From a virus: DNA of 64,000 nt. Both the position numbers and the translations under genes were made by a program. The DNA lies in IMG/VR virus record IMGVR_UViG_3300045988_107889, positions 1-64,000 of that record; one strand, written 5' to 3'. Positions within the stretch are counted from its first letter, which is position 1; each line of letters begins with the position of its first letter. Positions 1 to 64,000 of the stretch are shown one piece after another. Under the pieces are notes generated by a model. It had not been told where the DNA came from. It saw only the letters and a list, made by a program, of their open reading frames with translations, and ran no database searches.

Positions 1-50
1 CTTTAAAAATAAGAGGGTCGCCCTGCAGGGCGACCCTCTTATTTTTAAAG
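1..50. terminator. 50-bp perfect palindrome, bidirectional terminator-like hairpin at window edge
   Basis: nt 1-25 (ctttaaaaataagagggtcgccctg) are the exact reverse complement of nt 26-50. GC-rich stem flanked by an A-run and a T-run. Confidence 0.55.
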
Positions 51-112
51 GATAAACGGACTGTTAGTTTTATAACACCTATCTAAAATCATTGATTTGA
101 AGGCACAAACAG

Positions 113-147
113 TTAAAAAAAAGAGGACGCCTAAAAAGCGTCCTCTT
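113..147 (-). terminator. intrinsic terminator closing the late/lysis operon
   Basis: 10-bp stem aagaggacgc/gcgtcctctt (121-130/138-147), followed on the minus strand by a T-run (plus A-run 115-120), just after the endolysin stop at 153. Confidence 0.8.
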
Positions 148-152
148 TCATT

Positions 153-1466
153 TTACACCTTCGCTCTTACAACTGCTAGGACATTATGCCGCCACTCATA
201 TCCAGACGTAACAAGCATTTTTACATACTGACCCTTGCTATTGATACATGATCCGTTTCGGCCCGTTAGTACAGCAGGTTTCTTGTCTTTCAGCAGGTAG
301 ATAGCAATACTGGAGTCATGGACAACCACGTCACCAGGCTTCAGCTCATTCTTATAAAAGTCAATACTTTTATTCGGGTACACGACCTTACAGTCGATCA
401 GCTTGTCCGCATTAACAATAGACTTTTCGCCGACGCCATAGCCAGCCTTGCTGTGACTCAGGATCTTTCCAGCCTGCAGCAGACCAACATCCTGCAGTAC
501 CCAAGAGACAAAGTGCGCACAGCTTGAACCAGGTTTAGACAGTTTCTTAGTTGCGGCGAACGTAGTCTTCGCCGTATAACCGTCGCCTTTGTAATGCCAC
601 TTGTTCTTTAGCATGTAGCCACTGATTGTCTTTGCAGACGCGACAACTGCTTCTGAGATAAGCTTCTCCTGTGTCTTCGGTCCCACAATACCGTCCACGG
701 TCAGACCATAATTGTACTGAAAATTACGAACAGCTTGGTCGGTCTTGACGCCCCAGATGCCGTCCTCGGCGAGCTGATTGCCTAGAATATTTAGTCGATG
801 CTGTAGCAACTTAACCTTATCGCCGGTGTCATTCTTCATCAGCAAGCCAGTGCTATTTTGAGTCTGGGTTTTTGCAGGAGCGGCAATTTCAAAGTATCCA
901 TGGTTCATATCAACATTACCTTTGATACCGGACACGCGACCCTTGCTGCTATACTGCCAAGCCCAAACCTTGCCAGTGTAATGGAGCTTAGAGCCATACT
1001 CAGCCAGCCAAATTTTTAGGCCAGCAACTCTGGAGGTGACCAGCTTATTCTTCAGAAAATCGGTCGAACTATACAATCCGCACTCATAACCTGCGTCCTT
1101 TACCGTCTTTACGAACCTTAGAACAATGTCTGTTCTAGTAGCGTCGGACAGTTTCAAAATGGCCGTTTCATATTCCTGGTCGAAGAAGAGGGGAAGGTCA
1201 AACTTCTTTCCCTCGATTGCTTTTAGGAAAGTCTTGGCTTCCTGTTCACCGCGAGCCACACTATCAGCATAGCTATACCAGTAAGCCCCAACCTTGATAC
1301 CGGCGGCTCTAGCCCCGGCATAATTTACTTCAAAATACTTATCCTTCTGAGAGATCTCTCGCCCGTAACCGGCGCGAAGGATGGCGAATTTTACGCCATC
1401 CTTCGCAACTTTTTTCCAGTCGATTGCTCCCTGATGTACGGATACATCAACACCCTTTAATGCCAT
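153..1466 (-). CDS. trimodular endolysin: GH25 muramidase + PG_binding_1-like repeat + C-terminal NlpC/P60- or CHAP-like Cys/His domain
   Basis: N-terminus GVDVSVHQGAIDWKKVAKDGVKFAILRAGYG is a typical GH25 start. LLQHRLN..EDGIWGVKTDQAVRNFQ..GLTVDGIVGPKT is a peptidoglycan-binding repeat. C-terminal SSCAHFVSWV ... VVVHDSS suggests a Cys/His peptidase. Last gene before the terminator. Confidence 0.9.
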   Translation of the reverse strand: MALKGVDVSVHQGAIDWKKVAKDGVKFAILRAGYGREISQKDKYFEVNYAGARAAGIKVGAYWYSYADSVARGEQEAKTFLKAIEGKKFDLPLFFDQEYETAILKLSDATRTDIVLRFVKTVKDAGYECGLYSSTDFLKNKLVTSRVAGLKIWLAEYGSKLHYTGKVWAWQYSSKGRVSGIKGNVDMNHGYFEIAAPAKTQTQNSTGLLMKNDTGDKVKLLQHRLNILGNQLAEDGIWGVKTDQAVRNFQYNYGLTVDGIVGPKTQEKLISEAVVASAKTISGYMLKNKWHYKGDGYTAKTTFAATKKLSKPGSSCAHFVSWVLQDVGLLQAGKILSHSKAGYGVGEKSIVNADKLIDCKVVYPNKSIDFYKNELKPGDVVVHDSSIAIYLLKDKKPAVLTGRNGSCINSKGQYVKMLVTSGYEWRHNVLAVVRAKV

Positions 1467-1491
1467 ATTACTGCTCCTTCATCTATATGAG

Positions 1492-2682
1492 TTATCCTGT
1501 TGATTCTGTTTCTGTTATTTCTGACGCGCTGAGGGTGCCGCTGTCATCTACAGCTAGTTTAAACTTTTTAGTGCTTCCCTCTGTGGAAGAGTTAATGATA
1601 AGATCGGAGCCAACTCTTTGGATGTTGTCAGCGAGGAGCCTGTCGTCTAGCGGTTCTATCTCTTCCACAACCGTATATATGTCTGGCAACACTTGCCCAT
1701 CCGATTCGTAAGCGTAGAAATACGATGCCTTATCTTCGGAGGTGATTAAAATATATTTTTCACCGGTGTTGGTTCGATCTTTTGGATATCCAGTCGGAAA
1801 ATTTAACGACGACCAGCCGCCCGCGCTACCATATACAAAGCTCATAAGCCCCAGCATGTACAAATTCCCAACATACTGGAAAGGCACACCATCTTCTTCT
1901 ATTGTCTTTACGGCAGCTGGAGGAGATATGAAATTCATTTGATTAGCACTGTAGCCATTTTGAATTTGGATCTTAGTTCCCTCAGTAAGAAACGGGAGGT
2001 GTTCCTTATCTGCCATGATAAAATTCCATGGGGCACTGTTGCCGTTCCTTACATTCCCATAACGCCCGATCGGCATCGTCGCCTTAGTTCTTGTTAGCTT
2101 GTACAAGCAAGGCGCGTCCACTAAGTCACCAAAGTTTCCAGAGAAGTCTGATGCACCGATATTTTCCCGCGCCTGAGCTTTTTCACCGTCAGAAAAATTT
2201 TGACTAGACCAAGCGTAGACATATCTATCACCAAAACTGTTAATGCTATTATTGACGCTATTCATCTGAGCGTTAAATGCTGTACTAACCCGATCAACAT
2301 CCTTCTTCTTAGCAACACTCTTGGGCAGTAGCTCTTCCGGCAACAGCTTAATATCATACTTATTTTTAGTCGTCTGATCATTGCGATATATAGAGAGAGT
2401 CTTGTTTACGTATTCGCCAGTACACATCACAGATATCGTACCGTTATGCACACAGATACAGAACGAGTTGGTTGGCCATGTAGATGTGTCTGGCGGCAAC
2501 ACATAGTTATCTTGGAAATTATCAAGAAAAGGAGTCGTGCTAGCCCATTCCGGGAAACTATCATCACACTCCCGGCATTTTGCAGTAAGAGTAATCCTTT
2601 CGTCGCCGAAGTCGATATCGTATGACTGGCCTTCAGTTAGGTTAAACCAAAACATTATCTCCGTCGGTAAATCCACTCGCAA
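1492..2682 (-). CDS. hypothetical protein in the fibre/lysis region (possible receptor-binding or structural protein)
   Basis: 396-aa ORF in the operon orientation, tightly spaced with neighbours. No motif recognised. Confidence 0.6.
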   Translation of the reverse strand: MRVDLPTEIMFWFNLTEGQSYDIDFGDERITLTAKCRECDDSFPEWASTTPFLDNFQDNYVLPPDTSTWPTNSFCICVHNGTISVMCTGEYVNKTLSIYRNDQTTKNKYDIKLLPEELLPKSVAKKKDVDRVSTAFNAQMNSVNNSINSFGDRYVYAWSSQNFSDGEKAQARENIGASDFSGNFGDLVDAPCLYKLTRTKATMPIGRYGNVRNGNSAPWNFIMADKEHLPFLTEGTKIQIQNGYSANQMNFISPPAAVKTIEEDGVPFQYVGNLYMLGLMSFVYGSAGGWSSLNFPTGYPKDRTNTGEKYILITSEDKASYFYAYESDGQVLPDIYTVVEEIEPLDDRLLADNIQRVGSDLIINSSTEGSTKKFKLAVDDSGTLSASEITETESTG

Positions 2683-2793
2683 GCAATACGGACTTAACTA
2701 CCGTTTCCTTCCCAAGGTAATCCTTGTACGCAACTCTATTCCGCATTATCATATTCTGAATTGCGGTAAGTAAATTTTTAATATTCAGTTTAT

Positions 2794-3048
2794 TCAAGAC
2801 AACACCGCCTTATTGAAACGTTGGTCGGGGGAATCTTCCACTGTAATCGTATCCCCTCCGGCATCCATACCTACTGCAATAACATTGTTGTCATCAGATG
2901 CTCCGCCAGTAGAATCAGACCATTGCCATTTTGTTACTAAACAATAAACATTTTGTACATGTAGGTATACCGTGCCTGCCATGAGCGCATCGTAAACTTC
3001 CTGTGCAGTTACGGCTACGCCATCTTGATTATATAAAGTATATGTCAA
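2794..3048 (-). CDS. hypothetical small protein
   Basis: 84-aa ORF, start overlaps the stop of the upstream ORF (3045-3048 coupling). Confidence 0.5.
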   Translation of the reverse strand: MTYTLYNQDGVAVTAQEVYDALMAGTVYLHVQNVYCLVTKWQWSDSTGGASDDNNVIAVGMDAGGDTITVEDSPDQRFNKAVLS

Positions 3049-3239
3049 CCAACCTCACTCCCATTCTGAACTACATCGAAAATTGTTACACTACCGCCGC
3101 CGAACTTAGCGTTAGACTTGGAGATCTGCTTTGCCGTTCCCGCATCAATAATCAGAATCTTTGCGTTGTCAGGAAGAGCTTGAAGCTCTTCGAGATCCAC
3201 AACGCTTCGCAAAGCCAAAGGTTCGCTCATATAATTCAC
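3045..3239 (-). CDS. hypothetical small protein
   Basis: 64-aa ORF, 4 nt downstream of the previous gene, same strand as the operon. Confidence 0.5.
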   Translation of the reverse strand: MNYMSEPLALRSVVDLEELQALPDNAKILIIDAGTAKQISKSNAKFGGGSVTIFDVVQNGSEVG

Positions 3240-3242
3240 TCC

Positions 3243-3563
3243 TCACATCAAAATAATTTTCCCGTCTTCATCAGTCAGCAGTTCTCCGTTATTACTAACA
3301 GCCGCCAACATATTCGCATCCATTAGACTAGCTACTGTATCATCCGCTACTAACGCGGAAGCTCCTCCTGAATTTTTATACGTCCATTCATGGAGTTCTT
3401 CATCATACATATACTCTGTTTCCGTATCCATTTCATAGAACGTACTGCCATTTGAAATCGGCATTCCATCAAAAGTTTTGATTGGCTTTGTATCGGTAGA
3501 TTTGCCAACAAAGTTCATATCATTTTTATTCTGATGGCCGCCATATTTAATCAAGGACACCAT
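3243..3563 (-). CDS. hypothetical protein
   Basis: 106-aa ORF in the operon. No recognisable motif. Confidence 0.55.
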   Translation of the reverse strand: MVSLIKYGGHQNKNDMNFVGKSTDTKPIKTFDGMPISNGSTFYEMDTETEYMYDEELHEWTYKNSGGASALVADDTVASLMDANMLAAVSNNGELLTDEDGKIILM

Positions 3564-3607
3564 GTTAGGTCACATCCTTTCATCATCAATGTTAGAAGAC
3601 CTGGAGG

Positions 3608-3817
3608 TTATTCCTCCAGGTCTTCTTTCTTATCCATATTCATCAAAGCTGCCAGCACAGCGCTGACGACGACCGCCCCAGCACTGATCGCTACAGTCTT
3701 TGCACTTGCCACATCGGTGACGCCGTTAACCCATGCTACCAGGTTCGCGGCGATAGCACCGGCGGCAGCCTGCAGTGCGGTACGTAGTGCTCTATGGAGC
3801 CATTCTCTTTGTTTCAT
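3608..3817 (-). CDS. holin (phage r1t-type holin-like)
   Basis: 69 aa. WLHRALRTALQAAAGAIAANLVAWV...AISAGAVVVSAVLAALMNM gives two hydrophobic helices plus a charged C-terminus KKEDLEE. Resembles the r1t holin family pattern. Confidence 0.65.
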   Translation of the reverse strand: MKQREWLHRALRTALQAAAGAIAANLVAWVNGVTDVASAKTVAISAGAVVVSAVLAALMNMDKKEDLEE

Positions 3818-3843
3818 AACTATTACTCCTTCCGTTAGTACAG

Positions 3844-4272
3844 TTATTCTTCATTCTTGGTGGGGAGCTGTTTAAGCTCTTCTACCATTTTTGTAATCGT
3901 ACCATTCCCACCTAGTGAATGGTACGCACAATAACTTTCCAACACATTCTGCATCGCATACATAGGGATGTAACCCATGTTTACATAATGCGAATGATCT
4001 CTAATAATTTCTGCTCGCAGCAAACACTTCATCCCGTCGTTAACTGCATGGTAGCGCTGGAACAGTGTTTGCTGCTTTTTGTATAAAACCGCCCATACCC
4101 CTGTCAAGAAAGAAACAAGCACAGAGACAATTACTTGAGGTACATACTCAATCAATTTGTTCACCTCTTTTACAAACTGTGGTCTGCCTTGCAATTGCAC
4201 CAGATTAGTCAATTGGGTATGAGATAGAGACCACGTAATTCCCCGCAGCACCATAGACCAATTGAAGCCCAC
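3844..4272 (-). CDS. single-pass membrane protein (possible second holin or lysis regulator); start uncertain
   Basis: One TM segment VIVSVLVSFLTGVWAVLY. The N-terminal 23 codons overlap the fibre gene, so the true start may be internal. Confidence 0.5.
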   Translation of the reverse strand: MGFNWSMVLRGITWSLSHTQLTNLVQLQGRPQFVKEVNKLIEYVPQVIVSVLVSFLTGVWAVLYKKQQTLFQRYHAVNDGMKCLLRAEIIRDHSHYVNMGYIPMYAMQNVLESYCAYHSLGGNGTITKMVEELKQLPTKNEE

Positions 4273-5440
4273 CGTTTGCTAGAATCTTTCCGCGCAAAGG
4301 GTGTTTGTAGCTTGCTGTCCACTGGCACATCTCAAATGGCACTAATGTCCTGTGTTGAGGGCAAGGAACAATAGTGCTATTCAAAATAGTCTTCCAAGCG
4401 GAAATACTTTTCCCTAGGGTTATTGTGCCACTGATCCAGCATATCCCCATTTTCTTTGTTACTGTCAATTTCCCATCCGTGAAAGTGCCGGAAAGACCAG
4501 ATGTACTCGCAAATTCGTCGTACTCCCAAGTTTCGCTATAACATCCTACGCTTGCATCTACGGTCCCGGACAATGTCAACCTGCCATTTTTAAAAATTAG
4601 CGCCGCTTCCGGAGCTTCGTCGCCGTCATCGTATGTTTGAGATATTGTCATAATTGCGGAGCTAGTTTCTGGATCACCGGTGTCATTAAAACTTGTCTCA
4701 ATCTTATTCGTAACATGGACTGTATAATCACCATTTGTTACTCTGTCTTCGCCTTTGACAAGGATATCTTTGCCGGATATTTTGCCATCAATTATTAGCT
4801 CCGTAATATTGGTTTTTTTATCTGTTTTTAAAAGTAACTTTCCGCCACCAAGATTCATATTTCCATTATCCATCTTAAATATACTCCCCGCAGTATTCGC
4901 CAAAGGGTCAGAAGCAATTCCGTTGTAATTCTTAGATCTGAGTGTTCCAGTCACTTTAATGTCCTGAGCAAACAAATTCTCCGTGTCAATGTTTTTTGCT
5001 TTAGCTGCTCCCACCGCCAGCTTATCCGTTGTAACACATCCTGCGTCAAGAGCTTCCGTTATTACGGACCCTGTCGCTATCTTCGCCCCGTCAAAAAGTG
5101 TTGTGTCAGTCTTACTACACCAAGAGGCGAGCTTTTGATTCGCCTCATGCGCTTGATTGTACGCGGACTTTGATGCCTCATAAGAACTAGAAACGGACAC
5201 TTCAGAATAAGCGAACGTGCCATCTGTAAATTGTGTCAACACGCAAGTGTACAGCACGCTGGTCGCAGAACTATCGCTATACGTTGGCTCCGTCTCTATC
5301 CACCCGTTGCCAGGAGGAACAGATGTTGGTTTGCTAGGCGGGCTTAGTGTTGACACCTGAGTTTTGTAATACCGAGTCTCTGATTCCACACTAGTAACAT
5401 ACGCCAGTGTTATCATTGCAGAAGCTAGTACACTCATCAA
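4205..5440 (-). CDS. tail fibre / receptor-binding protein
   Basis: 411 aa, follows the other fibre genes. Ser/Thr/Gly-rich beta-type sequence. 4-nt start/stop overlap with the upstream gene. Confidence 0.6.
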   Translation of the reverse strand: MMSVLASAMITLAYVTSVESETRYYKTQVSTLSPPSKPTSVPPGNGWIETEPTYSDSSATSVLYTCVLTQFTDGTFAYSEVSVSSSYEASKSAYNQAHEANQKLASWCSKTDTTLFDGAKIATGSVITEALDAGCVTTDKLAVGAAKAKNIDTENLFAQDIKVTGTLRSKNYNGIASDPLANTAGSIFKMDNGNMNLGGGKLLLKTDKKTNITELIIDGKISGKDILVKGEDRVTNGDYTVHVTNKIETSFNDTGDPETSSAIMTISQTYDDGDEAPEAALIFKNGRLTLSGTVDASVGCYSETWEYDEFASTSGLSGTFTDGKLTVTKKMGICWISGTITLGKSISAWKTILNSTIVPCPQHRTLVPFEMCQWTASYKHPLRGKILANGGLQLVYGAAGNYVVSISYPID

Positions 5441-6483
5441 TTATCACCTTCCAGTTGAGCGACAAAAATTGCCTTGTTGTTTACTTGGTCTGCGTCAATA
5501 GTAAGAGTCTGGCCGGTCTTTGTCGTTGTCGTCTCTCCATCCTTATACCATTTAATCACTCCCAGCTGCGCAATTTCAGAGGCAGTCAATTCTTTGCCGC
5601 CCTTATACACGTGAGCGGTCAAAGTGGTGGCAATAGAAGTGTTCTTAAAAATAGTGCCGTTAGATGACGTGATAGAAATCGTTACCGCGTCTGCGCCGTC
5701 CGTCCCATTAGTGCCGTTTCTACTAACACTAAAAGAGGTAGTAGAGTTTCCATCATCGTAGTTAACCACGGTTTTAGCCCACAAGTATCCGCCCGCAGCA
5801 ACAGCAGGGATAGTAGTGCCCCAGTCAGACTCCGGCGGCGTGTTCCCGTTGGAGCTGGATGCGTAGGTAACAGAGGTGCTTGACACACCAACGCTGCTAC
5901 CGTCAGTCCCTTGGCGACTAACACTAAATGCCGTTGTTGAATTGCCATCGCTATAAGTCACCACAGTCTTAGTCCATAGATACTCGCCATTAGAAATAGC
6001 AGGAATTGAAGTCTGCCAGCCACTATCGGGGGCAGTCGTGCCATTAGCTCCCTTTGCATATGTAACGGATGTAGAGGATACCTTAACGCTTGTACCATTA
6101 GTTCCTGAGAAAGAAATGGCGAAGGTGAACTGCTTGTAAATTGTAATGTCATTACCAATATGAACCGGGATTTTTACCGCACCACCCTCTGTAACCTCGG
6201 ACGACACTGTAATTGTTAAGGTGGGGGCTGTAGTGCTTGTATCCTTTGAAACCGTCACGCCAGTTGGCTTCTCAATCTCGGACACATTGATTGTTACAGG
6301 GATCTGTGTCGCCCCTTGCAATGCGATAACCTGAGTAGTCGTACTACTGCCGTTAACAGCAGAAGTGGCTGTACCCGGAAAAGCGTGTGCTTCAGATGTC
6401 AGCATAACCGAATACGCATCTGTAATATCAGTTAATGTAATTTGATCAGATGACCTAATCATTTCTAAAAATCTCCTTATCAA
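5437..6483 (-). CDS. tail fibre protein with tandem ~65-aa domain repeats
   Basis: aa 127-191 and 192-256 are clear repeats (..VSSTSVTYA..NG.T.P.S.W.T.IPA...G.YLW.KTVV.Y.DGNSTT.FSVSR). The C-terminal module resembles the C-terminus of the 1224-aa tail protein. Confidence 0.7.
   Translation of the reverse strand: MIRRFLEMIRSSDQITLTDITDAYSVMLTSEAHAFPGTATSAVNGSSTTTQVIALQGATQIPVTINVSEIEKPTGVTVSKDTSTTAPTLTITVSSEVTEGGAVKIPVHIGNDITIYKQFTFAISFSGTNGTSVKVSSTSVTYAKGANGTTAPDSGWQTSIPAISNGEYLWTKTVVTYSDGNSTTAFSVSRQGTDGSSVGVSSTSVTYASSSNGNTPPESDWGTTIPAVAAGGYLWAKTVVNYDDGNSTTSFSVSRNGTNGTDGADAVTISITSSNGTIFKNTSIATTLTAHVYKGGKELTASEIAQLGVIKWYKDGETTTTKTGQTLTIDADQVNNKAIFVAQLEGDN
5716..6105 (-). repeat. in-frame tandem duplication (2 x 195 nt) inside the fibre gene
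   Basis: Repeat 1 is 5911-6105 and repeat 2 is 5716-5910, from the protein-level repeat. Confidence 0.8.
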
Positions 6484-9400
6484 GTAATCAGGCTACACAT
6501 AAATACAGCCTTAACGTCTATGTCATTTGAAGTAAGCGTCATTGTAAAACCATCGTTTCCAATTCTGGGGTCTGATGAAAGAATGATACTAAACGAATCT
6601 TCGCCAAATTTTTGCCACGACCATTGCAAATATGACGAAGTACCAAAAGAATTCTTTAAGTCTGCTATAGTTGAAATCTTTTTAGCTCCATAATATACTG
6701 TCGCTGTTAACGTAGTAGAAATCTCGTTATTCCGGAAAACATTACCCCTAGAAGAATCGACGCGGACAAGCACGGCATCTTCGCCGTCCTTACCATTTGA
6801 AATTTTATTTAGCGTCAAAACTTTCTCGTAGTTATTGTCTTCATATTTTACAGTAAATGTGACTGTCGCCACAGTTTTGCTTATATTTGTGAGAGTGAAA
6901 ACTCCCGCGCTCGTGTCATATGTTCCGTTGCATCCATCGCACGCATACGTAACAGTGCATTCAGACAGTTGGTCTACTAAGCCCTTCGTAACCTTTAGCT
7001 TTACAGTGTAATCGTCAAGTGTCGTCGGAGTTCCGTTTCCGTCACAAAGAACGCCAATATACTCTCTTGACAGTGAGACATTGATAGGAGCGCTCGCATC
7101 CTTCGAATATCCGGAGATAGTCAAAGTTGACCCGTCCCAAACCAACGCGCCATTACCAAAGTTAAACGTTCCGTCAGACAAAATCTTTACGCCATTATTT
7201 CCGCCGACATAGATCGAACCGTCCTTCGCGATATAGGTTCCGTCATTTGTAGACGCTATAGAGTTCTTGCCGCCAGTGGATAGGGAGGTAGCATTGACGT
7301 TACCTGTAAAGTTTGCTGTACCATCCTCGTTAAACGAAATCACAGTTCCATTTTCACTGACGATGGACAGTACCGAGTCTCCCTTGGGGTCGATTGAAAC
7401 CGTGTTCGTGCCGTTTGTTACGGTCAAACCGTCGGCGTCAAACCGCATACTGTTATCAGAGTTGTAGATTCCAAGCGACTCACCTAGCAACAGCTTGCCG
7501 CAAAGGACTTCACCATTGATACCGTACCCCTCAGTGTACTCTCCGGTTTTCGGATTGACATAGAAGAACCGACCAAGAGCTGCGCGGGTAGACTTCCAGT
7601 TGTCATCTGTAATAGCGATAGTCGAGTTGATGATCTTCATCTGGATGTCTTCGTACTTCTCGGTCATCGGGTCAAACTTTCTGTAGAGCGTCCCGTGTTG
7701 GTCAACAACCATATTCTGATTGTCGGCACTGTCTATAATTTTTGTGTGTGTTGCGGATAGACCATTTTCTGTCCAGTTAGAAAGGACACCAGACGCGTCG
7801 GAACCCTTGACTGCCTGCTTTGTTACATAGTCAAAGGTAGACGCCATAGACGATGCGCGGGATAGAATATCCGCCACATCAGCTGTACCACTAAGCGTCT
7901 TAGTTACGTCGGAGAACTCGACAGACAGGCTATCCATATCTGAATAGTCAAGATCATAACTAACAAGCCTTAGTCTGTATACTGCGCCATCAACCTTAAC
8001 CCGAATCCAATTACCTACAGAGAAGTAGTCAACTATCGGTGCGAACGCTGGGATGATCAAAAGATTCTTTAATGTAGCTGTAATAGTATGCTGCAGGTTC
8101 GCAGACTTGTAGATTTCTTTCTTAGCCTTGTCGATAAACTGAAGAGCCTGGTCAACAAGCTCTGAGTCAGTCAGTCCATCAGAGATGAAGTTGTCGTTAG
8201 AATATTCATCCTCTCTCCGGTAAGAAGAAAACTCAACCCACAAATCATGACCCAGGTATGTCTCCAAATCGAGAGCGCCCCGAATCTCTTCCTGCGCCCT
8301 TTCGATATACTGCTTTACCCCAAGTACCGGTTCATCCGAAGCCGTCTCCGCCCCCTCGTCGCCCAGGATAATCATAAGCTCTGAACTGCGAACATCCTTT
8401 TCTGCCTGTATCGCTAAAAGCTTGTTGTAGTATGGCAAATAGTACTGGCTATACATAATAGAGGTTGTTTCGCCGCCACCGGATTCCGTCAAGATATTTA
8501 GAACGTCTTGGCAGCAATCCTCAAATTCATCCAAACAATCCATGCTGTACTTCTTTAGATTATTTGTGAACTGCTCCAGCTCCAGCTTGAATAAACCAGT
8601 AATACTAACATCCTCAGTGTCTGAAATGGCAATCTTCTTTTCTACAAGTTGCTTTGCGTAGTCGGCATAATTGTCTGTTACGACAACAGAAATTGTACTC
8701 GACGTTGCCACGTCTTCTTCTTCGGTGTAGCTAGTAACAGTAAAATTGCCTGTCCACGTTGGAGTGCTTCCTTCTGTATTCACCCATGAAGTTGTGTTAA
8801 TGGAGAACTTGAATCTGCTTGTATCAATAAACACTTTCGCCATTGCCTTTAGCGCACTCTCAACCGTAGCTTTTGATGTCCCAGAGGTCAGCTTAGACAC
8901 AGCGATAGGGGAGAGGTTATCCGCTGTCAGTAAGGCAGCTTGTGCCGCAGCATTCGTTTCCTGGTGCTCGTAGGTTGGCATCATGGATGTCTGTAAGTAG
9001 CTGCCGAACTCTATCGCGCTAAAGTAAGCCTTGACCAGATTAGAGTAGCCAGCGATAGGAGAGGTGATCTTCTCTAAGTTTTCGTTCATCGACTTGTACT
9101 TATCTACAAGCTCGTTGTAGGAAACTAGAATGGTGGCGTCGATTGAGCTGCCAGCTTCTTCATTGTAGTGCTGACACAACTCATCGTAGCTGTTTAATTT
9201 TGCTACCAGCTCATCCGACATATCCTCTTTGGTATCATCCGTGATACACCAAATGTATCCGCCGCCACTTGGATTGCATAGGCGAACCGTCGCCGTCATC
9301 AGGTCATCGCCAGCAGTTAGTCGAAAACAATTTTTCACGGAACCAGTGTCTGTTTCGTAGGACACCTCGTCGGTGAGATTCTCAGTAGAAACAAAGATTG

Positions 9401-10154
9401 TTGTGTCCTGACCATACCCCTCGTTAATATTAGAACTGTTACATTCCGGGCAGTTGCCGTCAAATTCACCTCTATAACCGCAGTCTAGGCAGGTCCGCTC
9501 CAAGTCATACACTTCTACCGTTCGGGACGGAGTTCCTTTATCAGTAGACCCGGAAGGATAAACAAACAGACAGCCGATTTCTTCTGCAACGGCGTCGAAA
9601 GCATCTTTGATAGAATCGCCATCAAAAGAAAATGTCCGCTGCAGTTTTGCTATCGTCGAATCTACATGGCCAATAGAATAGTGAGGCGCTTTCTCCATTA
9701 GACGATGGAGGAGGGACGCGTCAGGTCTGTCCGGGCGATAGAGAATAGTAGGGAAGTTTTCATCGTAGTCATCTCTGTCGATGTCATCTTCCGTGTTAAT
9801 CTCAATGTCGTGCAGTAAAATTTGAGACAGCTCGGCTTCACCCAAGCTTGTTGCGGTTATACTCTTCATAACACTAGAAGACTCCTGTGTGTTAACAGAG
9901 ATAGAAAACCACTTATCCCACTCTTTACACCAGACTAACTTAAAGTCAACTACCTTATCCCATATAGGACAGACCCTACCGTCGAATTCTTTATATATAT
10001 CAAAAGATAGTTCGCATGAATCACTCAATCTATCTGACAAGCTGATATTATCAGCCGTATTTAAAACGCCAAGCTTTTCTCCACCGCGCTTTGCTAACAC
10101 TAGAGTCGGGCACTCTGGCGACCCAGTTCCATCAAACTGAATGCGAATAGCCAT
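6480..10154 (-). CDS. tail-associated (Tal-like) minor structural protein / baseplate hub
   Basis: 1224 aa directly after the Dit-like gene. The N-terminus (MAIRIQFDG...ELSFDIYKEFDG...) resembles the phage minor structural protein N-terminal region of siphoviruses. Confidence 0.75.
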   Translation of the reverse strand: MAIRIQFDGTGSPECPTLVLAKRGGEKLGVLNTADNISLSDRLSDSCELSFDIYKEFDGRVCPIWDKVVDFKLVWCKEWDKWFSISVNTQESSSVMKSITATSLGEAELSQILLHDIEINTEDDIDRDDYDENFPTILYRPDRPDASLLHRLMEKAPHYSIGHVDSTIAKLQRTFSFDGDSIKDAFDAVAEEIGCLFVYPSGSTDKGTPSRTVEVYDLERTCLDCGYRGEFDGNCPECNSSNINEGYGQDTTIFVSTENLTDEVSYETDTGSVKNCFRLTAGDDLMTATVRLCNPSGGGYIWCITDDTKEDMSDELVAKLNSYDELCQHYNEEAGSSIDATILVSYNELVDKYKSMNENLEKITSPIAGYSNLVKAYFSAIEFGSYLQTSMMPTYEHQETNAAAQAALLTADNLSPIAVSKLTSGTSKATVESALKAMAKVFIDTSRFKFSINTTSWVNTEGSTPTWTGNFTVTSYTEEEDVATSSTISVVVTDNYADYAKQLVEKKIAISDTEDVSITGLFKLELEQFTNNLKKYSMDCLDEFEDCCQDVLNILTESGGGETTSIMYSQYYLPYYNKLLAIQAEKDVRSSELMIILGDEGAETASDEPVLGVKQYIERAQEEIRGALDLETYLGHDLWVEFSSYRREDEYSNDNFISDGLTDSELVDQALQFIDKAKKEIYKSANLQHTITATLKNLLIIPAFAPIVDYFSVGNWIRVKVDGAVYRLRLVSYDLDYSDMDSLSVEFSDVTKTLSGTADVADILSRASSMASTFDYVTKQAVKGSDASGVLSNWTENGLSATHTKIIDSADNQNMVVDQHGTLYRKFDPMTEKYEDIQMKIINSTIAITDDNWKSTRAALGRFFYVNPKTGEYTEGYGINGEVLCGKLLLGESLGIYNSDNSMRFDADGLTVTNGTNTVSIDPKGDSVLSIVSENGTVISFNEDGTANFTGNVNATSLSTGGKNSIASTNDGTYIAKDGSIYVGGNNGVKILSDGTFNFGNGALVWDGSTLTISGYSKDASAPINVSLSREYIGVLCDGNGTPTTLDDYTVKLKVTKGLVDQLSECTVTYACDGCNGTYDTSAGVFTLTNISKTVATVTFTVKYEDNNYEKVLTLNKISNGKDGEDAVLVRVDSSRGNVFRNNEISTTLTATVYYGAKKISTIADLKNSFGTSSYLQWSWQKFGEDSFSIILSSDPRIGNDGFTMTLTSNDIDVKAVFMCSLIT

Positions 10155-10969
10155 TAGAACACCACCTTCCGTATCGGCCTGTAAATAATTTTTACGTCAC
10201 ACGGTATGGAGAAGGTAATAGTGTTTACGCGATCCGAATAAGAGTTATAGAGCCGGAAGAATGTGAAATTGAAATCGTTATAAATCTTTTTGTGGGAGGC
10301 TAGGGAAGAGGTGACAATCTTGTCTACGCAGTCCATTGTTATCTTTTCTCCAGCAGTGCAGCCGGTTATAAATGTAACCCGCCCTTCCAGATTATTAGTA
10401 ATAGAGAGATCCCCGTCCTGCTTACAAGTGACTTCTAAGAGGTCAGGATAAAGCACTCCAATCTCGTCCGAATCGTTTGTTATATTATAAGTTCCATTGG
10501 CGGCTTCTATAGAGAACGCAACAGTCGTAACTTTGCCAACACCAAACGGACGGTTAGTATTAAAGGTAAGGTTCAACCCAATAATATTTCCGGCAAACTC
10601 AATCTTCTCCACGTTGAAACTTCCCTGGAAGGTTATATCCTTCCACCCGTTTTCTTTTGGGTCAAGCAAAGCAAAGTCATAAAACCGTCTGCGGTTTAGC
10701 CAACGCATCAACTTGCGGTACTCATCCAAGGAAATCTCCTGGCCAGGCCCATCTGTGGTATTCTTGCAGATGCTAAATGTGGTAGAAAAACACTGCTCGT
10801 ACTCCGTGCCTGTTTGAGCATAATAAACCCCGCCATGTTGCTTGACGGAGTTAAAGGTAATCTCAGACCCTGCGGAGCTGCTGTCCGTGCCACCGCTATC
10901 AAACGTGCATACGATGTAGCCGAGGCTACTAAGTTGCACGCCATCATATATGAAATCTGTTGCTCTCAT
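10154..10969 (-). CDS. distal tail protein (Dit-like)
   Basis: 271 aa directly after the tape measure region. DFIYDGVQLSSLGYIV start is typical of siphovirus tail family proteins. Confidence 0.7.
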   Translation of the reverse strand: MRATDFIYDGVQLSSLGYIVCTFDSGGTDSSSAGSEITFNSVKQHGGVYYAQTGTEYEQCFSTTFSICKNTTDGPGQEISLDEYRKLMRWLNRRRFYDFALLDPKENGWKDITFQGSFNVEKIEFAGNIIGLNLTFNTNRPFGVGKVTTVAFSIEAANGTYNITNDSDEIGVLYPDLLEVTCKQDGDLSITNNLEGRVTFITGCTAGEKITMDCVDKIVTSSLASHKKIYNDFNFTFFRLYNSYSDRVNTITFSIPCDVKIIYRPIRKVVF

Positions 10970-10988
10970 ATAGTAACCTCCTGTTCTT

Positions 10989-11318
10989 TTATTCTGCTAC
11001 TGTCTGGTAGCGCCTATGAAACTCTCGTTCAATTTCTTTGAGCAGCCTAGCCATCTTTTTATTTAGCGCAGCATATTTATCGCTTTGCGCCGTCGCGTCT
11101 ACAATTGCTTTGGCTAGTTCCGCCTTTAGACTAGAGACTTCTTCACTCAGCGAGTCAATCTCGTTTAGTGAAGCAGAATACCGTGACTCGAACAATTCTT
11201 TTTCGGCCAGCACATTATCGTACTTCTCTCTCAGCCGTTCATACTTGTTCTTTTGAGCCTGATATCTTCTTTTATAATCCAAACCATTTCCTCCAATAAT
11301 GACGAACGGGAGCGGCAT
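10989..11318 (-). CDS. coiled-coil protein (start uncertain)
   Basis: 109-aa heptad-rich ORF. The annotated ATG lies inside a 28-bp palindrome (11305-11332). A TTG preceded by GGAGG ~30 nt downstream is an alternative start. Confidence 0.5.
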   Translation of the reverse strand: MPLPFVIIGGNGLDYKRRYQAQKNKYERLREKYDNVLAEKELFESRYSASLNEIDSLSEEVSSLKAELAKAIVDATAQSDKYAALNKKMARLLKEIEREFHRRYQTVAE

Positions 11319-11337
11319 ATGCCGCTCCCGTTTTCTA

Positions 11338-14300
11338 TTACCATTTAATATTATTTTTTCCTTTTGCGTTTTTGCCCACTAGCCTGTCTACAGTCATCGC
11401 CTGAACCAGCTTTTCAAACTTAGGATCAGATCGTGCCGAGTTCATGAAGTCATTATAATTTGACACATTCGGAAGAACGATCTCCATATCGATAGAATTC
11501 TTGATATCGCCACCAGTGTTACCAGGAACTTTAGCAACCGGCCAATTAACACCGAAGTTCATAGCGCGGGCGATGAAGTTACGGGGGTTGTTCGCCATAT
11601 CCCAGATGTTGGATGTAGCATCTCGATTCAAAACACTATCACCCCTCTTGAGCTGGGTAAGCAAAGCACCGTCAGATTTACGGATAATAGTTTCCGGGCC
11701 GTTCTCCTGAGTCCATGCAAACTCATCACGGGGGACACCCTGCACGCCAGAGGCATAGCCACGTTTCTTCATCCACGCAATCAGCTGCTTGTTGTACTTA
11801 CCGCCAATCTTTTCGTATTTCTTTCCGTACTTCTTCTCAAAGCCCATCTTTTTGAAATACTCATTTCGCGCCTTCATTGACCAGTCATAGTCTTTATACT
11901 TCAATCTATGGATGAAGTATTTGTTAGGCTTTAATTTCTTCTTGTTGCCGGTGTACTTCTTCTTATAGAAGATTCCGTCCATTTTTTTATCATCTGTCGG
12001 AGTTTTTGTTGTAGTTGTACTACCCCCACCAGTATTTGATTTCGGAGTGCCCTTGCCCTCGTCAGTCTGATTTTCGACATCCTTGACATCCCCGGCGGCG
12101 TCAGAATCACCATTAGAATATAGACGAGCAACATACTCTTTGATCTCATTTAGAATGCCGTTTAAAGTAGTACACTCTTCGCTAAAGCTATCACTGTAAT
12201 TAGCCAGTACGTCCTTAGAACTGTTCTCGCCCCAAATAGTCTTCATCGAATCGGATAGAGTGGCCCCGACATCTTCGGTCGCACTAGTAATTGTATCAGC
12301 AACTGTTGCCGCGTTCTTATTCGCAGACTCAATTGCGTCGGATAACAACTTGTCTATATCATCAAGACGCTCATTTATAAACTCCTCGAAGTTATCAACG
12401 AGGTCGTCCAGAAGCTCTTTCGTATCAGATACATACTTGTCATACTGAGTGTCTTGCAGGTCGTCCTTTGCTTCCTTTAGGTCGTTCTTCAACTGCTGTA
12501 CAGTCTTCTTAGACTCCTCTGAAGTATCACCGGAATAAGCAGATAGCTGCTTCTCTAGTTTTGATATATTCTTGACCTGTTCGTCAATGTTCTTTTGGTA
12601 GTCATACAGATCCTTTGCACTATCTAACGCCTTTTCGTACTCATCAATAGTGTCTTTCAGAGAATCCAACAAAGCGTCGAACCCGTCCTCGGCTAAGTCT
12701 TTTAGCGCATCCTTCTCGTCATTTGCCGCCAGAATAGCATCTCTATGTGATTCAATCAAGTCCTCACGACGCTCTAAAAGCTTTGTGTTATATGGATCAT
12801 TGGCAATGGATTTATTGATCTCAGCAATAGCCTTGGCGTACTGATCAGCCTGTGCCATATACACATCGTAGTTCTGAGCGTGTAGCGCTTTAGTAGCGAT
12901 ACCTTCGTTAGTAATTGCTCCGTTGTCATCATACAGATCCTTCTCGCTCATTAAGTCAATAAGGAAGTTTGCCTCATCTGTTAGCTTTGAGAATCCATCC
13001 TGCATGTCATCAAACTTATCCCAGTCTAACTGCCGCAACTCATTTCTATATTTTGCTAACGCTTCGTCCGCCTCAATAATAGAAGTTGTGAGCTGGTCAA
13101 TCTCGTGTCGCATATCATACCATGCTTCGGAGCCAATTTTCACAGACCCAGAATCAACAGCTTCATTCAGCTTTTTAACGAGACCAGCCCGTTTCGCCAC
13201 AAGTCTATTTTGATTCTTGGCCTCATACTTAATCAAGGCGTCGTAATACTTAGAACTTGCTTTGTAACCCGCCTCCTCATAAAAGTCAATAGAGGCTTGG
13301 AACGCTTCTTGGTAATCCTTTGCGCGGTCAATAGTGTTCTGCGCTTTAGTGGAATAGTTATCGAAGATTTCTTTATAAGCGTCGGCGACAGTTACTTTTA
13401 GCTCCGCTACCTGCTTCTTGCAGTCTTGAGCTTTATTATACCACTCTTGATATTGGCTGATCTTTTCTTTCAATTTCTTGTTGGAGATCTTGTCAATATC
13501 AATCGCGCCGTTCTGAACTTTCTTCTTGTATGATTTGTTCAGGCCAACAGCATTTGCCTTCTTAATATAATAGTTATAAGCCTTGCCTTGCGTAACAATC
13601 TCTTTGTTTACATTTCCGATATTTGTCTTTAAGGCTTTATTTCTATCTGTCATCGTTTGATAAGCACTATCGGCTGTTACTTTGACAAGCTCAATAGCTT
13701 CTTCAATCCGCTGAAGCTTAACCTCTACCCAGTCGAAAAACTCGGCGTCTGATTTCGAGCCAGAACCTTTTTTCTTGCCAGAGGACTTCTTTTTGCTAGA
13801 AGACTTCTTTTTGTTTTTCTTGTTGGAGTTAGACTTAGAAGACGAACTTCTTGACTTTAAACTGCTATTACCACGGACACCAGGGTTCGGGTTACCAAAG
13901 TTCTTCTTTCCGCCAGTGGTACTGCCAGCAAAAGCAGTACCGTCCGCCATAGCTGTCTTGCCGCGCGTGTCGGAGCCGCGTAGCTGACCTTTCTTAAAAA
14001 GTTCCTCTGTTTGCGCGGCGTTAAAGATTATATCGTGAGAACGATAGTCAAAGAACTCTGCACCGTCCTGCCCGATTATATAAAATGAACCATCCCTTAC
14101 CAGCAACTCTGGGCCGACCTCACCGCCTAAAGCAGTACCGGAACCTCCAGCGCCCCAAAAACCAGATGTGCCTTGAGCAAAAGCAGTGCCATTAGCTTTA
14201 GAGCCATTGCTTCTCAATCTCTGAGATGCACCCATATAGTATTTAGCTCTATTTATACTAGTAGAGGCCCCATTATATCTATTCGAATTACCCGTGCTAG

Positions 14301-17300
14301 GCCCTGCTGTCTTCTTGATGGTGTTGACAGTGTGATTCTCGACATAATTTGTGGTGATAGTCTTAGTTACATTCGGCTTTCGACTAGCTGTGTCTATCGC
14401 TGAATTGTAATTATGAACCTTTTGGGTAGCTTCTTCTGCGCCGGTGACGGTTACTTTAGTATTAACAGTGTTTTCTTTCGATCCATCACCTTGTTTCGAC
14501 GCATCAGAAGATGGTGTATATATCTTCCTGTTACCTGTTTCAGTCCGAACTTGCACAGTAACATTTTGTCCTTCGAATTCTTTTCTTATCCGCTCGACTG
14601 CACCAGGTTCCACTTCCGGAGAAACAAAAATTACCTTTCCAGTCTCGTCAGAAACAAAAGTTCCAATACCCGTTTCGGCATCTATAGTGTCAACACCTAC
14701 TGATAGGACTATTTTCTTGCCGCTATCTTTTTCAACCTGAGCGATATAATCATTTACGCTTTTATTCTCTGATTTTGCGGCACTTTTGACAGCGGATTCA
14801 TCTACCTGTAAATATCCTCCACCTATATCTGTATAAAGAATTTTGTTATAGGATTCTTGATATTTCTTAGCAAAATCCTCGACGGACATCCCAGCAACTT
14901 CTGCTGCTTTAGCTACAGCCTCATAAGAAGCAACCGTGTATTTTGAACCATCCTGCATAGAGGTTCCGAGTTGTTGGGAATATTTTGCGATTCGCTCCAG
15001 GTAGGTCATCCCAGCGTCATCAGACCAGTCTATATCAATATAGTTTCCTGCGGCGGCAAGTAAAGACTCAAAACCATCCGTCGATAGGCCAATAGCTTCA
15101 GCCACTTCTTTAAAATGGCTGACCGGGATATCCCAGTCATAATTCCCGTTTTCATCTTTTGTGAAAGAGTCGCCGTACTTCTGCAAGACGCTTTGTACAT
15201 CTTTGTCAGAACTCATTTTGTCGAAGAATGCTTGTACGCCGGACGCAGCTAAATTACCATCCGCATCTCTATTTCTGTATACTGAGTCGAATTCTTTGAG
15301 TAACTTTTGGGCTTCTTTTCTTTTCTCCGCAATATTGTTTATATTAACATCATCGAACCCTGCAAAATTTTCCTTCATGAAGCCCCAGTACATATCGTTA
15401 CCAAGCCCCGTCATGCCAGTCTTCTGATACTGCATCATATTATCATATGCCTTTACAGTCTCATCGTATGGAGCGTAAGACTTCGACATATTTTGATAAT
15501 TCTGCATACTCTTCCCGAAGGAGATCACGTCTTGCAAGACGTAACCGTACTGTTCTTCAGAAGATAATGCACGGTCAGTAGCGTCTGCCAGGTTATTGTA
15601 GTAATCACAGAGTTGCTGTGCGGTGATGCCGTGCATTTGCATAAAGGTGTCTAGCTCGTCGAATTCACCGGCAAGTGCCAAGATAGATTGCTCAGTCACA
15701 TCTCCGGCGTCACCAAGGTTATAGAAGTCATCAATTAGGGATGACAAAGTTCCGTCTGCTGCAAAACCATCGCCGATAATTTCTTCGATGGTTTTCCCTT
15801 CAGCGGCATCCATTGCTTGTATGTATGCGGCCTCCGATTCCCGGAGTAGGTCAACATATTTCTGTTCTTCAGGTGTTGCTGCTTCAAAACCGCTTAACGT
15901 ATCTTCGATAACAGAGACGTACTCTTGAGCGGCTGTTTGAGCAGCTTCAAGCTGCTGTTCATTCATATCAAGATTCGCAGAAATATTTTGCTTCGCCTCA
16001 TTTGACAAACCCGGATCTGCTAATTTTTCTTTACATTTATCAACACGTTCAGTGTATTTAAGAATATCTTCAGACGCGGCGAGGAGTCTTTCCCCAAGAA
16101 GGCCATCATAATTTCCAGAGAAAGCTGCCGATAGGGAATCCCATGCGCCGCCACTGGACGTTATAACACTTAGCGCGTCGTCATGTACTTTCTTAGATTC
16201 TGTCTCTGCTACTTCCTTTTTATACGCAAGCGTACGTCGGAGTTCCTCGTTCTCCCTTTGAAGTTTTGCGACTGTACCTTCGTCAGTAAGATTCGTATAC
16301 CCCTGATCTCGGATATTATCAATGATCTTCTGATTGGCGTCTATCTGCGTTTTTGTATTATCTACATCCGCCTGGGCCGCCTTATAAGACTCTGTTGATG
16401 CTTGCAGCTTTTCAATCTTACTGTCAAGAGACTCGGCCTTCATTGCGGTGACGCCAAACGCAGTAGCCAATGCACCAACGGCGACTACTGCGTCTGCAAC
16501 AGGATGAGCTGATATAACACCCCACAGACCACTAATTGCTCCTTTGGCCTTATCAACTCCGGCTAAAGTTTTTCCAGCGAGTATTCCACTAAAAGAATCT
16601 TTATTGTCGCCAGTAGCAAGCTGCTTAATTATATCCGCCCCGCCCTTTGCGAGCTTAACGCTCGCCACACCAGCAAGCGCAGTTTCAGCTACGGTTGCGA
16701 CAGGGCCGAGTTGATGGAACAGCTCTATTGCTTCGTTTAGAAACCCTAAGATACCTGTGCCGCCAGACACTACGCCTTTTACGAGATCAGAATTTATAGT
16801 GTTGTAAGACAGCTCTTCAAACTGCTCTTTAAACTGACCAACCTTACCGGAGATTGAGTCCATAACGACCTCATTAGCTGCTTCAGTTTCTCCGGAAGCA
16901 CTCAGCGCTTCGTCATAAGCGCCAGTCAAGTCCTTTAGGTTAGTGATAATGCCAGCAACAACGTTGGACTGATTCTTACCAGCGATGCGCTCAAGCAATG
17001 CTGCCTGGTCTGTATCAGACATCTTATCCCAAACGCTTGCAATCTCTACCATGATATCGTAAATCGACTTATAGGTAGTGGCGTTTTCCATAATATCAAC
17101 GCCAGACAACGCTTTAATTTCTGCGCGATATTTTGCAGCGGATGTCGCAACATCGTCGTAGTCTTCACCAAGTTCTTCGAGTTCAGGCTTAGATGTGCGG
17201 ATTCTTGCGGACATTGTTTTTAAAGCTGTGCCCGTTTTAATTGGGTCCTGAATTGCGGCGTTTCCGGCTGCCGCGAGGGCAACAGATTCTTCGAAGGATG

Positions 17301-18807
17301 TGTTAGCTACGTTAAGAGCCGCACCACCACGCTCCAGAGCAGTCATTAGTTCTTCTGCGCTAATAGCATAATCTTTACCGACTTTAGCCAAAACGTCAGA
17401 AACACGAGTGGCATCAGAAGCTTCAAGACCGTAGCCCTTAATAATAGAAGTTAAACCAGTCGTTGACGCACTCACTGTCGTGTCGGCAACATTTGACATG
17501 ATAGTTGCAGCATCAGCAAGAGTAGAGGCGTCTTCTAATCCATAGCCAAGACGGGTGAATGTCTCGACAGACCCAAGAACCTCTGTGACACTGTGCCCCA
17601 TATTATATGCTGAGTCTGCCGCCCTCTGGAAGAACGAGTCGAGTTCTGAGCCGCTCTTTCCAGTGACAATGGTAAGCTGAGTTAGCGCGTCATTGATATC
17701 CCTAACAGCGGTAACCATTTCCGTGGCAACTTGTTTCGCCTTATTAAAAGCACCTTGGATTGCTTCAGCAGCTGTCACGCCTTGCGCTATAGAAAGAACT
17801 TCTGATTTGAAGCCAGTCCCGGCGTTGCTCTGCCTGTAGTCTATCCCAGCAATGCCAGAGATGATTTTCTTCAGATCCGACTTACTGTACGACCCAGCTT
17901 CAACGATTGACTCAAGCTGCGCCTTATAAGATTTTAGGTTATTAACATCAGCATCATCCAGCAACGACAGCTTCTTTGGTTGATCTATGCTAGATATTTT
18001 CTTCAAAAGATTGTATACGGGGGTCAAATCGTTAGATGTGTCTTTAACCGAAGCAGAAAGCCCGTCCATTACACCCTTAGCAGCCGCAATGGCTGTTCTC
18101 GCTGAGGACTCAACTTTGCCAAAACTTTCAGCAGATACTGTTCCTAATTGGTTGAGCTGATAAATCGCGCTTTCCGCTTTTTTTAGCTCAGCTTCTACTC
18201 CTGTAGTATTTACCCCTGATGTGCCATACTTAGCTGTTTTTTCGCGGATAGCATCGACCTGTTTTTGAAGTGCTGCAGCTACTTTGTTTGGAATAGCAGT
18301 ATCTTCCAACCCTCTGGTTCTAGCCGCATTTTGTATTGCGGCGACTTTGTTTTTGCTGTTAGCAAACCTACCTCTATCGTAAGAGCCAGTCTGAATCGCG
18401 CTCCTAACAAGTCCGGCTAACACCCTCTTCTCGCTGGACAAATCGCTAGACAACGATTTGTCTTTCTGTACAGACGGATTTTTACGAACGTAATCTACGA
18501 GATTTTTATAATACTTAACAAGAGGCTCGATATTTGTAGCGGACGACTTTTTGCTTCCAGATCTACCAGCATTGCCAGAACCTCCGCTGCCTCGACTACC
18601 CTTGCCGTTGATCTTTATGTCGTCTATGTTTAGAACTAAATTTTTTGCTGCGGCATTGACAGCGTTCTGTAACCTCTTAGTATCAATTACGGGCAGGAGA
18701 TTTACCTGCACGCCGTTCTTTGCAGCAGCCGCACTAGCAGCAGCTTTCAAAGCACTACTATCAAATTCAGGTATAAGTTTTACCTTTACGCCAAATTCTT
18801 CCGCCAC
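11338..18807 (-). CDS. tail tape measure protein (2489 aa)
   Basis: Giant alpha-helical ORF between the chaperone-like genes and Dit. Core TIVTGKSGSELDSFFQRAADSAYNMGHS... is typical of TP901-type TMP regions. Contains a Lys/Ser low-complexity tract. Confidence 0.9.
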   Translation of the reverse strand: MAEEFGVKVKLIPEFDSSALKAAASAAAAKNGVQVNLLPVIDTKRLQNAVNAAAKNLVLNIDDIKINGKGSRGSGGSGNAGRSGSKKSSATNIEPLVKYYKNLVDYVRKNPSVQKDKSLSSDLSSEKRVLAGLVRSAIQTGSYDRGRFANSKNKVAAIQNAARTRGLEDTAIPNKVAAALQKQVDAIREKTAKYGTSGVNTTGVEAELKKAESAIYQLNQLGTVSAESFGKVESSARTAIAAAKGVMDGLSASVKDTSNDLTPVYNLLKKISSIDQPKKLSLLDDADVNNLKSYKAQLESIVEAGSYSKSDLKKIISGIAGIDYRQSNAGTGFKSEVLSIAQGVTAAEAIQGAFNKAKQVATEMVTAVRDINDALTQLTIVTGKSGSELDSFFQRAADSAYNMGHSVTEVLGSVETFTRLGYGLEDASTLADAATIMSNVADTTVSASTTGLTSIIKGYGLEASDATRVSDVLAKVGKDYAISAEELMTALERGGAALNVANTSFEESVALAAAGNAAIQDPIKTGTALKTMSARIRTSKPELEELGEDYDDVATSAAKYRAEIKALSGVDIMENATTYKSIYDIMVEIASVWDKMSDTDQAALLERIAGKNQSNVVAGIITNLKDLTGAYDEALSASGETEAANEVVMDSISGKVGQFKEQFEELSYNTINSDLVKGVVSGGTGILGFLNEAIELFHQLGPVATVAETALAGVASVKLAKGGADIIKQLATGDNKDSFSGILAGKTLAGVDKAKGAISGLWGVISAHPVADAVVAVGALATAFGVTAMKAESLDSKIEKLQASTESYKAAQADVDNTKTQIDANQKIIDNIRDQGYTNLTDEGTVAKLQRENEELRRTLAYKKEVAETESKKVHDDALSVITSSGGAWDSLSAAFSGNYDGLLGERLLAASEDILKYTERVDKCKEKLADPGLSNEAKQNISANLDMNEQQLEAAQTAAQEYVSVIEDTLSGFEAATPEEQKYVDLLRESEAAYIQAMDAAEGKTIEEIIGDGFAADGTLSSLIDDFYNLGDAGDVTEQSILALAGEFDELDTFMQMHGITAQQLCDYYNNLADATDRALSSEEQYGYVLQDVISFGKSMQNYQNMSKSYAPYDETVKAYDNMMQYQKTGMTGLGNDMYWGFMKENFAGFDDVNINNIAEKRKEAQKLLKEFDSVYRNRDADGNLAASGVQAFFDKMSSDKDVQSVLQKYGDSFTKDENGNYDWDIPVSHFKEVAEAIGLSTDGFESLLAAAGNYIDIDWSDDAGMTYLERIAKYSQQLGTSMQDGSKYTVASYEAVAKAAEVAGMSVEDFAKKYQESYNKILYTDIGGGYLQVDESAVKSAAKSENKSVNDYIAQVEKDSGKKIVLSVGVDTIDAETGIGTFVSDETGKVIFVSPEVEPGAVERIRKEFEGQNVTVQVRTETGNRKIYTPSSDASKQGDGSKENTVNTKVTVTGAEEATQKVHNYNSAIDTASRKPNVTKTITTNYVENHTVNTIKKTAGPSTGNSNRYNGASTSINRAKYYMGASQRLRSNGSKANGTAFAQGTSGFWGAGGSGTALGGEVGPELLVRDGSFYIIGQDGAEFFDYRSHDIIFNAAQTEELFKKGQLRGSDTRGKTAMADGTAFAGSTTGGKKNFGNPNPGVRGNSSLKSRSSSSKSNSNKKNKKKSSSKKKSSGKKKGSGSKSDAEFFDWVEVKLQRIEEAIELVKVTADSAYQTMTDRNKALKTNIGNVNKEIVTQGKAYNYYIKKANAVGLNKSYKKKVQNGAIDIDKISNKKLKEKISQYQEWYNKAQDCKKQVAELKVTVADAYKEIFDNYSTKAQNTIDRAKDYQEAFQASIDFYEEAGYKASSKYYDALIKYEAKNQNRLVAKRAGLVKKLNEAVDSGSVKIGSEAWYDMRHEIDQLTTSIIEADEALAKYRNELRQLDWDKFDDMQDGFSKLTDEANFLIDLMSEKDLYDDNGAITNEGIATKALHAQNYDVYMAQADQYAKAIAEINKSIANDPYNTKLLERREDLIESHRDAILAANDEKDALKDLAEDGFDALLDSLKDTIDEYEKALDSAKDLYDYQKNIDEQVKNISKLEKQLSAYSGDTSEESKKTVQQLKNDLKEAKDDLQDTQYDKYVSDTKELLDDLVDNFEEFINERLDDIDKLLSDAIESANKNAATVADTITSATEDVGATLSDSMKTIWGENSSKDVLANYSDSFSEECTTLNGILNEIKEYVARLYSNGDSDAAGDVKDVENQTDEGKGTPKSNTGGGSTTTTKTPTDDKKMDGIFYKKKYTGNKKKLKPNKYFIHRLKYKDYDWSMKARNEYFKKMGFEKKYGKKYEKIGGKYNKQLIAWMKKRGYASGVQGVPRDEFAWTQENGPETIIRKSDGALLTQLKRGDSVLNRDATSNIWDMANNPRNFIARAMNFGVNWPVAKVPGNTGGDIKNSIDMEIVLPNVSNYNDFMNSARSDPKFEKLVQAMTVDRLVGKNAKGKNNIKW

Positions 18808-18825
18808 GATCTCACCACCTTGATA

Positions 18826-19254
18826 TTATCCAAATTTAGAACGAAGGACGTCGATGACTTTTTTATCGACGTCCTTTTGTGCGTTATCTATATAGGGCCT
18901 GGCAAATGCTTTTTTCCACATGCCATTTTTGTTTCCTTGCGCCCCTGTATTTATAATAAAACTTAGGTCTGTACCAGACGGTTGGTAGCCTGGAAACACC
19001 GGCGTGTTACCCGGAGTCTCATCCGTCACCAAAAGTGACAGGTCTTCCTCGTAATGTTTCAGGTTCGCTCCAGACTGCATCATACCTCTGCGTGTATACC
19101 ATTCAGGACTGTACGAATAGACGTCCGAGTTGATATGTTCCTTTATAATATCATCCACCATAGTTGGGATTTCGTTATGTACGACGTCTCTAAGCTCTTC
19201 CATTATGTGTGCTTTAAGGGCTGCAATGCTATCAAACACTATCACCATTATCAC
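18826..19254 (-). CDS. hypothetical protein upstream of the tape measure gene
   Basis: 142-aa ORF occupying the position of the second tail chaperone gene. No slippery site seen. Confidence 0.5.
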   Translation of the reverse strand: MIMVIVFDSIAALKAHIMEELRDVVHNEIPTMVDDIIKEHINSDVYSYSPEWYTRRGMMQSGANLKHYEEDLSLLVTDETPGNTPVFPGYQPSGTDLSFIINTGAQGNKNGMWKKAFARPYIDNAQKDVDKKVIDVLRSKFG

Positions 19255-19870
19255 CTTGTTCAGCTACATACTTGCTAAAATTTTCTGCTAGCGCACCAAC
19301 ACTTGCCTTTAAAGATTCAGCGTTCTTTGAAAAGACAGAAATGATTTCAGACAGATCGCTGCCCATAACCTCCTTAAATACAAGGGACACCTCGTTGTAT
19401 TTCTGAGTAACGAACTTTAGCATTGATAGAGCTTCATTTAGCTCTCTTTCTCTTGTGCTATTGATCTTGTTAATCCGCGCTTGCAGCTGCTCCTCAAACG
19501 CATTCTCAAAAATGAATAGCTGATTCTCATTTACATTATCAAGCACTTTGTCATAAACATCTGTTACGGTGACAAGAAAAAATTCTGATTCTGCGTCCGC
19601 CTCATCAAAATCAATATCGGTAAACGCGACTAGTACAGCGTGCATGTACGCAATATCTTTAAGCCATGGGAGATATTCATCGTCATCAAAACAAGAATCA
19701 ACGCCAGCCGCTACGGCTGCAACAAACTGATTCGCAGTAATATTCTTTTTAACATGGAACACAACCTCATCGCCAATCTCAATAGCCGTCTCGTTAGCTG
19801 AATTATCTTGCCTTTTAAAGTATTTATTTAAAGCATCAACACTGATGCACTTGTTTTCTTTTTTACTCAT
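19232..19870 (-). CDS. acidic tail assembly chaperone-like protein
   Basis: Start reassigned to MSKKENK (ATG 19870), preceded by gaaaggg. Acidic and helical, located between the major tail and tape measure genes. Confidence 0.5.
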   Translation of the reverse strand: MSKKENKCISVDALNKYFKRQDNSANETAIEIGDEVVFHVKKNITANQFVAAVAAGVDSCFDDDEYLPWLKDIAYMHAVLVAFTDIDFDEADAESEFFLVTVTDVYDKVLDNVNENQLFIFENAFEEQLQARINKINSTRERELNEALSMLKFVTQKYNEVSLVFKEVMGSDLSEIISVFSKNAESLKASVGALAENFSKYVAEQGDNGDSV

Positions 19871-19880
19871 AATTACCCTT

Positions 19881-20354
19881 TCATTCGTTAGACGGCGTAG
19901 CAAAATGTGACAACCCGATGCAAATTGCATCTGCTTCGTCCGGCCCAACATCTTTATCCAATTTGTCCTTTACGTAGGCAATCGCCTGCTGTTTTAACTC
20001 TTTGCTCTTGACGCCTTTTCCCTGATGAAAACCTAATTTCTTTCTCCAGGCCGTCGGCAAGATGCAATAGAACTCAATGTCGTGATAGTAGCACCACGCC
20101 ATGATCGCCCCTTGTATCCGGGCTAAAGATTTATACGTGCTTACGTTTACTTGTTTTTGTATGTCCTCAAACACCACCAAATCTGTGTTTGAAGTTGCTA
20201 TAATGTAACAAAGACTGGTCATCATATACCCAATTCGCCTTTCGGCGTCTTTGTCTTTGCTTAAATCAATGACGCCCGATTCAACGCAGACGCCATCTTC
20301 CAATATGGCGTACCCGCTAATAGCAGTCGCCTGATCTAACGCGAGTATACGCAT
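19881..20354 (-). CDS. ruvC: RuvC-like Holliday junction resolvase
   Basis: MRILALDQATAISGYAIL (catalytic Asp), VVFEDIQ (Glu) and GPDEADAICIG (DxxD) match the RuvC catalytic tetrad layout. 157 aa. Confidence 0.8.
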   Translation of the reverse strand: MRILALDQATAISGYAILEDGVCVESGVIDLSKDKDAERRIGYMMTSLCYIIATSNTDLVVFEDIQKQVNVSTYKSLARIQGAIMAWCYYHDIEFYCILPTAWRKKLGFHQGKGVKSKELKQQAIAYVKDKLDKDVGPDEADAICIGLSHFATPSNE

Positions 20355-20425
20355 AATTCCTCCTAGGTTAAAAATAGGGGTACGGAATACTCCGTACCCC
20401 TAGGATAGGTATGGATAGAATCCGA

Positions 20426-21166
20426 TTATTCGTTCTCGTCCAGCATGATCATATCCAGGATGTTGTTATCGTTTTCGGTATCGACCATCAGATCACAGGT
20501 AATGGTAACGCTTGCGGGATCGCCGTTATTAGACATCTCCAGAGTAAAGTCAGTCTGAGGTGCGCACTTCCAAGCAATCATACGGAGCCAGACATCTTCA
20601 CCAGCCTCAGTCTTATCCTTAGTTTCCATGTAAGCAGTAAAATACTTAGGGAAGGTGGTAGACTTGATAGAGATCTTTTGTGCAGAAGTCAGATCTTCCA
20701 TGTAATAAACAACGCACTTATCGCCAATAGCAATGCCACTAGTCTCGCCAGCAGTAAAGGTGCCATTTGACAGAGCGCCGCTGATTGCAGTGCCACAATC
20801 ATCATCAGCCTTAAACACAGTTGCGGTAGTTGCAGTCTTGCTGGTAACAGTCAGCTTACCAGCTTCAGTTGCAGCAACCACTTCGCGCTTCAGCCAGTTT
20901 GCGCCGGACTCAATGTCCCCACCAGTCATCAGAGAATACAGATCGAACGGGGTGATCTGAGTCTCAAAGCTGATAGTGCCGCCACGTTCACCAAAGAAGG
21001 TGACGCGCTTGGGGTGGCCCCAACCACCATAAGCGTAAACAGATTCACCGGTCATTTCAGCGGTGGACACGTTTGCGTAATCCATATTCAGGAAAGGCTT
21101 CTTAGTCTTATATTCACAAAAAAGCACGTTGCAAACCTCACGGTTCGCCATCTTAGGAACGCCCAT
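20426..21166 (-). CDS. major tail protein
   Basis: 246 aa with a strong RBS (aggaggaataaaac-ATG). Position is upstream of the chaperones and TMP. Sequence style resembles phi13/TP901-type major tail proteins. Confidence 0.65.
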   Translation of the reverse strand: MGVPKMANREVCNVLFCEYKTKKPFLNMDYANVSTAEMTGESVYAYGGWGHPKRVTFFGERGGTISFETQITPFDLYSLMTGGDIESGANWLKREVVAATEAGKLTVTSKTATTATVFKADDDCGTAISGALSNGTFTAGETSGIAIGDKCVVYYMEDLTSAQKISIKSTTFPKYFTAYMETKDKTEAGEDVWLRMIAWKCAPQTDFTLEMSNNGDPASVTITCDLMVDTENDNNILDMIMLDENE

Positions 21167-21185
21167 GTTTTATTCCTCCTATTAA

Positions 21186-21216
21186 ATATAAAAATGAAAC
21201 CGCCATAATGGCGGTT
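21186..21216 (-). terminator. hairpin plus T-run upstream of the major tail gene (attenuator or terminator)
   Basis: Stem aaccgcc/ggcggtt (21198-21204/21210-21216), followed on the minus strand by tcattttta. Confidence 0.45.
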
Positions 21217-21224
21217 AGCAAATG

Positions 21225-21974
21225 TCACTCACTCGGACGACACCAAGCAGAGAAGTCAAAGTCATCTTTACCCCACACGCTCCAGCGCGTAAGGATGGTG
21301 TCAATCTGTAGGGACATGTTGATTTCATTAAATTGATCGTACAGTTGATACACTGTTAAGTTATAAACGTCTTGTATATTCATCGAGTATGATCTCGCTG
21401 CTAACTTAGATGTGACGTTGTCTAGTCGCATAGCATCCTGCCTGTCCTTATATTTCTTGGATCTCTTTCTGCCTGCCGCTATCTTTGCTTCACGCTCTAG
21501 CTCTTTCTTACTCTTCTTTTTAACGGCCCCTTCTTTTGGAGGGGACATATAATTGCGTTGCAAAATTAAATCTCGCACCTGCTCATAGTTACTGCAATTG
21601 ATATTCCCGACAATATCATCTGCGCCGGGACGTAACGTCAGAAAAGACGCCGACGGCTCATCAAACACAAGACGTTCATCTAGAAAGAATGACAACGCTT
21701 CTGTAATTGCATTACGAAAATCTTGTTGTGCAACCAAGAACAAAAAGAGGGGAGTGGAGTTTAACTCTTCTACGATATCCGGTGTTAGCTCTATGTTTAA
21801 GTTATCTGCTAGTTGAGACTTCGTATATAAAAGCATACCGATTCGCCAGTTATACACGTCCTCGCCGCCAGCCTCCACAATATCGTTAGTAGTAGGGCAT
21901 CGTATATGACCGACTCCTTTTACCAGCAAAGAGCCTGTGTAATTCAGCTCCAGTTTTGTGAAGGAATCAACCAT
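21225..21974 (-). CDS. hypothetical head-tail joining / tail terminator region protein
   Basis: ORF-track ORF 21225-22058 trimmed to the ATG at 21974, which overlaps the upstream stop (ATGgtTGA coupling). Confidence 0.5.
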   Translation of the reverse strand: MVDSFTKLELNYTGSLLVKGVGHIRCPTTNDIVEAGGEDVYNWRIGMLLYTKSQLADNLNIELTPDIVEELNSTPLFLFLVAQQDFRNAITEALSFFLDERLVFDEPSASFLTLRPGADDIVGNINCSNYEQVRDLILQRNYMSPPKEGAVKKKSKKELEREAKIAAGRKRSKKYKDRQDAMRLDNVTSKLAARSYSMNIQDVYNLTVYQLYDQFNEINMSLQIDTILTRWSVWGKDDFDFSAWCRPSE

Positions 21975-22455
21975 AATCTTTTGCACCATGTCTAAAGTTA
22001 AAGTCTTTAAACAGGTACACCACCTTCCTTGTGATATAGTTGTAGTTCGGCAAAACATATCCGACAGGGTAACGCTCTGAAGGTGTTACTTTGCCAATAC
22101 CAAACCCGTGCTTGTGGTTAATCTCATCATCAATCGCATCAGCAATCATATCGACAAGAGTGCCAAATTCTCCAGGCATCATACTCGTATGGCAGGTAAC
22201 AAAAATCATAAGCTCGACGTCACACACGGTGTCACTGCTGATGTTCGTAATATTCGTTTCGCAACAAATGTATGGAGCCGCGATATCAGTTGTCTCAGGG
22301 ATACGGGCAAAAGGAAAGACCTTCTTATACAGAAGGCCAGGAGCAGGAGCGATCTTGAACTCATCGTCGCCAAGTAGATCAACAATCTTTTGAGAAGACA
22401 GAATACACTCAATCGCTTTGTCTTTGCATACACGCGCGGGATACAACAAACCCAT
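21967..22455 (-). CDS. hypothetical head-tail connector region protein
   Basis: Start moved to the ATG at 22455, which overlaps the TAA of the upstream gene (TAATG). Confidence 0.5.
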   Translation of the reverse strand: MGLLYPARVCKDKAIECILSSQKIVDLLGDDEFKIAPAPGLLYKKVFPFARIPETTDIAAPYICCETNITNISSDTVCDVELMIFVTCHTSMMPGEFGTLVDMIADAIDDEINHKHGFGIGKVTPSERYPVGYVLPNYNYITRKVVYLFKDFNFRHGAKDYG

Positions 22456-23459
22456 TACGACCACCCCTTTACTGTAAGTTCTTTCTTTGTTTCTAACTCG
22501 CCACACACTGCGGTCAAAACAAATTTCTTACCTGTATTACTTCTATTCTTCCCGACAGCTAGGATAGGCTGTCCGTTCGACAACATTATAGATGCAACAC
22601 TCGTTTCGCAATCCACAGAATATGTAACCTGTTCATCAACAACATCTCCACTGATATAAACGGAAGAAGTCAAGGAATTATTAGAACCGATATAAACGAA
22701 TCCTTTGTCGAGGCCAGTAATTTCAATGCGATCTTCTATTGGCTTCGGCTTTGACGCATCAGGCTTTTTAATTCGGTCGTAATAATTAGCTATCATCAGC
22801 TCGTAATTATCTACCTCATCATTACGCGGACTCTCAACTAGCATATGGACATAAATACCATGTCCGTTATAAACACTACTAGCCCTATTCAGCTTGGTGA
22901 CTTCGAACGCCTGGATGTCCTCCGCTTTCGGGTCATCAATCAAAAATCTATCATCGCGATCTATCAAAGCAGTCTCGTCATCTTTAGGCATTGTAACCTG
23001 CATTCTAGCGTCGCCAACGGTAACAAACTGCTGAGAATATTCACCGGTCAGATACTTAGTGCCGTCAATAGCAATAACCATACGAGACACTACTTCGCCG
23101 CGCGGATTCACCCACTTTAGGTTATAATTACACTGAACCATTAGCCCAGTCTGATATACCTCGCTGTACTCATCAACAGATGTGATAAGCCAAATACTAT
23201 TAGCCCATTCTACATATGTACCAGCAAAGATTGTCTCGCCAGGCATAGTGTGAATGTTTTTTTCCATGAGCTTCTGTGTGCTGGTAATAGCGCACTTACG
23301 TTCTTCGCCATCAATAACCGCAGTCTGAAATGACAACGAGTTTGGCAGTTTACTGTTAATCCAGCTCTGCGTATTTTTTAGCCAACGCTCTCTTGGAGGG
23401 TCTTTTAAATAAGAAAGGCGGCGCTTGTAACTGCTTAAACTACTCAATAACGCCACCAC
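22455..23459 (-). CDS. hypothetical structural protein (334 aa)
   Basis: Long ORF in the connector region, GTG start. No motif recognised. Confidence 0.55.
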   Translation of the reverse strand: MVALLSSLSSYKRRLSYLKDPPRERWLKNTQSWINSKLPNSLSFQTAVIDGEERKCAITSTQKLMEKNIHTMPGETIFAGTYVEWANSIWLITSVDEYSEVYQTGLMVQCNYNLKWVNPRGEVVSRMVIAIDGTKYLTGEYSQQFVTVGDARMQVTMPKDDETALIDRDDRFLIDDPKAEDIQAFEVTKLNRASSVYNGHGIYVHMLVESPRNDEVDNYELMIANYYDRIKKPDASKPKPIEDRIEITGLDKGFVYIGSNNSLTSSVYISGDVVDEQVTYSVDCETSVASIMLSNGQPILAVGKNRSNTGKKFVLTAVCGELETKKELTVKGWS

Positions 23460-23757
23460 CCTTATACGATGCCTCTAGCTTCTTGCACAAGTCAATCGCT
23501 CGAAAAACATTCTTCTTTACTTTCTTTACTGAGCAGTCTGATATATTGTCAGACAGGTAGGACACGATTCCGATAATACTCATGTAGTATGGCTGTGAAG
23601 ACAGATTGTCTAGCAATTCAACACCAACAAGTTCTGTCAACAAGGTATCTAAGTATTCTTTTAGAGTTTCCTCCTCACATTCTTTTAGCGGCAAGATCTT
23701 ATACAGCTTTCCTACAGTTCGTTCAAAATATTTCCGCATCATAGCATCCGGTATCAT
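23440..23757 (-). CDS. hypothetical head-tail connector protein
   Basis: Start moved to MIPDAMM (ATG 23757), preceded by ggaggtg. Confidence 0.5.
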   Translation of the reverse strand: MIPDAMMRKYFERTVGKLYKILPLKECEEETLKEYLDTLLTELVGVELLDNLSSQPYYMSIIGIVSYLSDNISDCSVKKVKKNVFRAIDLCKKLEASYKGGGVIE

Positions 23758-23770
23758 AAAACACCTCCGC

Positions 23771-24274
23771 TCACATATGCAGTTTGTGCAGCGCACCATG
23801 ATTATAAGAAAACTCGTTAATCATGTTCTTATAATTTGACTTTGTTGTAGAGTAAAGACCTTGCATATTACTGATGAAGTTAGAAGGGGAATACGGAGAG
23901 AAGTCTTTTGTCTTTAGGAAGTTGCCTAAGACAAAGTGATCCCCGCTAAACAAAAAGCCACTCAACCATTTGAGCAGCATTCCTTCGGAAATAATATCAA
24001 CCACCTCATCAGAGGTGATATAATCATCAAGACGTTTATCATGATATTCAGTGATACACACCGGGAGATCCCAGTTAAATTGCCGGGCCTCCAAATCCTT
24101 ATCAGAGAATGACAGACCGGTGCGTCGCCGAAAAATATTTTCAAACTCGGAGCAGGCTGAAAAAAGAAATTGGTCAGCTTGTTCGTTGAACACTTCTTCT
24201 TCCATGTTAACATAATCATACGATGTGATTTTGTTCAAGAACGCCCCGGTAAACACATCGAATGAAGTAGCCAT
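23771..24274 (-). CDS. hypothetical head-tail adaptor-like protein
   Basis: 167-aa ORF in the connector block downstream of the capsid gene. Confidence 0.5.
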   Translation of the reverse strand: MATSFDVFTGAFLNKITSYDYVNMEEEVFNEQADQFLFSACSEFENIFRRRTGLSFSDKDLEARQFNWDLPVCITEYHDKRLDDYITSDEVVDIISEGMLLKWLSGFLFSGDHFVLGNFLKTKDFSPYSPSNFISNMQGLYSTTKSNYKNMINEFSYNHGALHKLHM

Positions 24275-24283
24275 AAGTTAACC

Positions 24284-24865
24284 TCACTTATAAATCAGTT
24301 CGGTGCCTAGTGCTTCTTCCAAAGCTCTAATAACATTAAGGTCTGCTAGTTCACCATCTTCAATCTTTTGCTTTGCGACATAGACAACCCCGCGCTTCTG
24401 ACCGCGAGACAGACCAGACACTTTGTCTTTGACTTCATTTGCTTTCAGAGAAAACAGATCCTCAAAGTCTTCATAGGTCAAAGCGTTCTTGTAATACTGT
24501 GTAGCGTTCAGAGCCTCCAGCACTTCTTGGTCGTCAATCAACCACCAGTTTTCCGTAAAGAACTTACGCTGAGCACTTCTCGCTCTTTGCAGTGAACCGA
24601 AGGTCATTTCGATTTCGTCACCGAACTCAGACCATCTATGTTCCTCGCCGGTCGTTGTGTCTTTGTAAAACAAAGATCCGTGAAAACCATTTTTAACGCT
24701 CACGTAAAGATTCGGGTCGATCGCCTTTCGAACCTTCGGCTTTGAAGGCTTCTTTTTTCCGGTTGCTATTTCGGTAGCTGCCGTAGTTTCTTCCGGCGCT
24801 TTTGCGCTGGCCACGGGAGTTCCGGTTAGCGCACCCTTCTTTACACTTGTTTTGCTTGCTGCCAT
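24284..24865 (-). CDS. hypothetical protein with a basic, disordered N-terminus
   Basis: 193 aa. N-terminal Ala/Lys/Thr-rich tail, then a globular part. Lies downstream of the capsid gene. Confidence 0.55.
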   Translation of the reverse strand: MAASKTSVKKGALTGTPVASAKAPEETTAATEIATGKKKPSKPKVRKAIDPNLYVSVKNGFHGSLFYKDTTTGEEHRWSEFGDEIEMTFGSLQRARSAQRKFFTENWWLIDDQEVLEALNATQYYKNALTYEDFEDLFSLKANEVKDKVSGLSRGQKRGVVYVAKQKIEDGELADLNVIRALEEALGTELIYK

Positions 24866-24888
24866 TTTAAAATCCTTTCTTTCCTAAA

Positions 24889-24912
24889 AGCCGCCCCTGA
24901 AAAGGGGCGGCT
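24889..24912 (-). terminator. GC-rich hairpin after the major capsid gene (partial terminator or RNA stabiliser)
   Basis: Stem agccgcccc/ggggcggct with a 6-nt loop, 16 nt after the capsid stop. Only a short U-run follows on the minus strand. Confidence 0.4.
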
Positions 24913-24927
24913 AAAAATAGTTACCAA

Positions 24928-25932
24928 TTAGGAGAACTGAATACGGCCAATGCCGTCGTTGCAAGAGGTCACAACGCCCATGCCGTACATATCGTAGAAC
25001 TCATACTCCTGAGTCATGTCTGCATTATCCAGAGCGTCAGTCAACTTGATAATGCTGTTACCTTCATAGACCATCTTGATAGGCTTAGAGTCAGTAGCAA
25101 TGATATGCAGAGTGTCGTCGGGGAAGATGAAGTCATGGGTGCCAATCTTATGACGCTGAGGAGTCTTGATAACAGGAGTACCAAAGAACTTACCAGCGTA
25201 GCCCATGTTGTACATATCAGACTTGTACTCCAGACCCTGAATAGAGGGAGCAAGATTACGCAGAGCCTTCATAGTACCCATGATGATCGCCTGCTTACCG
25301 GAGGCAGCTTCAGCATGCTGAATAACGTCTAGCACAGTGCCCTCATCATAGGAGCCAGCAGCGGGGAAGAAGGCAGTACCGTCCAGGTCGTCAGAAGTCA
25401 GACCAGCCCAGCAAGTGTAGATATCGTTCAGGACCTTCTGACGATAAGACTCGCCGACTCTATTGATAAATTCGTTAAAGTCAACGCGACCAGCCAGTAG
25501 TCTACGCAGAGGCTCGTAAATGCGGACGCCGTGCATTTCGGTGTGGATAGTCTTAGTAGTAGCGCCGCCCAGTCTCTGACGACGCAGGCCACGGACACCA
25601 GGAGCCACAGTGGAAACATCGTACCAGTTTACATCTTCTACTACAAAAGTAGGCTCGTCGCCCTCGGCGACGTTACGGAAGTCAACCAGAGAGGTAAACA
25701 TCTCGTCGCCCTGCAGACCTTCAACAACAGTACGGGGAATAATTTCTTCAATCAGAGCAAACAGACCATTGTGAGCACCGTCTCTCATCTGCTTATAGCC
25801 CAGAGTAGTACCGCCGTTAATTTCAATCAGGGCATTACGCATAGCTTCCAAGCCCTGTTCCTTGGAATACTTTTGAGGCTGGCCCTTGTAGGTTTCAACA
25901 GCCAACTGAACCAGGTTCATATCAACATTCAT
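24928..25932 (-). CDS. major capsid protein
   Basis: 334 aa, positioned after the scaffold and a small head protein, with a strong RBS and followed by a hairpin. Assignment is by position and composition only. Confidence 0.65.
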   Translation of the reverse strand: MNVDMNLVQLAVETYKGQPQKYSKEQGLEAMRNALIEINGGTTLGYKQMRDGAHNGLFALIEEIIPRTVVEGLQGDEMFTSLVDFRNVAEGDEPTFVVEDVNWYDVSTVAPGVRGLRRQRLGGATTKTIHTEMHGVRIYEPLRRLLAGRVDFNEFINRVGESYRQKVLNDIYTCWAGLTSDDLDGTAFFPAAGSYDEGTVLDVIQHAEAASGKQAIIMGTMKALRNLAPSIQGLEYKSDMYNMGYAGKFFGTPVIKTPQRHKIGTHDFIFPDDTLHIIATDSKPIKMVYEGNSIIKLTDALDNADMTQEYEFYDMYGMGVVTSCNDGIGRIQFS

Positions 25933-25949
25933 TTTCGAACCCTCCTTTC

Positions 25950-26450
25950 TTACATTTCAATCGCGTAGAATGTATAACGAGCAGTCTTGTCAATAGCAAT
26001 CACCTTGCCAAGCGCAGTTGCACTGGTAGCTGCGGGAGCGGTAATCTTGCCATTAGCACCCAGAGACACAGCGACTGCTGTAGCAGTAGGAGCAGTGCCG
26101 CCGACAAAACCTTCAGCGGTGACAGAAAAAACGCCCGGACAGCCTAGTCTATAGGCGGTGGCGGGCTTACCAGCTTCGTTAATAAATTCATCCAGGTTCT
26201 TATAGGTACACTCATCGTAAATTACTTCCGGAGTGCCAAGCACAGCACACTTCTTCAAATCAGAAGTCGCGGTTGCCAGAGTTGCATAATACAGGTCATG
26301 TTCACCAGGAACAAGAGCACCAATCTCAACGATAGTACCATTTTCAACAGCGATGTTCTTGTTATCGCCATCCCGCACCAGAACAGAAGTAACCATTGTG
26401 CGCTGATCGGTGCCGGGCATATTATCACAGCGGAATACAGTGTAGGCCAA
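25950..26450 (-). CDS. head decoration or auxiliary capsid protein
   Basis: 166-aa Ala/Thr/Gly-rich ORF between the scaffold and capsid genes. Confidence 0.45.
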   Translation of the reverse strand: MAYTVFRCDNMPGTDQRTMVTSVLVRDGDNKNIAVENGTIVEIGALVPGEHDLYYATLATATSDLKKCAVLGTPEVIYDECTYKNLDEFINEAGKPATAYRLGCPGVFSVTAEGFVGGTAPTATAVAVSLGANGKITAPAATSATALGKVIAIDKTARYTFYAIEM

Positions 26451-26464
26451 TTTCGTCTACCTCC

Positions 26465-27844
26465 TTATTTGTTATGTAGGTATTTCTTTACAACACCACC
26501 GTAAGGTTCATAGGTGGGTTCATGATCGAGCACCGGTAGCACAGGTGCCTTTTTGTAGGTTTGATTCATAGAGAAAGTCGCAGTTCGGCCACGAATGGCG
26601 AAACACTTCTCTTCAATTGCGGTAAGGTCATACTTGTCCGCATTATTTTTTAGATCCTTGAAATCTTCATTTGATTCAAGGTCAGAGAACATACTGAACA
26701 GTTCTGCTTTCTTTTCTGATAGAATTTGATTTTTGAATTCTCTAAGTTCTTTAAGCTCTTTCTTTAACAGAGCAAAGTCTTCTTCAGAAATAGCACAAGA
26801 CGTTTTCTTTTCGTCTTCACCGCAAGCAAACTCATCGTCATTGTCTTGAGGCTTCTTATCTTCCTCATCCTCTGGATCATCCTTTGCGTGACCCGTCCGA
26901 TCTTCTTCCAAAGAATGTTCCTCGACGTCTTCCTGATTGTCGTCCTGCCCAGAGTCTTGAGACTCGTCTGTGCCAGGGTTAGCATCAGGGTCGGTGCCAG
27001 GTTCAGTCGGATTCTCCTCTTCCGGAGGAGTCACGACAGGGTCTTCTTCATCAATTTGAGATACACCAAGGCGTTCTCTGATTGCAGCCAGCTTATCTTC
27101 TACTTCGTCAATGGTGTAAGCGGCCAGCTCAAAATCCAAATCATCCAGGGTTAGTCCGTACTTCTCGACCAGCTTTAGCTTTTTATTAACCAACTTGTTT
27201 GTCACCCCTTCTAAATAATTTCTAGTTGCCATAGGCACTTCTTCGAGCATTGCATATAGCTCGGATGTGAATGCGTCAGAGCTGAAAGTAGCAAGGGACG
27301 CAGATTCAAAACAAGGCTCGCAATTTCCAAGCAGGCAAAACGCTAAAAACTCAAAGTCGTCAATTACGTACACGCCATTATCTAGGTGATCTTCTTTTAC
27401 TTTGATCTCCATAGACTCATACACAATACCGTCACTAACAATCTTTTCATACGCCTCTTGCCGCTTCCAAAGCAGAACATCGGTACACAAATATTCGTGG
27501 ATAACTCCATCTTCTTCTGTGACCAACTCCCACCAATTACTTGCCGACTCAGGGACAACACCAACGGGGTGAGTGATGTTTACCATCTTTGGGAGCTTAT
27601 CTTTACGAACAACTTCAATATCATGCCCGCCAATCATGTCGTCGTCTCGCATGTAGTTAGCGACAACCGGAACATTGTACATAGACGGCAAGCACTTCTC
27701 AAACACTTCTTTGCTGATATAGGAACCATTGCGGTTTTCCCCGTGGTAAGCAATACGCAGAACACCCTGGTCAAACGATTCATTGCATGACATGATGTTC
27801 TTTAGTGCAGAGTTGAAAACAAGTCTTACATTCTTGTCATTCAT
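26465..27844 (-). CDS. scaffolding / prohead-processing protein with an acidic linker
   Basis: 459 aa located between portal and capsid. Long Asp/Glu/Pro-rich central tract and a coiled-coil C-terminus. Confidence 0.55.
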   Translation of the reverse strand: MNDKNVRLVFNSALKNIMSCNESFDQGVLRIAYHGENRNGSYISKEVFEKCLPSMYNVPVVANYMRDDDMIGGHDIEVVRKDKLPKMVNITHPVGVVPESASNWWELVTEEDGVIHEYLCTDVLLWKRQEAYEKIVSDGIVYESMEIKVKEDHLDNGVYVIDDFEFLAFCLLGNCEPCFESASLATFSSDAFTSELYAMLEEVPMATRNYLEGVTNKLVNKKLKLVEKYGLTLDDLDFELAAYTIDEVEDKLAAIRERLGVSQIDEEDPVVTPPEEENPTEPGTDPDANPGTDESQDSGQDDNQEDVEEHSLEEDRTGHAKDDPEDEEDKKPQDNDDEFACGEDEKKTSCAISEEDFALLKKELKELREFKNQILSEKKAELFSMFSDLESNEDFKDLKNNADKYDLTAIEEKCFAIRGRTATFSMNQTYKKAPVLPVLDHEPTYEPYGGVVKKYLHNK

Positions 27845-27879
27845 TCTTTTCTCACCTCCTTGCTGCTAGGTGTTGTATA

Positions 27880-28059
27880 TTAAAACATCAAAACATTGGA
27901 CGTCACATAAGAAGAAAGTACACTATCTAAATCAATGCTTATTCCCGTCTTATCTACAAACGCCCATGATGACGCATTGTCTTTTTGCCCTAATAGCAAA
28001 AAACCGAGATCCAACAGCTCGTCCCTGTCAGCCTCGGCGAACACATAAATATATTTCAT
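27880..28059 (-). CDS. small hypothetical protein (59 aa, below the ORF-track cutoff)
   Basis: ATG at 28059 to TAA at 27880, read manually (MKYIYVFAEADRDELLDLGFLLLGQKDN...). Fills an otherwise empty 218-nt gap in a tightly packed operon. Confidence 0.4.
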   Translation of the reverse strand: MKYIYVFAEADRDELLDLGFLLLGQKDNASSWAFVDKTGISIDLDSVLSSYVTSNVLMF

Positions 28060-28062
28060 TTT

Positions 28063-29562
28063 TTAATCTTCGTCTCTCTCTTGCGAGATCTCTCCGCTGT
28101 CGCTAAGTTCTTGTGCGGACGCTTCCGGACGACCGGCTTCCGCCAACGAATCAGAACTCATAGTGTTTGTAGAGCGAAGAGGCATAAAGCGATTCTTAAT
28201 ATCCAAGATATCATCCTCAAGATAGTTGAGACAGTTCATGTCTGCTTGCGGCATACCATACGTTGCGGCTAGATAAGACACCATAGGCATACCAACCTGG
28301 CACATCTTGAGATACTGATTACCCAGCTCGTCTCTGTTAAATGGAGAAGAATCTAGGAACGTGACTCTAAACTTCTTACCAAAATTCAATGACTGGATGT
28401 ACCGATTGACCATATCCTCAATGCTCTTCACAACGCCATAAGTAATACCTTGGTCAGCTTTGATAGAAAGCAACAGGGCATTACTGGATGACTTGCTGCT
28501 GTTATTAAACAGCAGGGAAGAGACACCAGCAGAATCAAACAATGAGCTGATTGCATCAGCCACAGCATTTGAATCTGTGCTAGAAGACTTTTCAAAGGAA
28601 ATCTTGTCAACTGTCATCGGAGTTAAGACCGAACCGACCGCGTCAGGCAGAACGTCGTCAAGGTTCATCCAAAATTCTCTAGCCTTATCAAAGTCCATTT
28701 GCCACTGACCGTCAGAAGTAAGGCCAAGCTTCATAACAAGAATTGCGTAATTCTCTAACTCCGTCTTAGTGAGTTTAAGCTCTTTGTAATTCTCAAGATC
28801 ATATATCTCAGGCATAATGCCAATGAACGGTGGAAGAGCATAAGCGTCAATGTCGTTCGTACATTTGATAGCAAAAGACGTTGGGCAGTCCAAGTCAATC
28901 CATCTATCAAGAGATCGCTTCTTGTACTCATCGTATTTTATGCGGAACTCTTCTGGGAAGAATTGAAGTCTATCTGGGTATGTCGCAAAATACGTAAAGT
29001 CGAAACTTACATTATAGACGTTGCCTTCTATTGAAGAAATTCGACAGTAATCAGACGGTAGCCTTTGAATTGTGATGTTGTCTTGCGTAACCCATAGCGT
29101 ACCATAATAAACATCTTCTCTAAAGCACACCGTAAGGATCTTTCTGAACTGCGACTTTACATTGAACGCTTCCATTACTTTAAGAACCTTATTGAAGTTA
29201 CGCTTCACACTTGTCTTATTTTCTTTTGATGTATCTATACCAAACGGTGACACAACATAAGCCAAGTCGTTCAACATAGTAAAGTATTGAATGAGACGAC
29301 GGAAGTAAGAGCTAACGCCATATACATTGATGCAGGCATCCCGTAGCTGCTTCTCATGAGTATAAGGATCTTCTAAGAAGTCTAGAATCTGTTCCTTGGT
29401 GTATTTCTTAAATGTGGGTCTATAATCTCGCCGATTCAAATCCCGCATAACCAACCGATTCAAGACTTTAAACCGTTCGGGCATTCTGAATGTATCTTTG
29501 AGAGTAAACTCCTGTTTAGATTTCTCGTCTGGTGTACTATCTAGTACAAACTTTTCGCCCAT
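28063..29562 (-). CDS. portal protein
   Basis: 499 aa immediately downstream of the large terminase. Acidic C-terminus. Confidence 0.7.
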   Translation of the reverse strand: MGEKFVLDSTPDEKSKQEFTLKDTFRMPERFKVLNRLVMRDLNRRDYRPTFKKYTKEQILDFLEDPYTHEKQLRDACINVYGVSSYFRRLIQYFTMLNDLAYVVSPFGIDTSKENKTSVKRNFNKVLKVMEAFNVKSQFRKILTVCFREDVYYGTLWVTQDNITIQRLPSDYCRISSIEGNVYNVSFDFTYFATYPDRLQFFPEEFRIKYDEYKKRSLDRWIDLDCPTSFAIKCTNDIDAYALPPFIGIMPEIYDLENYKELKLTKTELENYAILVMKLGLTSDGQWQMDFDKAREFWMNLDDVLPDAVGSVLTPMTVDKISFEKSSSTDSNAVADAISSLFDSAGVSSLLFNNSSKSSSNALLLSIKADQGITYGVVKSIEDMVNRYIQSLNFGKKFRVTFLDSSPFNRDELGNQYLKMCQVGMPMVSYLAATYGMPQADMNCLNYLEDDILDIKNRFMPLRSTNTMSSDSLAEAGRPEASAQELSDSGEISQERDED

Positions 29563-29568
29563 AACAAC

Positions 29569-31344
29569 TCACCTCCTTCTAAGTCTGGGTGCTCTTTGAC
29601 ATCGCAATAGCTCAGAAATATCTATGTTAGATTTCCTCTTCATACGCGACTTGTCTTCTAGTTGACACGCAACCCAGTAGTTATAAGAAAGGGATGAGTA
29701 CCGGTCTTTTCGATAGCCGGATTTTTCGTATACCTTTACACCTGATTGAGTGTCTTCGTATTTCAAGTTAATAATTTCGTCAACCAGGTACGTAGTGTCC
29801 ACATACGGAAGTCGAACCGCAGTCTTCTCGACCGGGTTGATGGACCCCCAACCACGTACTTCAGAGAGATAATCTTCCGCATCATATTCGTTTGCAAGCA
29901 AGCGAATTTTACCAGACCGGAATCCTTCTCTCAAAGAAAAAGCACACTCCGAATTGAAGCGTGCAGTCTGATTATTTATTACCCACAGAGCTTTTGGTGC
30001 ATCCATGTCGGTACACCTAGCAGCAAGGTCAGGATTGTTATAGCAGGACAGAGCACCATATGTTTCGCCTGTGTCAGGATCGTATATATCGTCCAGCAAC
30101 AAGTCAACCACACCAGCGCCAACGCCTTTGCCGTCAATCACAATATAGTCTGCTGAGTATTCTTCGTACAATCTCCGAATACGTAACGCCTGTCTTTGCG
30201 TCGTCTCGCCTTCATGCGACTCCGTATAAACGATGTTGCTATAGTAACGACCATGCGTATTGGGTGTCATTCGATTCACAAAGATCGCCGTCGCGTCGTT
30301 CTCTGACTTTTTCGTAGAACTCATCAAAGCGACGTCAACAGATATTATTCTTATCTCATCTACCTGTTTGTTCACGATCCCCATATCCTTGGCGGCCAGT
30401 TTTCCAGGCAAGGCATAGGATGGCAGCATCGGGAACTTCAGACGTCGCGTGCGATTGATTGCCTCATAGTTGAAGAACGAACCTTCAACGTCGCCTGTCC
30501 AGCAACATTCCATTTCCCTCGCCCATTGGGATTCATTAAATGTCGCTTCGGACATTTCTTCGATCGCCTGTTCTGCGCTATATAGCCCTTCTTTAATTGA
30601 GAGCTGATAGGGGAGACCACATACAAAGTACGGCCCAGCTTGTACCATCTTAGCGTAAAAATCTTCGACCTTCTTGTATGACCAATGATCTTTAAACCAG
30701 GCAGAAGTCAGATAGATTTCTTTGTTTCTTTCTTTGACATGGGCATACTCCGGATTATCAATATATGGAGGATGGCGTTCATCAGAAAGAAATCTCCTTA
30801 ACACCTCATTGATGGCCGATTCAGGGATCATTCTAAACTCATCACAGATAATAATGTTCGCTCTGTTGCCACGAGCTGTATCGCTAGCAGTTACAACCTT
30901 AATCGTTGACCCGTTTTCAAAGATACAAATAGGGTTGTTAGGGGCTGTCGTAATAGTCTTAATCTCGCGTTTCAGCCCTGGCGAGTTTACCATGAACTGA
31001 TTCTGAATGTACTCCAGAATATTGATACTCTGAGATCTACGCCCAGCAGCAACGCAGACTTTTGTGCCGGGGTACAAGATACACCGCACACAGCAGTAAA
31101 GAGAAATAAGAAAACTCTTGCCTTGCCCTCTCGCTGCAATATAGGCAGTATAGTTACATTGATCCATCTCGACCATAAGTATTTGTTGAAATGGCTTCAG
31201 GCTAATACCCAGGTAGTCTTTTGCAAACCTATGTGGGTTGGCTCGGTAGAAAGCAGCCCAGGCAGCCACGCCTTCGAAGACACGCTCCTCTCTTGACTTC
31301 GTAGGGTCAAGTCTTATTTGCCGTGTCTTTGTGTATTCCGTCAT
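29569..31344 (-). CDS. terL: terminase large subunit
   Basis: Walker A-like AARGQGKS, Walker B-like ANIIICDEF, and a C-terminal nuclease-type region. 591 aa. Confidence 0.85.
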   Translation of the reverse strand: MTEYTKTRQIRLDPTKSREERVFEGVAAWAAFYRANPHRFAKDYLGISLKPFQQILMVEMDQCNYTAYIAARGQGKSFLISLYCCVRCILYPGTKVCVAAGRRSQSINILEYIQNQFMVNSPGLKREIKTITTAPNNPICIFENGSTIKVVTASDTARGNRANIIICDEFRMIPESAINEVLRRFLSDERHPPYIDNPEYAHVKERNKEIYLTSAWFKDHWSYKKVEDFYAKMVQAGPYFVCGLPYQLSIKEGLYSAEQAIEEMSEATFNESQWAREMECCWTGDVEGSFFNYEAINRTRRLKFPMLPSYALPGKLAAKDMGIVNKQVDEIRIISVDVALMSSTKKSENDATAIFVNRMTPNTHGRYYSNIVYTESHEGETTQRQALRIRRLYEEYSADYIVIDGKGVGAGVVDLLLDDIYDPDTGETYGALSCYNNPDLAARCTDMDAPKALWVINNQTARFNSECAFSLREGFRSGKIRLLANEYDAEDYLSEVRGWGSINPVEKTAVRLPYVDTTYLVDEIINLKYEDTQSGVKVYEKSGYRKDRYSSLSYNYWVACQLEDKSRMKRKSNIDISELLRCQRAPRLRRR

Positions 31345-32315
31345 TCATCGACCACATCCTCATCTTCTGAGTAATCCGGACGATCAACCCTGTACTCACT
31401 CATCGCCTCTTCGTACATCTCGTTGTACTTGTTGTCCACCCCTACCATATTACATAACGGGCCTAGGAACCAAGTCATGTTGTACTTTCTAATATTATCA
31501 ACGTCAACCCAGTCCGATTGCGGCTCCGGAATAGGGCGTGTCTGCTCCCACTTTTGAATCGCTACACCAAAAGGCATATCATCTAGCCCAGAGTTCCGCT
31601 CGTCCTCTTTGATCTGGCTGGGCTTCAGATTCAATGAACCTAGCGTATTGACCAGAGAGGCTTGTTGTTTTTCGAAAGGCTTACCATTCTTCTGAAGTTC
31701 ATCAATCTCAAACACAGACAGACAAGCCTGTTTAACCAGGAGAGCCTTGGCGGGAGTATCAACGGTATATCCATTAGTCAGCCTGTCGTATGTATGTTGA
31801 AGCTCGTCGTAGCACCACGGCTCTCTGCCCTTACCCCAGAACTCTTCTAGTTCAGGGGGGACTTCAGGATCTTCTTCAGCGTTCATACCAATAGAAGCCT
31901 GCTTCCCCAGTAGCATTTGTCGCCGGGCTTCTTCGACGACAGTGTTGTCATATGTCTTTTTAATATGCTGGTTGAGGTTCATTCGGTCAAGGTAAGTTCT
32001 GATCAATGTTGAACTCTCGCTTTTGTTCGCCGTAGAGACCTTATCCCAAACGTCTTTTTCCCAATAGATATCAAACTTCGAGCATACCTTTTTAGCTGCG
32101 TCCGCCTCAGATAGACCGCTATCCCTATACTTGATATATAGGGCGTCAACACACCTGTTACACCAGCACAGGTAGTTATTATTTCCTTTATACAGCGTGC
32201 TCTGAACAGTCTTGAAATTGCGAGCTTGTGTAGGATAGACAGTGCCGCAACCAACACATTTGAACTGACCTTTGACTCTTGTGGGTTCCGTCGCCCCTAA
32301 TTTCTGCCTAGCCAT
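31341..32315 (-). CDS. putative terminase small subunit / DNA-binding protein with a zinc ribbon
   Basis: CVGCG...CWCNRC Cys4 motif. 4-nt overlap with terL. Confidence 0.45.
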   Translation of the reverse strand: MARQKLGATEPTRVKGQFKCVGCGTVYPTQARNFKTVQSTLYKGNNNYLCWCNRCVDALYIKYRDSGLSEADAAKKVCSKFDIYWEKDVWDKVSTANKSESSTLIRTYLDRMNLNQHIKKTYDNTVVEEARRQMLLGKQASIGMNAEEDPEVPPELEEFWGKGREPWCYDELQHTYDRLTNGYTVDTPAKALLVKQACLSVFEIDELQKNGKPFEKQQASLVNTLGSLNLKPSQIKEDERNSGLDDMPFGVAIQKWEQTRPIPEPQSDWVDVDNIRKYNMTWFLGPLCNMVGVDNKYNEMYEEAMSEYRVDRPDYSEDEDVVDE

Positions 32316-32638
32316 TACAGGTCAATAGTCTGGAAACGACCGTGCGCAACTTCATCACGGAGCCGCTTGCCTGGGCTAAACTTTACACCCTTGCGGGGAG
32401 GAATATTATAAGTCTGCTCGTTGATTGTTGCTTGTCGTTCAGGATATTCATGTACCTTAAAGGCACCAAAACCGTGCAGAGAGATGTCTTCGCCTTCGGC
32501 CAGTGCCTTTTCGATAGCGAACTTTACAGCATCTACCATCAGTTCGCCATCCTTTACTCTATACTTAACGCCAGACAGATGCTCCGCCATTTCCAATACT
32601 CGTCTTACAAATTGCTTATTGTTAATCATTTCATTCAA
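32315..32638 (-). CDS. HU/IHF-family DNA-binding protein
   Basis: LHGFGAFKVHEYPERQATINEQTYNIPPRKGVKFSPGKRLRD matches the HU beta-arm signature. Confidence 0.85.
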   Translation of the reverse strand: MNEMINNKQFVRRVLEMAEHLSGVKYRVKDGELMVDAVKFAIEKALAEGEDISLHGFGAFKVHEYPERQATINEQTYNIPPRKGVKFSPGKRLRDEVAHGRFQTIDL

Positions 32639-32655
32639 CCTTTCATTCGTTCATG

Positions 32656-33681
32656 TTACAGGTCAGCTAGTCCAGTTGCCTTAACATCTGTTTTAATTCC
32701 ATCTTCACCAAAATACTTTTCCAACTGTTCGTCATCAGGAGTGTCGTCATACAGCCGAACCATATCGGCGGAACTCCAGCCGATAACAGTCTGCACAACA
32801 CTATCCGGCAGACCAAGCCGTGCTAACTTTGTGGTGAAGAAATGACGTAAGGCGTGCCAATAGAACGGCACGCCCAATATTTTGCTAAACCGAACAGCCC
32901 AGCTGTTCAGCGTAGAAATATTCATTTGTTTCGTGGGGTCTGCTTTGTCATAAAACAGCCATTCGCTCTCCACGTTATTTTCTTTTCTCCAATTCATATA
33001 GAGGTCTAAGTAAGGGTCGAACTCTTTTGAGAGGGTGTAACAATAGAGATATTTACCGTTGCCAGCACCTTTTGTTTTTACCTTCTCCGGAGTCTTATAT
33101 AGCGACCCGTAAATAATGTTGTCGTTTGTGAACCAGTCTACCTTAAAACGCAACAGTTCCGACTTTCTTCTTCCGCTACACATAGCAAGTGACAGTGCGC
33201 ACGCTTGAGTAAACCTCTCTTCTTTAACCAGAATATCTAGCAGCGACTGCAACTGCTCATCAGAGAACACTGTTTTCTCTCTAACCGGCTGATTGATTGG
33301 GGACTCGATCTTCCTCACGATGGGACGATATCCTTCATACTCGTCGTCCAAAATATTCTCCACGTAATTGGATAGGGAAGAAAGGGCGGCCTTTAGACGT
33401 CTGACTCTTGCTGGGGAGTTTTCGTTCTCGTAGATAAGCCAGTTCTGATATGAGATCAGGTCACGCTTTGATAGGTCAACAAAGAATTTATTATTGTTGT
33501 TCTGCAGATTCCATACAAAGAAGATGTCGAGGTCGTGGGAGTACCCATCAATTGTTCCACTACTTCTTTGTACTGATTTTAGATAAGTAAGGAAATCGTT
33601 CTTCAATCTTTTATTTTCTGGATTAACCTGCTCTAAAAGCGTAGGGCTAGTGATGTTGTTATACTTTGTCTTACGTGGCAT
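32656..33681 (-). CDS. tyrosine recombinase (XerC/D- or phage-integrase-type)
   Basis: Box I SGRRKSELLRF, HALRHFFTT (HxxR), and GWSSADMVRLY (catalytic Tyr region). An N-terminal SAM-like domain is present. Confidence 0.85.
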   Translation of the reverse strand: MPRKTKYNNITSPTLLEQVNPENKRLKNDFLTYLKSVQRSSGTIDGYSHDLDIFFVWNLQNNNNKFFVDLSKRDLISYQNWLIYENENSPARVRRLKAALSSLSNYVENILDDEYEGYRPIVRKIESPINQPVREKTVFSDEQLQSLLDILVKEERFTQACALSLAMCSGRRKSELLRFKVDWFTNDNIIYGSLYKTPEKVKTKGAGNGKYLYCYTLSKEFDPYLDLYMNWRKENNVESEWLFYDKADPTKQMNISTLNSWAVRFSKILGVPFYWHALRHFFTTKLARLGLPDSVVQTVIGWSSADMVRLYDDTPDDEQLEKYFGEDGIKTDVKATGLADL

Positions 33682-33715
33682 ATACGCCCACCTCGCTTTC
33701 TAGCAGCATTCAATT

Positions 33716-34915
33716 TTAGTCTAGTCTTATATTGTATGACGCGTCTCGTCCGCACTCAGGATTGAAGAACAGCAGCGTCTGACCAGGAATGCTATACAGC
33801 CTTTTTGTATTAGCAAAGCTATCTGTGCCGCACAGCGCTCGAACAGAAATTGTTTCAATTGCAAGCTCTTCAAACTCTTCTAAGTGATGACGATGCGCTA
33901 AGATAATATAGTCAATCTTTTGGTCAAATCGTTGCGAGAAAAGTGCGTAAAGACTCTTCCCCGCTGTGTTGACTTTCTTCTCTAGGTCGCCGTGTGTCGC
34001 ACAAATGTAATAACCACAGACGTTCATTGTAGCGAACTCCGGATACTCAGAGTTAATAATATGAACGTGATTAAATCCAGCCAGCCTTAGCTCAAGCCAC
34101 CAGGGAATTAGCCGCTCTATATTATCTGTGTGGATACTATCTTTCTTATTCTGTACTGTACGTGAGTGATTACCGTAGGTGCAATACAAATTCAGTTCCG
34201 GCACATACTGTGATAATTCAGCAACCGTTTCAGCAATAAGCTCTGACACCTGCATAATCTGATCGCACACCAGTTGTTCCGACTCAATCCTAGAGGTTGT
34301 ATGAATGGCACCGCTAATCATGTCACCTAGCACAAGTATGTGCAGCTTGCTAGGCTTGTGTAACTTCATCCGCTCGACCGCGCCGTCAATCAGTTTTCTG
34401 ACGCGGTTAACACAGATATCGGTGCTATACTCGTTCCAAACATTATAGGTCTTCATCCCGTAATGCCAGTCCGCCAACACCAATACAGCCTCATTATTCC
34501 CACGAATCGTATGTAACTCTTCTTGGTAAAGATTATGCAGCTTAGGGGTTAAAGTGAGCGCAGCCTCGAACAACCTGTCACCTAACGCCTCCAGCCTGCC
34601 TGCATGAGACAGCTTCGCATCCAGGACTCTCTGCTGATCAAGTAGCGCTTTGCGCTCGTGTTCGATCCTTTTTGTCTGATTGTATAGCGGGTCTTTTGCA
34701 TTGACCTTATGGATGAGCAGCCCCTCATTGTCGATTACTTCAAATAACCGTTTCATGCCGTACATTCGTCGGCGAACCTCGGACGAACTGTAGGCGTTGC
34801 CCTCACCAAAAATCTCTTCGCTGATATCTTCAAAGCTGTCGGGGAGAGTACGGGTGACAAGTTTGCTATCGACAAGATATCGCAAGCGGTCGTAAGAGAT
34901 CACTGACGACGACAC
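33716..34915 (-). CDS. calcineurin-like metallophosphoesterase (SbcD/Mre11-style motifs)
   Basis: LADWHYG (DxH), LGDMISG (GD), YGNHSR (GNH), THGD and AHRHH motifs occur in the canonical order. Confidence 0.75.
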   Translation of the reverse strand: MSSSVISYDRLRYLVDSKLVTRTLPDSFEDISEEIFGEGNAYSSSEVRRRMYGMKRLFEVIDNEGLLIHKVNAKDPLYNQTKRIEHERKALLDQQRVLDAKLSHAGRLEALGDRLFEAALTLTPKLHNLYQEELHTIRGNNEAVLVLADWHYGMKTYNVWNEYSTDICVNRVRKLIDGAVERMKLHKPSKLHILVLGDMISGAIHTTSRIESEQLVCDQIMQVSELIAETVAELSQYVPELNLYCTYGNHSRTVQNKKDSIHTDNIERLIPWWLELRLAGFNHVHIINSEYPEFATMNVCGYYICATHGDLEKKVNTAGKSLYALFSQRFDQKIDYIILAHRHHLEEFEELAIETISVRALCGTDSFANTKRLYSIPGQTLLFFNPECGRDASYNIRLD

Positions 34916-35136
34916 CCCGTTTCACCATAGGTAGCGACCACACCTTCTGTTCGCAGTCGATTTAGGAATCTCATAACTGTACGACTTTCTTCTAGATAGA
35001 ACTTATGTCGCGTCTTTCTGATGTTTGCGCGCCGTACTTTCTTACGGATTGCTGCAGCTTCTGCTCTTGAAATTTGAATCAATTTCTTTGCTCCTTTTAT
35101 TCTATTTGAGATTAAATAAAGAACCATATTGTTCAT
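34900..35136 (-). CDS. small basic protein, first gene of the late operon
   Basis: 78 aa, Arg/Lys-rich, overlaps the next gene. Confidence 0.5.
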   Translation of the reverse strand: MNNMVLYLISNRIKGAKKLIQISRAEAAAIRKKVRRANIRKTRHKFYLEESRTVMRFLNRLRTEGVVATYGETGCRRQ

Positions 35137-35148
35137 TTAAAATGTTCC

Positions 35149-35162
35149 ATGAACCTGTTCAT
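35149..35162. promoter_or_regulatory. palindrome ATGAAC-CT-GTTCAT immediately upstream of the late operon
   Basis: Perfect 6+6 inverted repeat 13 nt upstream of the first late gene. The ATGAAC half-site recurs three times at 44666-44702. Confidence 0.35.
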
Positions 35163-35210
35163 TATTTTAATCTCATATAATAGTAGAATTTTTTGGAAGA
35201 TAAATTTTTG

Positions 35211-35238
35211 CAAAAAAATAGCGGCCTTCTGGCCGCTA
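35211..35238 (-). terminator. intrinsic terminator of the lipoprotein moron
   Basis: Stem tagcggcc/ggccgcta (35219-35226/35231-35238), followed on the minus strand by T7 (plus A-run 35212-35218), 7 nt after the stop at 35245. Confidence 0.85.
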
Positions 35239-35244
35239 AAATTT

Positions 35245-36003
35245 TTATTCCTGCTTCTCCAATACGGAGCCAGTGTTAAGCGTAATTGTGTTACCATCAA
35301 TTTTCCCGCTCAAGACGTTGCTTTCAGATTGAGAAATAATATTAAAATTGTTATCAGAAACTCCCCACCTTATACTGGTCGGGCCAGTGGAACTACCATT
35401 AACAGTAACATCAATATTGCCAACGCCAAAGCTCTTTACATCTAGCTCAATTTCAATATTACTATTATCTTCGACGCTACGATATTTACCAGTATAATCT
35501 GGTGTTTCCTTGCCACTATAGTTGATCACAAAAGAACTGTAGCCGTGATCGACTACTTTTCCATCACTCAACTCTGGCAAAAATCCAGCACCATTTGCAT
35601 AACACTTCATCACCTGATTCCTATCATCAGGGGTAGCGTTTGGTAGGGCGGCTTCGAGAAAGGAAAAAAGCTCCGAATTGAATGCGTTATCCGTACTTTG
35701 ACCAGTCGTTTTAAAATTGCAAATAAACGCGACTTCTTGTACAGAATCATTTTCGCCAACAGAATCTCTTCCTGTGGAGATTTTAATTTTAGACCCATCA
35801 ATCAGCGAAAATGAACCGCTACTATTAGTCTTGTTTAGACGCGTCATCGACCCATAATCGATAGAGAAAGTCTCGCTCCAGGCTTCGAGACTTTTATTAT
35901 ATGTGTCACAGAACTCTCCAACCGTAAAAGAACCTCCTCCGCCGCAACCAGCCAGCGATACGGCCATGCATATCGCAAGTAAAGCACCTAGTATTTTTCT
36001 CAT
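35245..36003 (-). CDS. secreted lipoprotein (moron; candidate superinfection-exclusion or lysogenic-conversion protein)
   Basis: MRKILGALLAICMAVSLAGCGGG is a signal peptide with a lipobox L-A-G-C. The gene has its own promoter and terminator. Confidence 0.8.
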   Translation of the reverse strand: MRKILGALLAICMAVSLAGCGGGGSFTVGEFCDTYNKSLEAWSETFSIDYGSMTRLNKTNSSGSFSLIDGSKIKISTGRDSVGENDSVQEVAFICNFKTTGQSTDNAFNSELFSFLEAALPNATPDDRNQVMKCYANGAGFLPELSDGKVVDHGYSSFVINYSGKETPDYTGKYRSVEDNSNIEIELDVKSFGVGNIDVTVNGSSTGPTSIRWGVSDNNFNIISQSESNVLSGKIDGNTITLNTGSVLEKQE

Positions 36004-36036
36004 ACACTTTTCCCCCATCAATTTAACGTTAGAACT

Positions 36037-36065
36037 ATTTTACCACATATTACATTGTTCGTCAA
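36037..36065 (-). promoter_or_regulatory. sigma-A-type promoter of the lipoprotein gene
   Basis: Minus strand reads TTGACG (36065-36060), 17 nt, then TGgTAAAAT (-10 at 36042-36037, extended TG). Confidence 0.7.
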
Positions 36066-36079
36066 TATATGCACCACCA

Positions 36080-36358
36080 CTACACCGATCTAGTCGCCGC
36101 CAGGCGTTCAGCTGCCGCAGCCTTTTGCGCATCAGACATTCTGCGCTTTGGGGATACTCTTACCCAGTCACGGGGAACCGTGTATGTCACGGCTCCCGTT
36201 TCTGATTCTCTGATCTTCTGTATTTCGTCTGGCCTGTCTTTGCAGAACTTAGATAGGCGATTGATTAACCGCTTGTTATGTGTATATACTTCGGCGCGGT
36301 CATCTACTTCCGTATAAAGGATGATTGTTTCTCTTTCTTCTTTTGATAAGTTAACCAT
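36080..36358 (-). CDS. hypothetical protein
   Basis: 92-aa ORF overlapping the upstream gene by 8 nt. Confidence 0.5.
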   Translation of the reverse strand: MVNLSKEERETIILYTEVDDRAEVYTHNKRLINRLSKFCKDRPDEIQKIRESETGAVTYTVPRDWVRVSPKRRMSDAQKAAAAERLAATRSV

Positions 36359-37037
36359 AATTTTCTCCCTCTATATAAAACCGATTTCGCTGTGTCTTTT
36401 CAAATATTTCATTATGTAACTTTTTAAAGTCATTGCGTACAAGCTGAAACTTTCCAGCGTTATAAAGCGGAACCTCTATACGCAATCTAGTCTGAGCATA
36501 TTTACTAGTGGTTGTTTTCTTAGCTCGATGCCACACTGTAGTTGCGCTAGAGTCCAGCTTCGTGATGTACCCAAGCTTAATAAGCTCCGGTAAGTAGCTG
36601 TGGCTAATATGCTGTCTAGTGACACCGCACCACTCAGATAAAGCGGATAGGGAAATGTCAAATTCTCTATTCTTATTTGCGTACACCTTCGCATAGCATA
36701 GCAGAGCTAGAGCAAGTTTGCGTGTATTCTTTCCGTCAAACAAATTGACGATTCTGTTGATGTCTGTTTCGCTTATGTATAAAGTCACATTATCTTTCAA
36801 TCTATCATCACAATTACGCGCCGATTCAATAATGTCATTTACATTGTACTTCAAATAATTATCGGTACGCTTTGCCCACTCAAAAATCCTGTCTCTTGTT
36901 TCTCGGAAGGTACACCCTTCCTGGGTGTACCAACGAGCAATCATATAGGCGGCGCGGTAACGACCGCGTTCTGTTATCTTCTTTCCGTCAAGGTACTCTT
37001 TTACTTCATATACTTCATCTATCAAATGAGGGAACAT
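36351..37037 (-). CDS. winged-helix-like DNA-binding protein downstream of the RNA polymerase gene
   Basis: LSALSEWCGVTRQHISHSYLPELIKLGYITK looks like HTH/wHTH. Overlaps the end of RNAP exon 3. Confidence 0.5.
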   Translation of the reverse strand: MFPHLIDEVYEVKEYLDGKKITERGRYRAAYMIARWYTQEGCTFRETRDRIFEWAKRTDNYLKYNVNDIIESARNCDDRLKDNVTLYISETDINRIVNLFDGKNTRKLALALLCYAKVYANKNREFDISLSALSEWCGVTRQHISHSYLPELIKLGYITKLDSSATTVWHRAKKTTTSKYAQTRLRIEVPLYNAGKFQLVRNDFKKLHNEIFEKTQRNRFYIEGENYG

Positions 37038-37657
37038 CCTCCTTCTTTATCTTAATCATCGTATATCTCTTTCCTAGGTATTCGAGTTCTCCTGTATCAT
37101 CCTGCTTTGGCAGTTTGATGTCTGCCTGCTCGATATTGCTAACAATGCCAGCGCCGCCAACAACCCACTTAAACCGCTGATTCCACGTCCTGTGGTCATG
37201 GCATAACATGACGGCGGCGTTAGCAACCAGCGAGGCGTTGCCGTTACAAATAGAGTAGCAGCGATTCCTATACCGCTCGTACAGTAGGGCGTATGCTTTC
37301 TTGCGTTCCGCTTCCGCGTCCTCTCCATCGAGCTGTTTCAACTTGTGCGACAGCTCTTTTACCTCTGTGCAGAACGAGCGATAGACTTGCTCCATTTCCT
37401 TGTAGAGTTCGTCCGAAACAGGGATTTCATCGTTAATCATGATGTTATAGTCGAACTCTTGGTCAGCTCTTTTGTACCTGACGCCCTTCTTCCAATGCTC
37501 GATCTCCCAACACAGCTTATTCATATTGGACAGTGAACGAGACAGCTTCAGTCTTTCATAATACGGAGAGGCGTACTTCATAAAATAAGGGAGGGGGCGT
37601 CCATATTTTGAAATAGTGCGGGGCATAGGGTACAGGATTCCGGTCTTTGCGTAATCT
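37015..37657 (-). CDS. YonO/QDE-1-like single-subunit RNA polymerase, exon 3 of 3
   Basis: The frame is open upstream of the annotated Met back to 37657. Begins (A)GAT TAC GCA AAG ACC GGA = DYAKTG, then ...PLPYFMKY, which is RdRP-family-like. Confidence 0.7.
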
Positions 37658-38768
37658 CTTTTACACCCTCCGTTTCCGGATATTTGTTAGGGAATAGACT
37701 ATATCATTACCCGTAAGACACGGGCAGTCAGCGCTTCCATTTAAGGGGATCTCACCCACTGAGAGTTTCACTCAGCCGTACTCCTATTGCGGAATCTCAC
37801 CGCCAACGGGATAGTCGTTGCACCTTCCTTATTAAAGGCTTGGCACAGAATTATCATATAGCACATTGTTTTTAACTTATATTATTTGATGTACACCATT
37901 CATCCCATCCGTCAACATGTACGTGCTTCCACGTTCTGTTATTCTTTATACTGAGCACGATGCCGTAACTGATGTTATTCTTTTTTGAAACCGCAGTAAT
38001 ATTTTCTCCATTCATAAGCGATTCCTTTATCCCTTTAGCGACGTCTTCAGATATTTTAGCGGATTTGTTTTTGCTTCCTTGAAGCGCCTTTGAGATCTTT
38101 TCTCTCGTATAATCACTGACGACTCTTCCCGTCATAAGCTCTCGCAATTTATTTTTGTGTTCATCTGAGCACGGTAAATGTTTGCTTGACTCTGACATTT
38201 TTCGCTTCGTCTCTTCAGAAGCTTTTCGCCCAAGCATATGCTCCCGATTTTTCTCTCCGACGATACGCTTTGCGTGGTCGTTCATAGGCACCCCACGTTT
38301 CCCGCCTCCGCCATCCGAAATATTGTAGCAGCTCCCTTTATCTTTTAGTTCTTTTATGTAGTATATTTCAGCGGCATCGACGTCATCACTATCGCTACAA
38401 ATTTGCACAACTGAAAACGTGAAGGAGTCTGATCCGTATTTATTCCAGGCGTTTTGTAAATGCCTGTTATCGTGTGAATGATCATTTAATTTCCAACAAT
38501 GATTCCAAAATCTTCTTTGAAAATTTTGCTTGGTCTGCCCAATATATTGCTTGCCGTTAACTGTATTGGTAATAGAATATATTCCAAAAAGATCTTTATA
38601 TTTTTCTTCTTCTATAAATTTCAATAATACTCCTCTTGGTAACTCATCAGAATTTATTTTATGTGCTACTTAGATTTTCTCTGTTAGCCGGTTCTTGACC
38701 GACACCCTACATGTGTAGGTTCACTGACTTTGCACTACGCTGTTACCAGCGCAGGCCACCGATTGTTG
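37658..38768 (-). mobile_element. group I intron (1111 nt) carrying a GIY-YIG homing endonuclease ORF
   Basis: 5' splice site follows U (..AAAUCCAU|CAAC). Intron nt 10-13 GUGG pair with exon CCAU (U-G wobble), and nt 5-8 AAUC pair with the 3' exon GAUU (P10). The intron ends in G (..GUAAAAG|AGAUUAC). Contains a P7-type AAUGAUAUAGUCU. Shares blocks with the intron at 39053-39332. Confidence 0.75.
37872..38624 (-). CDS. GIY-YIG homing endonuclease (I-TevI-like, with NUMOD-type repeats and a C-terminal HTH)
   Basis: GIYSITNTVNGKQYIGQT..RRFWNH..N GIY-YIG core, repeated ..EETKRKMSES / DEHKNKLREL / REKISKAL motifs, TTG start preceded by GAGGAG. Confidence 0.85.
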   Translation of the reverse strand: MKFIEEEKYKDLFGIYSITNTVNGKQYIGQTKQNFQRRFWNHCWKLNDHSHDNRHLQNAWNKYGSDSFTFSVVQICSDSDDVDAAEIYYIKELKDKGSCYNISDGGGGKRGVPMNDHAKRIVGEKNREHMLGRKASEETKRKMSESSKHLPCSDEHKNKLRELMTGRVVSDYTREKISKALQGSKNKSAKISEDVAKGIKESLMNGENITAVSKKNNISYGIVLSIKNNRTWKHVHVDGWDEWCTSNNIS

Positions 38769-39052
38769 ATGGATTTACCTGTTAAGACACTTATAATGTC
38801 AATATACTTCTCATACTTATCTCTTTGTTCTTCTGTTTTACCACATCTGTTTCTGTATGCTGTTGCGTAATTACTGTACTCACCAATCAAATTCTTCATT
38901 GTCCGTAGGATTACTTTCAACCTGTTCTCTGGCGTAAATTCCTCCGGCTCTGTTGTAATCTTATCATCTACGTCTATAACAGGTATGGCGTTTTTTTCTA
39001 CGCCGTTTAGTAACCTGTCATCATCAAATACTAAAACTAAATCTCCGTCAAA
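38769..39052 (-). CDS. YonO/QDE-1-like RNA polymerase, exon 2 of 3
   Basis: No start codon. Frame is open from 39052: TTT GAC GGA GAT = FDGD...LVLVFDDD... and ends ..LTGKS-AU. The ORF-track ORF 38735-38920 is its 3' part running into the intron. Confidence 0.7.
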
Positions 39053-39332
39053 CTTCTACTCTCGTAGAAAGACTATATCATCTACCGCATAGCGGCAGCG
39101 GTGCGCTTGGAAGCCCGTATCAATAGGACTCCTACTGGGCTACACTCATCACCCATAGTCGTTGCACATTCCTTAAAGGCTTGCACAGGATTACCTTCCC
39201 GGCTTCCCCTGTTAGCTGAACAACTAGCAGTCATTTCCTACTGCTCCTGACGTTTGCTCAACACCCGCTGATAAACGGTTCACACCGAGCTTACACCTAC
39301 GTTACCGCAGGGAAGGACTTTGTTTAGGAGTA
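39053..39332 (-). mobile_element. group I intron (280 nt, ORF-less)
   Basis: 5' splice site follows U (GCAGAU|UACUCC). Intron nt 11-17 CAAAGUC pair with the 3' exon UUUG (P10) and the 5' exon GAU (P1, U-G). Ends ..GUAGAAG|UUUGAC. Contains GAUGAUAUAGUCU and GCAAGCCUUUAAGGAAUGUGCAACGACUAU blocks shared with the other intron. Confidence 0.75.
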
Positions 39333-40739
39333 ATCTGCTCCATTCAATCTTTGTGGGATTATTGATTTAGAATTGATGATGCACGTATTAACCAAATGAC
39401 TGAGGTACTTGCTTGTTAATTCATTATTGATAGCGTACAACACGACATTCTCACTATCACAAATGTGAGGGTTACGTGTAATCAACTTGCCGCCGTGCAT
39501 TGGCCCTTCTTTTGTTATACAGTAAAATTCATTGTCGCCGAGACAACCGTTAGGATCTAAACCAGCCGCCGCTTCCATGAATGCAATTAAGTCTGGTATC
39601 AGAAACTTGAAGCAGCTCTTGATCCATATCTTGCCGCAGCACATCTCGTCTATGTATTTAGTCAGCAGACTGATTAAGTAACTCCGCACTTCATATTGTT
39701 TAAGCATAGCGGGATTCTTTATTACGGACTTTGCATAGTCGTTTAAGGGACTGCACTTATCTGCCGTCAGCCCTAAGAAGCACATAGAGTAGAAGGGATC
39801 GCCGTCAATAATCTTTTGTGCCCACTCAATAGAGTCCGTAGCAAGCTCAACAAATTCTTGGTAGGGGAGGTTGAGCGTCTGAAGAACCTGGTAGTTGCAT
39901 CTCGTATAAACTGGCTCGATATCTTTATTGAAGTTCCATTTAGCAACGCCTAAGCAATAACCATACTTTTCGAATTGCTCCCAATAATATTCCCAGTCTG
40001 TTGCATCTTTGTTCGTCTGAAAATATTTGAAGCCCTTATACATACTCTTGCTCAAGATAATCATCGGCTCGGCGTCCGGGGTAACGTCATGCGACACGCC
40101 CCATATATCCTTGATAGATGTTACACCCCGCTCGGCGTAGAAGGTGGGGTAATCAACCTCGCAGGTAAGACCTTTGATATACGGCGCTCGCCAAAGTATC
40201 GTCGTCGGGCTATCAGCAGACGACAGCCGGAACTGAACCTCGTCCGTAATAGCCGGGTGGTGTATGCCACAACCGTCAAATGGAGTTACGTTGATATCTC
40301 TATATCCGTCCGCCACGCTCTTTTGCGTCCAGAGGATCTCTTTGCCATCAGCGTTGGTGAAAGATGTCTTTTCATCGTATATGTATTTGATATGCTGTTG
40401 CGGCAACACGCACTCGTAGTCCGGCACAACAATCACTTTAGGGCGGAAGCCATTCAAGCAATGGCAAGAAGAAAGGCATAGACCCCTATAAGCCATCAGC
40501 TTACTTATGACGGTCGGGCCGGGGCCAGCCCCCATAGTGATTGCCTCGTACACCGGATCTGATATAGCCGCGTCGATAAAGCTCAAGATAGAGTTGCGGG
40601 TCATGCTCGCCGATCGTTCGCACAGTACAAAGTGAGTGCCGTTTAACCAGAACCCATTCATAATTAGCTCCGTCATGACGTCTGTATCAGAGGAGCTACC
40701 CTTACAATCGACAAAACAAATACGCCGCGCACAGGTCAC
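39333..40739 (-). CDS. YonO/QDE-1-like RNA polymerase, exon 1 of 3 (5' end uncertain; frame open to 40892)
   Basis: Ends ...RLNGAD at 39333; the annotated ..YS* tail is intron read-through. The GTG at 40739 is the first canonical start. The frame continues 51 codons upstream to a CTG that lies 7 nt after GAGAGGTG. Confidence 0.7.
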
Positions 40740-40922
40740 ATCTTCGCCTGTGATACGCCGTATCTGATAGAATAGTAAATTGTCTGCCTGCTTTATTTCG
40801 TAGGGACGCAGATCTACCCGTAAAGAAAAATTGTTCTCTTTTAATAGCTTGAAAGCTATCTTGTATGTCGTGTATAGCTTAGGTGCGAACAGTTAAAAGC
40901 ACCTCTCTTATCATGAAAGTGA

Positions 40923-41108
40923 TCATCTCCTTATTAAATGAAGTTCATTGTCGTAAACACTCTCGACACCAAATCGCTCTTTCAGGTTGCACAGCTTTCT
41001 TTTATACACCGTGTCAAAGTCTTCGTCGGCGTCTTTTCTAAAGTCATATAGGATGGCTAGTAAATCCCTAACCGCCCTCTTAGCTACGTCCGGGTCCCGC
41101 ATCCGCAC
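40923..41108 (-). CDS. hypothetical small protein
   Basis: 61-aa ORF (GTG start) upstream of the RNAP gene. Confidence 0.4.
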   Translation of the reverse strand: MRMRDPDVAKRAVRDLLAILYDFRKDADEDFDTVYKRKLCNLKERFGVESVYDNELHLIRR

Positions 41109-41253
41109 CAGCGGAGTTTGTAATCATAAAAGAATTCTTCGCAATCTTCTACATCGCGACACCTTTTGGAGTATGTCTTCAGGACGTAAGAAGCTACATC
41201 CTGAAAAAAACCACCTCGTCTTCCCTTAAAACATATTTTAGATTCATGAATCA

Positions 41254-41631
41254 CTACTCACTTTCTTTGTGCCATTTGAATGTTACTGCCCCGCCAGTAT
41301 AAAATTTACTGTGGAAGATTAAGTTCGCCACACCATAGTAATTGATAATGGTTAACACTTGTTCCTCACGGCGTGGTTGCAAACTACGAATCACAACTCC
41401 AGTCTGTCTGTTTTCCGGATTGACATATTTAGTAATTGCGTCTTTCGCATCCTCATACCTTAATATCGCGGCCACGTCCTCGCCAATTATCCGGTGGTCG
41501 CCTGCGTCACAACTTGCGACACAACTATAATCGTTATTTGCGATGACTCGCGCATTACCAGTAAGAACTTCGTGAGCAGAAAAGAAAATACTTAACTTAT
41601 TCTCCCATATCTCATCTTTCCATATCGTCAA
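41254..41631 (-). CDS. hypothetical protein, weakly Bro-N/antirepressor-like
   Basis: EDVAAILRYEDAKDAITKYV...TIINYYGVANLIFHSK...FKWH loosely resembles the BRO-N pattern. Tentative. Confidence 0.35.
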   Translation of the reverse strand: MTIWKDEIWENKLSIFFSAHEVLTGNARVIANNDYSCVASCDAGDHRIIGEDVAAILRYEDAKDAITKYVNPENRQTGVVIRSLQPRREEQVLTIINYYGVANLIFHSKFYTGGAVTFKWHKESE

Positions 41632-41893
41632 TATCTAACCTCCCGATAAACTATTAACTCTTGTCTTCTTTCAAAAAAAGAGTCGCGCCACTACCTTCAG
41701 GTCTGCAACGTCCAAGTCTTCAAACCCCGTAGACTGACAAATGCCATACCCTTCGCGGTCGTCTCTCACTGGACAGTCATCACAATCTCCATGTGCCCCG
41801 CACCAACAATTGACCAACCACTCCAGGCAATCCCGCTCAAGCCTTCTTTCTAACTCAGTCCATTTTAGTATACCTCCTTTTTTATCCTATCGC

Positions 41894-42214
41894 TTACTTC
41901 TTCTTATTCCGTAGCTCCGCCATTTGCGGGGACTCGATCTTAAACCACTCGCCAGGGAAGGTGGCCTCGATCACCGTGTCATCCTCTCGCATGACGTGGA
42001 CACGGGGAGAGGTGGTGGCCAACTCACCAATCATCCGCTGACTCCAATACTCCGTAGCGATGATTCTGTAGCGGTTAGCGCCGGGTTCACAGATCACTAC
42101 GGTCGGGGTGACGCCCGGTTCGATCTTCATGTCGGACGGCCATTCGTCCGGGTAGTGTACGTGCGGTACATACTGTTTTTCGTTGCGCTTCTTCATCTTG
42201 TCAAATAAACCCAT
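41894..42214 (-). CDS. hypothetical protein
   Basis: Start moved to MGLFDKM (ATG 42214), 8 nt after GGAGG. Confidence 0.5.
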   Translation of the reverse strand: MGLFDKMKKRNEKQYVPHVHYPDEWPSDMKIEPGVTPTVVICEPGANRYRIIATEYWSQRMIGELATTSPRVHVMREDDTVIEATFPGEWFKIESPQMAELRNKKK

Positions 42215-42230
42215 TTTACATTCCTCCATT

Positions 42231-42494
42231 TCAAATCTCTGTCATGACATTTATTATCAGAGCCTCAGCTGCTTCGACCCACCGCCCGTCCAGCTCGACT
42301 AACCCAAGGTCTTCCGGATCGACGGTTGGGTCAAAAAATTCGCACTGGCTGTCCAGCTCATAATACAAGTATACACTATTTTTTTCTGGGGTAGTGTCGG
42401 TTCTCTTATTTTCCTGAAACGAGTTACAGTTGTCGTACCACACGCAGCACTTGCATAGATTGACGCAGGTGTTGTGTGCGCTGATGTCTATCAC
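42231..42494 (-). CDS. small Cys-rich protein
   Basis: 87 aa, CVNLCKCCVWYDNC cluster. Confidence 0.5.
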   Translation of the reverse strand: MIDISAHNTCVNLCKCCVWYDNCNSFQENKRTDTTPEKNSVYLYYELDSQCEFFDPTVDPEDLGLVELDGRWVEAAEALIINVMTEI

Positions 42495-42587
42495 CTCCTA
42501 TCAAGTGGTCAGTTTAGTGTAAGAACTCCTATGTAGTTGCATGAAAACGAGGGAAATAATCTGTAGGGTATATAGACATATACCCGT

Positions 42588-43622
42588 TCAGTTTATTCTA
42601 TTTACGTAGTCTAGTGTCGGGCCTTTTATATGATGATAGGGATACCGTCGGAACGGAGAGCCGAACGGGTCCGGGTAACCCCAGTACAGCTCCAGGCAGA
42701 TCCGTTTGTACTCTGGCGGGCCGTCGGCGTAGATGACGTTGGGGTTTACCATCATTAGGTAGTCGCTCCCATCTTTGTCAATTCGGCAGAGCTGTTGCTC
42801 TACGCCATCGTGCTTAAAAGTGATCCCTAAAAATTTTTCCTTGAGTTTGTCTATATAGTAGGAAGCCCGGCGCGGCTCGTAACCTAACACCCTGCAGATA
42901 TCTTGGGCGGCTAAGGGGACAATCTCATCGCTACGTGTTTCATCTGGGTTGTAACAGAGGTAGTTGTGTTCACAATTAAGGTTTGGTGTTAGTCTCAGCA
43001 CAGCTCCTATGTATTTTAAATTGCCGGTTCCTTTTTTATAAAGCTGGAGGAAGGTGTCTTTTTTAACTTTTCGAACCTTAACATATTGCCACGACCCGCT
43101 TGTTGGCTTAGTTCCACGTAGAAAGAAATTATCGTTTATATACCAATGACCAAACCAGTCTGGTCGAAGTATATTTAAGGGAACACATTTTAAAAATAAA
43201 TTATCTAAACTACTCTTATCAAGCATAGCAATCTCTCCGATCTCGGTTCTAGTAGCCATCTGAGGAGAGTGCGTGCTACTAGAAAGAATCACATGCCAAT
43301 GATTATCTTCGGTCTCGGTCGTGTCAAAAGCGTCTAGATCAAAGCTGTCGTCGCTGTCGCTGCCGTCTATGTCGCTATCGCCATCAGGACTACTATCGCC
43401 GCTGTCACCCTTACTGAAATCTATTTCTATCACCGGGATAGTGTGGAGTGACAAAGCCACAAGCCTGGGCAGGGTATCCAGCCTAACGCCAGCGCAGAAG
43501 CCCTGGAGGTCATAAGCGGCGCTAGGAGGAAACACCAAGTTGCTGGACAGTACGTCCTCGCCATACTGAATATCAGACGTATCACAGCCGGACAGCATTG
43601 CTACTATTTTAGTTACTGACAT
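42588..43622 (-). CDS. DNA-binding (wHTH-like) early protein with an acidic Ser/Asp tract; paralogue of the upstream gene
   Basis: C-terminal part GAVLRLTPNLNCEHNYLCYNPDE..IVPLAAQDICRVLGYEPRRASYYIDKLKEKF aligns with 43613-44323. Contains the tract GDSGDSSPDGDSDIDGSDSDDSFDLD. Confidence 0.6.
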   Translation of the reverse strand: MSVTKIVAMLSGCDTSDIQYGEDVLSSNLVFPPSAAYDLQGFCAGVRLDTLPRLVALSLHTIPVIEIDFSKGDSGDSSPDGDSDIDGSDSDDSFDLDAFDTTETEDNHWHVILSSSTHSPQMATRTEIGEIAMLDKSSLDNLFLKCVPLNILRPDWFGHWYINDNFFLRGTKPTSGSWQYVKVRKVKKDTFLQLYKKGTGNLKYIGAVLRLTPNLNCEHNYLCYNPDETRSDEIVPLAAQDICRVLGYEPRRASYYIDKLKEKFLGITFKHDGVEQQLCRIDKDGSDYLMMVNPNVIYADGPPEYKRICLELYWGYPDPFGSPFRRYPYHHIKGPTLDYVNRIN

Positions 43623-44323
43623 AGGGGCATCAACTCTTTGAAGTAGACAAGTCCCGCGTTTATAAAAATGGCATACCGCCCTTCATGATAGTTGTCTACC
43701 GTACACAGAGGGTGTGTCGATTGTCCGTCCCGAACCGCCATGCTAGACATATTTTTTTCAAATCGCTTCCTGTACTTATCAACATTATTGGTGCTTCTGC
43801 CCAGCACTCGGCAGACATCCGTAAATGTGAGCGGCGCAATCAAGTCTAGATTTTCTTCGTACGGATTCCAGCACAACACATGCTCGCTCTTATGTATAAA
43901 TGGGATCAGTCGAAGTACGGTGCCAATCTCTTTTGCGCTCTTCACGTTGTCCGTATACAGTCTTTGATATTTAGGCACGGACAGTCGTGCGGTTGGGGCG
44001 GCGTACCTTTTCTGCCGTGGCAGCCTACCCTTAGCGAACAACCAGTTACTCAAGATCAAGCATCCCTGGGCGCTTTCGTCCACCAGACGCGCCCGTTCCA
44101 TATCGTCTAAAAATTTGTAAAAGGCGTCTTTCCCAATCTGTAAGATATCTTGGGCCTCACTCTTTGACATTGGGTGCTGCGCTCTCGTGCGGCCAGCCAT
44201 CACCACACTCCCATCTTGCATCGGGTTCTCTGAATACTGCATGTGCGTCGCCAGCATAGCGACCCTAGCTAAGTTTGCCAAAGTGATGTCCGGGCAGAAA
44301 CATTCCCCGATTTGTTTGGGCAA
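43613..44323 (-). CDS. DNA-binding (wHTH-like) early protein; probably extends upstream to ~44515
   Basis: GTVLRLIPFIHKSEHVLCWNPYE..IAPLTFTDVCRVLGRSTNNVDKYRKRFEKN. The frame stays open 64 codons upstream of the TTG to an ATA that lies 9 nt after AGGAGG (44530-44525). Confidence 0.6.
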   Translation of the reverse strand: MPKQIGECFCPDITLANLARVAMLATHMQYSENPMQDGSVVMAGRTRAQHPMSKSEAQDILQIGKDAFYKFLDDMERARLVDESAQGCLILSNWLFAKGRLPRQKRYAAPTARLSVPKYQRLYTDNVKSAKEIGTVLRLIPFIHKSEHVLCWNPYEENLDLIAPLTFTDVCRVLGRSTNNVDKYRKRFEKNMSSMAVRDGQSTHPLCTVDNYHEGRYAIFINAGLVYFKELMPLCQ

Positions 44324-44569
44324 CCTTAGGAATATGAACTGTTCGTCAGATCGGACACGAGCGTTCGCTCTAAAGACATCAATGCCTCGCTCCTTCTGCC
44401 TCTGAACTATTTTGATTTCTTCATCTTGGTGTAGAGGGCGGAAGCCATGCCCGCGTCTAAAAATACCGAAGGTGTTGTCTGGACCTCGCTCAATTGATTC
44501 GTAGCGTTTATCTATAGTGTGCTACCTCCTTATAAAAATTTTGTTGTCGCGGCCTTGCCGCCTGATTAT

Positions 44570-44598
44570 AATATACAAGTTTTTCTTTCAAACGTCAA
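44570..44598 (-). promoter_or_regulatory. consensus sigma-A-type early promoter (leftward)
   Basis: Minus strand reads TTGACG (44598-44593), 17 nt (tttgaaagaaaaacttg), then TATATT (44575-44570). Confidence 0.75.
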
Positions 44599-44665
44599 GG
44601 GGATAGAGTGGAACTCGTGCGAAATCCAACTCGAAATATTCTGATAAAAAATATACTGGGCGACT

Positions 44666-44911
44666 ATGAACAATTGTGAATAAATTATGAACATACATGA
44701 ACGAATTGTTAACAAATAGATTTTCGGACACACTCTGCTATCTTGTCCGCGATACGCTACGCCCCTTCCATATCCTTGAAATTCTGCGCTTCTTTAGATG
44801 CCTGTGGCCTGAAGCTCAATATTTAATTGTGAACAAACTATTAACAAAATACGTTCACTTTAACAGGTAGGCGTACTTTGGCAGAAAAATAGGCGTACTT
44901 AGACAGAAAGA
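44666..44911. promoter_or_regulatory. operator/iteron-like repeat cluster in the divergent control region
   Basis: ATGAAC x3 (44666, 44687, 44697). AATTGTKAAYAAA x3 (44672, 44704, 44825). 22-bp tandem repeat taggcgtactt.g.cagaaa.a x2 (44868-44889, 44890-44911; 19/22 identical). Confidence 0.55.
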
Positions 44912-45030
44912 GCGGATTGTGATTTTGTGTTGATATACCAACATTTTTTAGCTGTTGAGACACTTGTATTATATCTTATATCTATATATACATATATATA
45001 GTAATTCTCTCCGTCACACCTCTATCTCTT

Positions 45031-45809
45031 GTAAGGTAGTCCGTGGCGTGTCAGTAGATCAGCCGTCCTATCTCTTCGCCCCGGCCTGGAGAAGTAGGTA
45101 AGTCCGTAGAAGGGAAAAGGAAAGGTACGCCTGCGGCGTAGTCCGTAGAGAGAAAAGTGAGATGAGCTGTCTTGCTTGTGTGGGTAGTAGTTCTGTAACG
45201 CTGGTGGTGGGTAGGGCTGCGCCGGGATGAACGCGAGATGGTAGGGGGCGAAAGAATGTAGGTTAGCAGGTAGAAGGAAAAGTGATCCGTAGAGGGAAGA
45301 GTGGGTAAGGGCGTGGTGCATGGTGGATGTGGGGAGCGCTATGTTGTTCGCCAGAGGTGAGCTAGGTTTCGGAAGGTAGCAGACCGTCATATCTCCATCC
45401 TGTGTATGGCCGCTGCAGCGGCGGCTTGTTAGGTCGCTGCGCTCCCGAAGATTTTTTATTTTTAGCCCGTACAAGAAAAATGGAGTAGAAGAACTTTTCC
45501 TGTTGGTGGGGACGGCGTAACGGAATGATGGTCAGGCTTCCAGGCCATGACCTTCTCGCAGGAGAGGTTGGAGCTTTCTACAAAAGAAAGCGTGAGAGCG
45601 GCAGGAGTGGGAGATCAGCGAAGAGGGTTGGCAAGACGGAGCCGACGTGGATGGTTGAGGGGAAGAGCTGTTCTGCGATAGGAGGCGGGACTTGCAACGC
45701 TTCGCGTGAGGATTCATTTTTTTAGCCCGTAGAAAGAAATGGGATGAGAAGAGTGCTGGTTACGGAAGTAACTAGGGGTGGGAAGCCGCATAGCCACGGA
45801 CTACCTTAC
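45031..45809. repeat. 17-bp perfect inverted repeat pair A (45031-45047 / 45793-45809)
   Basis: gtaaggtagtccgtggc versus gccacggactaccttac, exact reverse complements. Flanks are unrelated. Confidence 0.9.
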
Positions 45810-45920
45810 GGTATTTCAATTTTTTAAAAGAAACAGCGCAGGATAGTTATTGGGTGAGAGGTAGAGCGTTTAGGGCCAAGTAGTGCTGGTGGATGGAACA
45901 CCACCTTTTCTCTCTACGGA
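45142..45920. repeat. 16-bp perfect inverted repeat pair B (45142-45157 / 45905-45920)
   Basis: tccgtagagagaaaag versus cttttctctctacgga. Both partners are offset by 111 to 112 nt from pair A, so the two pairs are interleaved rather than nested. Confidence 0.9.
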
Positions 45921-46140
45921 AAAAGAGCGGGAGCGATTCCGGGAGCGGAGCGACCTACAAGATGCCGCTGCAGCGGCCTTCCGTAAGAGGGAAACTAGAC
46001 GGTTGAACTTACCTATCATGTTTTCTTCCACACTACGCAGAGAAAATAGAACGGAACGGTCAGGGGTATATACCTACATACCCAACATATTATCTCTCTA
46101 ATTTTTCGTGGGACTACAGGAAGAAAATAGACCTCAGAAG

Positions 46141-47031
46141 TCAAATGGCGGCGGGGGTTGAATCAGCAGGTGCTTCGTACAGAGCAGCGAGCTGGTAGTC
46201 GTATCCGTTGCCACCCAGGTTCAGGTTGGTGTAGGCTTCGGTCATCTCTTCCTTGGTGAGGCCGATGTAGCAGAGGGTCTCGTTCATGGAGGAGTGGCCG
46301 AACATCTTCTGGAGGAGTACCAGCTTGCGAGGGTCGTTGCCGGACATCATCATCTGATGATAGCCGAACGTCTTGCGGAGGGAGTGAGAGGAGAACCGGA
46401 AGTCGAAGTTGCAGTGGTCGGCGATATCTTCTAGGATACGATTGACAGATCTTCTGTTGAGAGGACCAGGCTCGTAAGCACCACGGTTGTTGCTCTCAGA
46501 CCGGAACACTAGGTCAGACAGACTGACAGAGTAGGGTGCGTGCTCCAGGTAGAGTTCCACAGCGTCCATGACCGCGTCGTTGATGACAACGTAGCGGTTC
46601 TTTTTTCTTTTACGGGTGGAGGCAGTTTTCTTTTCCAGGATCTCAAAGGATTCTTTAAAGGAGAAGTCCTCGTTTAGGATGTGGGTGAACCGGAGACGCT
46701 GCAGGTCACTAATTCGGAGGCCGAAGTTGATGCCCATGACAAGTAGCATATGATCTCTGTAGCGGTGGTTGTCCAGAAGGTAGGAGCACGCTCTACGGAT
46801 GTCTTCAACACTCTTGATAGGGTCAGCCGCTCGGTCAGGTGCGGTGATGGCCTCTACCGGCTGGTCGCTCTGAGCGGTGATCCGGCTGGCAGCAGATTGC
46901 TTGAGTACCCGTGAACGGCTACTGTCGGCAGTCCGTGAGCGGCGGACAGAGTTGACGTCGATGGACGCGGGGTTGACAGTTTTGCTGGCGGGGTTGACAG
47001 CACTGTTGGGGAAAGAAATTAGGTTGCTCAT
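46141..47031 (-). CDS. short tyrosine recombinase (catalytic domain plus disordered N-terminus)
   Basis: GLRISDLQRLRF (box I Arg), HSLRKTFGY (HxxR), GHSSMNETLCYIG (His...Tyr). ATG at 47031 lies 8 nt after AGGAGG. Visibly GC-richer than the phage backbone. Confidence 0.85.
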   Translation of the reverse strand: MSNLISFPNSAVNPASKTVNPASIDVNSVRRSRTADSSRSRVLKQSAASRITAQSDQPVEAITAPDRAADPIKSVEDIRRACSYLLDNHRYRDHMLLVMGINFGLRISDLQRLRFTHILNEDFSFKESFEILEKKTASTRKRKKNRYVVINDAVMDAVELYLEHAPYSVSLSDLVFRSESNNRGAYEPGPLNRRSVNRILEDIADHCNFDFRFSSHSLRKTFGYHQMMMSGNDPRKLVLLQKMFGHSSMNETLCYIGLTKEEMTEAYTNLNLGGNGYDYQLAALYEAPADSTPAAI

Positions 47032-47081
47032 TGGCAAAACCTCCTTTTAAATTTGAAATGTTTTCTATTGATTATGTTACT

Positions 47082-47110
47082 ATTATAGCGAAAATGTTTT
47101 CAAATGTCAA
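47082..47110 (-). promoter_or_regulatory. consensus sigma-A-type promoter of the recombinase gene
   Basis: Minus strand reads TTGACA (47110-47105), 17 nt (tttgaaaacattttcgc), then TATAAT (47087-47082). Confidence 0.75.
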
Positions 47111-47526
47111 GATTTTTGGACGGCGAATTCCAAGAAATTTTCCAAAATTTATGAGCTACTGATTACGTCCCAAAATCAGAGACTGGAGAAACGAAGAGGA
47201 AACTTTAACCAAATAAAGTGAAATGAAAAGTTCTGATAATCAATATGTTGCGGATGGAAGTGGCGAGTTTTGGTGAGAAAAAGTTGTGAAATGGTGGAAC
47301 AACTAATTCCATATTACATTAAAAAACCGGCTTTAAAATATGGAAATTGCCCCCTCTACACCCCATAGGCGGGAAATGGGACGTTACTAATAAACGGTGT
47401 TAGGTACTATAATAGACTATAGTCTAGAACGGCTAATGGTCATTAGCTTGCCTGGCACAAATCAATAATAGGAATAAGTCTCAATAACACATTCTGACCG
47501 AAAAAATAAAAAATGCAAAAAAGGGG

Positions 47527-47556
47527 TTGACAAACCATGTCTATGTCTGGTATACT
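47527..47556 (+). promoter_or_regulatory. sigma-A-type promoter P1 of the non-coding RNA region
   Basis: TTGACA, 18 nt, TATACT. Confidence 0.7.
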
Positions 47557-47723
47557 CAAAGCACAGTCAAGGGACGGACGCCAAACCGGATGGACGGCGA
47601 AAAGTGACAGTCGCCGGTTATGTCCTAACCTGATTGTATGACGTAAACCAGGCCAGCCCGGCGGCCTTGCTCCATAGGAGCGGAAGCCAGGCAAAAAAAT
47701 CCCTGAAGAATCACAAAAACCGC

Positions 47724-47752
47724 TTGACAAAAACAAGCCGATGTGATAAGAT
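47724..47752 (+). promoter_or_regulatory. sigma-A-type promoter P2 of the non-coding RNA region
   Basis: TTGACA, 17 nt, TAAGAT. Confidence 0.6.
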
Positions 47753-48474
47753 AGGGACAGCTCGAACGGGGCAACCTGTTTTGAGTGGGGCAAAATGAGA
47801 CATTACAAAATCCAGGCAACCGGATAGCAATTTGACTTTTGCCAAAAAATCTACCACTTGACTAACCATTGAGTGGTACGTGCGGATAGCACGCTATACC
47901 GCACGGCGTACCTTGAAAACTCAATGCCAGACATTTCCTTTTCCGGCGTGGGGCGTTTTACCGTATTTATACGGTAAAACCAATGTAAGTTGGTAGCCCT
48001 CCTATGTGTAGTGTACTCCGTATTTATACGGATAATACTATCCATGGCACGATTAACCAGATTGGGAGATGGTAAAACGTGGCAAGTGCTAAAGGCGCAA
48101 GGGTGCAATAAGGCTGGAAACGGCTGGATATTATAGAGGTATCCTATCCTTTTACAGGATTTACCACTCTGTCGGACGTCCCCAGGGGATAACTATACCC
48201 TGGGGAAGAAAGAGGATAAACCGCTAAAACAATAGCGTGCTGGTTGGCACGCCGTGACCTGTTATGCGGGGGCGTTGTGGGATGTACCAGGGTGGCCAGA
48301 AGGGGAAAAAGACTAATAATCTGGAAACGTCAGAGAAAGATTATTAGCAAGTACCTGGAATAAAGTTAGCACAACACCGGATGGCGTGGCTTGTTATGAG
48401 TGCAGTGACGGTAACAAGCATAGGTCTATAGTTAAGACCTATCAGACGGTGATAAAACTCTTACTGGAAAAATC

Positions 48475-48541
48475 TAGGCCGGGTATGTTTTGTAGTTAGT
48501 AGCGAACGTGAACCCTAAAATTCATGCCCGGCCTATTTTTG
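48475..48541 (+). terminator. terminator-like long-range stem plus T-run closing the structured RNA
   Basis: taggccggg (48475-48483) pairs with cccggccta (48527-48535), followed by TTTTT. Confidence 0.55.
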
Positions 48542-48660
48542 AAAGAGGATTTGTTTTTTTTTATTATCAAATAAGAAGTCGTCAAAAGTGAATCAGACCG
48601 GCGGAACATCCACCTGTGTAATTTACCTTTGAAAATTACTACATAAAAAGGAGAATAACC

Positions 48661-49449
48661 ATGAATAACAATGAATTGTTGAAAAAGTACGAATCCACTA
48701 CCACCACCGACCTGAACAATCAGGTGAAGTCCGCTGTCGAGAAGGCAAACGCCTATGCTAAACAGCCCGAACTGAACCAGGTCGAGCTGTTGAAGCTCCG
48801 TGCCGATGCCGTTGCTCTGGCAGATGACTATAACCGTCTGGTAAAGCTCCGCCGTCTGGGCGAGCTGGCCGCCATGTCCTACGGGGACGCCATCAACGCC
48901 ATGACGGTAGAGGGCGGGGAAACTTGCCCCAAGATGGAAGTGATTCTCGATGGGGAGATCATGAACATCACCACGTCCAACGCCACCCGTATCCGCTGGA
49001 ACGAGTTGTTGAAGGCTGGCCAGTGTCCCGACGGTTACGAAAACCTGGAATCCCTGGTAAAGGTTTTCACCCACAACTGCCTCACCAACAAATTTGAAAA
49101 GGGTCAGTTGGTCGAGCTGCCCCCGCTGGACCCCGCTATCAAAGCGGTCGCTAATGGTCGTGACAACTGGGACTCTGGCTCTATGAATAAGTTGCAGTGC
49201 CAGATCCGGGATCTCATCGGCTGGATGTTCCCGGTGGACGAAGTAGGGGAATACTCTGCTCCTAGAAAGTCTGATGTACGGTGGTTTTCTGACATCGTTT
49301 GCCCTGCGAGTGACCGCGCTGGTGAACCTGCCCACTATGTCCAGCGCAAGGTATCTACTTTGTTGGACTCCCTGTTCAGAGTGTTCTATACCCTGAAAGA
49401 GGAGAAGGAAGTGGTCGTACGGCCTGCAAAAGCTAGCAAGAACCAGTAA
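48661..49449 (+). CDS. hypothetical protein (262 aa) downstream of the structured RNA
   Basis: Strong RBS aaaaaggagaataacc-ATG. GC-richer codon usage like the recombinase. No motif recognised. Confidence 0.7.
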   Translation: MNNNELLKKYESTTTTDLNNQVKSAVEKANAYAKQPELNQVELLKLRADAVALADDYNRLVKLRRLGELAAMSYGDAINAMTVEGGETCPKMEVILDGEIMNITTSNATRIRWNELLKAGQCPDGYENLESLVKVFTHNCLTNKFEKGQLVELPPLDPAIKAVANGRDNWDSGSMNKLQCQIRDLIGWMFPVDEVGEYSAPRKSDVRWFSDIVCPASDRAGEPAHYVQRKVSTLLDSLFRVFYTLKEEKEVVVRPAKASKNQ

Positions 49450-49559
49450 GTCGTTCCGGCGACTATAAACAGGCGTTAGGCCGGGAGCGTTCGCAGGTTA
49501 GGGCAAGCCCAACCTGCGAGGTCGCAGGAATAACATAGGTGGATTCTGTCTATGCCTGC

Positions 49560-49598
49560 AAAAAAAAAGCTACCCTAGCAGTAGCTTGCTAGGGTAGC
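49560..49598 (-). terminator. strong minus-strand intrinsic terminator with no minus-strand gene upstream of it
   Basis: 11-bp stem gctaccctagc/gctagggtagc (49569-49579/49588-49598), followed on the minus strand by T9 (plus A-run 49560-49568). Confidence 0.6.
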
Positions 49599-49616
49599 GG
49601 AAGGGTAGGACGCTGT

Positions 49617-50609
49617 ATGAGTAACCATACATATGTAGTCGGTGAATATACCGACTATGGTTATAAAGGTGGTGATGGTTTGTATAACGAAGATATTAAG
49701 CGGAATTTTTTGGATACGGAATGCAGTAGCTTGAAAAAGCAAAGAGATATTGCGAAAGTTTTTTCTTCTATCGCGTCGTTTGAGCAAGAGAATGGTCTAG
49801 ACATCGCTGAAATGGGCAAGAATTTGAGCGCGCAGGCTCTTGAACGTACTGGAATAAATGAGTATAGTGGAATTAGGAGTTATATTACTAGGTTAAGAGA
49901 GTATGCAAGATGGTGCGAAAAAAACAATATCTTCCCATCAATCCCCGGCGGGATTTTTGAAGTTTCTCCGGACGATGTGGATATTACAGATTCTCTAAAA
50001 GGGGTTTTGTTTAAAGACGAATTTGACTTGCTGGAGTCTATTAGATTAGTCCGTGACTTTGATTCTGGCTATCCAGAGGTTGCAGCCTTTTGTCTTTACT
50101 GGGTCGGTCTTACAAAAGACGAAGCAGTTTTGCTAAAAGACACTGACGTTGACTTGGAAAACAAGATCGTTTATGTTCATGACGGTATTGTTGCAGAAGA
50201 CTTTTCGGATGCCATTTGTGATGTATTAAACCGTTACCGTAATTGCAAATGGTCAACCCGGGCGAACGGAACTACACTCATGAGCGTTCGCAAGGATTTG
50301 TCTGTTGACACATTTCTTAAAAGGATGTTAACAGATGGTTCTAAAAAATTCGGTATGCCTGTAACAAAAACACAAATCACAGCACTATGTCAAGATGTGG
50401 TGACGGATTGTTCAGCACTTGGTCTCCCTAGTCGTCATACTTTTCAAAACGTCTGGCGGTGCGGTGGGTTCAATCGTATGTACAAGCTGGAACAATCCGG
50501 CGTGGATGTAATGAACCGCCCCACCATAGAAACGGTTTTTCGTGGAAAAAAGAATTACTACGATACACTAAGAATGTATCAATATTATAAAAAGGTCTTT
50601 GGTTTATAA
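49617..50609 (+). CDS. tyrosine-recombinase-fold-like protein with apparently degenerate active site
   Basis: AAFCLYWVGLTKDEAVLLKDTDVDLENKIVYV resembles integrase box I but has K instead of R. C-terminal HTFQNVWRCGGFNRMY sits in place of HxxR...Y. Tentative. Confidence 0.35.
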   Translation: MSNHTYVVGEYTDYGYKGGDGLYNEDIKRNFLDTECSSLKKQRDIAKVFSSIASFEQENGLDIAEMGKNLSAQALERTGINEYSGIRSYITRLREYARWCEKNNIFPSIPGGIFEVSPDDVDITDSLKGVLFKDEFDLLESIRLVRDFDSGYPEVAAFCLYWVGLTKDEAVLLKDTDVDLENKIVYVHDGIVAEDFSDAICDVLNRYRNCKWSTRANGTTLMSVRKDLSVDTFLKRMLTDGSKKFGMPVTKTQITALCQDVVTDCSALGLPSRHTFQNVWRCGGFNRMYKLEQSGVDVMNRPTIETVFRGKKNYYDTLRMYQYYKKVFGL

Positions 50610-50638
50610 GCCGTCGCATAGCGACGGCTTAATTTATT
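50608..50638 (+). terminator. intrinsic terminator
   Basis: Stem aagccgtcgc/gcgacggctt with loop ata, followed by aatttatt. Confidence 0.65.
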
Positions 50639-50652
50639 AGGGAGGGTTACTT

Positions 50653-51087
50653 ATGAAAATGTATGGCGAAAAGGATGTAGTGGAACCCAGAGAATATGTC
50701 AAGATGCACCGCGTAAGAACTCTGTGTGAACTTCAGAACAACACCATGGAACCGCTCGGATGGTTCAGCCTTCCCGGATGGTTCAAAGATCTGGTCCGGT
50801 CGGAACTATCTGGTATGGCGAAGGCTGGTAACACCGGTGCCATCTCTGGTCTGGACTACATCGCAAAGATGGAATCCAGAAAGGCGGATCGTACCGGCTG
50901 GAAGTGTGGTACTGTATCATTCTCTAGTCGCAGCCGGAAAGCCCCTATCTTCACAGACTACCTGCGGGAACGTAGAATCTCGTTCAGCGTTCATAGGTGT
51001 AGTGGTAAGGTAGTGTTCCGGCTGACTTTCCATCCATGTGAGCTGGCCGGAATCAAGTCTCAGCTGGATCGTATCGCAATGACGTAA
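50653..51087 (+). CDS. hypothetical protein
   Basis: 144-aa ORF with RBS gggagggttactt-ATG. Confidence 0.6.
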   Translation: MKMYGEKDVVEPREYVKMHRVRTLCELQNNTMEPLGWFSLPGWFKDLVRSELSGMAKAGNTGAISGLDYIAKMESRKADRTGWKCGTVSFSSRSRKAPIFTDYLRERRISFSVHRCSGKVVFRLTFHPCELAGIKSQLDRIAMT

Positions 51088-51173
51088 CAGGAAACTTTTA
51101 CCTCTGGAAATTTTCCCTCTGATGGTATATTATACTTGTATTAGGTGTTTTATACAAATCAAAGAGGTATGAG

Positions 51174-51470
51174 GTGAGAGAATTGTATATTACGAACAAA
51201 AAGGGAACTATTCAGGTGGTTGTCAAACCCGTTGATATCTCGCGCGGAGATGTCAAGGTGGAAGTTGTCTCTGGCTTGGAGCACATCTACTCGGAGCTCC
51301 CGTTGTTTTTCGAGGTTAGATCCTATGTAGTAGTCCAGCACGACACTCCGCCTAATAGGTTCTCGCTTGTTATCGAGAGGGTAGAGGACGATTATAGCGA
51401 TACATGGTTTTGGGATTGTGTCTGTTTTGACGTAACCCTGGAACCGCACGAACTGGAATGGTTCAACTAA
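51174..51470 (+). CDS. hypothetical protein (start GTG 51174 or TTG 51183)
   Basis: 98-aa ORF. GAGGTG precedes the TTG by 6 nt. Confidence 0.55.
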   Translation: MRELYITNKKGTIQVVVKPVDISRGDVKVEVVSGLEHIYSELPLFFEVRSYVVVQHDTPPNRFSLVIERVEDDYSDTWFWDCVCFDVTLEPHELEWFN

Positions 51471-51487
51471 TACATACCTGTCTTACC

Positions 51488-51514
51488 GCCGTACCAAGTA
51501 CGGCTTTCTTTTTT
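51488..51514 (+). terminator. intrinsic terminator
   Basis: Stem gccgtac/gtacggc followed by tttctttttt. Confidence 0.75.
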
Positions 51515-51541
51515 ACCATGACGGTGGTTTAATAAGTCTTC

Positions 51542-51571
51542 AACGCCCGCTATTACTTAGCGGGCGTTTTT
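51542..51571 (+). terminator. intrinsic terminator (second of a tandem pair)
   Basis: Stem aacgcccgc/gcgggcgtt followed by ttttt. Confidence 0.75.
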
Positions 51572-51608
51572 GTTAAGGGGCACTTCTAATAAAAAAGGAG
51601 GAACAAAC

Positions 51609-52067
51609 ATGGAAGTGAATATATGCAAAAATTGCGAGAGCTATCGCGTGGATGGTTGCTGCTACCGCACTTGTGAAAGCTGGCATAAGGCTATTGAAAG
51701 TGTGAGCGACTATTGCTTCTGTCGAGAGCGGTGCGACGGTTGCCCGCTGCATAAGTTGGGTTGCTCAGCAGGTTGGTGCGGCTATCGCAACCAGGCACTT
51801 GTCCAAGTGGCAACGGCATTGCAAAGCCAGGAAGGTCAGGAATGGTTGTCCGGTATGAAGTCCATAAGCGATCTCTATCGTGCCATGGGTATGATGACTG
51901 ATACCGAAGCGCACAACAAACACGTCGCTGAAGCAGAAGAAAAGGACGCACGGATTACGGAGGTAGCAAAGCTCCTCCAGGAATTAGGCGGTGACGCGTG
52001 TCGAGAGGCTGCCCAGTATCTTATGGAATACAAAGAGCAAAGAGAGCGGGATAGAGAGTGCTTCTAA
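51609..52067 (+). CDS. Cys-rich protein
   Basis: Start moved to MEVNICKNC (RBS aaggagg plus 7 nt). CKNC..GCCYRTC..CFCRERCDGC..GC..WC cluster. Confidence 0.6.
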   Translation: MEVNICKNCESYRVDGCCYRTCESWHKAIESVSDYCFCRERCDGCPLHKLGCSAGWCGYRNQALVQVATALQSQEGQEWLSGMKSISDLYRAMGMMTDTEAHNKHVAEAEEKDARITEVAKLLQELGGDACREAAQYLMEYKEQRERDRECF

Positions 52068-52070
52068 CGT

Positions 52071-52099
52071 TTGACCTCTGGTGGTATAGGTGCTATAAT
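52071..52099 (+). promoter_or_regulatory. consensus sigma-A-type promoter
   Basis: TTGACC, 17 nt, TATAAT. Confidence 0.7.
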
Positions 52100-52130
52100 A
52101 TGGTAGCACTTACACGACAGGAGGCCAGAC

Positions 52131-52547
52131 ATGAAACTATACACGATCCGCACGAAGACCAACGAAGGCACAACCTACGATAAAGGTTATACCTCTCGTG
52201 AGTACGCTATGGAAGTCGCTGAGCTACAGGGCGAGAGTTGGGATATAATAGAAAAGGAAATCCCATACGTCTATGTCCTTGCTTACACTAAGATAGGCGA
52301 CAAAGTGGAGTGCGGAACCGTGGAAGTATATGACGGCCTTGATGGGTGTCACTCGCATATGCTGGATAGCTATAGATGTGCTGCGGAAGAAAGTAGCACA
52401 TCAGTTTTGGAAGCATGGGCGGAAGACACACAGGCATATTACAGAACAAATACCTATAGTATCAGGTGGAACATCGTTGTAAGCGATATGATCCCAGACG
52501 GGTGCAGGAAGGTAAAGCACTTGTATGGAACAGAGGCGCGGGTTTGA
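52131..52547 (+). CDS. hypothetical protein
   Basis: 138-aa ORF with RBS caggaggccagac-ATG. Confidence 0.6.
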   Translation: MKLYTIRTKTNEGTTYDKGYTSREYAMEVAELQGESWDIIEKEIPYVYVLAYTKIGDKVECGTVEVYDGLDGCHSHMLDSYRCAAEESSTSVLEAWAEDTQAYYRTNTYSIRWNIVVSDMIPDGCRKVKHLYGTEARV

Positions 52548-52580
52548 CACCCATGACTCTTAAGTTAATAAAGCCATTGC

Positions 52581-52611
52581 AAGACCGTGCTAATCAGCAC
52601 GGTCTTTTCTT
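52581..52611 (+). terminator. intrinsic terminator
   Basis: Stem aagaccgtgc/gcacggtctt followed by ttctt. Lies inside the 5' part of ORF-track ORF 52466-53011, which supports the later start. Confidence 0.75.
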
Positions 52612-52633
52612 ATGGGTGGAAAGGAGAATAGCC

Positions 52634-53011
52634 ATGGCAAGCATGATGGATTTGGTCGGTCGAAACGTCAAAATCGGCAAGTCTACCATCACGATTAAAG
52701 ACGGTGACAATAAGACTCGCGGAATTGTGAGAGGGGTCACCAAGCTAGGGGATGTCCAACTTAGCCAGAGTCTTGAGTTCTGGCACACGCTGAAAAAGAT
52801 TGGTGTGTATAACACACTCGGAGCAAAATGCTTCTTCGTTAAGGATGGTTTCCTGTATGCCATCCGTAGCACGAACTCGGATAAATACAGGGAGGCCATT
52901 ATGGAACGCGATGGTTTTGAAGACGACAAGAAGGTATGGGCAGAACAAGCCGAAGCATATAAGAAGCTCGAAGAGAATGGTATTCCTGTTATTGAATGCA
53001 GGGTTTTGTAA
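52634..53011 (+). CDS. hypothetical protein
   Basis: Start moved to MASMMDL (RBS ggaaaggag). Confidence 0.6.
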   Translation: MASMMDLVGRNVKIGKSTITIKDGDNKTRGIVRGVTKLGDVQLSQSLEFWHTLKKIGVYNTLGAKCFFVKDGFLYAIRSTNSDKYREAIMERDGFEDDKKVWAEQAEAYKKLEENGIPVIECRVL

Positions 53012-53023
53012 GGAGGTATACCT

Positions 53024-53311
53024 ATGGAAGTAACAATTTACGCCAACTATGGAATGTTGGCACACGAAAAGGAAACGGTATACAGCATGAATCCAGCTGC
53101 TGTAATCTACGAAGAACTGACCGTAATTCTTCCGGATGAAATCTATGCCGGTGAGAATCACGCCGGAGAAATCCTGGTGGATTTTGATGGAAGTGGTTGT
53201 CTGTACCCGCTTAGTAGGCTGTTGTGTGACCACAACCATAATGGCCCGGCACTGGTCGTGCCTAGCACCGGAAAGCGTACTAAGTACGTTGATTTGGAAG
53301 TCGTAGTCTAA
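53024..53311 (+). CDS. hypothetical protein
   Basis: 95-aa ORF with RBS aaggaggtatacct-ATG. Confidence 0.6.
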   Translation: MEVTIYANYGMLAHEKETVYSMNPAAVIYEELTVILPDEIYAGENHAGEILVDFDGSGCLYPLSRLLCDHNHNGPALVVPSTGKRTKYVDLEVVV

Positions 53312-53338
53312 GAAAGAAACAGGTAGGAGGAATTTAAA

Positions 53339-53749
53339 ATGAACGTCAAGAAAAAGTGTGTCGCTATCCTGGCAATCGTTATCGCAGCTATGGCAGTGTG
53401 GGGAATCGTCTTAACGGTGAAGTGTGCTGGTGATGATGCTACTATGGTAATTGAGCAGGAGCAGCCCGGATTTAATGATAACAAGGTTAAGCTGATTACC
53501 CACCAGCAGTACGTCAATGACGCTCTGGACCCCAACGCAATCTATATCGTAAAAGAGGATTGGATTTCCGGTGGAAATGGAGAAGGGTATGTGGAAGATT
53601 GTGACTGCGGTCATGATTACATTGCATATCGTGGGAACATTCCTGCTGGAATGGTTGTCACGTCCTACTTCGTGCTTGACAACAAGCACGAATATGAAGT
53701 CCTAGCCCGGTTTGATTACATTGGTGGTCGGTTGGTTGAAGTGCGGTAA
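53339..53749 (+). CDS. membrane-anchored or secreted hypothetical protein
   Basis: N-terminus KKKCVAILAIVIAAMAVWGIVLTV is a signal-anchor. Confidence 0.6.
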   Translation: MNVKKKCVAILAIVIAAMAVWGIVLTVKCAGDDATMVIEQEQPGFNDNKVKLITHQQYVNDALDPNAIYIVKEDWISGGNGEGYVEDCDCGHDYIAYRGNIPAGMVVTSYFVLDNKHEYEVLARFDYIGGRLVEVR

Positions 53750-53761
53750 GGAGGTCTCGCC

Positions 53762-54427
53762 ATGGCTAAGTATGAGTACGACAAAAGTTATCCCTTCGCT
53801 GTTTATATCACGAACCTCGGGAAGTACAACGAGGGCGAGCTTGTGGGCGAGTGGGTTCACCTCCCCACAACAGCCAAAGAAATGAAGGAGGTGTTCGAGC
53901 GTATTGGGATCGGCCAGAAGGATGACTTCGGATGCCCTTATGAGGAGTGGTTTATCACGGACTATGACTGTTATGTAACTGACCTTTGTCGGGGGTTCGG
54001 CGAATACGAAAATCTGGACGAGCTGAATTACCTGGCAGCAAGATTGGACGAGATGAGTGATCATGACTTTGAATTGTTCGAAGCGGTTATTGAGACAGGG
54101 GACTGCGGCGATTCTGTTAAAGATCTTATCAATCTCGTGGATAACCTGGATAGCTATATGGTCTTCTCTAATGTGACCAGCGACTACGACCTTGGATATT
54201 ACTACATCGAGGAAAGTGGTTGCTATGATACGGACAAGCTTGGCACGCTGGCCAGGTATATCGACTATGAAAGTTTTGGTCGAGACGTCCGGTTTGAAGA
54301 AGGAGGGTGTTTCACTTCCGCTGGATATGTTTTGCATGATGGTTCGAGCTTTACGGAATACTACGAGGGTGTCGAGGATATCCCCGATGAATATCGGGTA
54401 ATGACTTTCAAAGAGGAGGATGAATGA
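53762..54427 (+). CDS. ardA: ArdA-type antirestriction protein
   Basis: FAVYITNLGKYNEGELVGEWVHLP...EEWFITDYD...YENLDELNYLA is the characteristic ArdA N-terminal signature. The protein is highly acidic. Confidence 0.85.
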   Translation: MAKYEYDKSYPFAVYITNLGKYNEGELVGEWVHLPTTAKEMKEVFERIGIGQKDDFGCPYEEWFITDYDCYVTDLCRGFGEYENLDELNYLAARLDEMSDHDFELFEAVIETGDCGDSVKDLINLVDNLDSYMVFSNVTSDYDLGYYYIEESGCYDTDKLGTLARYIDYESFGRDVRFEEGGCFTSAGYVLHDGSSFTEYYEGVEDIPDEYRVMTFKEEDE

Positions 54428-54687
54428 TGGAACTGCAGATTGCACTGTTGGACTTGCTGAAGCAAGAAAAAGAGCTGGTCGACGAGATCAACAAAACGGG
54501 GTACGACGCGACCTATTACGAAAAGCGGGCTAAAGAGCATAAAGCTGGCGAAACTATCTGTGATATGCAGGCCGCACTTGATGACTTCAGGAAGGCTAGA
54601 CAGCTCTTGGAGGAAGAGGTTCGTCTTCTCGGTCGGCTGAAAGATATTCGTGTCAGGATCAACAACTACTTCGAGGAAGAACTCTAA
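54424..54687 (+). CDS. coiled-coil hypothetical protein
   Basis: 87 aa, 4-nt overlap with ardA. Confidence 0.55.
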   Translation: MMELQIALLDLLKQEKELVDEINKTGYDATYYEKRAKEHKAGETICDMQAALDDFRKARQLLEEEVRLLGRLKDIRVRINNYFEEEL

Positions 54688-54688
54688 G

Positions 54689-54853
54689 ATGAAACGTGAA
54701 TTTGTAGCGCTGATTGGAGTCGCCTTTCTGATTTCCGCAATTCCCTTCCAGCTGATGGGCTGGTCTGTTACGGCTTGGATCCTCGGCGCGATTGGTGTAG
54801 CTGCCGAATGGAAGAGCGGTTACAGAATCCACGTACATACTGAAGAAGACTAA
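54689..54853 (+). CDS. small two-TM membrane protein
   Basis: MKREFVALIGVAFLISAIPFQLMGWSVTAWILGAIGVAAEW. Start moved to the ATG at 54689. Confidence 0.5.
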   Translation: MKREFVALIGVAFLISAIPFQLMGWSVTAWILGAIGVAAEWKSGYRIHVHTEED

Positions 54854-54854
54854 C

Positions 54855-54893
54855 ACCGCAGCCTTGCCTTTTTCCGCTGCGGTTGTTTCTTTG
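54855..54893 (+). terminator. terminator-like hairpin
   Basis: Stem accgcagc/gctgcggt followed by tgtttcttt. Two further strong hairpins follow (to 54961). Confidence 0.5.
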
Positions 54894-54968
54894 CCCTGGG
54901 TAGTCGCAAGCTGCCCAGGGTAGAATTTAAACCCGCGAAACTCGTCTGACGAGTTTCGCGGAAAAGGG

Positions 54969-54997
54969 TTGACGTTTGAAAAATAATCTTATATAAT
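54969..54997 (+). promoter_or_regulatory. consensus sigma-A-type promoter of the tRNA array
   Basis: TTGACG, 17 nt (tttgaaaaataatctta), TATAAT. Confidence 0.8.
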
Positions 54998-55040
54998 ATA
55001 ACCACGGTGAGCGGTTAAAAAACACAAGATTAAATTGCAT

Positions 55041-55132
55041 GGGGAGTTACCTGCGACGGCTCGCAGCGCTGTCTTGAAAACAGCTGGTACGGCTAGTAAC
55101 CGTATGGGGATCGACACCTCAGCTCCTCGCCA
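55041..55132 (+). tRNA. trnS-UGA: tRNA-Ser (anticodon UGA), class II, CCA encoded, non-canonical T-loop AUCGACA
   Basis: Acceptor GGGGAGU/GCUCCUC, anticodon arm GCUGU-CUUGAAA-ACAGC, long variable arm GUACGG..CCGUAU, then G-CCA. Confidence 0.7.
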
Positions 55133-55277
55133 CAAGACCATCAAACAGCACTTTGATAGGTCAAACTAGGCATGGTTTTGTTCACTTCCTTTCTTAAAAA
55201 ATTGTACTGTCTGTACTGTCATTGATCAAAAAATTTTTACTCCCCAAAAGCACCGGGTGCTGACGGCGCTTTTACTT

Positions 55278-55459
55278 GCCTCCGTAGCTCAGCAGGTAGA
55301 GCAGGGGCGGGCATCGAGTTTAGTTGACAACAGCGTGGGTTAAGTAGTTATGAATCAAAGGTGCGGTAAAGGCGCGGTTCAGGCTACTATATGGGCTTTA
55401 TCACTACGCTAACTCGTAATCCCGTCTCCGTGTCACCGGTTCGATTCCGGTCGGAGGCA
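55278..55459 (+). ncRNA. tRNA-shaped RNA with a ~125-nt insertion replacing the anticodon loop region (no encoded CCA)
   Basis: Perfect acceptor GCCUCCG/CGGAGGC, canonical D-arm GCUC-AGCAGGUA-GAGC, canonical T-arm ACCGG-UUCGAUU-CCGGU. Between them lies a long helix GGGGCGGG..CGAG / CUCG..CCCG(U)CUCC. Confidence 0.6.
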
Positions 55460-55571
55460 TAGCCGCAAGCTATGATTAAGAACGTAAGTTCTGTAAGGGC
55501 GGCGTTGCTGACGTTGCTCTAGTCTTACACTCCTACTTGTGACTTGACAGCCCGGAAAGACGGGCAAACAC

Positions 55572-55647
55572 ACCAGCATAGTTTTAAATGGGAAAACAAC
55601 GGTCTCCAAAACCGTAGTTCTAGGTTCGAGTCTTAGTGCTGGTGCCA
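55572..55647 (+). tRNA. trnW-CCA: tRNA-Trp (CCA)
   Basis: ACCAGCA/UGCUGGU acceptor (A1-U72, G73), anticodon arm ACGGU-CUCCAAA-ACCGU, T-loop UUCGAGU, CCA encoded. Confidence 0.85.
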
Positions 55648-55714
55648 CGTGCAAGTTTAATTGCACGGTGTGTAGTGTGAAAAAAGTCATATATTGCTCT
55701 ATGTATATAACCTC

Positions 55715-55863
55715 ACGGCGTAAAAGAGGTTGACTGTCTGACCGCAGTTATTCCAGTGCAATTCTGGTTGCCGTACACGCTGCTCAAAGCGGGTGAAGAG
55801 GTGTGGCACACTCCTTCCGTGCCTCACTTATGACTTCAAGGCGGTGCAATTCCGCCTAGCAGC
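55715..55863 (+). ncRNA. two adjacent tRNA-like / degenerate tRNA elements sharing a hairpin loop UGCAAUU
   Basis: Unit 1 (55715-55774): ACGGCG...CCAG-UGCAAUU-CUGG-UUGCCGU. Unit 2 (55779-55863): GCUGCU...GGCAC-ACUCCUUCC-GUGCC...GGCGG-UGCAAUU-CCGCC-UAGCAGC. Both lack a D-stem and CCA. Confidence 0.35.
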
Positions 55864-56053
55864 TCTCAATCGCTCTAGTTAACTGGTTCTGGGGCGAGGG
55901 TCAAAACCAGCAACCTAAACATTGATTGCAGACACCTGGTTAAGTACAGGCTAGGCAAGAAAGCTCTCAGGCACGGTTGGGCAACACAATCCAGCCCTAT
56001 CCTTTGGTTAGGCCGACTGATTGATAGGGCGGTTGTGGTTGCTGAACAAATAT

Positions 56054-56144
56054 CTCCCTGTAGCTAAATTGGTTATAGCTTCCAACTTATAATTGGAAGG
56101 CCCTCATAAGGTATATGGTGATTCGAATTCACCCAGGGAGACCA
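56054..56144 (+). tRNA. tRNA with anticodon UAU (Ile2-type reading AUA) but a class II-like 19-nt variable arm
   Basis: CUCCCUG/CAGGGAG acceptor, D-arm GCUA..UAGC, anticodon arm UCCAA-CUUAUAA-UUGGA, variable region AGGCCCUCAUAAGGUAUAU, T-arm GGUGA-UUCGAAU-UCACC, A-CCA. Confidence 0.65.
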
Positions 56145-56195
56145 CGATACCACGATAAAAATCTAATTCCATAAATAAGAAAGTGAGGAACTAAT

Positions 56196-56849
56196 ATGAA
56201 CAAAGAAACTATGACCGTCCATAAAGCTCTTGCGGAGCTGAAAATTTTGGACGCTAGAATTTTCAACGCCACTTCTGGCAAAACATTTGTCGCCGCGAAG
56301 AAGGTGAGCGACAAAAAGATCGGCGGTGTGTTGGTCGAAACCCTCAAGAAGGATATGAAGTCTGATTATCAGTCTGTTACGGACTTGATTGCTCGTCGGA
56401 CTGCCATTAAGAGAGCAGTTGTGCTCTCTAATGCCAAAGCTAAGGTAGTAATTGGTGGTGAGACCTATACTGTGGCAGAAGCTATTGAAATGAAGAACCA
56501 TGGCCTCATGGCAAAGAGAGACTTGCTGGATGTAATGGTTCGGCAGTATGAAAAGGCTCGTGCCGAGGTCGCCAAACACGAAGGCGAGTGGATTGAAGCG
56601 AAAGCCGAGCAATACATTATGAATTTCCTTCAGTCGCAGCCCAAAGAGGCCAAGACAACCAAGGATTCTGAGGTCGTTAAGCGGTTGAGAGAAGAGTATA
56701 TTGCCAACAATACGTATGAACTCATTGATCCGCTTGACATTGGTAATGAAATCAAGGTTTTGAGCGATTGGATTGACGCGTTTACTGCGGATGTAGATTC
56801 TCAGCTGTCTGTGTCCAATGCGACCACTACAATCACCGTAGAATACTAA
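56196..56849 (+). CDS. hypothetical protein embedded in the tRNA array
   Basis: 217-aa ORF with RBS gtgaggaactaat-ATG. Helical and Lys/Glu-rich. Confidence 0.7.
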   Translation: MNKETMTVHKALAELKILDARIFNATSGKTFVAAKKVSDKKIGGVLVETLKKDMKSDYQSVTDLIARRTAIKRAVVLSNAKAKVVIGGETYTVAEAIEMKNHGLMAKRDLLDVMVRQYEKARAEVAKHEGEWIEAKAEQYIMNFLQSQPKEAKTTKDSEVVKRLREEYIANNTYELIDPLDIGNEIKVLSDWIDAFTADVDSQLSVSNATTTITVEY

Positions 56850-56856
56850 AATAATC

Positions 56857-57199
56857 AACTTGCTGCAACCCGAAAACCTAAAACGGTAACCCATCGTGCT
56901 GACGGCACTTGGTTCGATGTAAAAATGAACAAATATGTGCCAACTACAAGGCAAACTTGAAATTTTGTGCTTGTAAAAAGATTGGGCGGTTAATCCAAAT
57001 CTCTTATAAAAAGAAGATATTTGCTGTAAAGCTCAAATTTCAAAGCTCGAATTTCAAAATTCAAGGCTCAAAGATCTTCAGAAGATTAAAGTTCAAGGGT
57101 CAACGTTCAATGGTTAAAGTTTTACAAAATCCTGGGTTAATGGTTTGGGTCAGTTATCAACGCCCACGGGTCAACCACCAGGCTGGGTTGTAGCAAGTT
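56857..57199 (+). ncRNA. ~343-nt element closed by a 15-bp helix, containing TTCAA/GCTCAA-type short repeats
   Basis: AACUUGCUGCAACCC (56857-56871) pairs with GGGUUGUAGCAAGUU (57185-57199). The single difference is a G-U wobble only on the plus-strand RNA. The interior has aagctcaaatttca/aagctcgaatttca and ttcaagg(c/g)tcaa repeats. Confidence 0.4.
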
Positions 57200-57205
57200 C
57201 AATAT

Positions 57206-57290
57206 GCGGGATTGGCGGAATTGGTAGACGCATCGTGTTTAAGTCTCGATGTCGAAAGACGTAGGAGTTCGAGTCTCCTATCCCGTACCA
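57206..57290 (+). tRNA. trnL-UAA: tRNA-Leu (UAA)
   Basis: GCGGGAU/AUCCCGU acceptor, anticodon loop UUUAAGU, long variable arm, T-loop UUCGAGU, A-CCA. Confidence 0.8.
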
Positions 57291-57439
57291 AAGAAAAGCC
57301 CATAGTTTGCGGACTATGACACCTGAAAAGTGGCGGTTTGCTTCTGGTAGACCGTAGTAGTGTGTTGACATCCTGGAAGAGACAGGAGTTCCCCTTTTTG
57401 ATCCCCCTTACATAGCTACCCCGCTTTGCGGGGTAGCGT

Positions 57440-57515
57440 GGCCGATTAGTTTAAATGGTAAAACGGCGGATTTGTACCCCGCAGATGTCGAGTTCGAGCC
57501 TCGCATTGGCCTCCA
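57440..57515 (+). tRNA. trnT-UGU: tRNA-Thr (UGU)
   Basis: GGCCGAU/AUUGGCC acceptor, anticodon loop UUUGUAC, T-loop UUCGAGC, U-CCA. Confidence 0.8.
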
Positions 57516-57516
57516 T

Positions 57517-57590
57517 GCTACTATAGTTTAATGGTTGAACGGTTGTTTCGTAAGCAACAGGTTCCAGTTCGATTCTGGGTAGTAGCTCCA
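57517..57590 (+). tRNA. trnT-CGU: tRNA-Thr (CGU)
   Basis: GCUACUA/UAGUAGC acceptor, anticodon arm GUUGU-UUCGUAA-GCAAC, T-loop UUCGAUU, U-CCA. Confidence 0.85.
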
Positions 57591-57593
57591 TAT

Positions 57594-57668
57594 CTGGGTG
57601 TAGCGCAATGGAAGCGCTCCTGATTTGGGATCAGGAGGTTGTCAGTTCGAGCCTGACCACTCAGACCA
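57594..57668 (+). tRNA. trnP-UGG: tRNA-Pro (UGG)
   Basis: C1-G72 acceptor CUGGGUG/CACUCAG, anticodon arm CCUGA-UUUGGGA-UCAGG, A-CCA. Confidence 0.85.
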
Positions 57669-57670
57669 AT

Positions 57671-57745
57671 GCAGGCGTAGTTCAACGGCTAGAACACCGG
57701 TCTTCCAAACCGGAAACGCGAGATCGGCACTCGTCGCCTGCTCCA
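57671..57745 (+). tRNA. trnG-UCC: tRNA-Gly (UCC), non-canonical T-loop AUCGGCA
   Basis: GCAGGCG/CGCCUGC acceptor, anticodon arm CCGGU-CUUCCAA-ACCGG, U-CCA. Confidence 0.8.
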
Positions 57746-57851
57746 TATCAAGCAACAGAAAACGATTCTCCTACCTGTTATTGTTGATAAATCACCTCCT
57801 TTCTTTACATAGCCTGGAATGGCGTTAAACTCTGCTCTGCTTGATTTATAT

Positions 57852-57925
57852 AGCGCCGTAGCATAACGGTAATGCAACGGACTTTGACTCCGTAAACGGT
57901 AGTTCGACACTATCCGGCGCTGCCA
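57852..57925 (+). tRNA. trnQ-UUG: tRNA-Gln (UUG)
   Basis: AGCGCCG/CGGCGCU acceptor, anticodon arm ACGGA-CUUUGAC-UCCGU, T-loop UUCGACA, G-CCA. Confidence 0.8.
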
Positions 57926-57983
57926 CGTTCGTTTTATACGGACACTTGCTTTCATTAACCGGCGGTACCACCGCCGGTAACAT

Positions 57984-58068
57984 GTGGGCGTGATGTAATT
58001 GGCAAACATGCGAGATTTAGGTTCTCGTGTCGAAAGATGTGCGGGTTCGAACCCCGTCGCCCACTCCA
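57984..58068 (+). tRNA. trnL-UAG: tRNA-Leu (UAG)
   Basis: GUGGGCG/CGCCCAC acceptor, anticodon arm CGAGA-UUUAGGU-UCUCG, long variable arm, U-CCA. Confidence 0.85.
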
Positions 58069-58072
58069 TGAT

Positions 58073-58098
58073 AAAGCCGCTGCTTGAGCAGCGGCTTT
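58073..58098 (+). terminator. terminator-like hairpin closing the tRNA array
   Basis: 11-bp stem aaagccgctgc/gcagcggcttt with loop ttga. Confidence 0.6.
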
Positions 58099-58132
58099 AA
58101 ATATATCAGCAAGTTTTAGGAGGTACATACAA

Positions 58133-59005
58133 ATGACAGTGACAGCTTATGAAGAATTGTTGAGCAAGTTGTTGTTCGAAGAACGGAACGGTGGACAGTT
58201 GGCGTATGCTTACGTGTCTCCGGAAATGGCGACGGGTTTGTTGGCTATGTCCGGCGGCAATCGTCCGATCAGTAAGAGCACTGTGAATAAGTACAAGTCC
58301 CATATGATGAATGGCACATGGGATGAAGATACTCCGACTGGCTTTATTATGTTTGATAAGGCTGGTGTTCTTATCGACGGGCATCACCGGCTCGAAGCAG
58401 TGAAGCGCTGCGGTAAGACAGTAAAGATGTTCTTCCTGTTCAATATGGAACGCAGTCCGTACATTGACCGGGGTAGGGCGAGAAGTGAAGCCGACGCTTT
58501 GTGTATGGCCGAGGGCGGAAACAGAGGAAAGATTTCTTCTTACAAGCGCTCGGTTGCAATCTGCATGGTGCTGAATGAGTTTAGTGCGAGGCACTTGGAG
58601 AATGAAGCTAAGAGAGCGGACATGATTTCGAAGCACATCGCTGAATTCTCCTGGGTTAATAGTTTCTTGAAGGTGAGACAGAGAAAACTTGGCACGGCTC
58701 CGGTCACAGCTGCCATGTATCTGGCGAAAGAAGCCGGAGCGAGCGATGTTAAGCTCGAATACTTCTGGAATGTTCTCCAGACTGGTTATGCTGAGTCTAG
58801 TTTGGATAGGCAGATTGTCCGCTTGAGAGATTGGATTAAGGATTCTACTATTGATGGCCGGTGCAAGCATTATCGTCACCGTGTGTTCTTGACGACCTCT
58901 TATGTGTTGTCCAGATGGTTGGACGGCAAGGAAACCAAAGGCGTTCCCGATCCTGAGTGCTTGGTTGTTTGGAACAACGGTCAGCAAAGAATTGATAACG
59001 CATAA
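58133..59005 (+). CDS. ParB/Srx-fold (ParB N-terminal-like) domain protein
   Basis: GVLIDGHHRLEAVKR motif is typical of ParB-like nuclease/NTPase domains. RBS taggaggtacatacaa-ATG. Confidence 0.6.
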   Translation: MTVTAYEELLSKLLFEERNGGQLAYAYVSPEMATGLLAMSGGNRPISKSTVNKYKSHMMNGTWDEDTPTGFIMFDKAGVLIDGHHRLEAVKRCGKTVKMFFLFNMERSPYIDRGRARSEADALCMAEGGNRGKISSYKRSVAICMVLNEFSARHLENEAKRADMISKHIAEFSWVNSFLKVRQRKLGTAPVTAAMYLAKEAGASDVKLEYFWNVLQTGYAESSLDRQIVRLRDWIKDSTIDGRCKHYRHRVFLTTSYVLSRWLDGKETKGVPDPECLVVWNNGQQRIDNA

Positions 59006-59458
59006 ATAGAATCGCAATTTGAACAAACGTCAGTAACTACAGTTAATAACCAACAAAAACATTCGCATTTTTTCTCAAAAAAAATGAGAAGCTATTTCCG
59101 GAACGGGATAGTAATATATTGCCAGAGGAGAGCATCTCGCTGCCAAGCCTGATGGCAGTACCGCCGAGCGACTCGTGCATCCGCCAACCCAGCCGCAGGT
59201 CATCACAAGAGCAGACGCGAAAAAAAAAATGCCCACCACGCAGTCGCCCCGCATCAGAAAGGCACAAGGCTCGAAGCGACATGGAAGGTCGCAACGGTAC
59301 AACTATAGGCAAACGCACCCTGCAAGCAACGCAAGTACATTATGGCGCAAGCCACCTAACGACATCGCTCGATTTCCTGATTTCCTGAGGCCCATATCTA
59401 GGAGTGTAATGTTGGTTTACGACTGAGTTAATAATACATGAAAAAAGGAGTACATAAC

Positions 59459-59848
59459 ATGGAAATTATCGTATGTGGTAACGCAGTAACGCTCAAGAGT
59501 GCTTTCACTCTTGAAGAAATCAATCGCGCAGCTCTGTATCGGCCTAAGTCTGTACAGCTGCTGGACGAAGATGGCAACGCACTGTTTTACACTCTCGCTG
59601 GCGAGAGAGGAGTAGTAGCACCGACCGGTATTATCTATGAGGCTGAGTCTTGTGATGGCTCTGGTCGTGCGGTCGTAACAGTGAGTCTTATTACCGAAGC
59701 TGACCGTTCCGTACGTGAGGTTGTTGCCGAGAGATATGCTTCTGTTATCGAGAAGGTAGAAAAGATTGAAGCCCAGGTGCGCGAAGCGCTGGAAGAGATC
59801 GACGTTATGATGGCACGGGTCAGTTCCAAGATCGTAGTAGCTGGCTAA
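59459..59848 (+). CDS. hypothetical protein
   Basis: Start moved to MEIIVCGN (RBS aaggag plus 9 nt). Confidence 0.6.
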   Translation: MEIIVCGNAVTLKSAFTLEEINRAALYRPKSVQLLDEDGNALFYTLAGERGVVAPTGIIYEAESCDGSGRAVVTVSLITEADRSVREVVAERYASVIEKVEKIEAQVREALEEIDVMMARVSSKIVVAG

Positions 59849-59889
59849 AACAAATAAGCATAGATGTAATAACAGAAAGGAAGTATAAC

Positions 59890-60129
59890 ATGATTATTGT
59901 TAATGTTCGTAGCACCACCCGGCGTTTTGATGGTCAGGCTGTAGATGAGAGCGTGGAAACCCCTCGTTCTCTGTTCGAGAAGATCGGAATTGAGTGCAGC
60001 CGTAGCGTAAATTCTCTTTCCGGCACGATTCTGACGCCTGATGATATGAGTTGCACTTTTGCCGAACTTGGTGCCGCTGGTGTTTGTACTCTGAGTGCTA
60101 TTGTTAAGGCGCAAGGTAACGCGATCTGA
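59890..60129 (+). CDS. hypothetical small protein
   Basis: 79-aa ORF with RBS gaaaggaagtataac-ATG. Confidence 0.55.
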   Translation: MIIVNVRSTTRRFDGQAVDESVETPRSLFEKIGIECSRSVNSLSGTILTPDDMSCTFAELGAAGVCTLSAIVKAQGNAI

Positions 60130-60255
60130 TTCGAGTTAGCACAATCTACGAGGCCGGACAATGTCCGGCCTCGTACATAACACAGTGAGTTGCTGGGAGG
60201 GCATTCGGTTACGTCGGATGACCTGCCAAGAGTTCATAAAGAAAGGAGAAGATAT

Positions 60256-61671
60256 ATGTTTTCAAATTGTTTGAAGCGCAGTGAAGTTTTAGTGCTGGCC
60301 CCAGAGCTGGAGTCTGAGTTTTCTAATATTGCTGGCGACGGGACGTTCAAAGGCGATGACTTTGCGTTGGCAATGGCTCGGTTGTTTTTGAAGCCAAGAG
60401 TTCCGGCGGACGTGTGCATCACGGTTAGAGTGGTGGATTCTAATTGTGCTGATTGGATTACGTGGATAAAAGACAAAGAGCGTTTTTCGGAGGTGACTTC
60501 TCAAGACAACACAATTACATTTTGCGTGTGTGATAAGGTTAAGGCCGTAGAAACTTTAGTCAGTAATATGAAATGTGCGAGCAGTTGGAAAGAGAAGACG
60601 GCAAGAGAGCTGAATCTAATGAAAGAACGACTCGGTATCATACTGAGAATTTTCAGTAATGAAGAGAGGAAGAGTACGGTTGTCCTTACCGACGTGGATA
60701 ACTATGGCTCGTGGCATTACCTAGTGTGTCTTTTCAATGTATTCTGCCCATGGTACATTAAAGACAGGACTGAAGCGGAGTCAAAGTTTATTAAGATTCT
60801 GTCCAAAGAAGACTCCGGCATGAGTGTAATCTGTAAAGCGATGAACGATATGGTTGCCGCTGCTGTGGACGTGGCCTCAGCTAAAAAGAGATATTACCTT
60901 TATGGCTATGAGGGAAAGCTAAGGAACGTACAGAGGGAAAGATACACAAAGAAGATGGAGAGTGCAAGAAGTCAGATCAATAAATTGACGTCCGATTTGA
61001 GAGATTGGTATAGAGAATACGAAGGTTGGTCTTTGTTGGTGGCAGCAATTGACAACAGTAATGTTGAGAGCAAGAACGAGTTAATGGATTATTTTCTGTC
61101 GAACAAAAATGTGTCTGTTGAGAGCGGTGACAAAGATGGGAATATCGTATATGTTGTAACTGGTTATATGACACTGTTTGATCCAGAGATTGCGAGAGAG
61201 TACATCAACAATTGGTCGTCGATTTTTTATACGCAGTCTTCGTATGCGGGCCTGACAGAAAGTGATACTAAAAAGTTAATGACAGGGATTTTCATTGACT
61301 CTGATATCAAAGTAAGAATGTGTTCCGCATGGAGACTTTCTTTCGGAGGAGGGGTACTACCCATCGTGGCATATGGGTATGGCTGTGAATACAACAGCTA
61401 TCTCCCCAACACACACCTTGATAAATATGGTTGCATGGGGAGCTGGCAACAGGCGTTAGAGAAATCTTGCGACAAATGTGACTACGTTTATACGGTAGAC
61501 ACGACGTGTGCCGAAAGCGGGAATCTGAATCTTAGTGATACTGTCGTATTGAGATCATTCCTTGAAGAGTTGTTGAGAGAAGGCGCTGTAGTATTGGAGT
61601 TGCCGGATGGGCGAGTAGTTAATTACATCGACGCAATTAAATGGATAAAGGAGAATAAGAGCAATGAATAA
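60256..61671 (+). CDS. hypothetical 471-aa protein, translationally coupled to the JAB protein
   Basis: Start moved to MFSNCLK (RBS aaaggagaagatat-ATG). C-terminal Cys/His-rich part. 8-nt overlap with the next gene. Confidence 0.65.
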   Translation: MFSNCLKRSEVLVLAPELESEFSNIAGDGTFKGDDFALAMARLFLKPRVPADVCITVRVVDSNCADWITWIKDKERFSEVTSQDNTITFCVCDKVKAVETLVSNMKCASSWKEKTARELNLMKERLGIILRIFSNEERKSTVVLTDVDNYGSWHYLVCLFNVFCPWYIKDRTEAESKFIKILSKEDSGMSVICKAMNDMVAAAVDVASAKKRYYLYGYEGKLRNVQRERYTKKMESARSQINKLTSDLRDWYREYEGWSLLVAAIDNSNVESKNELMDYFLSNKNVSVESGDKDGNIVYVVTGYMTLFDPEIAREYINNWSSIFYTQSSYAGLTESDTKKLMTGIFIDSDIKVRMCSAWRLSFGGGVLPIVAYGYGCEYNSYLPNTHLDKYGCMGSWQQALEKSCDKCDYVYTVDTTCAESGNLNLSDTVVLRSFLEELLREGAVVLELPDGRVVNYIDAIKWIKENKSNE

Positions 61672-62350
61672 GGCAACTAATGCAACGGATTTGTTGGCTG
61701 CGACAAATCCGTGCAAAATCGTATACAGTAAGAAGGCATGGATGAAGACGTGTTTGCTTGTTATGAATAGGAATCTTGAGGTTGGATGGCACGGAGTTGC
61801 AAGAAGGTTGGAAAATCCAGCTGAGTTTATCGTGGAGGACGTCTTGGTATTCCCCCAGAAGGTCACGTCGGCAAGCACCGAACCTGAAGATGCGGACTAT
61901 GTGAACTGGCAGGATTCTCTTAACACGGAAATATTCAATAAGGTTCGGTTGTACGGGCATTCTCATGTGAACATGGGTGTCAGTCCATCTTCTACGGATA
62001 TAAAGTATAGAGCAGATTTGCTGACAGACGTTGATGATTTCTACGTCTTTCAGATTTTCAATAAGAAAGGCTACATATCCTCACAGGTTTATGATGTTAG
62101 AGAAGGCATCCTGTACGAAAGCGACAATGTGGAACTCGCAGTGGAACGATGGAACCCCGCTGTATATGATTTGTGCAGAGGGTTTTTCGATAACATTGAC
62201 CGGTTTGAGAAGGTGGACGTGCGTGATGTACAGGATGGAATCGAGTGGATCATGAACGCAGCATCCGAGTTTGAAAAATTCATGGAGGACGCAGATAAAA
62301 TTATTGATGAGCGGCCCGATTGGCGTGACGGTAAGATGTTAATTAAGTAA
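61664..62350 (+). CDS. JAB/MPN-family metalloprotease-like protein
   Basis: GHSHVNMGVSPSSTD fits the JAMM motif HxH-x7-S-xx-D. An upstream conserved Glu lies in EFIVEDVLVFPQ. Confidence 0.6.
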   Translation: MNKATNATDLLAATNPCKIVYSKKAWMKTCLLVMNRNLEVGWHGVARRLENPAEFIVEDVLVFPQKVTSASTEPEDADYVNWQDSLNTEIFNKVRLYGHSHVNMGVSPSSTDIKYRADLLTDVDDFYVFQIFNKKGYISSQVYDVREGILYESDNVELAVERWNPAVYDLCRGFFDNIDRFEKVDVRDVQDGIEWIMNAASEFEKFMEDADKIIDERPDWRDGKMLIK

Positions 62351-62523
62351 AAAACATATGTGCCTGTACAGATATGTTAAATTACATATCACTCTTGTCG
62401 GAACGAGGGAGTAACAAATGGCTGTGTCGCTTCAAAAGTTTTCCGCTCTGGGAGTAGGAAAACTTTTTGAACTTAAACAGCTGGTTAGCTGTTCAGAGGT
62501 ACATAAGAAAGGAGAAGACCGGT

Positions 62524-62865
62524 ATGGAGGTATATTGTGTGATAACAGAAACAGACCAGGGTATTGATTTATCCGGTGTTTATTGGAATTTGGAGAGTGC
62601 GGTAGAACACGTGAAACGTAGGTTTTATTCAGTGTTTCAAGAATACGTCGATGATGGATGCGAAATGATTGAAGGTGACAATTTTAATGCTCCAGATAAA
62701 TACGGCGCGACAATTTATCTGGAACCGGACGACTATTGGATTTGGCGTGTTTACTTTGGCGAAGTAAGAGATGAGTGCCTGGTGAGTGGGCCGAACGAAG
62801 TGGTGCCGCCGCTAGAAGGGAAGCGTGTTGACGAAGAGACGCTTATGAATTGTTTGCTGCTATAG
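62524..62865 (+). CDS. small protein with conserved C-terminal tail ...VDEETLMNCLLL (CLLL family, member 1; divergent N-terminal domain)
   Basis: Start at ATG 62524 (RBS aaaggag). Ends AAT TGT TTG CTG CTA TAG. Confidence 0.65.
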   Translation: MEVYCVITETDQGIDLSGVYWNLESAVEHVKRRFYSVFQEYVDDGCEMIEGDNFNAPDKYGATIYLEPDDYWIWRVYFGEVRDECLVSGPNEVVPPLEGKRVDEETLMNCLLL

Positions 62866-62872
62866 AGGTGAT

Positions 62873-63214
62873 ATGATGTTTGAACTTGGGCAGAAAGTTA
62901 CGCTTGCCCCAAAGTCATGGGATGAATTTCGGGGTGCTTTAATGGAGTTGTTTGCGAGAGAGATGATAGTAGATGAATTCTCAACTACTCATAAAGAAAT
63001 GATATTGGTTACAGGGGTGCTTTATGGGGAAGGCGATTCTTGGTTTAACGACCTTCTAATAAATGGAGGTGAGATTATCAAGTGCTATGCTACTGGTTGG
63101 TATATGGTGAATATAAATGGAGTAAAACTGAAATTTCACGAAAGCGTGTTGTGTCTGAAAGAAGACATGAGGTCAGTTGATGAAAAATTGTTCATAAGTT
63201 GCTTATTATTGTGA
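62873..63214 (+). CDS. CLLL-family small protein, member 2 (...VDEKLFISCLLL)
   Basis: RBS agaggtgat. MFELGQKVTLAPKSWDEF N-terminus is paralogous to members 3-5. Confidence 0.7.
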   Translation: MMFELGQKVTLAPKSWDEFRGALMELFAREMIVDEFSTTHKEMILVTGVLYGEGDSWFNDLLINGGEIIKCYATGWYMVNINGVKLKFHESVLCLKEDMRSVDEKLFISCLLL

Positions 63215-63223
63215 GGTGATATA

Positions 63224-63556
63224 ATGTTTAGACCTGGGCAGCGGGTTGAGCTTATTCCCAAAACGTGGGATGAATTTAATGATAACTTACGGGCGGTATT
63301 TCCGAATGGAGCTGTGTCGCAGAGCGTAGACATCATCACAAACGAAAGATTTATATACGCCGACGATGTGATGTACGCGGAGGGCGATCCTTACCTCAGA
63401 GAGTTTATAAGAGACGGCGGCGAGATCGTTGAGTATGAACTTGGCGGTTGGTACAGGATAAGGGTTAGCAAAAAAGAGATGTCTTTCTATAAAAGTGTGT
63501 TGCGGTTAAAGCAATCTATTGATGAGCAGGTTTTTATGAACTGTTTGTTGTTGTGA
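63224..63556 (+). CDS. CLLL-family small protein, member 3 (...IDEQVFMNCLLL)
   Basis: RBS gaggtgat. MFRPGQRVELIPKTWDEF. Confidence 0.7.
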   Translation: MFRPGQRVELIPKTWDEFNDNLRAVFPNGAVSQSVDIITNERFIYADDVMYAEGDPYLREFIRDGGEIVEYELGGWYRIRVSKKEMSFYKSVLRLKQSIDEQVFMNCLLL

Positions 63557-63570
63557 TAAGAGGTGGCGCT

Positions 63571-63840
63571 TTGAATATCGTAGCTGGTCAGAAATTTAGA
63601 GTTAAAAAGTGGTCAGAAAGCAATTCTGACCGCTTTTTTACCAGTAGCCATGAAAAGTATTGCGGGAAAACATTAACGGTGAGAGAAAAAGGTATACATA
63701 GAGGTGTGAGCGGTTACGTTCGCCCGATAATTTGGGCGTACGAATGTAGAGAGGTCGTGTGGTTTTCATGGATGATAGAACCTATTGAGGACCGCCGTCG
63801 TGTTAATGAAAATCTGTTTCTAAGCTGCTTGTTGTTGTAG
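63571..63840 (+). CDS. CLLL-family small protein, member 4 (...VNENLFLSCLLL)
   Basis: Probable TTG start at 63571 after agaggtgg (the ORF-track start is 63553). NIVAGQKFRVKKWSES. Confidence 0.6.
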   Translation: MNIVAGQKFRVKKWSESNSDRFFTSSHEKYCGKTLTVREKGIHRGVSGYVRPIIWAYECREVVWFSWMIEPIEDRRRVNENLFLSCLLL

Positions 63841-63847
63841 GTGATGT

Positions 63848-64000
63848 ATGAAATTTGAAGATATGTATGTTGGGCAAAAGATTAGGGTACGGACTTTAGA
63901 CGACATGGTATCTGACCCTGATTTAACGTATAGACTTGATAAGTCTTTTAAAGTAGCGACGATCAGGTCTAAGGATAATACAACTCATTTGAGCTTAATT
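63848..64000 (+). CDS. CLLL-family-like small protein, member 5 (partial, runs off the window)
   Basis: ATG at 63848 after aggtgatgt. MKFEDMYVGQKIRVRTLDDM parallels the GQK/R-V motif of members 2-4. Confidence 0.55.
   Translation, partial: MKFEDMYVGQKIRVRTLDDMVSDPDLTYRLDKSFKVATIRSKDNTTHLSLI

Follow-up and report, generated by a model that had tools for sequence, protein, structure and literature searches.

A predicted large, structured non-coding RNA beside the integrase gene of an SPbeta-like gut phage

To our knowledge, very few non-coding RNAs of bacteria and phages are as big and complex as the one described here (rRNA, RNase P, group I and group II introns, OLE, ROOL, GOLLD, raiA and HEARO), and each of these large RNAs has either exposed new biochemistry or is still a puzzle. 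N proteins and their nut sites form phage-specific pairs, and the control genes of satellite phage P4 stand behind a constitutive promoter and a long, structured immunity leader with a terminator, the RNA sequence of which would set the specificity of immunity; the P4 CI RNA of about 80 nt base-pairs with repeated targets in the same leader. ROOL and GOLLD are described as large, many-helix phage RNAs that have their own promoter and terminator and often lie near tRNAs (PMC12286853). MrpR is the master repressor of SPbeta, and AimX, the RNA output of arbitrium in SPbeta-group phages, is regulated together with it (PMC10516654).

The window analysed here is a stretch of 64,000 nt from an SPbeta-like phage of about 107 kb. 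Between the start of its tyrosine integrase gene and a 262-aa gene lies a gap of 1623 nt (47038-48660) with no conserved ORF, in line with the 1.6-kb gap free of credible ORFs in which an earlier note on this DNA had placed a large RNA. The region from about 47760 to 48541 on the plus strand appears, from its sequence, to be the gene for a discrete, highly structured non-coding RNA, here called type A, whose transcript ends, abundance and timing (in the lysogen or early in lytic growth) we infer. We are highly confident that it is a real structured non-coding RNA of a new family. The integrase gene points away from it in divergent orientation (Table 1).

Table 1. Features of the type A locus and its neighbours (positions in the window)
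Feature	Coordinates	Strand	Evidence or remark
Tyrosine integrase gene, 296 aa from ATG 47031	46141-47031	-	Pfam PF00589 E=1e-18; PHROG integrase E=1.5e-40
Promoter P1, TTGACA-18-TATACT, TG-extended	47527-47556	+	11/12 match
Hairpin downstream of P1, containing GGCGA/UCGCC (47594)	47563-47640	+	Alignments, consensus pair list
Promoter P2, TTGACA-17-TAAGAT, TG-extended	47724-47752	+	10/12 match
Variable 5' leader of the type A transcript	47760-47837	+	Alignments
5' hairpins H2 (47852-47878), H3 (47879-47905, GUGCGG/CCGCAC) and H4 (47913-47924)	47838-47924	+	
Domain I, multi-branch, H5-H11	47925-48084	+	14 double-changed pairs in H5, H6, H8-H11
Domain II, H12-H22	48086-48372	+	Double changes in H12, H15, H16, H18, H22
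Domain III, H23-H25 (48375-48451), and small hairpin H26	48375-48468	+	
Intrinsic terminator: GC-rich basal stem of 13 bp with its apical part conserved, followed by UAUUUUU	48475-48541	+	
Candidate promoter P3, TTGAAA-17-TATTAT	48539-48567	+	10/12 match
Shared linker AATCAGAnnGGCGG	48591-48606	+	Follows the terminator of RNA types A, B and C
262-aa orphan protein (p262 family)	48661-49449	+	No known family; very few relatives
Pistol self-cleaving ribozyme	49449-49526	+	Rfam RF02679, 66.9 bits (gathering score 34.5)
MrpR-like protein, tyrosine-recombinase fold	49617-50609	+	MrpR N-terminal core-binding domain, Pfam PF22822 E=1.1e-9, 39.2 bits (cutoff 27)

Structure and extent of the type A RNA

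Thirteen distinct type A homologues, 82-100% identical and all from gut metagenomes, delimit a conserved core at 47838-48545 (+). The conserved body is about 700 nt long, or about 780 nt counted from P2 and about 980 nt from P1; the large structured RNA proposed in the earlier note is thus borne out, but not its extent of about 1 kb from 47527, the conserved core starting at about 47838. The stretch 47557-48545 folded at -349 kcal/mol (z = -8.1; reverse complement, z = -5.9), and the dense structure noticed there exceeds chance on the plus strand. The consensus structure of the 13-sequence alignment comprises 206 pairs in 28 helices, with 99.2% of the cells paired. Covariation among homologues, which the earlier note had named as a check, is present: 27 pairs were changed on both sides, compared with 9.0±2.0 in shuffles (0/500) and 2-4 in slid controls, and an earlier set of 12 sequences, close homologues with a mean identity of 94%, gave 18 such pairs versus 5.4±1.6. 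The consensus energy was -230/-234 kcal/mol on the plus strand versus -168/-175 on the minus strand, and G-U pairs, which become A-C mismatches if read on the other strand, account for 12.8% of the paired cells, seven pairs being G-U in all 13 sequences. With a multi-helix structure of hundreds of nucleotides and compensatory changes, the type A RNA has the structural traits of a large ornate RNA.

All nine interior hairpins listed in the earlier note exist. Covariation was seen in the GUGCGG hairpin, in both CCGUA hairpins and in the CCCCAGGG and CUAAUAAUCU hairpins; the GCUUGUUA and AUAGGUCU hairpins carried changes on one side only, and the GCGUGC hairpin showed no variation across variants. 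H2 and H3 contain two double-changed pairs each. Domain I, which holds both CCGUA-UUUA-UACGG hairpins, is the best-covarying part of the RNA and includes a GNRA-capped stem with a GUAA or GAAA loop in 12 of the 13 variants; its covariance model R1 gave scores of 191 bits for the window and 144 bits for the divergent homologue L105. Long-range helices H12/H13 of domain II enclose hairpins H14-H18, and in six variants a shorter hairpin replaces the variable hairpin H22 (48313-48347). The invariant centre of this domain (48221-48297) was paired differently in the predictions from the 12- and 13-sequence alignments, and domain III is nearly invariant, with one-sided (wobble) changes only. As neither of these two parts ever varies by compensation, the fold of the domain II centre and of all of domain III is a prediction only.

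The two promoters reported as sigma-A-type at 47527 and 47724 are present, with sequences of sigma-70 type, and are conserved in relatives: the -35 boxes of both and the -10 box of P1 are invariant among the aligned type A variants and the type B and C relatives, and one or two inner positions of the P2 -10 box vary among relatives. P1 and P2 are two of the three best sites on either strand in 46500-50000, where 12 promoter-like sites were counted versus 4.5±2.0 expected; GGGGTTGAC is repeated three times locally, with one copy overlapping the P1 -35 box. Transcription from P2 would start at about 47759-47762, and the last block common to the RNA types ends at about 47770-47785, as judged from homology breakpoints. 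Since the hairpin at 47563-47640 is common to relatives of all RNA types, it is an element separate from the large RNA; the GGCGA/UCGCC hairpin, which had been counted as part of the RNA, therefore exists but belongs to this separate element, also found in relatives without type A RNA. A mosaic spacer (47641-47700) with two alternative versions follows the P1 hairpin. L016 and L019 lack the 5' leader and L105 has another sequence in its place, so that this leader is dispensable.

At the other end, the predicted terminator is present in all copies (H27 is kept in 13/13 sequences), its stem (48475-48535) and U-run folding at -28.1 kcal/mol with z = -4.0; it was missed by the scan tool because its loop is longer than 8 nt. 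As for the suggestion that the 262-aa gene has no convincing promoter of its own, a site with a 10/12 match (P3) does lie right after the terminator, but it is not conserved across variants, in which the spacing differs.

No conserved small-protein ORF explains the conservation, as had been envisaged as a refutation. Indels among the homologues measure 1, 1, 2, 1, 1, 1 and 17 nt and are not multiples of three. On the minus strand, 12 of the 13 variants keep an ORF of 58-85 aa (as two frames in L019), but as a coding sequence the 85-aa version was rejected, with variable columns distributed 33/33/33 by codon position and the frame broken in L019 and L105. A plus-strand ORF of 48 aa was likewise rejected, and a 116-aa ORF had no Pfam or PHROG match.

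Searches with Rfam 15 (4227 families, among them introns, RNase P, tmRNA, OLE, raiA and HEARO) at E<=10 gave nothing inside 47038-48475, and neither ROOL nor GOLLD was matched by cmscan at the gathering score or at E<=10 over 46900-49700. The large RNA of L105 likewise matched no Rfam family at E<=10. The matches that overlap 48476-48660 were to eukaryotic families at chance level, namely snoR9 with 14 bits (gathering score 90) and mir-368 with 18.6 bits (gathering score 58). At gathering and permissive thresholds, the window and its relatives contained only Pistol and tRNAs. The membership in ROOL or GOLLD that the earlier note had entertained is not supported, nor is one in raiA or OLE, and its other option, a new class, holds. 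An antisense regulator was also considered and rejected: the RNA has 22 complementary matches of at least 11 nt to other phage transcripts versus about 19 expected, the longest of which (15 nt) joins a non-conserved hairpin to the non-coding strand of a distant gene.

Distribution, neighbouring genes and exchange of the RNA

The type A RNA was absent from the public viral collections searched. Comparison of the gap with 50,697 phage records (BLAST, distant mode) gave no match, and in IMG/VR, scans for the double CCGUA hairpin, for the P1 anchor and for two invariant motifs revealed no new homologue, their outcomes being nothing, chance matches discarded by nhmmer, or three contigs already known. 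Of 33 matches in a scan of JGI/ENA metagenomes one was real (L092), and an 18-mer scan of GTDB genomes returned nine chance matches and no homologue, host or prophage copy. The SPbeta-like phage is seen as free contigs, and no integrated copy was seen in the single exact 18-mer scan by which bacterial genomes were covered. In the literature, no prior description was found among ROOL/GOLLD-like discoveries, catalogues of phage structured RNAs, and Pistol and integrase contexts, nor with sequence strings of the type A RNA. We read the type A RNA as a new RNA class limited to one clade of SPbeta-like gut phages of about 107 kb.

Related phages carry other RNAs in the same slot, which extends from P2 to the shared linker and is long and ORF-free in each of three types (A, B and C). 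Compared with L002, L003 and L004, the window loses homology just past P2 and regains it at the linker and at Pistol. The type B RNA shows 21 double-changed pairs versus 2-4 in slid controls, the structure support for type C is weaker, and the folding z-scores of the type B and C loci are -6.1, -4.4 and -3.4. K-mers and motifs common to the three types did not exceed chance, and the domain I covariance model found nothing in the B or C loci; judging from these comparisons, the slot RNAs of sister phages seem either unrelated to type A or unrecognisably diverged. A terminator closes the RNA of each type. Relatives have a second, inverted copy of the linker 340-570 nt further downstream, and the two copies flank a small gene cassette; the window represents the form without a cassette. 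Several variants carry a whole extra gene, in either orientation, between the large RNA and the p262 gene, and the alternative cassette proteins of L002 and L003 matched no Pfam or PADLOC family.

The protein after the RNA, p262, had no match in Pfam, PHROGs or PADLOC; an IMG/VR search gave no match, and exact look-up of the window's own protein gave no record. Divergent members of its family (19-27% identity) follow RNA types B and C, the type C protein being assigned to the family by hhalign (probability 97%, E=1e-10). In L014, a p262 homologue of 69% identity has a pentapeptide-repeat gene directly upstream and not a type A RNA. The first base of the Pistol ribozyme is also the final one of the p262 stop codon, and the ribozyme is kept in all relatives of any RNA type, including L002-L004 and L105. 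It is followed by the MrpR-like protein, probably the lysogeny master repressor of the window phage, for which no dispersed operator repeat was identified, the three copies of GGGGTTGAC being local only. Besides, the anti-restriction gene ardA lies in the same operon as the downstream genes, an array of nine tRNAs is located about 7 kb downstream of the large RNA, and the GC skew switches sign a few kb from the locus. A weak 'RdRP' flag on a neighbouring gene in L105 was not reproduced for its window counterpart.

The integrase is 91-97% identical in relatives with another RNA type (tblastn). Between the window and L002, identity is 97% for the integrase, 27% for p262 and about 42% for the MrpR-like protein, which is 80-100% identical among type A loci and about 42% in type B (A and B were compared). 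In each sampled locus the RNA and p262 types match, a co-occurrence that is partly built in, as the search that gathered most loci of types A and C started from the p262 protein. The linker and Pistol, as conserved islands, could let RNA and p262 types be reshuffled.

Proposed function and rival explanations

We surmise that host RNA polymerase would transcribe the RNA from P2 or P1 and stop at the terminator, releasing a stable folded RNA of about 0.8-1.0 kb that may serve as the cognate, type-specific partner of the co-inherited p262, the pair acting within a lysogeny or early-control module. The two might form a trans-acting RNA-protein complex. Alternatively, in a manner like lambda N/nut, the RNA would be a site on the nascent transcript and p262 would control read-through of the terminator into its own gene, the repressor gene and early genes, ArdA among them. 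Joint replacement of RNA, protein and repressor would then give the module another specificity, as happens in heteroimmune phages. We favour this RNA-p262 partnership in lysogeny or early control only tentatively. The co-occurrence of types would fit a leader as well as an RNA partner, and physical linkage would give the same pattern. For RNA binding by p262, neither a domain match nor a structural match was found (AlphaFold pLDDT of only 55-57), and the Foldseek result is meaningless because both models are of low confidence (pLDDT 54.7 and 56.6). RNA partners of known antiterminators are about ten times smaller than the type A RNA. More speculatively, the locus may be a new kind of swappable RNA-protein specificity module for lysogeny or superinfection immunity. 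In it, ornate RNAs of 0.5-0.8 kb, unrelated or diverged beyond recognition, would each pair with a cognate orphan protein and a cognate MrpR-like repressor, and the large RNA, besides a protein and its operator, would determine which phages are 'self'; we regard this as improbable.

A cis-acting explanation, in which the RNA works as an attenuator or long 5' untranslated leader of the operon mRNA and its terminator sets downstream transcription without a protein partner, is somewhat unlikely in our estimation. It could resemble the leader of satellite phage P4, where a processed RNA causes premature termination and immunity. The RNA does sit between the main rightward promoters, which it follows directly, and the operon that includes the repressor gene; each of the three RNA types finishes with a terminator and then the same linker, and P3 is not conserved, so that the downstream genes may depend on read-through; moreover, RNA type is swapped along with repressor type, as immunity determinants are. 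However, a conserved multi-domain structure of 460-830 nt far exceeds what known attenuators and riboswitches need, no alternative antiterminator pairing was noticed, and complementarity of the RNA to other phage transcripts is at chance level. The earlier note had already offered a leader of the 262-aa gene as an alternative: the constant co-occurrence of RNA and protein types agrees with it as with a partner, but the strong, conserved terminator and the extra gene cassettes that part RNA and p262 in either orientation in several variants weaken it. We consider it unlikely, too, that p262 is a mere neighbour of a protein-independent, trans-acting ornate RNA of ROOL/GOLLD type (by self-assembly, as a scaffold or as a host-defence decoy). 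The size and many helices of the type A RNA, its origin in a phage, a promoter and terminator of its own and the tRNA array about 7 kb off resemble what is described for these classes, and a variable accessory slot in an operon with ardA, swapped with unrelated RNAs, would suit an arms-race locus. Yet neither class is matched in sequence or structure, conserved self-complementary loops were not noticed on inspection, the extremely narrow distribution of type A differs from that of ROOL and GOLLD, and the strict concordance of RNA type and p262 type would be left without explanation.

A DNA-level element, in which the inverted repeats would serve as operators, recombinase sites (attP arms) or a replication origin beside the integrase, would be consistent with a divergent control region that adjoins this gene, with CCGTAT-TT-ATACGG occurring twice, 57 bp apart, and with GGGGTTGAC three times nearby and a change in GC skew sign a few kb away. 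It is nonetheless highly improbable, as the G-U pairs, seven of them universal, would be A-C mismatches in DNA, the consensus energy is strongly asymmetric between strands, the long-range helices H5, H12, H13 and H23 covary or persist over 75-290 nt, promoter and terminator bracket the region, and attP would more likely lie in the AT-rich 47038-47500. Hardly any weight falls on coding sequence that has decayed or gone unrecognised, or on the idea that a known RNA family (ROOL, GOLLD, group I/II intron) has a divergent member here: the minus-strand ORF does persist in most variants, and covariance models can miss very divergent members, but codon-position bias is absent, frames are broken, indels are non-triplet, the 116-aa ORF is without Pfam or PHROG relatives, and both the window and L105 stay without an Rfam match at E<=10.

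Comparison with known systems

The type A RNA adds a covariation-supported example to the large non-coding RNAs, absent from Rfam and from the literature searched. Its family is narrow, covering one uncultivated gut phage clade, so that any wider importance is conjectural. In contrast to ROOL and GOLLD, the type A RNA stands in a genetic context that can be read, at the head of a lysogeny-control or early operon, which makes its function amenable to genetic and binding tests, and which suggests large RNAs as exchangeable specificity modules in phage regulation.

Like the type A RNA, ROOL is associated with phages and prophages, has many helices and its own transcription unit, and measures about 600 nt; it often lies near tRNA genes, to which the array downstream in the window may be compared. 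ROOL differs in its broad distribution, the type A RNA being limited to a single phage clade, where it goes with an orphan protein of matching type and forms part of a lysogeny-control module. GOLLD is likewise phage-encoded and multi-domain, at about 800 nt, and its 5' part is variable and its 3' part more conserved, a trend also seen here, where domain I varies and domains II and III are nearly invariant. Unlike GOLLD, the type A RNA has no embedded or adjacent tRNA, and its neighbourhood consists of integrase, p262, Pistol and MrpR-like repressor.

The internal or external complementarity by which the P4 CI RNA works was not found in the type A locus. AimX resembles the role proposed here as an RNA in the lysis-lysogeny circuitry of SPbeta-like phages, but it is short and lies downstream of aimR-aimP, whereas the type A RNA is large and structured, bears no sequence relation to it, and has no AimR/AimP pair that was noticed beside it. 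Compared with the lambda nut site of about 60 nt, the fold described here is multi-domain and 700 nt long, and p262 has no similarity to N; the likeness to lambda N/nut is one of layout and not of sequence, and antitermination at this locus is hypothetical. The layout itself is the same, in that a promoter precedes an RNA element and a terminator and that a small protein which evolves fast is encoded just downstream, and in both cases RNA and protein are replaced together between related phages, beside a different repressor.

Structure and transcription signals of the type A RNA

The divergent gap of the window (47038-48660, 1623 nt) encodes a structured plus-strand RNA, designated type A (conserved core 47838-48545), and not a protein gene. 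All nine hairpins listed in the earlier note were recovered, and 47557-48545 folds at -349 kcal/mol (z = -8.1 with 20 shuffles; reverse complement, z = -5.9). RNAalifold predicted 279 pairs from 12 sequences, and the 13-sequence alignment of the conserved core yielded a 206-pair structure that is 99.2% paired. Covariation among homologues, whose absence the earlier note would have counted against an RNA, was evident from 27 pairs changed on both sides. Column shuffles gave 9.0±2.0 (none of 500 as many as 27), and sliding the partners in the 13-sequence core by 1-3 columns gave 2-4. The covariation is in part carried by two divergent copies, L019 and L105. The 12-sequence set gave 18 such pairs versus 5.4±1.6. 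Helices H2, H3, H5, H6, H8-H12, H15, H16, H18, and H22 all include covarying pairs. Hardly any variation occurs in the centre of domain II (48221-48297), in domain III, or in the terminator; their fold is therefore predicted only, and the predicted pairing of the domain II centre differs between the 12- and 13-sequence alignments.

Indels between the variants measure 1, 1, 2, 1, 1, 1, and 17 nt. In the most persistent ORF (minus strand, 47851-48108, 85 aa), variable columns are distributed 33/33/33 by codon position, and this ORF was rejected as a gene, being frame-shifted with stops in L019 and L105; a 48-aa plus-strand ORF was likewise discarded, as it is broken in both copies. Covariation and coding results thus disposed of the two testable objections foreseen in the earlier note, a lack of covariation and a conserved small protein.

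The promoters and the terminator were found as previously proposed. P1 (TTGACA-18-TATACT, 47527-47556) matches the consensus at 11/12 and P2 (TTGACA-17-TAAGAT, 47724-47752) at 10/12 positions, each with a TG extension, and they are two of the three best promoter-like matches in 46500-50000, where 12 such sites occur versus 4.5±2.0 expected. The terminator has a 13-bp GC-rich stem topped by a long apical part, and then UAUUUUU (-28.1 kcal/mol, z = -4.0). With an inferred P2 start near 47760, these signals predict transcripts of ~780 nt from P2 and ~980 nt from P1. A promoter-like site past the terminator (48539-48567, 10/12 match) is not conserved, so transcription of the downstream genes may not be independent.

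The hairpin following P1 has an expanded stem in the related locus L004, and for the 60-90 nt segment after it type A phages have two versions, unrelated to each other; this region (47563-47700) could be a separate small RNA or a regulatory element upstream of P2. The sequence GGGGTTGAC occurs three times on the plus strand (46969, 46990, 47523) versus 0.26 expected by chance. Two copies fall in the 5'-terminal part of the integrase gene, and the third shares bases with the -35 box of P1. The sequence is a candidate for controlling P1 and the integrase promoter, as an operator or arm-type site, that promoter likely being the perfect minus-strand match listed in the table.

Features of the window and, where a contig is named, of related phages
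Feature	Position	Strand	Remark
Tyrosine integrase gene	46141-47031	-	last gene of minus-strand block
Sigma-70 promoter	47082-47110	-	perfect 12/12 (TTGACA-17-TATAAT), upstream of integrase start at 47031
Conserved hairpin, ~75 nt	47563-47640	+	downstream of P1; common to all relatives; mosaic spacer next
Dispensable leader	47760-47837	+	deleted or replaced in L016, L019, L105
Hairpins H2-H4	47852-47924	+	
Domain I	47925-48084	+	both CCGUA-UUUA-UACGG hairpins and GNRA-capped stem
Domain II	48086-48372	+	closed by long-range helices H12, H13
Domain III	48375-48451	+	
Terminator	48475-48541	+	stem and U-run; -28.1 kcal/mol
Pistol self-cleaving ribozyme	49449-49526	+	66.9 bits; sole strong Rfam neighbour of gap
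MrpR-like gene	49617-50609	+	MrpR N-terminal domain PF22822; second tyrosine-recombinase-fold gene
ArdA anti-restriction gene	53762-54427	+	Pfam E=3e-40; in the rightward operon
Nine-tRNA array (Trp, Ile, Leu x2, Thr x2, Pro, Gly, Gln)	55572-58068	+	~7 kb downstream of RNA
Candidate type B RNA	L002:2490-3262, L004:2455-3228	-	~745 nt
Candidate type C RNA	L003:2760-3250, L106:30-560	-	~460 nt

Homologues and alternative RNAs in the same slot

BLAST of the gap against 50,697 phage records returned no match, and the type A RNA body is absent from IMG/VR, where loci found via the integrase (L002-L004) are homologous from 47000 to ~47780 only and again at the Pistol ribozyme. The 262-aa protein p262, encoded downstream (48661-49449, plus strand), has just two homologous clusters among 5.8 billion proteins. 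In Logan and ENA assemblies, contigs that code for a protein of its 45-member cluster contain the RNA region in full (82-100% identity). L105, a phage whose integrase is only 76% identical, has an RNA copy of ~83% identity. The resulting 13 distinct sequences are close relatives (mean identity 94% among the 12 variants of the first alignment), sampled largely via p262. A metagenome motif scan gave one further copy, on a 107-kb contig (L092); the scan of one genome per bacterial or archaeal species found none.

Membership of ROOL or GOLLD, contemplated in the earlier note, was not borne out: no Rfam 15 family reached its gathering score in the gap, and a permissive search (E<=10) gave nothing within 47038-48475. 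A full-text literature search found no paper with this RNA. An IMG/VR-based catalogue of phage RNAs required at least three IMG/VR regions per motif and could not have captured types A-C, because IMG/VR holds none of type A, two contigs of type B, and one of type C. The type A RNA belongs to the large ornate phage ncRNAs in kind but fails membership of every defined family; it is very probably a real structured ncRNA of a new family, and a coding sequence or a missed known family is extremely improbable.

The sister loci L002 and L004 (type B) and L003 (type C) have P1 and P2 in common with the window and encode integrases of 91-97% identity to its own, but their sequence between P2 and a common linker, AATCAGAnnGGCGG (48591-48606), is wholly different. 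These regions are again long and ORF-free, end in a terminator, and fold well, with z of -6.1, -3.4, and -4.4. The two type B copies, ~83% identical by BLAST, show 21 double-changed pairs versus 2-4 in slid controls, and their consensus favours the plus strand (-216 vs -182 kcal/mol). A 29-nt direct repeat lies on both sides of type C. Its relative in L106, a more distant phage, is 67% identical, and folding these two sequences together gave 17 double changes, weak evidence for a conserved structure. Common k-mers of the three types do not exceed chance, neither nhmmer nor a domain I covariance model detected type A in type B or C loci, and types B and C have no Rfam match. The slot therefore holds at least two, and probably three, different RNAs that are large, structured, and mutually dissimilar as far as detectable.

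In relatives (L012, 5621-5960; L032, 3155-3455; L002, L003, L004), the linker has an inverted copy 340-570 nt downstream. The paired copies flank a small gene, of 87 aa in L012, and the linker-flanked cassette of L032 has the opposite orientation; the window site (48591-48640) is 'empty', with both half-sites 8 nt apart. Such a unit may be a mini-cassette that can invert or insert, with one of the two proteins of tyrosine-recombinase fold acting on it.

Phage setting and genes travelling with the RNA

The window comes from a large tailed phage. Its long minus-strand block consists mostly of structural genes, including a 2489-aa tape-measure-like protein and a terminase, and ends with the integrase, and the plus-strand block begins at 48661. 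The terminase shares 43% identity with YonF of Bacillus phage SPbeta and best matches a human faecal phage contig; related contigs (104-109 kb) come from gut metagenomes. The operon of p262 and the MrpR-like gene runs on through small orphan genes, the ArdA gene, and the tRNA array, and ArdA is consistent with an early or counter-defence region. The cumulative GC skew has its minimum at ~44400-45000, ~2.5 kb left of the gene-orientation switch, leaving the minus-strand genes of 45022-47037 with 'wrong' skew; this could reflect a replication origin or DNA acquired recently. A neighbour gene in L105 (10803-10876) carries a weak precomputed Pfam 'RdRP' flag (PF05183), recalling the YonO-type RNA polymerase of SPbeta, and its presumed window counterpart (39324-40739, minus strand, 471 aa) has no such Pfam match.

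The Pistol ribozyme starts at the last base of the p262 stop codon, and the MrpR-like gene lies 90 nt downstream of it. Every relative keeps the ribozyme as an island of conservation irrespective of which cassette type flanks it, and it could split the mRNA of the repressor from the transcript ahead of it. In SPbeta, lysogeny is under the master repressor MrpR, which has a tyrosine-recombinase fold without catalytic activity and binds an operator that occurs repeatedly (PMC10516654); the MrpR-like protein probably has the same role in this phage. Type A loci share 80-100% identity in this protein, against ~42% for type B loci, a pattern suggestive of heteroimmune alleles. The window and L002 have integrases of 97% identity but MrpR-like proteins of only ~42%.

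Homologues of p262 with 27% identity are encoded in L002 (283 aa) and L004 (270 aa). The 365-aa protein of type C joins this family by profile comparison (probability 97%, E = 1e-10), a profile search recovering its 62-member cluster. The family is otherwise orphan, with 2 matches among 1.84 billion representatives; p262 has no Pfam, PHROG, or PADLOC match, and its AlphaFold model (confidence 55-57) has no structural neighbour.

Possible roles of the RNA

In all sampled loci the RNA type equals the p262 type, despite the conserved linker and Pistol islands between the parts. The type A RNA is a new structured non-coding RNA gene flanked by promoters and a terminator that are conserved. It is one of several RNAs that alternate in a cassette slot within the lysogeny or early-control region, and its cognate orphan protein is swapped along with it as a unit; between types A and B the repressor allele changes too. 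We tentatively favour a partnership in which the RNA would be the type-specific partner of p262. A protein-independent RNA resembling ROOL or GOLLD, possibly a counter-defence decoy, would agree with the ornate architecture and the neighbouring ArdA gene, but is rather unlikely given this joint exchange. A DNA-level element is very improbable, as the G-U pairs (12.8% of paired cells), the strand asymmetry (consensus energy -230/-234 kcal/mol on the plus strand vs -168/-175 for the reverse complement), and the long-range helices count against it. An antisense role found no support.

A purely cis-acting leader or attenuator, possibly P4-like, is a less probable alternative to the partnership; the earlier note had likewise considered a long leader of the 262-aa gene. 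What is unusual here is the context, in which replaceable RNA alleles are linked to a cognate orphan protein and a repressor. Under the partnership with p262, the block would set the specificity of lysogeny control or immunity. The RNA would then work in trans as a complex with protein or, much like lambda N/nut, within the nascent transcript, where it would control read-through of the terminator.

What the first reader, a model, noticed from the sequence alone, without database searches (positions are those of the whole stretch)
55278..55459. tRNA-shaped RNA whose anticodon arm is replaced by a ~125-nt extended rod
- The acceptor stem is perfect at 7 bp (GCCUCCG/CGGAGGC, A73).
- The D-arm (GCUC-AGCAGGUA-GAGC) and T-arm (ACCGG-UUCGAUU-CCGGU) are textbook.
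- Between them the sequence forms a long helix: GGGG-CGGG / CCCG-(U)-CUCC, an internal loop CAU/UAAU, then CGAG/CUCG, then UU(U)AG/CUAA, plus about 85 nt more.
- No 7-nt anticodon loop closes a 5-bp stem.
- The insertion is too short for a group I intron and lacks its core.
- The 3' side carries CUCGUAA, 6 of 7 identical to the anticodon loop UUCGUAA of the downstream tRNA-Thr(CGU).
- Unlike all canonical tRNAs in the array, it has no encoded CCA.
- It may be a tRNA with a novel small intron, or a tRNA-derived scaffold RNA.
Basis: partly seen in the sequence, partly recalled or inferred. Interest (0 to 1): 0.65.

Follow-up and report, generated by a model that had tools for sequence, protein, structure and literature searches.

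The report
Phage tRNA-like RNA with rod arm
A tRNA gene cluster of a human-gut phage carries an optional but well-conserved RNA with a normal tRNA body and a long irregular helix instead of an anticodon arm, so it is probably a tRNA mimic rather than a decoder, though its function is untested.

Summary
Window 55278-55459 (+) has a perfect tRNA frame: 7-bp acceptor, D arm, T arm, A73 and no encoded CCA. A 126-nt irregular helix sits where the anticodon arm should be. ARAGORN and Rfam do not call it, and 40 shuffles of the window gave no such frame.

It is one removable unit (RNA plus 112-nt spacer, 55278-55571) of a modular tRNA array in an SPbeta-like gut phage. I found six sequence variants. 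About a dozen close relatives lack exactly this unit, and none carries an uninterrupted version.

The tRNA body (3/56 variable columns) and the basal rod (5/73) are as conserved as the neighbouring real tRNAs (tRNA-Trp 8/76). The spacer (25/112) and the apical hairpin (22/53, with indels) are not.

No excision gives a 5-bp stem with a 7-nt loop. There is no group I core, BHB motif, ribozyme or tmRNA feature. The arrays checked already carry a canonical tRNA-Thr(CGU).

Best reading: a selected, accessory tRNA-like RNA derived from a Thr tRNA. The body would secure processing and stability, and the conserved basal rod would be the working part. Function is untested.

Side finding: related phages carry whole tRNAs nested inside the anticodon loops of other tRNAs.

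The parts
55278..55459 (+). Whole tRNA-like RNA gene (182 nt): G1 to discriminator A73, no encoded CCA
   Evidence: Sequence. Fold. Own scan. Six variants.
55278..55303 (+). 5' tRNA body: acceptor 5' strand 55278-55284, U8 A9, D arm 55287-55302 (GCUC-AGCAGGUA-GAGC), A26
   Evidence: Two variable columns in six variants: G7A in L176 and the D-loop C/U.
55304..55311 (+). P1 5' strand GGGGCGGG. It pairs with 55421-55429 (CCCG-U-CUCC, U148 bulged).
   Evidence: G29->A in L177 turns G.U into A-U in this register and would break the ungapped register.
55312..55314 (+). Internal loop, 5' side: CAU (CGU in 3 of 6 variants), opposite UAAU at 55417-55420
55315..55320 (+). P2 5' strand CGAGUU. It pairs with AACUCG at 55411-55416. 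Invariant.
55321..55331 (+). Invariant 11-nt bulge UAGUUGACAAC on the 5' strand. The 3' strand runs from P3 into P2 without a break.
55332..55338 (+). P3 5' strand AGCGUGG. It pairs with 55404-55410 (CUACGCU).
   Evidence: C-G -> U.G in L087
55343..55388 (+). Variable apical hairpin. P4 is 55343-55348 / 55383-55388. P5 is 55351-55356 / 55376-55381. The loop holds an 11-nt tandem duplication, AAAGGUGCGGU|AAAGGCGCGGU (55357-55378), seen only in the window and L001.
   Evidence: One compensatory A-U -> G-C change in P5. 22 of 53 columns vary.
55389..55403 (+). 3' side of the upper internal loop, UAUAUGGGCUUUAUCA. Partly variable.
55404..55429 (+). Invariant 3' strand of the basal rod: CUACGCU-AACUCG-UAAU-CCCG-U-CUCC. 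It contains the Thr(CGU)-like heptamer CUCGUAA (55413-55419).
55430..55459 (+). 3' tRNA body: variable loop GUGUC, T arm ACCGG-UUCGAUU-CCGGU (55435-55451), acceptor 3' strand 55452-55458, A73 at 55459
   Evidence: A49-U65 alternates with G.U among variants.
55460..55571 (+). 112-nt spacer that is gained and lost together with the RNA gene. It ends in the hairpin GCCCG-GAAAGA-CGGGC (55550-55565), 6 nt before tRNA-Trp +1.
   Evidence: Indel boundaries. 25 of 112 columns vary. GCCCG/CGGGC -> GCUCG/CGAGC in L176.
55250..55277 (+). Upstream hairpin GCACCG-GGUGCUGA-CGG(C/U)GC followed by UUUUACUU. It abuts the element's +1. In relatives without the cassette it abuts tRNA-Trp +1.
54969..54997 (+). 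Promoter-like site TTGACG-17-TATAAT (11/12), the likely start of the array transcript
   Evidence: This is a consensus match only.

Best explanation
The element is a functional, accessory tRNA-like non-coding RNA, not a decoding tRNA. It derives from a tRNA-Thr(CGU)-type gene.

Shown:
- It keeps an intact tRNA body.
- It lacks a usable anticodon arm.
- It is carried as a removable cassette in the tRNA array of SPbeta-like gut phages.
- The body and the basal ~73 nt of the rod are under purifying selection as strong as that on neighbouring tRNAs. The apical hairpin drifts.

Inferred mechanism:
- It is transcribed with the array.
- The tRNA body makes it a substrate for RNase P at the 5' end.
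- Because it has no CCA, RNase Z would cut after A73 in a Firmicutes host, possibly followed by CCA addition. This would give a stable ~180-nt RNA with a tRNA elbow.
- The conserved basal rod is the working surface. It comprises an 8-bp stem, the CAU/UAAU loop displaying the Thr-like CUCGUAAU, P2, the invariant 11-nt bulge and P3.
- That surface would bind, and probably titrate or mislead, a protein that recognises tRNA(Thr)-like molecules. Candidates are a host tRNA-targeting defence nuclease or a tRNA-modifying or charging enzyme.

The partner is not identified.
For: - tRNA frame and rod.
- No canonical arm after any excision.
- The best E. coli matches of the body are tRNA-Thr genes. G1-C72, C2-G71 and A73 are read directly from the sequence.
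- Six variants exist.
- Variable columns among five divergent copies:
  - body 3/56
  - basal rod 5/73
  - tRNA-Trp 8/76
  - (8/4) tRNA-Ser 5/93
  - cassette spacer 25/112
  - upstream spacer 48/117
  - apical rod 22/53
- Fisher tests (using the six-copy spacer count of 26/112): basal rod against spacer p=0.004. Body plus basal rod against spacer p=1.7e-4.
- Changes in stems are mostly pair-preserving: 1 compensatory and 5 wobble-compatible.
- Indels of 11, 9 and 1 nt in the apex rule out a conserved ORF on either strand.
- Canonical tRNA-Thr(CGU) and Thr(UGU) are present in the cassette-bearing arrays checked (window, L085, L087), so a decoder is not needed.
- The element alone lacks an encoded CCA.
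- The cassette sits just downstream of an ArdA anti-restriction gene and is present or absent among near-identical phages, as accessory genes are.
- A second, unrelated CCA-less tRNA with a rod occurs in related phages, and its rod shows a compensatory change.
- T4 rnaC is a precedent for a stable tRNA-like RNA in a phage tRNA cluster.
Against: - There is no expression, processing or binding data.
- Only six closely related copies exist. Covariation is not significant: 182 of 500 shuffles reach the observed score.
- Most close relatives do without the cassette.
- No partner protein, target sequence or known RNA motif was found.
- One copy (L176) has an A.C mismatch at pair 7-66, and one helix-end pair is broken in L085.
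- The decoy role is an inference from anatomy and context only.
Confidence: 0.45

Rival explanations
1. It is an intron-containing pre-tRNA. The rod, or most of it, is removed and the exons are joined to give a working tRNA. That tRNA would be Thr(CGU) with loop A/CUCGUAA, or Gly(CCC) as ARAGORN proposes. Host or phage enzymes or a new small ribozyme would do the splicing, by analogy with the nested tRNA-in-tRNA genes of related phages.
For: - The conservation pattern (exons and intron base conserved, apex free) is what introns show.
- ARAGORN -i calls it, and the spliced constructs are accepted by ARAGORN.
- Related phages have insertions at the same place in the anticodon loop whose removal restores perfect tRNAs.
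- The 5' GGG of the insert pairs with the would-be CCC anticodon, as introns often do.
Against: - Every product is non-canonical: a 4-bp anticodon stem (Gly reading) or a 9-bp bulged stem (Thr reading). The review PMC7609411 describes anticodon stems of 5 bp, or 6 bp in the Sec, Pyl and mt-Ser exceptions.
- There is no group I core at E<=10, and the insert is 102-111 nt.
- No junction choice combines U-1 with omega-G.
- There is no 3-4-3 bulge-helix-bulge.
- The insert has no acceptor/T-arm/NCCA, unlike the nested tRNAs.
- The acceptor identity (A73, C3-G70) does not fit Gly.
- A canonical tRNA-Thr(CGU) is already present.
- No RNA ligase was found among the ORFs scanned.
Confidence: 0.15
2. 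It is a tRNA-scaffolded precursor. The tRNA body only ensures transcription, processing and stability. The rod is cut out, for example by RNase III or RNase Y, to release a small regulatory RNA that pairs with a host or phage transcript.
For: - The long imperfect duplex with invariant single-stranded segments (11-nt bulge, 3' internal loop) looks like an sRNA precursor.
- The unrelated 122-nt rod-tRNA family of related phages carries an invariant pyrimidine-rich apical segment, CCUGUUCUUUUCGCUUUCUU, that looks like an anti-Shine-Dalgarno seed.
Against: - No complementary target exists in the 64-kb window for the conserved unpaired segments beyond chance.
- The most exposed part, the apex, is the least conserved.
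- Host targets could not be searched.
Confidence: 0.12
3. It is a dead tRNA gene: a tRNA-Thr disrupted by a junk insertion and now decaying, kept only by hitch-hiking in the array.
For: - It is absent from most close relatives.
- The apex carries a tandem duplication and indels.
- There is an A.C mismatch in the acceptor of L176.
- The rod has no homologue anywhere else.
Against: - The body and basal rod are no more variable than the flanking bona fide tRNAs (5-7% of columns against 10.5% for tRNA-Trp) and 3- to 6-fold less variable than adjacent spacers in the same genomes.
- Stem changes are mostly pair-preserving.
- No relative has the uninterrupted ancestor.
Confidence: 0.15
4. The conserved sequence works at the DNA level. 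It could be a recognition or homing site for one of the phage's endonucleases or recombinases that shuffles array cassettes, and the RNA fold would be incidental.
For: - The cassette boundaries fall exactly at tRNA 5' ends.
- A GIY-YIG/NUMOD3 endonuclease and two tyrosine recombinase-like genes are in the window.
- An HNH endonuclease gene lies inside the array of a relative.
- T4 segB is a precedent.
Against: - Conservation covers two separated blocks that are mutually complementary, plus a complete tRNA frame, which a DNA site does not need.
- No endonuclease gene is linked to the cassette.
Confidence: 0.05

Closest known systems
Phage T4 species 1 and 2 stable RNAs (rnaC, rnaD) in the T4 tRNA cluster
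   Same: Both are non-decoding stable RNAs encoded among phage tRNA genes. rnaC has a canonical T arm (CCGGG-UUCGAAU-CCCGG), paired ends and long hairpins in between. By my own knowledge its function is still unknown.
   Different: There is no sequence homology. T4 rnaC has no regular D arm or 7-bp acceptor. The element here is a complete cloverleaf minus the anticodon loop. The host group is different (Firmicutes-type SPbeta-like phage).
tmRNA (tRNA-like domain joined to the long helix H2)
   Same: The architecture is alike: acceptor and T arm, with the anticodon arm replaced by a long interrupted helix.
   Different: ARAGORN finds no tmRNA. C3-G70 replaces the G3.U70 alanine identity pair. 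A full D stem is present. The 20-codon ORF in the window copy is destroyed by the 11-nt indel in other copies. There are no pseudoknots.
[quoted passage not shown]
   Same: The insertion lies in the anticodon loop region of a bacterial-type tRNA gene.
   Different: There is no Intron_gpI match at E<=10. The insert is 102-111 nt, against about 200 nt or more (own knowledge). No junction combines U-1 with omega-G. The spliced product is non-canonical.
Archaeal/eukaryal tRNA introns with a bulge-helix-bulge motif
   Same: A helix extends the anticodon stem, and a 4-bp helix (CGAG/CUCG) is flanked by unpaired nucleotides.
   Different: The loop is a 3x4 internal loop rather than a 3-nt bulge. The next bulge is 1 or 11 nt. 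No junction at 37/38 restores a loop. The phage is of a bacterial type.
Irregular tRNAs and allo-tRNA polycistrons (PMC5389517, PMC7609411); B. cereus tRNA-Other
   Same: These are non-canonical tRNA-shaped RNAs clustered with tRNAs in bacteria and phages, some of them proposed to be regulatory. The same array holds an (8/4) tRNA-Ser of this kind at 55041-55132.
   Different: Those RNAs keep a 5-6-bp anticodon stem and a 7-nt loop. None is described there with a ~126-nt rod.
Engineered 'tRNA scaffold' for recombinant RNA (PMC3753655, PMC3401473)
   Same: The design is the same: cargo RNA is inserted in place of the anticodon stem-loop of a tRNA so that the chimera is processed and stable.
   Different: That is a laboratory construct. 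Here it is natural, and the conserved part is the base of the insert rather than a defined cargo.
tRNA-in-tRNA genes of related gut phages
   Same: They occur in the same phage group and the same array context, with the insertion in the anticodon triplet region of an otherwise intact tRNA.
   Different: Their inserts are tRNAs or mini-tRNAs with an acceptor, T arm and NCCA. Removing them restores canonical outer tRNAs. The window's insert has none of these properties.

Membership tests
Canonical tRNA (Rfam RF00005) | 7-bp acceptor stem, D arm, and T arm with a UUCRANY-type loop | tested here: met
Canonical tRNA (Rfam RF00005) | 5-bp anticodon stem closing a 7-nt loop with U33 and a purine at 37 | tested here: not met
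   The rod is 126 nt.
Canonical tRNA (Rfam RF00005) | Score at or above the family threshold, or a call by a tRNA finder in default mode | tested here: not met
   No RF00005 hit even at E<=10. ARAGORN default gives no call.
Group I intron in a tRNA | Catalytic core recognised by Intron_gpI | tested here: not met
   (E<=10, permissive filters)
Group I intron in a tRNA | U at -1 and G at omega, at junctions that restore a canonical anticodon loop | tested here: not met
   Junctions that restore CUCGUAA/AUCGUAA or CUCCCGU have C/A, U/U or G/G at -1/omega.
Archaeal-type BHB intron | Two 3-nt bulges on opposite strands separated by a 4-bp helix | tested here: not met
   A 3x4 internal loop, a 4-6-bp helix, then a 1- or 11-nt bulge
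Archaeal-type BHB intron | Splicing endonuclease available in the host | not testable with these tools
   The host is unknown. The phage is SPbeta-like.
tmRNA | G3.U70, no D stem, a conserved tag reading frame, and a call by ARAGORN's tmRNA search | tested here: not met
   C3-G70 and a D stem are present. The frame is broken by an 11-nt indel. There is no tmRNA call.
Self-cleaving ribozymes (hammerhead, twister, pistol, hatchet, hairpin, HDV-like) | Match to the Rfam model | tested here: not met
   No match over 55278-55459 at E<=10. The pistol hit is elsewhere, at 49449-49526.
   Only 4-bp or 9-bp stems result. All eight nested cases restore canonical tRNAs.
Stable tRNA-like RNAs of phage tRNA clusters (T4 rnaC type) | Encoded within a phage tRNA array, with a T arm, paired termini and no anticodon loop | tested here: met
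Stable tRNA-like RNAs of phage tRNA clusters (T4 rnaC type) | Accumulates as a stable processed RNA | not testable with these tools
   No expression data
Stable tRNA-like RNAs of phage tRNA clusters (T4 rnaC type) | Sequence homology to rnaC or rnaD | tested here: not met
   No phage-database hit to the rod

The most novel reading that the evidence does not exclude
The rod-tRNA and the tRNA-in-tRNA genes of its relatives may be two forms of one undescribed bacterial-phage system of tRNA 'introns'. Cargo RNAs would be inserted in the anticodon loop and cut out by tRNA end-processing or other host nucleases. For the nested tRNAs these would be RNase P and a 3' endonuclease, which leave 3'-OH and 5'-P ends. 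The tRNA halves would then be re-joined by an RNA ligase, giving two RNAs from one gene or a timed release of the outer tRNA.
Probability: 0.12. Interest if true: 0.85.

Novelty: new variant of a known kind. Interest (0 to 1): 0.6.

Why it matters
Phage tRNA arrays are increasingly read as counter-measures against host tRNA-cleaving defences (for example PMC10264068). A selected, optional array member that keeps the tRNA body but has no anticodon loop cannot decode, so it points to a non-translational use of the tRNA shape. That use could be a decoy, a scaffold or a ligand for a tRNA-binding protein. If so, it would be a natural counterpart of the laboratory tRNA scaffold.

The element also led to complete tRNAs nested in the anticodon loops of other tRNAs in related gut phages. 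If those are spliced, it would be a new route of tRNA maturation in bacteria. Both questions can be tested directly with small-RNA sequencing.

Tried and rejected
- **Alternative genetic code or suppressor tRNA.** Reassigning any single stop codon does not improve the gene map.
- **Homologues of the rod.**
  - The 25-mer and 18-mer scans of IMG/VR found only L001.
  - The gapped exon pattern found only adjacent tRNAs.
  - blastn against 50,697 phage records found nothing.
  - Covariance model R1 of the rod found nothing in 1.2 Mb of related loci.
- **Host origin.** The exact 5' half occurs in GTDB genomes in six archaeal tRNA-Asn genes and one candidate-phylum bacterial tRNA, all unrelated (different discriminator).
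- **Degenerate inner tRNA.** There is no tRNA model hit inside the rod at E<=10.
- **Peptide or tmRNA-like ORF.** The ORF ATG 55351 to TAA 55413 is not conserved, because an 11-nt indel shifts the frame.
- **Antisense targets in the window.** The invariant bulge and internal loop have none beyond chance.
- **sigma70 promoter inside the rod (TTGACA).** There is no -10 partner.
- **RNA ligase, RtcB or Pnkp genes.** None was found in 29 window ORFs and 10 ORFs of L016.
- **Covariation statistics.** They are uninformative at this depth.
- **MITE with terminal inverted repeats.** This was rejected because there is no second copy anywhere.
Full report
**1. What is in the sequence**

Window 55278-55459 (+) reads GCCUCCG-UA-GCUC-AGCAGGUA-GAGC-A-[126 nt]-GUGUC-ACCGG-UUCGAUU-CCGGU-CGGAGGC-A. 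The acceptor stem is 7/7 Watson-Crick, and the D and T arms are textbook. The discriminator is A, and the next bases are TAG, not CCA.

All nine tRNAs that ARAGORN calls in the array (55572-58068) encode CCA, as does an (8/4) tRNA-Ser at 55041-55132.

The single-sequence fold is a cloverleaf whose anticodon arm is a long irregular helix: -69.4 kcal/mol, z = -3.34. ARAGORN in default mode and the Rfam tRNA model, even at E<=10, do not report it.

A scan of my own required a 7-bp acceptor, a D arm and a T arm within 60-450 nt. It found nothing in 40 dinucleotide shuffles of the window.

**2. Anatomy of the rod (element numbering, window coordinate = 55277 + n)**

- P1: GGGG-CGGG (27-34) pairs with CCCG-U-CUCC (144-152), with U148 bulged.
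- Internal loop: CAU (35-37) opposite UAAU (140-143).
- P2: CGAGUU (38-43) pairs with AACUCG (134-139).
- An 11-nt bulge, UAGUUGACAAC (44-54), lies on the 5' strand only.
- P3: AGCGUGG (55-61) pairs with CUACGCU (127-133).
- A further internal loop leads to P4 (66-71/106-111), P5 (74-79/99-104) and the apical loop.

Variant L177 changes G29 to A. This turns the G.U pair of the bulged register into A-U and would break the ungapped register.

**3. Genomic setting**

The window is a phage.
- A T4-type large terminase is 43% identical to SPbeta yonF, and the best hits are all phages of Firmicutes.
- Structural genes lie on the minus strand and early genes on the plus strand.
- An ArdA anti-restriction gene (53762-54427) lies just upstream of the array. 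Its homologues are named from Lachnospiraceae and gut Caudoviricetes.
- A strong promoter-like site (54969-54997) precedes the array.
- The standard genetic code fits.

**4. Comparative evidence**

I reached relatives in three ways:
- through a 217-aa protein encoded inside the array;
- through ArdA homologues;
- through DNA patterns.

Six sequence variants of the element exist:
- the window, with an apparently identical copy in L171 (same nhmmer score);
- L001;
- L085;
- L087;
- L176;
- L177.

In a dozen loci from equally close relatives the sequence runs straight from ...CUUUUACUU into tRNA-Trp. These are L003, L005, L006, L084, L086, L088, L172-L175, L178 and L180, and some may be the same phage held in two collections. 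They lack exactly 55278-55571.

The unit that comes and goes is therefore the RNA gene plus its 112-nt 3' spacer, with boundaries at the +1 positions of two tRNA-type genes.

No relative has an uninterrupted tRNA at this place. No uninterrupted gene with the same exons was found:
- in IMG/VR;
- in 185,579 species genomes, where the seven exact hits to the 5' half are six archaeal tRNA-Asn genes and one unrelated bacterial tRNA.

**5. Selection**

Variable alignment columns among five divergent copies:

| Region | Variable columns |
|---|---|
| Element tRNA body | 3/56 (5%) |
| Basal rod | 5/73 (7%) |
| tRNA-Trp, next door | 8/76 (10.5%) |
| (8/4) tRNA-Ser | 5/93 (5%) |
| Cassette spacer | 25/112 (22%) |
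| Upstream spacer | 48/117 (41%) |
| Apical rod | 22/53 (41.5%) |

- Fisher tests (using the six-copy spacer count of 26/112): basal rod against spacer p=0.004. Body plus basal rod against spacer p=1.7e-4.
- The 26-nt 3' strand of the basal rod (55404-55429), which includes CUCGUAAU, is invariant.
- The apex tolerates an 11-nt tandem duplication (window and L001 only), other indels and substitutions. One of these is a compensatory A-U to G-C change in P5.
- Five further stem changes are wobble-compatible, and two helix-end pairs are broken.
- Covariation is not statistically significant with six close sequences: 182 of 500 shuffles reach the observed score. The case for function rests on the conservation contrast, not on covariation.
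- The apical indels are not multiples of three, so no protein-coding constraint explains the conserved blocks.

**6. Is it an interrupted tRNA?**

I enumerated every excision.
- With the stem GGGGC/(U)CUCC, no combination of flanking residues gives a loop with U33 and a purine at 37.
It gets there by accepting a 4-bp stem, or an A.G pair with no residue 26. The acceptor (A73, C3-G70) is also not Gly-like.
- The only canonical loops are CUCGUAA or AUCGUAA (Thr, CGU), closed by CGGG(C)/(U)CCCG. That arm then sits on four extra base pairs and a bulge, making a 9-bp stem.
- The review PMC7609411 describes anticodon stems of 5 bp, with 6 bp in the Sec, Pyl and mt-Ser exceptions.
- The body is Thr-like. 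The best E. coli matches are tRNA-Thr genes, and it has G1-C72, C2-G71 and A73.
- The cassette-bearing arrays checked (window, L085, L087) already have canonical tRNA-Thr(CGU) and Thr(UGU).

No known splicing signal is present:
- no group I core, with the insert about half the size of the smallest group I introns;
- no pairing of U-1 with omega-G;
- no 3-4-3 bulge-helix-bulge;
- no ribozyme model hit;
- no tmRNA features.

**7. What relatives show about the phenomenon**

The same scan over about 2 Mb of related arrays found two other kinds of interrupted tRNA.

(a) Complete tRNAs or mini-tRNAs, each ending in NCCA, inserted within the anticodon triplet of another intact tRNA:
- L014:13435-13582
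- L015:14125-14272
- L016:12270-12418
- L016:13306-13461
- L013:11323-11470
- L095:11-162
- L101:2268-2425
- L102:7052-7170

Findings on this group:
- ARAGORN calls the inner tRNA in L014, L015, L016 and L101. It makes no call for the inner RNA of L016:13306-13461, L102, L095 or L013.
- In-silico removal of the insert yields canonical outer tRNAs in all eight cases: Lys(UUU) twice, Ile(UAU) twice, Gln(UUG) twice, Asn(GUU) and Leu(UAA).
- One inner tRNA is an amber-suppressor type (CUA).
- Two Ile(UAU) hosts (L016, L101) differ by compensatory changes in the acceptor and T stems yet keep the same split loop.
- Two Gln(UUG) hosts carry different inserts one nucleotide apart and restore the same loop, CUUUGAC.

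(b) CCA-less tRNAs with a rod in place of the anticodon loop. The family is 122 nt long and occurs in L064, L066, L069 and L078. It has an invariant pyrimidine-rich apex and a C-G to U-A compensatory change (read from the sequences; fold of one member).

The window's element belongs with (b) in architecture but shares no sequence with it. It fails both defining tests of (a).

**8. Most likely mechanism**

Shown:
- An intact tRNA body.
- No usable anticodon arm.
- Cassette behaviour.
- Purifying selection on the body and basal rod.
- Redundancy with a real tRNA-Thr(CGU).

Inferred:
- The RNA is made from the array transcript.
- The body recruits RNase P.
- Because CCA is absent, the body also recruits RNase Z. 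This follows established knowledge for Bacillus, where RNase Z matures CCA-less precursors and CCA acts as an anti-determinant.
- The product is a stable ~180-nt tRNA mimic.
- Its conserved basal rod, which displays a Thr-anticodon-like CUCGUAAU in an internal-loop context, binds a tRNA-recognising protein and probably titrates it.

Two things make a counter-defence role the most economical guess. The cassette lies next to ArdA, and it is present or absent among near-identical phages. This role remains untested. I give this reading 0.45.

Rivals:
- Spliced pre-tRNA (0.15).
- Dead gene (0.15).
- Scaffold that releases an sRNA (0.12).
- DNA-level site (0.05).

**9. Comparison with what is known**

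- The nearest precedents in kind are the T4 species 1 and 2 RNAs.
- The nearest in architecture are the tmRNA tRNA-like domain with helix 2 and the engineered tRNA scaffold (PMC3753655).
- It is not a member of any of these families by sequence, nor of any Rfam family.
- Catalogues of phage structured RNAs mention tRNA-like candidates only generically (PMC10690425).
- Seven full-text searches found no description of this RNA or of tRNAs nested in tRNAs. The library does not cover all journals.

**10. Verdict**

It is a new variant of a known kind, the non-decoding tRNA-shaped RNAs of phage tRNA clusters. Its function is open, and interest is moderate to high. The nested tRNA-in-tRNA genes found on the way may be the more surprising result.

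Noticed in passing
L014:13435-13582; L015:14125-14272; L016:12270-12418 and 13306-13461; L013:11323-11470; L095:11-162; L101:2268-2425; L102:7052-7170: tRNA-in-tRNA genes. A complete tRNA or mini-tRNA ending in NCCA sits inside the anticodon triplet of another intact tRNA, and one insert is a CUA suppressor type. Removing the insert in silico restores canonical Lys, Ile, Gln, Asn and Leu tRNAs in all eight cases. I found no description of this in the paper library.
   Followed up: partly
L064:12242-12363; L066:11814-11935; L069:10506-10627; L078:12229-12352: A second, unrelated family of CCA-less tRNAs (122 nt) has an 8-bp stem and a rod in place of the anticodon loop. It shows an invariant pyrimidine-rich apex (CCUGUUCUUUUCGCUUUCUU) and a compensatory change in the rod. 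The anticodon-like residues differ between members.
   Followed up: partly
L018:12428-12532; L117:6017-6121; L146:1919-2022: A third family (~105 nt, with CCA) has a ~35-nt hairpin extension of the anticodon arm. A 90-nt relative (L054:5899-5988, L162) lacks the extension.
   Followed up: no
window 49449-49526 (+): A pistol self-cleaving ribozyme scores 66.9 bits against a threshold of 34.5. It starts on the last base of ORF 48661-49449 and lies upstream of a recombinase-like gene at 49617-50609.
   Followed up: no
window about 44300-48600: About 4.3 kb has plus-strand GC skew but no convincing ORF in any code. It contains the repeated motif TCCGUAGAGAGAAAAGUG and perfect long-range inverted repeats (45031-45047/45793-45809 and 45142-45157/45905-45920). 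This could be a large structured RNA or an inverted duplication. There is no Rfam hit.
   Followed up: partly
window 55041-55132 (+): ARAGORN and Rfam miss a tRNA here. It has an 8-bp acceptor, a 4-bp T stem, a 6-bp D stem with a 4-nt loop, a long variable arm, anticodon UGA (Ser) and an encoded CCA. It is an (8/4) tRNA-Ser of the allo-tRNA group known from phages and Clostridia (PMC5389517). Similar stretches occur in Lak megaphages.
   Followed up: yes
window 55779-55864 (+): Another tRNA-like fragment has a 6-bp terminal stem (GCUGCU/AGCAGC), a T-arm-like GGCGG-UGCAAUU-CCGCC and a long hairpin. The hairpin stem is kept but its loop is replaced in L001.
   Followed up: no
window 56054-56144 (+): tRNA-Ile(UAU) has a long variable arm (91 nt), which is unusual for Ile. 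Homologues occur in most related arrays.
   Followed up: no
window 55250-55277 and 55550-55571: Each array unit ends in a short hairpin a few nucleotides before the next tRNA +1. Units are gained and lost exactly at tRNA 5' ends, so array composition differs among phages that are more than 90% identical.
   Followed up: partly
window 37872-38624 (-); L016:11279-11881: The window holds a GIY-YIG/NUMOD3 homing-endonuclease gene, and an HNH endonuclease gene lies inside the tRNA array of a relative. Both are candidate drivers of cassette shuffling, as with T4 segB.
   Followed up: no

Follow-up and report, generated by a model that had tools for sequence, protein, structure and literature searches.

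A cassette of small phage proteins with a common C-terminal tail, encoded between JAB and ThiF genes

Several adjacent phage genes, not all of them related in their main body, end in nearly the same hydrophobic peptide. What is selected at these ends, and what might read them? The question is raised by the right end of the window, the 64,000-nucleotide stretch of IMG/VR virus record IMGVR_UViG_3300045988_107889 that was analysed. The first-pass annotation reported there at least four consecutive genes with this ending and the start of a fifth at 63848. The ORFs and their stops were confirmed, and the row of small-protein genes with a common C-terminal tail is real.

The gene row and its tail

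All members are encoded on the + strand. Member 1 (62524–62865) is a protein of 113 residues, with an alpha/beta body followed by the Pro-rich linker SGPNEVVPPLEGKR and the tail VDEETLMNCLLL. Member 2 (62873–63214, 113 residues) and member 3 (63224–63556, 110 residues) have small beta-rich bodies and end in VDEKLFISCLLL and IDEQVFMNCLLL, respectively; the only cysteine of member 3 is that of the tail. Member 4 (63571–63840) ends in VNENLFLSCLLL and is 89 residues long when read from TTG 63571. Its longest ORF opens at GTG 63553, but the TTG is probably the start used; it is backed by the member 4 orthologues P0012, P0016 and L002:7094–7363, and a GAGGTGG ribosome-binding site lies upstream of it. 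Member 5 (63848–64000) begins MKFEDMYVGQK..., and only its 5′ part is present, the ORF being cut by the window end. The 12-codon tail modules of members 1 to 4 occupy 62827–62862, 63176–63211, 63518–63553 and 63802–63837, and in each the stop codon directly follows the last residue.

When copies beyond the window were looked for in sibling contigs, exactly one more was found, followed by a ThiF/E1-like gene. In the sibling contigs L002 and L001 this ThiF gene lies 12–14 nt 3′ of the last member. Full-length member 5 orthologues end in VDSNVFLSCLML (L002:7371–7709) and VDSDVFLNCLML (L001:3707–4042), the C-terminus in sibling contigs being ...VFLSCLML.

The cassette genes are separated by spacers of 7–14 nt. 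Each has a ribosome-binding site, and the orthologue pN/pS is 0.25–0.49 across the cassette (0.26 for member 1 against its L005 orthologue, 0.49 for member 2); these ORFs are therefore real genes. Their products are folded proteins of 89–122 aa, with linkers of 3 to about 16 residues between body and tail. Promoter and terminator scans gave counts at chance level, with no convincing element inside the cassette. Several tail-bearing paralogues are usually co-encoded, and they are probably co-translated.

In the four complete genes of the window the tail follows the consensus (V/I)-D-E-x-h-(F/L)-h-(N/S)-C-L-L-L-stop. More widely, the module consists of an acidic V-D-E cap and an eight-residue hydrophobic stretch, h-F/L-h-(N/S/D/G)-C-L-(L/M/S)-L, with a free carboxylate; N, S, D and G are the residues seen at position −5. 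Elsewhere in the 64-kb window no ORF ends with a cysteine and three aliphatic residues like the cassette tails, and thus four adjacent tails are far beyond chance.

All 24 tails compared, from 7 contigs, have Cys −4, Leu −3 and Leu −1. In this set the cysteine is encoded by TGT 14 times and by TGC 10 times, Leu −3 by TTG, TTA or CTG, and Leu −1 by CTA, TTG or TTA; all three stop codons are used after the tails. Since the key residues are invariant despite two to three codons each and three stop codons, selection is, on this codon evidence, on the tail peptide and not on the DNA. The first-pass annotation had argued the same from synonymous differences between the copies, which number 2–5 codons for each pair of tails within the window, beside 3–6 non-synonymous ones. 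The bodies are 20–36% identical, whereas the tails have 6–9 of 12 residues in common, and C-L-L-L is the most conserved part of the cassette proteins. Paralogue-specific tail codons are kept between phages, showing that the likeness of the tails does not stem from recent gene conversion.

These data bear on the proposal that the tail is a by-product of a constraint on the DNA, such as a recombination or translation-coupling sequence. The next gene's ribosome-binding site follows within 1–10 nt of the tail, and junction sequences record deletions and fusions between tails, as such a constraint would suggest. However, the tail DNA of paralogues is identical at only 21–28 of 36 nt while the key residues are invariant, and synonymous codons occur at all invariant positions, in addition to the three stop codons. 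The codon data contradict this proposal, and we consider it very improbable.

The Cys is exactly three residues from the end, with zero C-terminal extensions, in about 50 sequences. Such a fixed register without extension indicates that the free C-terminal end appears to be read. The last eight residues are uniformly hydrophobic (mean hydrophobicity 0.54–0.86) and their helical hydrophobic moment is 0.01–0.10, so that a buried plug fits and a surface helix does not. An amphipathic helix or membrane anchor was also considered and rejected, the moment being about zero and the cap acidic.

Two unrelated kinds of body carry the tail, that of member 1 and the small beta-rich body of members 2–6. 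Members 2 and 3 are 37% identical (BLASTP E 2e-27). When the member 1 profile is aligned with the member-4/5 profile by hhalign, only 18 tail columns align, and BLASTP of member 1 against the other members matches the tail alone. Both comparisons bear out the earlier view that the body of member 1 is unrelated, and they support a tail that can move from one body to an unrelated one.

The AlphaFold2 model of member 3 has a pLDDT of 90 and a pTM of 0.78. Tail residues 101–108 are modelled as a helix with a pLDDT of about 56, and the last 10-residue block averages 56. Because the core exceeds 90 and the C-terminus reaches only about 56, the tail is probably flexible and not packed against its own domain, although the alignment behind the model is shallow (10 sequences) and the low tail pLDDT may reflect only that. 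Foldseek of the model against PDB and BFVD found nothing at E below 1e-3; the weak matches were SH3/Tudor/KOW-like only, none was ubiquitin-like, and the model does not have the beta-grasp fold of ubiquitin-like modifiers.

The clade and the surrounding module

The cassette is confined to one clade of ~107-kb SPbeta-like gut phages. The host is judged to be a Firmicute because of the SPbeta-like terminase and the GH25 lysin, which agrees with the Gram-positive host first suggested. Members 1–5 have no Pfam or PHROGs match at E below 0.1, and members 3 and 5 have no match in PADLOC. A profile search among 1.84 billion representative proteins found only six true relatives, all from the same clade and with CLLL in 6/6, in keeping with a family that the first-pass annotation did not recognise; two more matches were spurious repeat proteins and were discarded. 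No match was found in GenBank phages by blastn of 60000–64000 or by tblastn of member 3. The back-translated tail pattern had 0 matches in 185,579 GTDB genomes, and in IMG/VR and JGI metagenomes it was found in the same clade only, apart from chance matches (L011, L012 and L021). In the public data searched, the tail is without relatives outside the clade. The literature yielded neither these tail sequences nor a phage ThiF-JAB-RT module.

Within the clade the cassette belongs to an early (+ strand) operon, and the structural genes are at 0–42 kb on the minus strand. Its copy number varies from 0 to 6, and its location is always between the JAMM/JAB gene and ThiF, where all ~50 tail-bearing genes seen (~20 loci, at least a dozen contigs) reside. 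The member 1 homologues (n=17) are 62–98% identical, and their intact C-termini are all tailed except in P0030–32. These three represent the L014 lineage, seen on 4 contigs, in which the cassette and the tail of member 1 are both absent; one deletion begins in the linker of member 1 and takes in everything through the last tail. The tail-less member 1 is thus not an independent loss, because the same deletion removed the whole cassette, and homologues otherwise keep the tail; their lacking it would, by the first-pass annotation, have refuted the observation. The 'alternative tails' of L004 and L005, examined as a possible second module, were dismissed as +1 frameshifts in A5 and T5 runs, the normal ...CLML stop being readable in the next frame. 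The copy number of 0–6 and the lineage without a cassette fit an accessory status. The 202-kb Hadza contig L019 may hold the phage in integrated form.

The wider module comprises p136, p79, p471, JAB, ThiF and a retron-like reverse transcriptase (RT), and is found on at least 80 phage contigs in IMG/VR. The reverse transcriptase is always present in it. The first-pass annotation had placed a JAB protease gene just upstream of the row; a JAMM-motif protein (HxHx7[STAC]xxD) is indeed encoded there, and one is found just upstream of ThiF in 80/80 related loci. Outside the clade, JAB and ThiF are directly adjacent without a cassette in 66/77 loci. The cassette is an insertion into this otherwise tightly coupled pair.

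The candidate JAMM/JAB-type metalloprotease (61664–62350, + strand, 228 aa) forms the upstream border of the cassette. Its Glu (EVGWHG) and its GHSHVxM..PS..D sequence (HxHx7SxxD) are shared without change by 7 homologues of 27–84% identity, and its profile support is weak (PADLOC JAB E 0.037; RPN11 E 0.24). ThiF has a genuine domain of the E1 type (Pfam PF00899 E 8e-24; PADLOC E1-E2 1e-16) with an invariant P-x-S-A-C loop. Its PDB matches are UBA5 and MccB at ~1e-10, MccB being the second-best (E 8e-10).

The remaining conserved proteins are encoded further upstream on the + strand. The p471 protein (60256–61671), present in 78/80 related loci, has the invariant residues H154, PW165–166, N385, H387 and C393. 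Its PNPH...C was at first suspected to be an E2-like HPN...C motif; sequence and profile searches for an E2-like identity were empty, and Foldseek of its AlphaFold2 model (pLDDT 85, pTM 0.49) found no match. No E2 was recognised in the module. The p79 protein (59890–60129) is a candidate ubiquitin-like (Ubl) partner of ThiF and JAB, as judged from its C-terminal pattern and its fusion to p136. Its conserved C-terminus reads ...VVKAD(N/S/G)A plus 0–2 variable residues, it is fused in frame to p136 in L009 and L010, and as a Ubl it has neither a Pfam nor a PDB profile match. The p136 protein (59438–59848) is present in 65/80 related loci.

In other clades the JAB–ThiF junction holds other genes, for instance one for an acidic 165–207-aa protein in six loci, and an ArdA anti-restriction gene lies upstream. 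Such cargo and the nearby ArdA fit an accessory host-interaction region.

The tail is formally a CaaX-type box, as the first-pass annotation pointed out; a degron, a lipidation or thioester site, a packaging or secretion tag and a recognition tail for JAB were its other proposals. All tails end C-L-(L/M/S)-L-stop, a C-a-a-L match at the extreme C-terminus, and p471 has one PPTA repeat match (E 0.02, 15.1 bits). Nevertheless, we give practically no credence to a prenylated box of the eukaryotic type. That match is below the threshold (cut-off 29.5 bits) and spans 18 residues only, the host is judged to be a Firmicute, and no gene for a protein prenyltransferase, an Rce1-like or an Icmt-like protein was found, the Pfam scans covering 19 window proteins together with ThiF, RT and neighbouring proteins of the sibling contig L002.

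What the tail may do

Our best explanation, which we hold tentatively and at somewhat below an even chance, is that the tail is a portable C-terminal docking (address) peptide for a putative common receptor. It concerns a hypervariable accessory cassette, of 0–6 genes, in an early operon. The flexible tail would hang from the body and its hydrophobic end would plug one pocket of the receptor, and different 'heads' would be brought to one place by their common tail. The cassette grows and shrinks by duplication and by recombination between tail-plus-RBS junctions. Non-covalent binding, and the identity of the receptor, are what we infer here; the first candidates would be the products of the surrounding phage operon, namely JAB, ThiF, p471 and p79, and host or virion proteins could also serve.

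Some features speak against docking. The invariant cysteine is not needed in a plain docking motif and hints at chemistry at Cys. In bacteria one would expect a uniformly hydrophobic C-terminus to serve as a degron or to promote aggregation. The constant placement inside the tightly coupled JAB–ThiF pair would fit covalent processing too.

In such processing, ThiF would adenylate the terminal Leu carboxylate and/or JAB would trim the tail, and the products would be conjugated, cyclised or matured in the way that Cap2/Cap3 handle CD-NTases. A genuine E1-type domain next to the cassette, and the confinement of all the tail-bearing genes between JAB and ThiF with short spacers and no convincing internal promoter or terminator, favour this possibility, as do the invariant Cys and its fixed distance to the free carboxylate, which are what C-terminal chemistry needs. 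Elsewhere, the tail of a protein that is not a Ubl is known to be acted on by an E1 and a JAB (PMC10097602). As around a Ubl gene, genes for E1-like and JAB proteins adjoin the cassette, yet at least 77 loci that lack it retain both. Keeping the pair without the cassette implies that the enzymes have another conserved job. The module has in p79 its own candidate Ubl, with a C-terminal pattern like that of JAB-trimmed Ubls (PMC10557695), and unrelated cargo occupies the same junction in other clades. The cassette body is not a beta-grasp, and the tails do not have the C-terminal Gly, Gly-Gly or Ala, exposed or before a disposable extension, of a Ubl. Leu-Leu-Leu at the C-terminus would be unprecedented for an E1; the Cap2 reaction is lost when the C-terminal Gly is replaced by Ser, Val, Arg or Trp (PMC10097602). 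We therefore regard the tail as less likely to be an E1/JAB substrate than a docking peptide, and covalent handling as doubtful, if still worth serious consideration.

A specific form of this chemistry would have ThiF adenylate the terminal Leu and Cys −4 attack it, giving the four-residue thiolactone cyclo(C-L-L-L), either as an AIP-like peptide released by JAB or as a self-charged thioester. We give it a slim chance. If true, it would provide an AIP-like cyclic signalling peptide, or allow cassette proteins to attach themselves to targets without an E2, and a thiolactone or thioester would represent C-terminal protein chemistry of a new kind, encoded by a phage. If the invariant Cys takes part in any chemistry with the E1-like and JAB enzymes next to it, that too would be a post-translational reaction of a new type.

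The uniform hydrophobicity of the last eight residues at the extreme C-terminus, and their flexible, exposed state in the AlphaFold2 model, also suit a C-terminal degron. Early proteins would by this means be handed to a host AAA+ protease and act only for a short time. The tail does have the exposed non-polar C-terminus of an ssrA-like degron. Tags of the ssrA type, ending in LAA, are destabilising non-polar C-termini, and Parsell, Silber and Sauer reportedly found in 1990 that non-polar C-termini destabilise bacterial cytoplasmic proteins. However, degrons are usually degenerate, and neither an invariant Cys in fixed register nor an acidic V-D-E cap is needed in one. The tail is also unlike LAA-type tags, and it is hard to see why strong selection should hold five to six accessory proteins in an unstable state. 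A degron is unlikely on these grounds.

Alternatively, the tail may be a virion or capsid targeting peptide, a C-terminal counterpart of the T4 capsid-targeting sequence or of encapsulin cargo-loading peptides. Small anti-defence proteins would by way of it enter the HK97-type head and be co-injected. Like terminal targeting tags, it is a short invariant terminal peptide on unrelated cargo. The variable copy number, the fast divergence of the small proteins and the unrelated bodies recall the ip proteins of T4, anti-restriction genes are nearby, and a protease gene is adjacent. On the other hand, the cassette operon and the structural genes lie on different strands, and the tail is unlike known cargo-loading peptides. 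We rate packaging as quite unlikely.

The tails may also bind each other, forming homo- or hetero-oligomers, possibly with a metal held by the cysteines, and so build a multi-headed complex. The co-encoding of tailed paralogues and the one invariant Cys per tail are compatible with this, and the only lineage without the other members also has a member 1 without a tail. That lineage represents one deletion, however, and not an independent observation, and a stretch of eight hydrophobic residues is rather short to form a stable bundle; the probability of self-association is similarly low.

If the tail is an address tag, the phage accessory proteins that carry it would all go to a single place in the infected cell or virion, and identifying the receptor would uncover a hub of host takeover or anti-defence in SPbeta-like gut phages, which are abundant. 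Being short, portable and read at its free end, the tag may offer a handle for engineering. Independent of the tail, the module of the candidate Ubl p79, p471, JAB, ThiF and retron-like RT is widespread and undescribed in phages, and deserves its own study.

Comparison with known systems

Encapsulin cargo-loading peptides and microcompartment encapsulation peptides are short and terminal, follow a flexible linker, are portable, and dock in a hydrophobic pocket of the shell. Their sequence motifs differ from that of the tail, and they are without Cys.

The T4 internal proteins (ipI–III, Alt) resemble the cassette products in being small, fast-evolving, partly unrelated proteins with an invariant terminal peptide, a variable copy number and an associated protease. 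The T4 capsid-targeting sequence is N-terminal, contains the L-x-E site at which the gp21 prohead protease cuts, and is shown to direct packaging. In contrast, the cassette tag is C-terminal and hydrophobic and has an invariant Cys.

Arrays of small beta-rich ...G(D/Q)xVxI... proteins adjoin the same module in two other clades (L007 and L008). Their match to the cassette profiles is weak, with hhalign probabilities of 23% and 57%, the latter to the member-4/5 profile. These proteins weakly match phrog_7488 (E 2e-7), which the window proteins do not, and their tails have no Cys and no fixed register, unlike the cassette tails.

The ThiF-family enzymes MccB, PaaA and TcdA cyclise a C-terminal acyl-adenylate, and MccB ranks second among the PDB relatives of the ThiF described here. 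In the thiolactone geometry of AgrD/AIP, as in the tail, a Cys stands at a short fixed distance from a hydrophobic C-terminus. It is AgrB that makes the AIP rings, which contain 5 or more residues, and we know of no thiolactone-forming E1. Precursors of the MccA or AgrD type are RiPP peptides with a short leader and core, whereas the cassette products are folded proteins.

In type II CBASS, Cap2 (E1-E2) and Cap3 (JAB) place an E1-type domain and a JAB beside non-ubiquitin-fold proteins with a conserved C-terminus, as is seen here (PMC10097602). CBASS is a bacterial defence system, and its terminal residue must be Gly or Ala (PMC10097602). The cassette proteins end in C-L-L-L and are encoded by a phage, no E2 was recognised beside them, and their E1 and JAB neighbours are conserved without the cassette.

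The Bil/Bub systems share with the module an E1-like ThiF, a JAB and a small protein, here p79. Like BilA, p79 has a conserved C-terminal motif followed by 0–2 variable residues or a fused protein, and in systems of the Bil/Bub type the JAB pre-processes the Ubl (PMC10557695). The cassette proteins differ from such Ubls in having neither a beta-grasp nor a terminal Gly, and the module, in which no E2 was found, differs from the Bil/Bub systems in its retron-like reverse transcriptase.

A shared terminal peptide on a row of small genes

Four complete small genes and the start of a fifth stand in a row at the right end of the window, on the plus strand. Member 1 (nt 62524–62865) ends VDEETLMNCLLL, member 2 (nt 62873–63214) ends VDEKLFISCLLL, member 3 (nt 63224–63556) ends IDEQVFMNCLLL and member 4 (nt 63553/63571–63840) ends VNENLFLSCLLL, with a stop codon directly after each, as the first-pass annotation had described; member 5 starts at nt 63848, and its ORF is cut by the window end. 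No other ORF of the 64-kb window has a C-terminus of this type. Each gene of this cassette has an RBS (GGAGG or GAGGTG) a few bases past the preceding stop codon, and the orthologue pN/pS of 0.25–0.49 marks them as expressed coding genes under moderate constraint.

The common tail comprises 12 residues, an acidic cap and then eight uniformly hydrophobic residues, and as a helix it has almost no hydrophobic moment (0.01–0.10). Within the window the tails share 6–9 of 12 residues and only 21–28 of 36 nucleotides; the bodies are 20–36% identical. Counting from the last residue (−1), Cys −4 is invariant in 24 tails from seven contigs (TGT in 14, TGC in 10), as are Leu −3 (TTG, TTA, CTG) and Leu −1 (CTA, TTG, TTA), while position −2 is L, M or S, position −5 is N, S, D or G, and all three stop codons are used. 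The earlier claim that the peptide is conserved and the DNA is not therefore holds, and a tail produced by constraint at the DNA level, which these codons contradict, is scarcely credible. The codons specific to each paralogue are retained between phages, so the similarity is old and kept by selection on the peptide, not by recent gene conversion.

Member 1 aligns with the other members only in the tail (18 columns by hhalign, 14 residues by BLASTP). The tail is thus a portable module shared by unrelated bodies, as had been supposed from the unrelated N-terminal domain of member 1. The linker before it is 3–6 residues long in members 2–5, and member 1 has a Pro-rich one of about 16. For member 3, whose sole cysteine is that of the tail, AlphaFold2 gave a confident model (pLDDT 90, pTM 0.78) of eight strands plus two helices, in which the tail forms a short helix of low-confidence placement (pLDDT ~56). 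Foldseek returned nothing below 1e-3 for this model, and its best weak matches were SH3, Tudor-Agenet and KOW barrels, with no beta-grasp fold among them.

The tail-bearing family is tiny and limited to a single clade of phages. Among 1.84 billion representative proteins, a profile built on members 2–4 found only six true relatives, all ending CLLL. The tail, back-translated to a 44-bit pattern, matched nothing in 185,579 species genomes, and in IMG/VR and JGI metagenomes it found the same phages only. The family, unrecognised at first reading, consists in the databases of entries named 'hypothetical protein [Caudoviricetes sp.]', and a literature search found the tail sequences in no paper.

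The phage is SPbeta-like, with a large terminase (nt 29569–31344) 43% identical to SPbeta YonF. It also encodes a GH25 lysin with PG_binding_1 (nt 153–1466), an integrase (nt 46141–47037) and nine tRNA genes in a plus-strand cluster (nt 55572–58068; Trp, Ile-TAT, Leu x2, Thr x2, Pro, Gly, Gln), just downstream of which lies a ParB-like gene (nt 58133–59005, phrog_5931, E 3e-32). Genomes of the clade, from human gut samples, are ~107 kb long. The layout of the window is likewise SPbeta-like, with the structural region on the minus strand (nt 1–42000) containing a 2489-aa ORF (nt 11338–18807). A MrpR-like recombinase is found at nt 49617–50609, and the GC skew changes sign near 43–44 kb.

Cassette turnover

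Sibling contigs, reached through homologues of member 3, show that exactly one more member follows, ending ...VFLSCLML, and the gene of a 222-aa ThiF protein starts 12–14 nt after the last member. Contigs carry from 0 to 6 tail-bearing genes between JAB, the upstream border, and ThiF: none in L014, two in L005, three in L004 and L015/L016, four in L001, five in L002 and L003 (at least five in the window itself) and six in L019/L020. L015/L016 also hold a truncated member of 68 aa. The largest cassette, that of L019 (ERZ4559376, Hadza gut), is on a 202-kb contig, about twice the phage genome size, which may be an integrated prophage and could reveal the host.

At cassette junctions one member's tail is fused to another's downstream RBS, so the tail-plus-RBS segment serves as the recombination point. 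Tail-less homologues, which the first-pass annotation would have counted against the family, do occur: the tail is kept in relatives, except that member-1 orthologues P0030–32 lost it through one deletion, which begins in the linker of member 1 and removes everything up to and including the last tail. This lineage is found on four contigs, so the cassette is dispensable. In L004 and L005 the last gene seems to have another tail, but this is the result of a +1 frameshift, and the next frame shows the normal ...CLML stop. Insertions of a single base within A5 and T5 runs (nt 7960–8023 of both contigs) carry this gene on into the ThiF start and reflect either errors of assembly or an incipient pseudogene.

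The JAB–ThiF module

The ThiF/E1-like assignment of the 222-aa protein is well supported by its matches (Pfam PF00899, E 8e-24; PADLOC E1-E2, 1e-16; PDB UBA5 and MccB, ~1e-10). It is followed by a retron-like reverse transcriptase of 388 aa (PADLOC RT_II-A, 3e-40). The JAB protease reported just upstream of the cassette, a 228-aa candidate, keeps a Glu and GHSHVxM..PS..D (HxHx7SxxD) invariant in homologues down to 27% identity; its profile support is weak.

A scan of IMG/VR with a ThiF profile gave 168 relatives, and 80 loci were retained. In all 80, ThiF closely follows a JAMM-motif gene and belongs to the module p136, p79, p471, JAB, ThiF and RT (nt 59438–62350, continuing past the window; L029–L108), which usually lies beside tRNA gene clusters. 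By tblastn, JAB and ThiF were detected in 80/80, RT in 79/80, p471 in 78/80, p136 in 65/80 and p79 in 37/80. We found no paper describing this conserved phage module, which is apparently undescribed.

A skipping-rope RNA (Rfam RF02924), an orphan motif without known function (PMC5737381), lies at nt 8398–8478 (+) of L002 (54.3 bits, gathering score 36.7, E 3e-12), 7 nt past the ThiF stop and ~340 nt upstream of the RT, by synteny ~1 kb past the right window end. In 11 loci that share the module but are more distant, no such RNA reached the gathering score.

The conserved C-terminus of p79 (nt 59890–60129), ...VVKAD(N/S/G)A followed by 0–2 variable residues, follows the pattern of ubiquitin-like proteins whose ends are trimmed by JAB ahead of E1 activation (PMC10557695), a likeness of sequence; Pfam and PDB searches with p79 gave no hit. 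Two phages (L009:5030–5653, L010:4977–5651) encode p79 and p136 (nt 59438–59848 in the window) as one in-frame fusion, joined directly after this motif (...KADNA-VNAV...), which suggests a precursor for cleavage by the adjacent JAB protease. The likely cognate substrate of the E1/JAB pair is p79. The invariant P-N-(P/T)-H-x5-C of p471 (nt 60256–61671; N385, H387, C393) is reminiscent of the E2 signature HPN...Cys. H154 and P165-W166 are also invariant, and its AlphaFold2 model (pLDDT 85, pTM 0.49) had no Foldseek match.

The placement of the cassette and the invariant Cys could make the tail itself a substrate of E1 (ThiF) and JAB. We consider this unlikely, though worth weighing, because the pair has a conserved role without need of the cassette, p79 is independent of it, and the junction accepts other cargo. 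Of the 77 loci from other clades, 66 have JAB and ThiF directly adjacent or overlapping (gap −31 to +62 nt) and 11 have inserts of one to three genes. In six of these 11 loci the insert is a homologous, very acidic 165–207-aa protein, possibly a DNA mimic (MTRxEFFxxV..W..L.D.C...; ~5400–5990 of L054, L070, L074, L081, L097, L098; six other clades); L035 and L037 have a 100-aa lipoprotein-like ORF instead. The tail cassette occupies this junction in the window's clade alone among the 80 loci. Moreover, Gly or Ala is required at the last position in the only well-studied system where E1 and JAB act on a non-Ubl tail (PMC10097602).

Two distant clades have arrays of 85–120 aa proteins adjoining the same module (L007:2836–4491, 14496–14795; L008:2811–3982, 8689–9937). 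Near the N-terminus these read ...G(D/E)xVxI..., and their C-termini are acidic-hydrophobic motifs, e.g. TEDELLGFLGG and EEELLAFLEA. Their matches to phrog_7488 and to the member-4/5 profile (hhalign probability 57%) are weak; they lack the Cys, and may be distantly related to the cassette proteins.

Possible role of the tail

The tail is a real, strongly selected and previously undescribed feature. Its flexible linker and its occurrence on fast-changing accessory proteins are established, its position is strictly terminal and its register fixed. These properties, together with portability and the acidic-capped hydrophobic end, lead us to favor, tentatively, a terminal address or docking peptide that would be read by one common receptor. 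Virion targeting specifically is improbable, and tails binding each other in oligomers merit equally little credence; a degron is somewhat less doubtful than either. ThiF-family enzymes MccB, PaaA and TcdA cyclise acyl-adenylates, and a ThiF-driven thiolactone that links Cys −4 to the terminal carboxylate can be imagined; we know of no precedent for its formation by such an enzyme at such a tail, and rate it a long shot. The prenylated CaaX box raised by the terminal sequence was not borne out, as Pfam scans of 19 window proteins and of the ThiF, RT and neighbouring proteins of L002 found no prenylation enzyme above threshold, and its probability is negligible.

The tail is best filed with portable terminal tags on phage accessory proteins, among which the invariant cysteine and the location inside a phage Ubl-like/JAB/E1/RT module are unusual. 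As a docking peptide, its closest analogues in principle would be the capsid-targeting sequence of T4 internal proteins and the cargo peptides of encapsulins and microcompartments.
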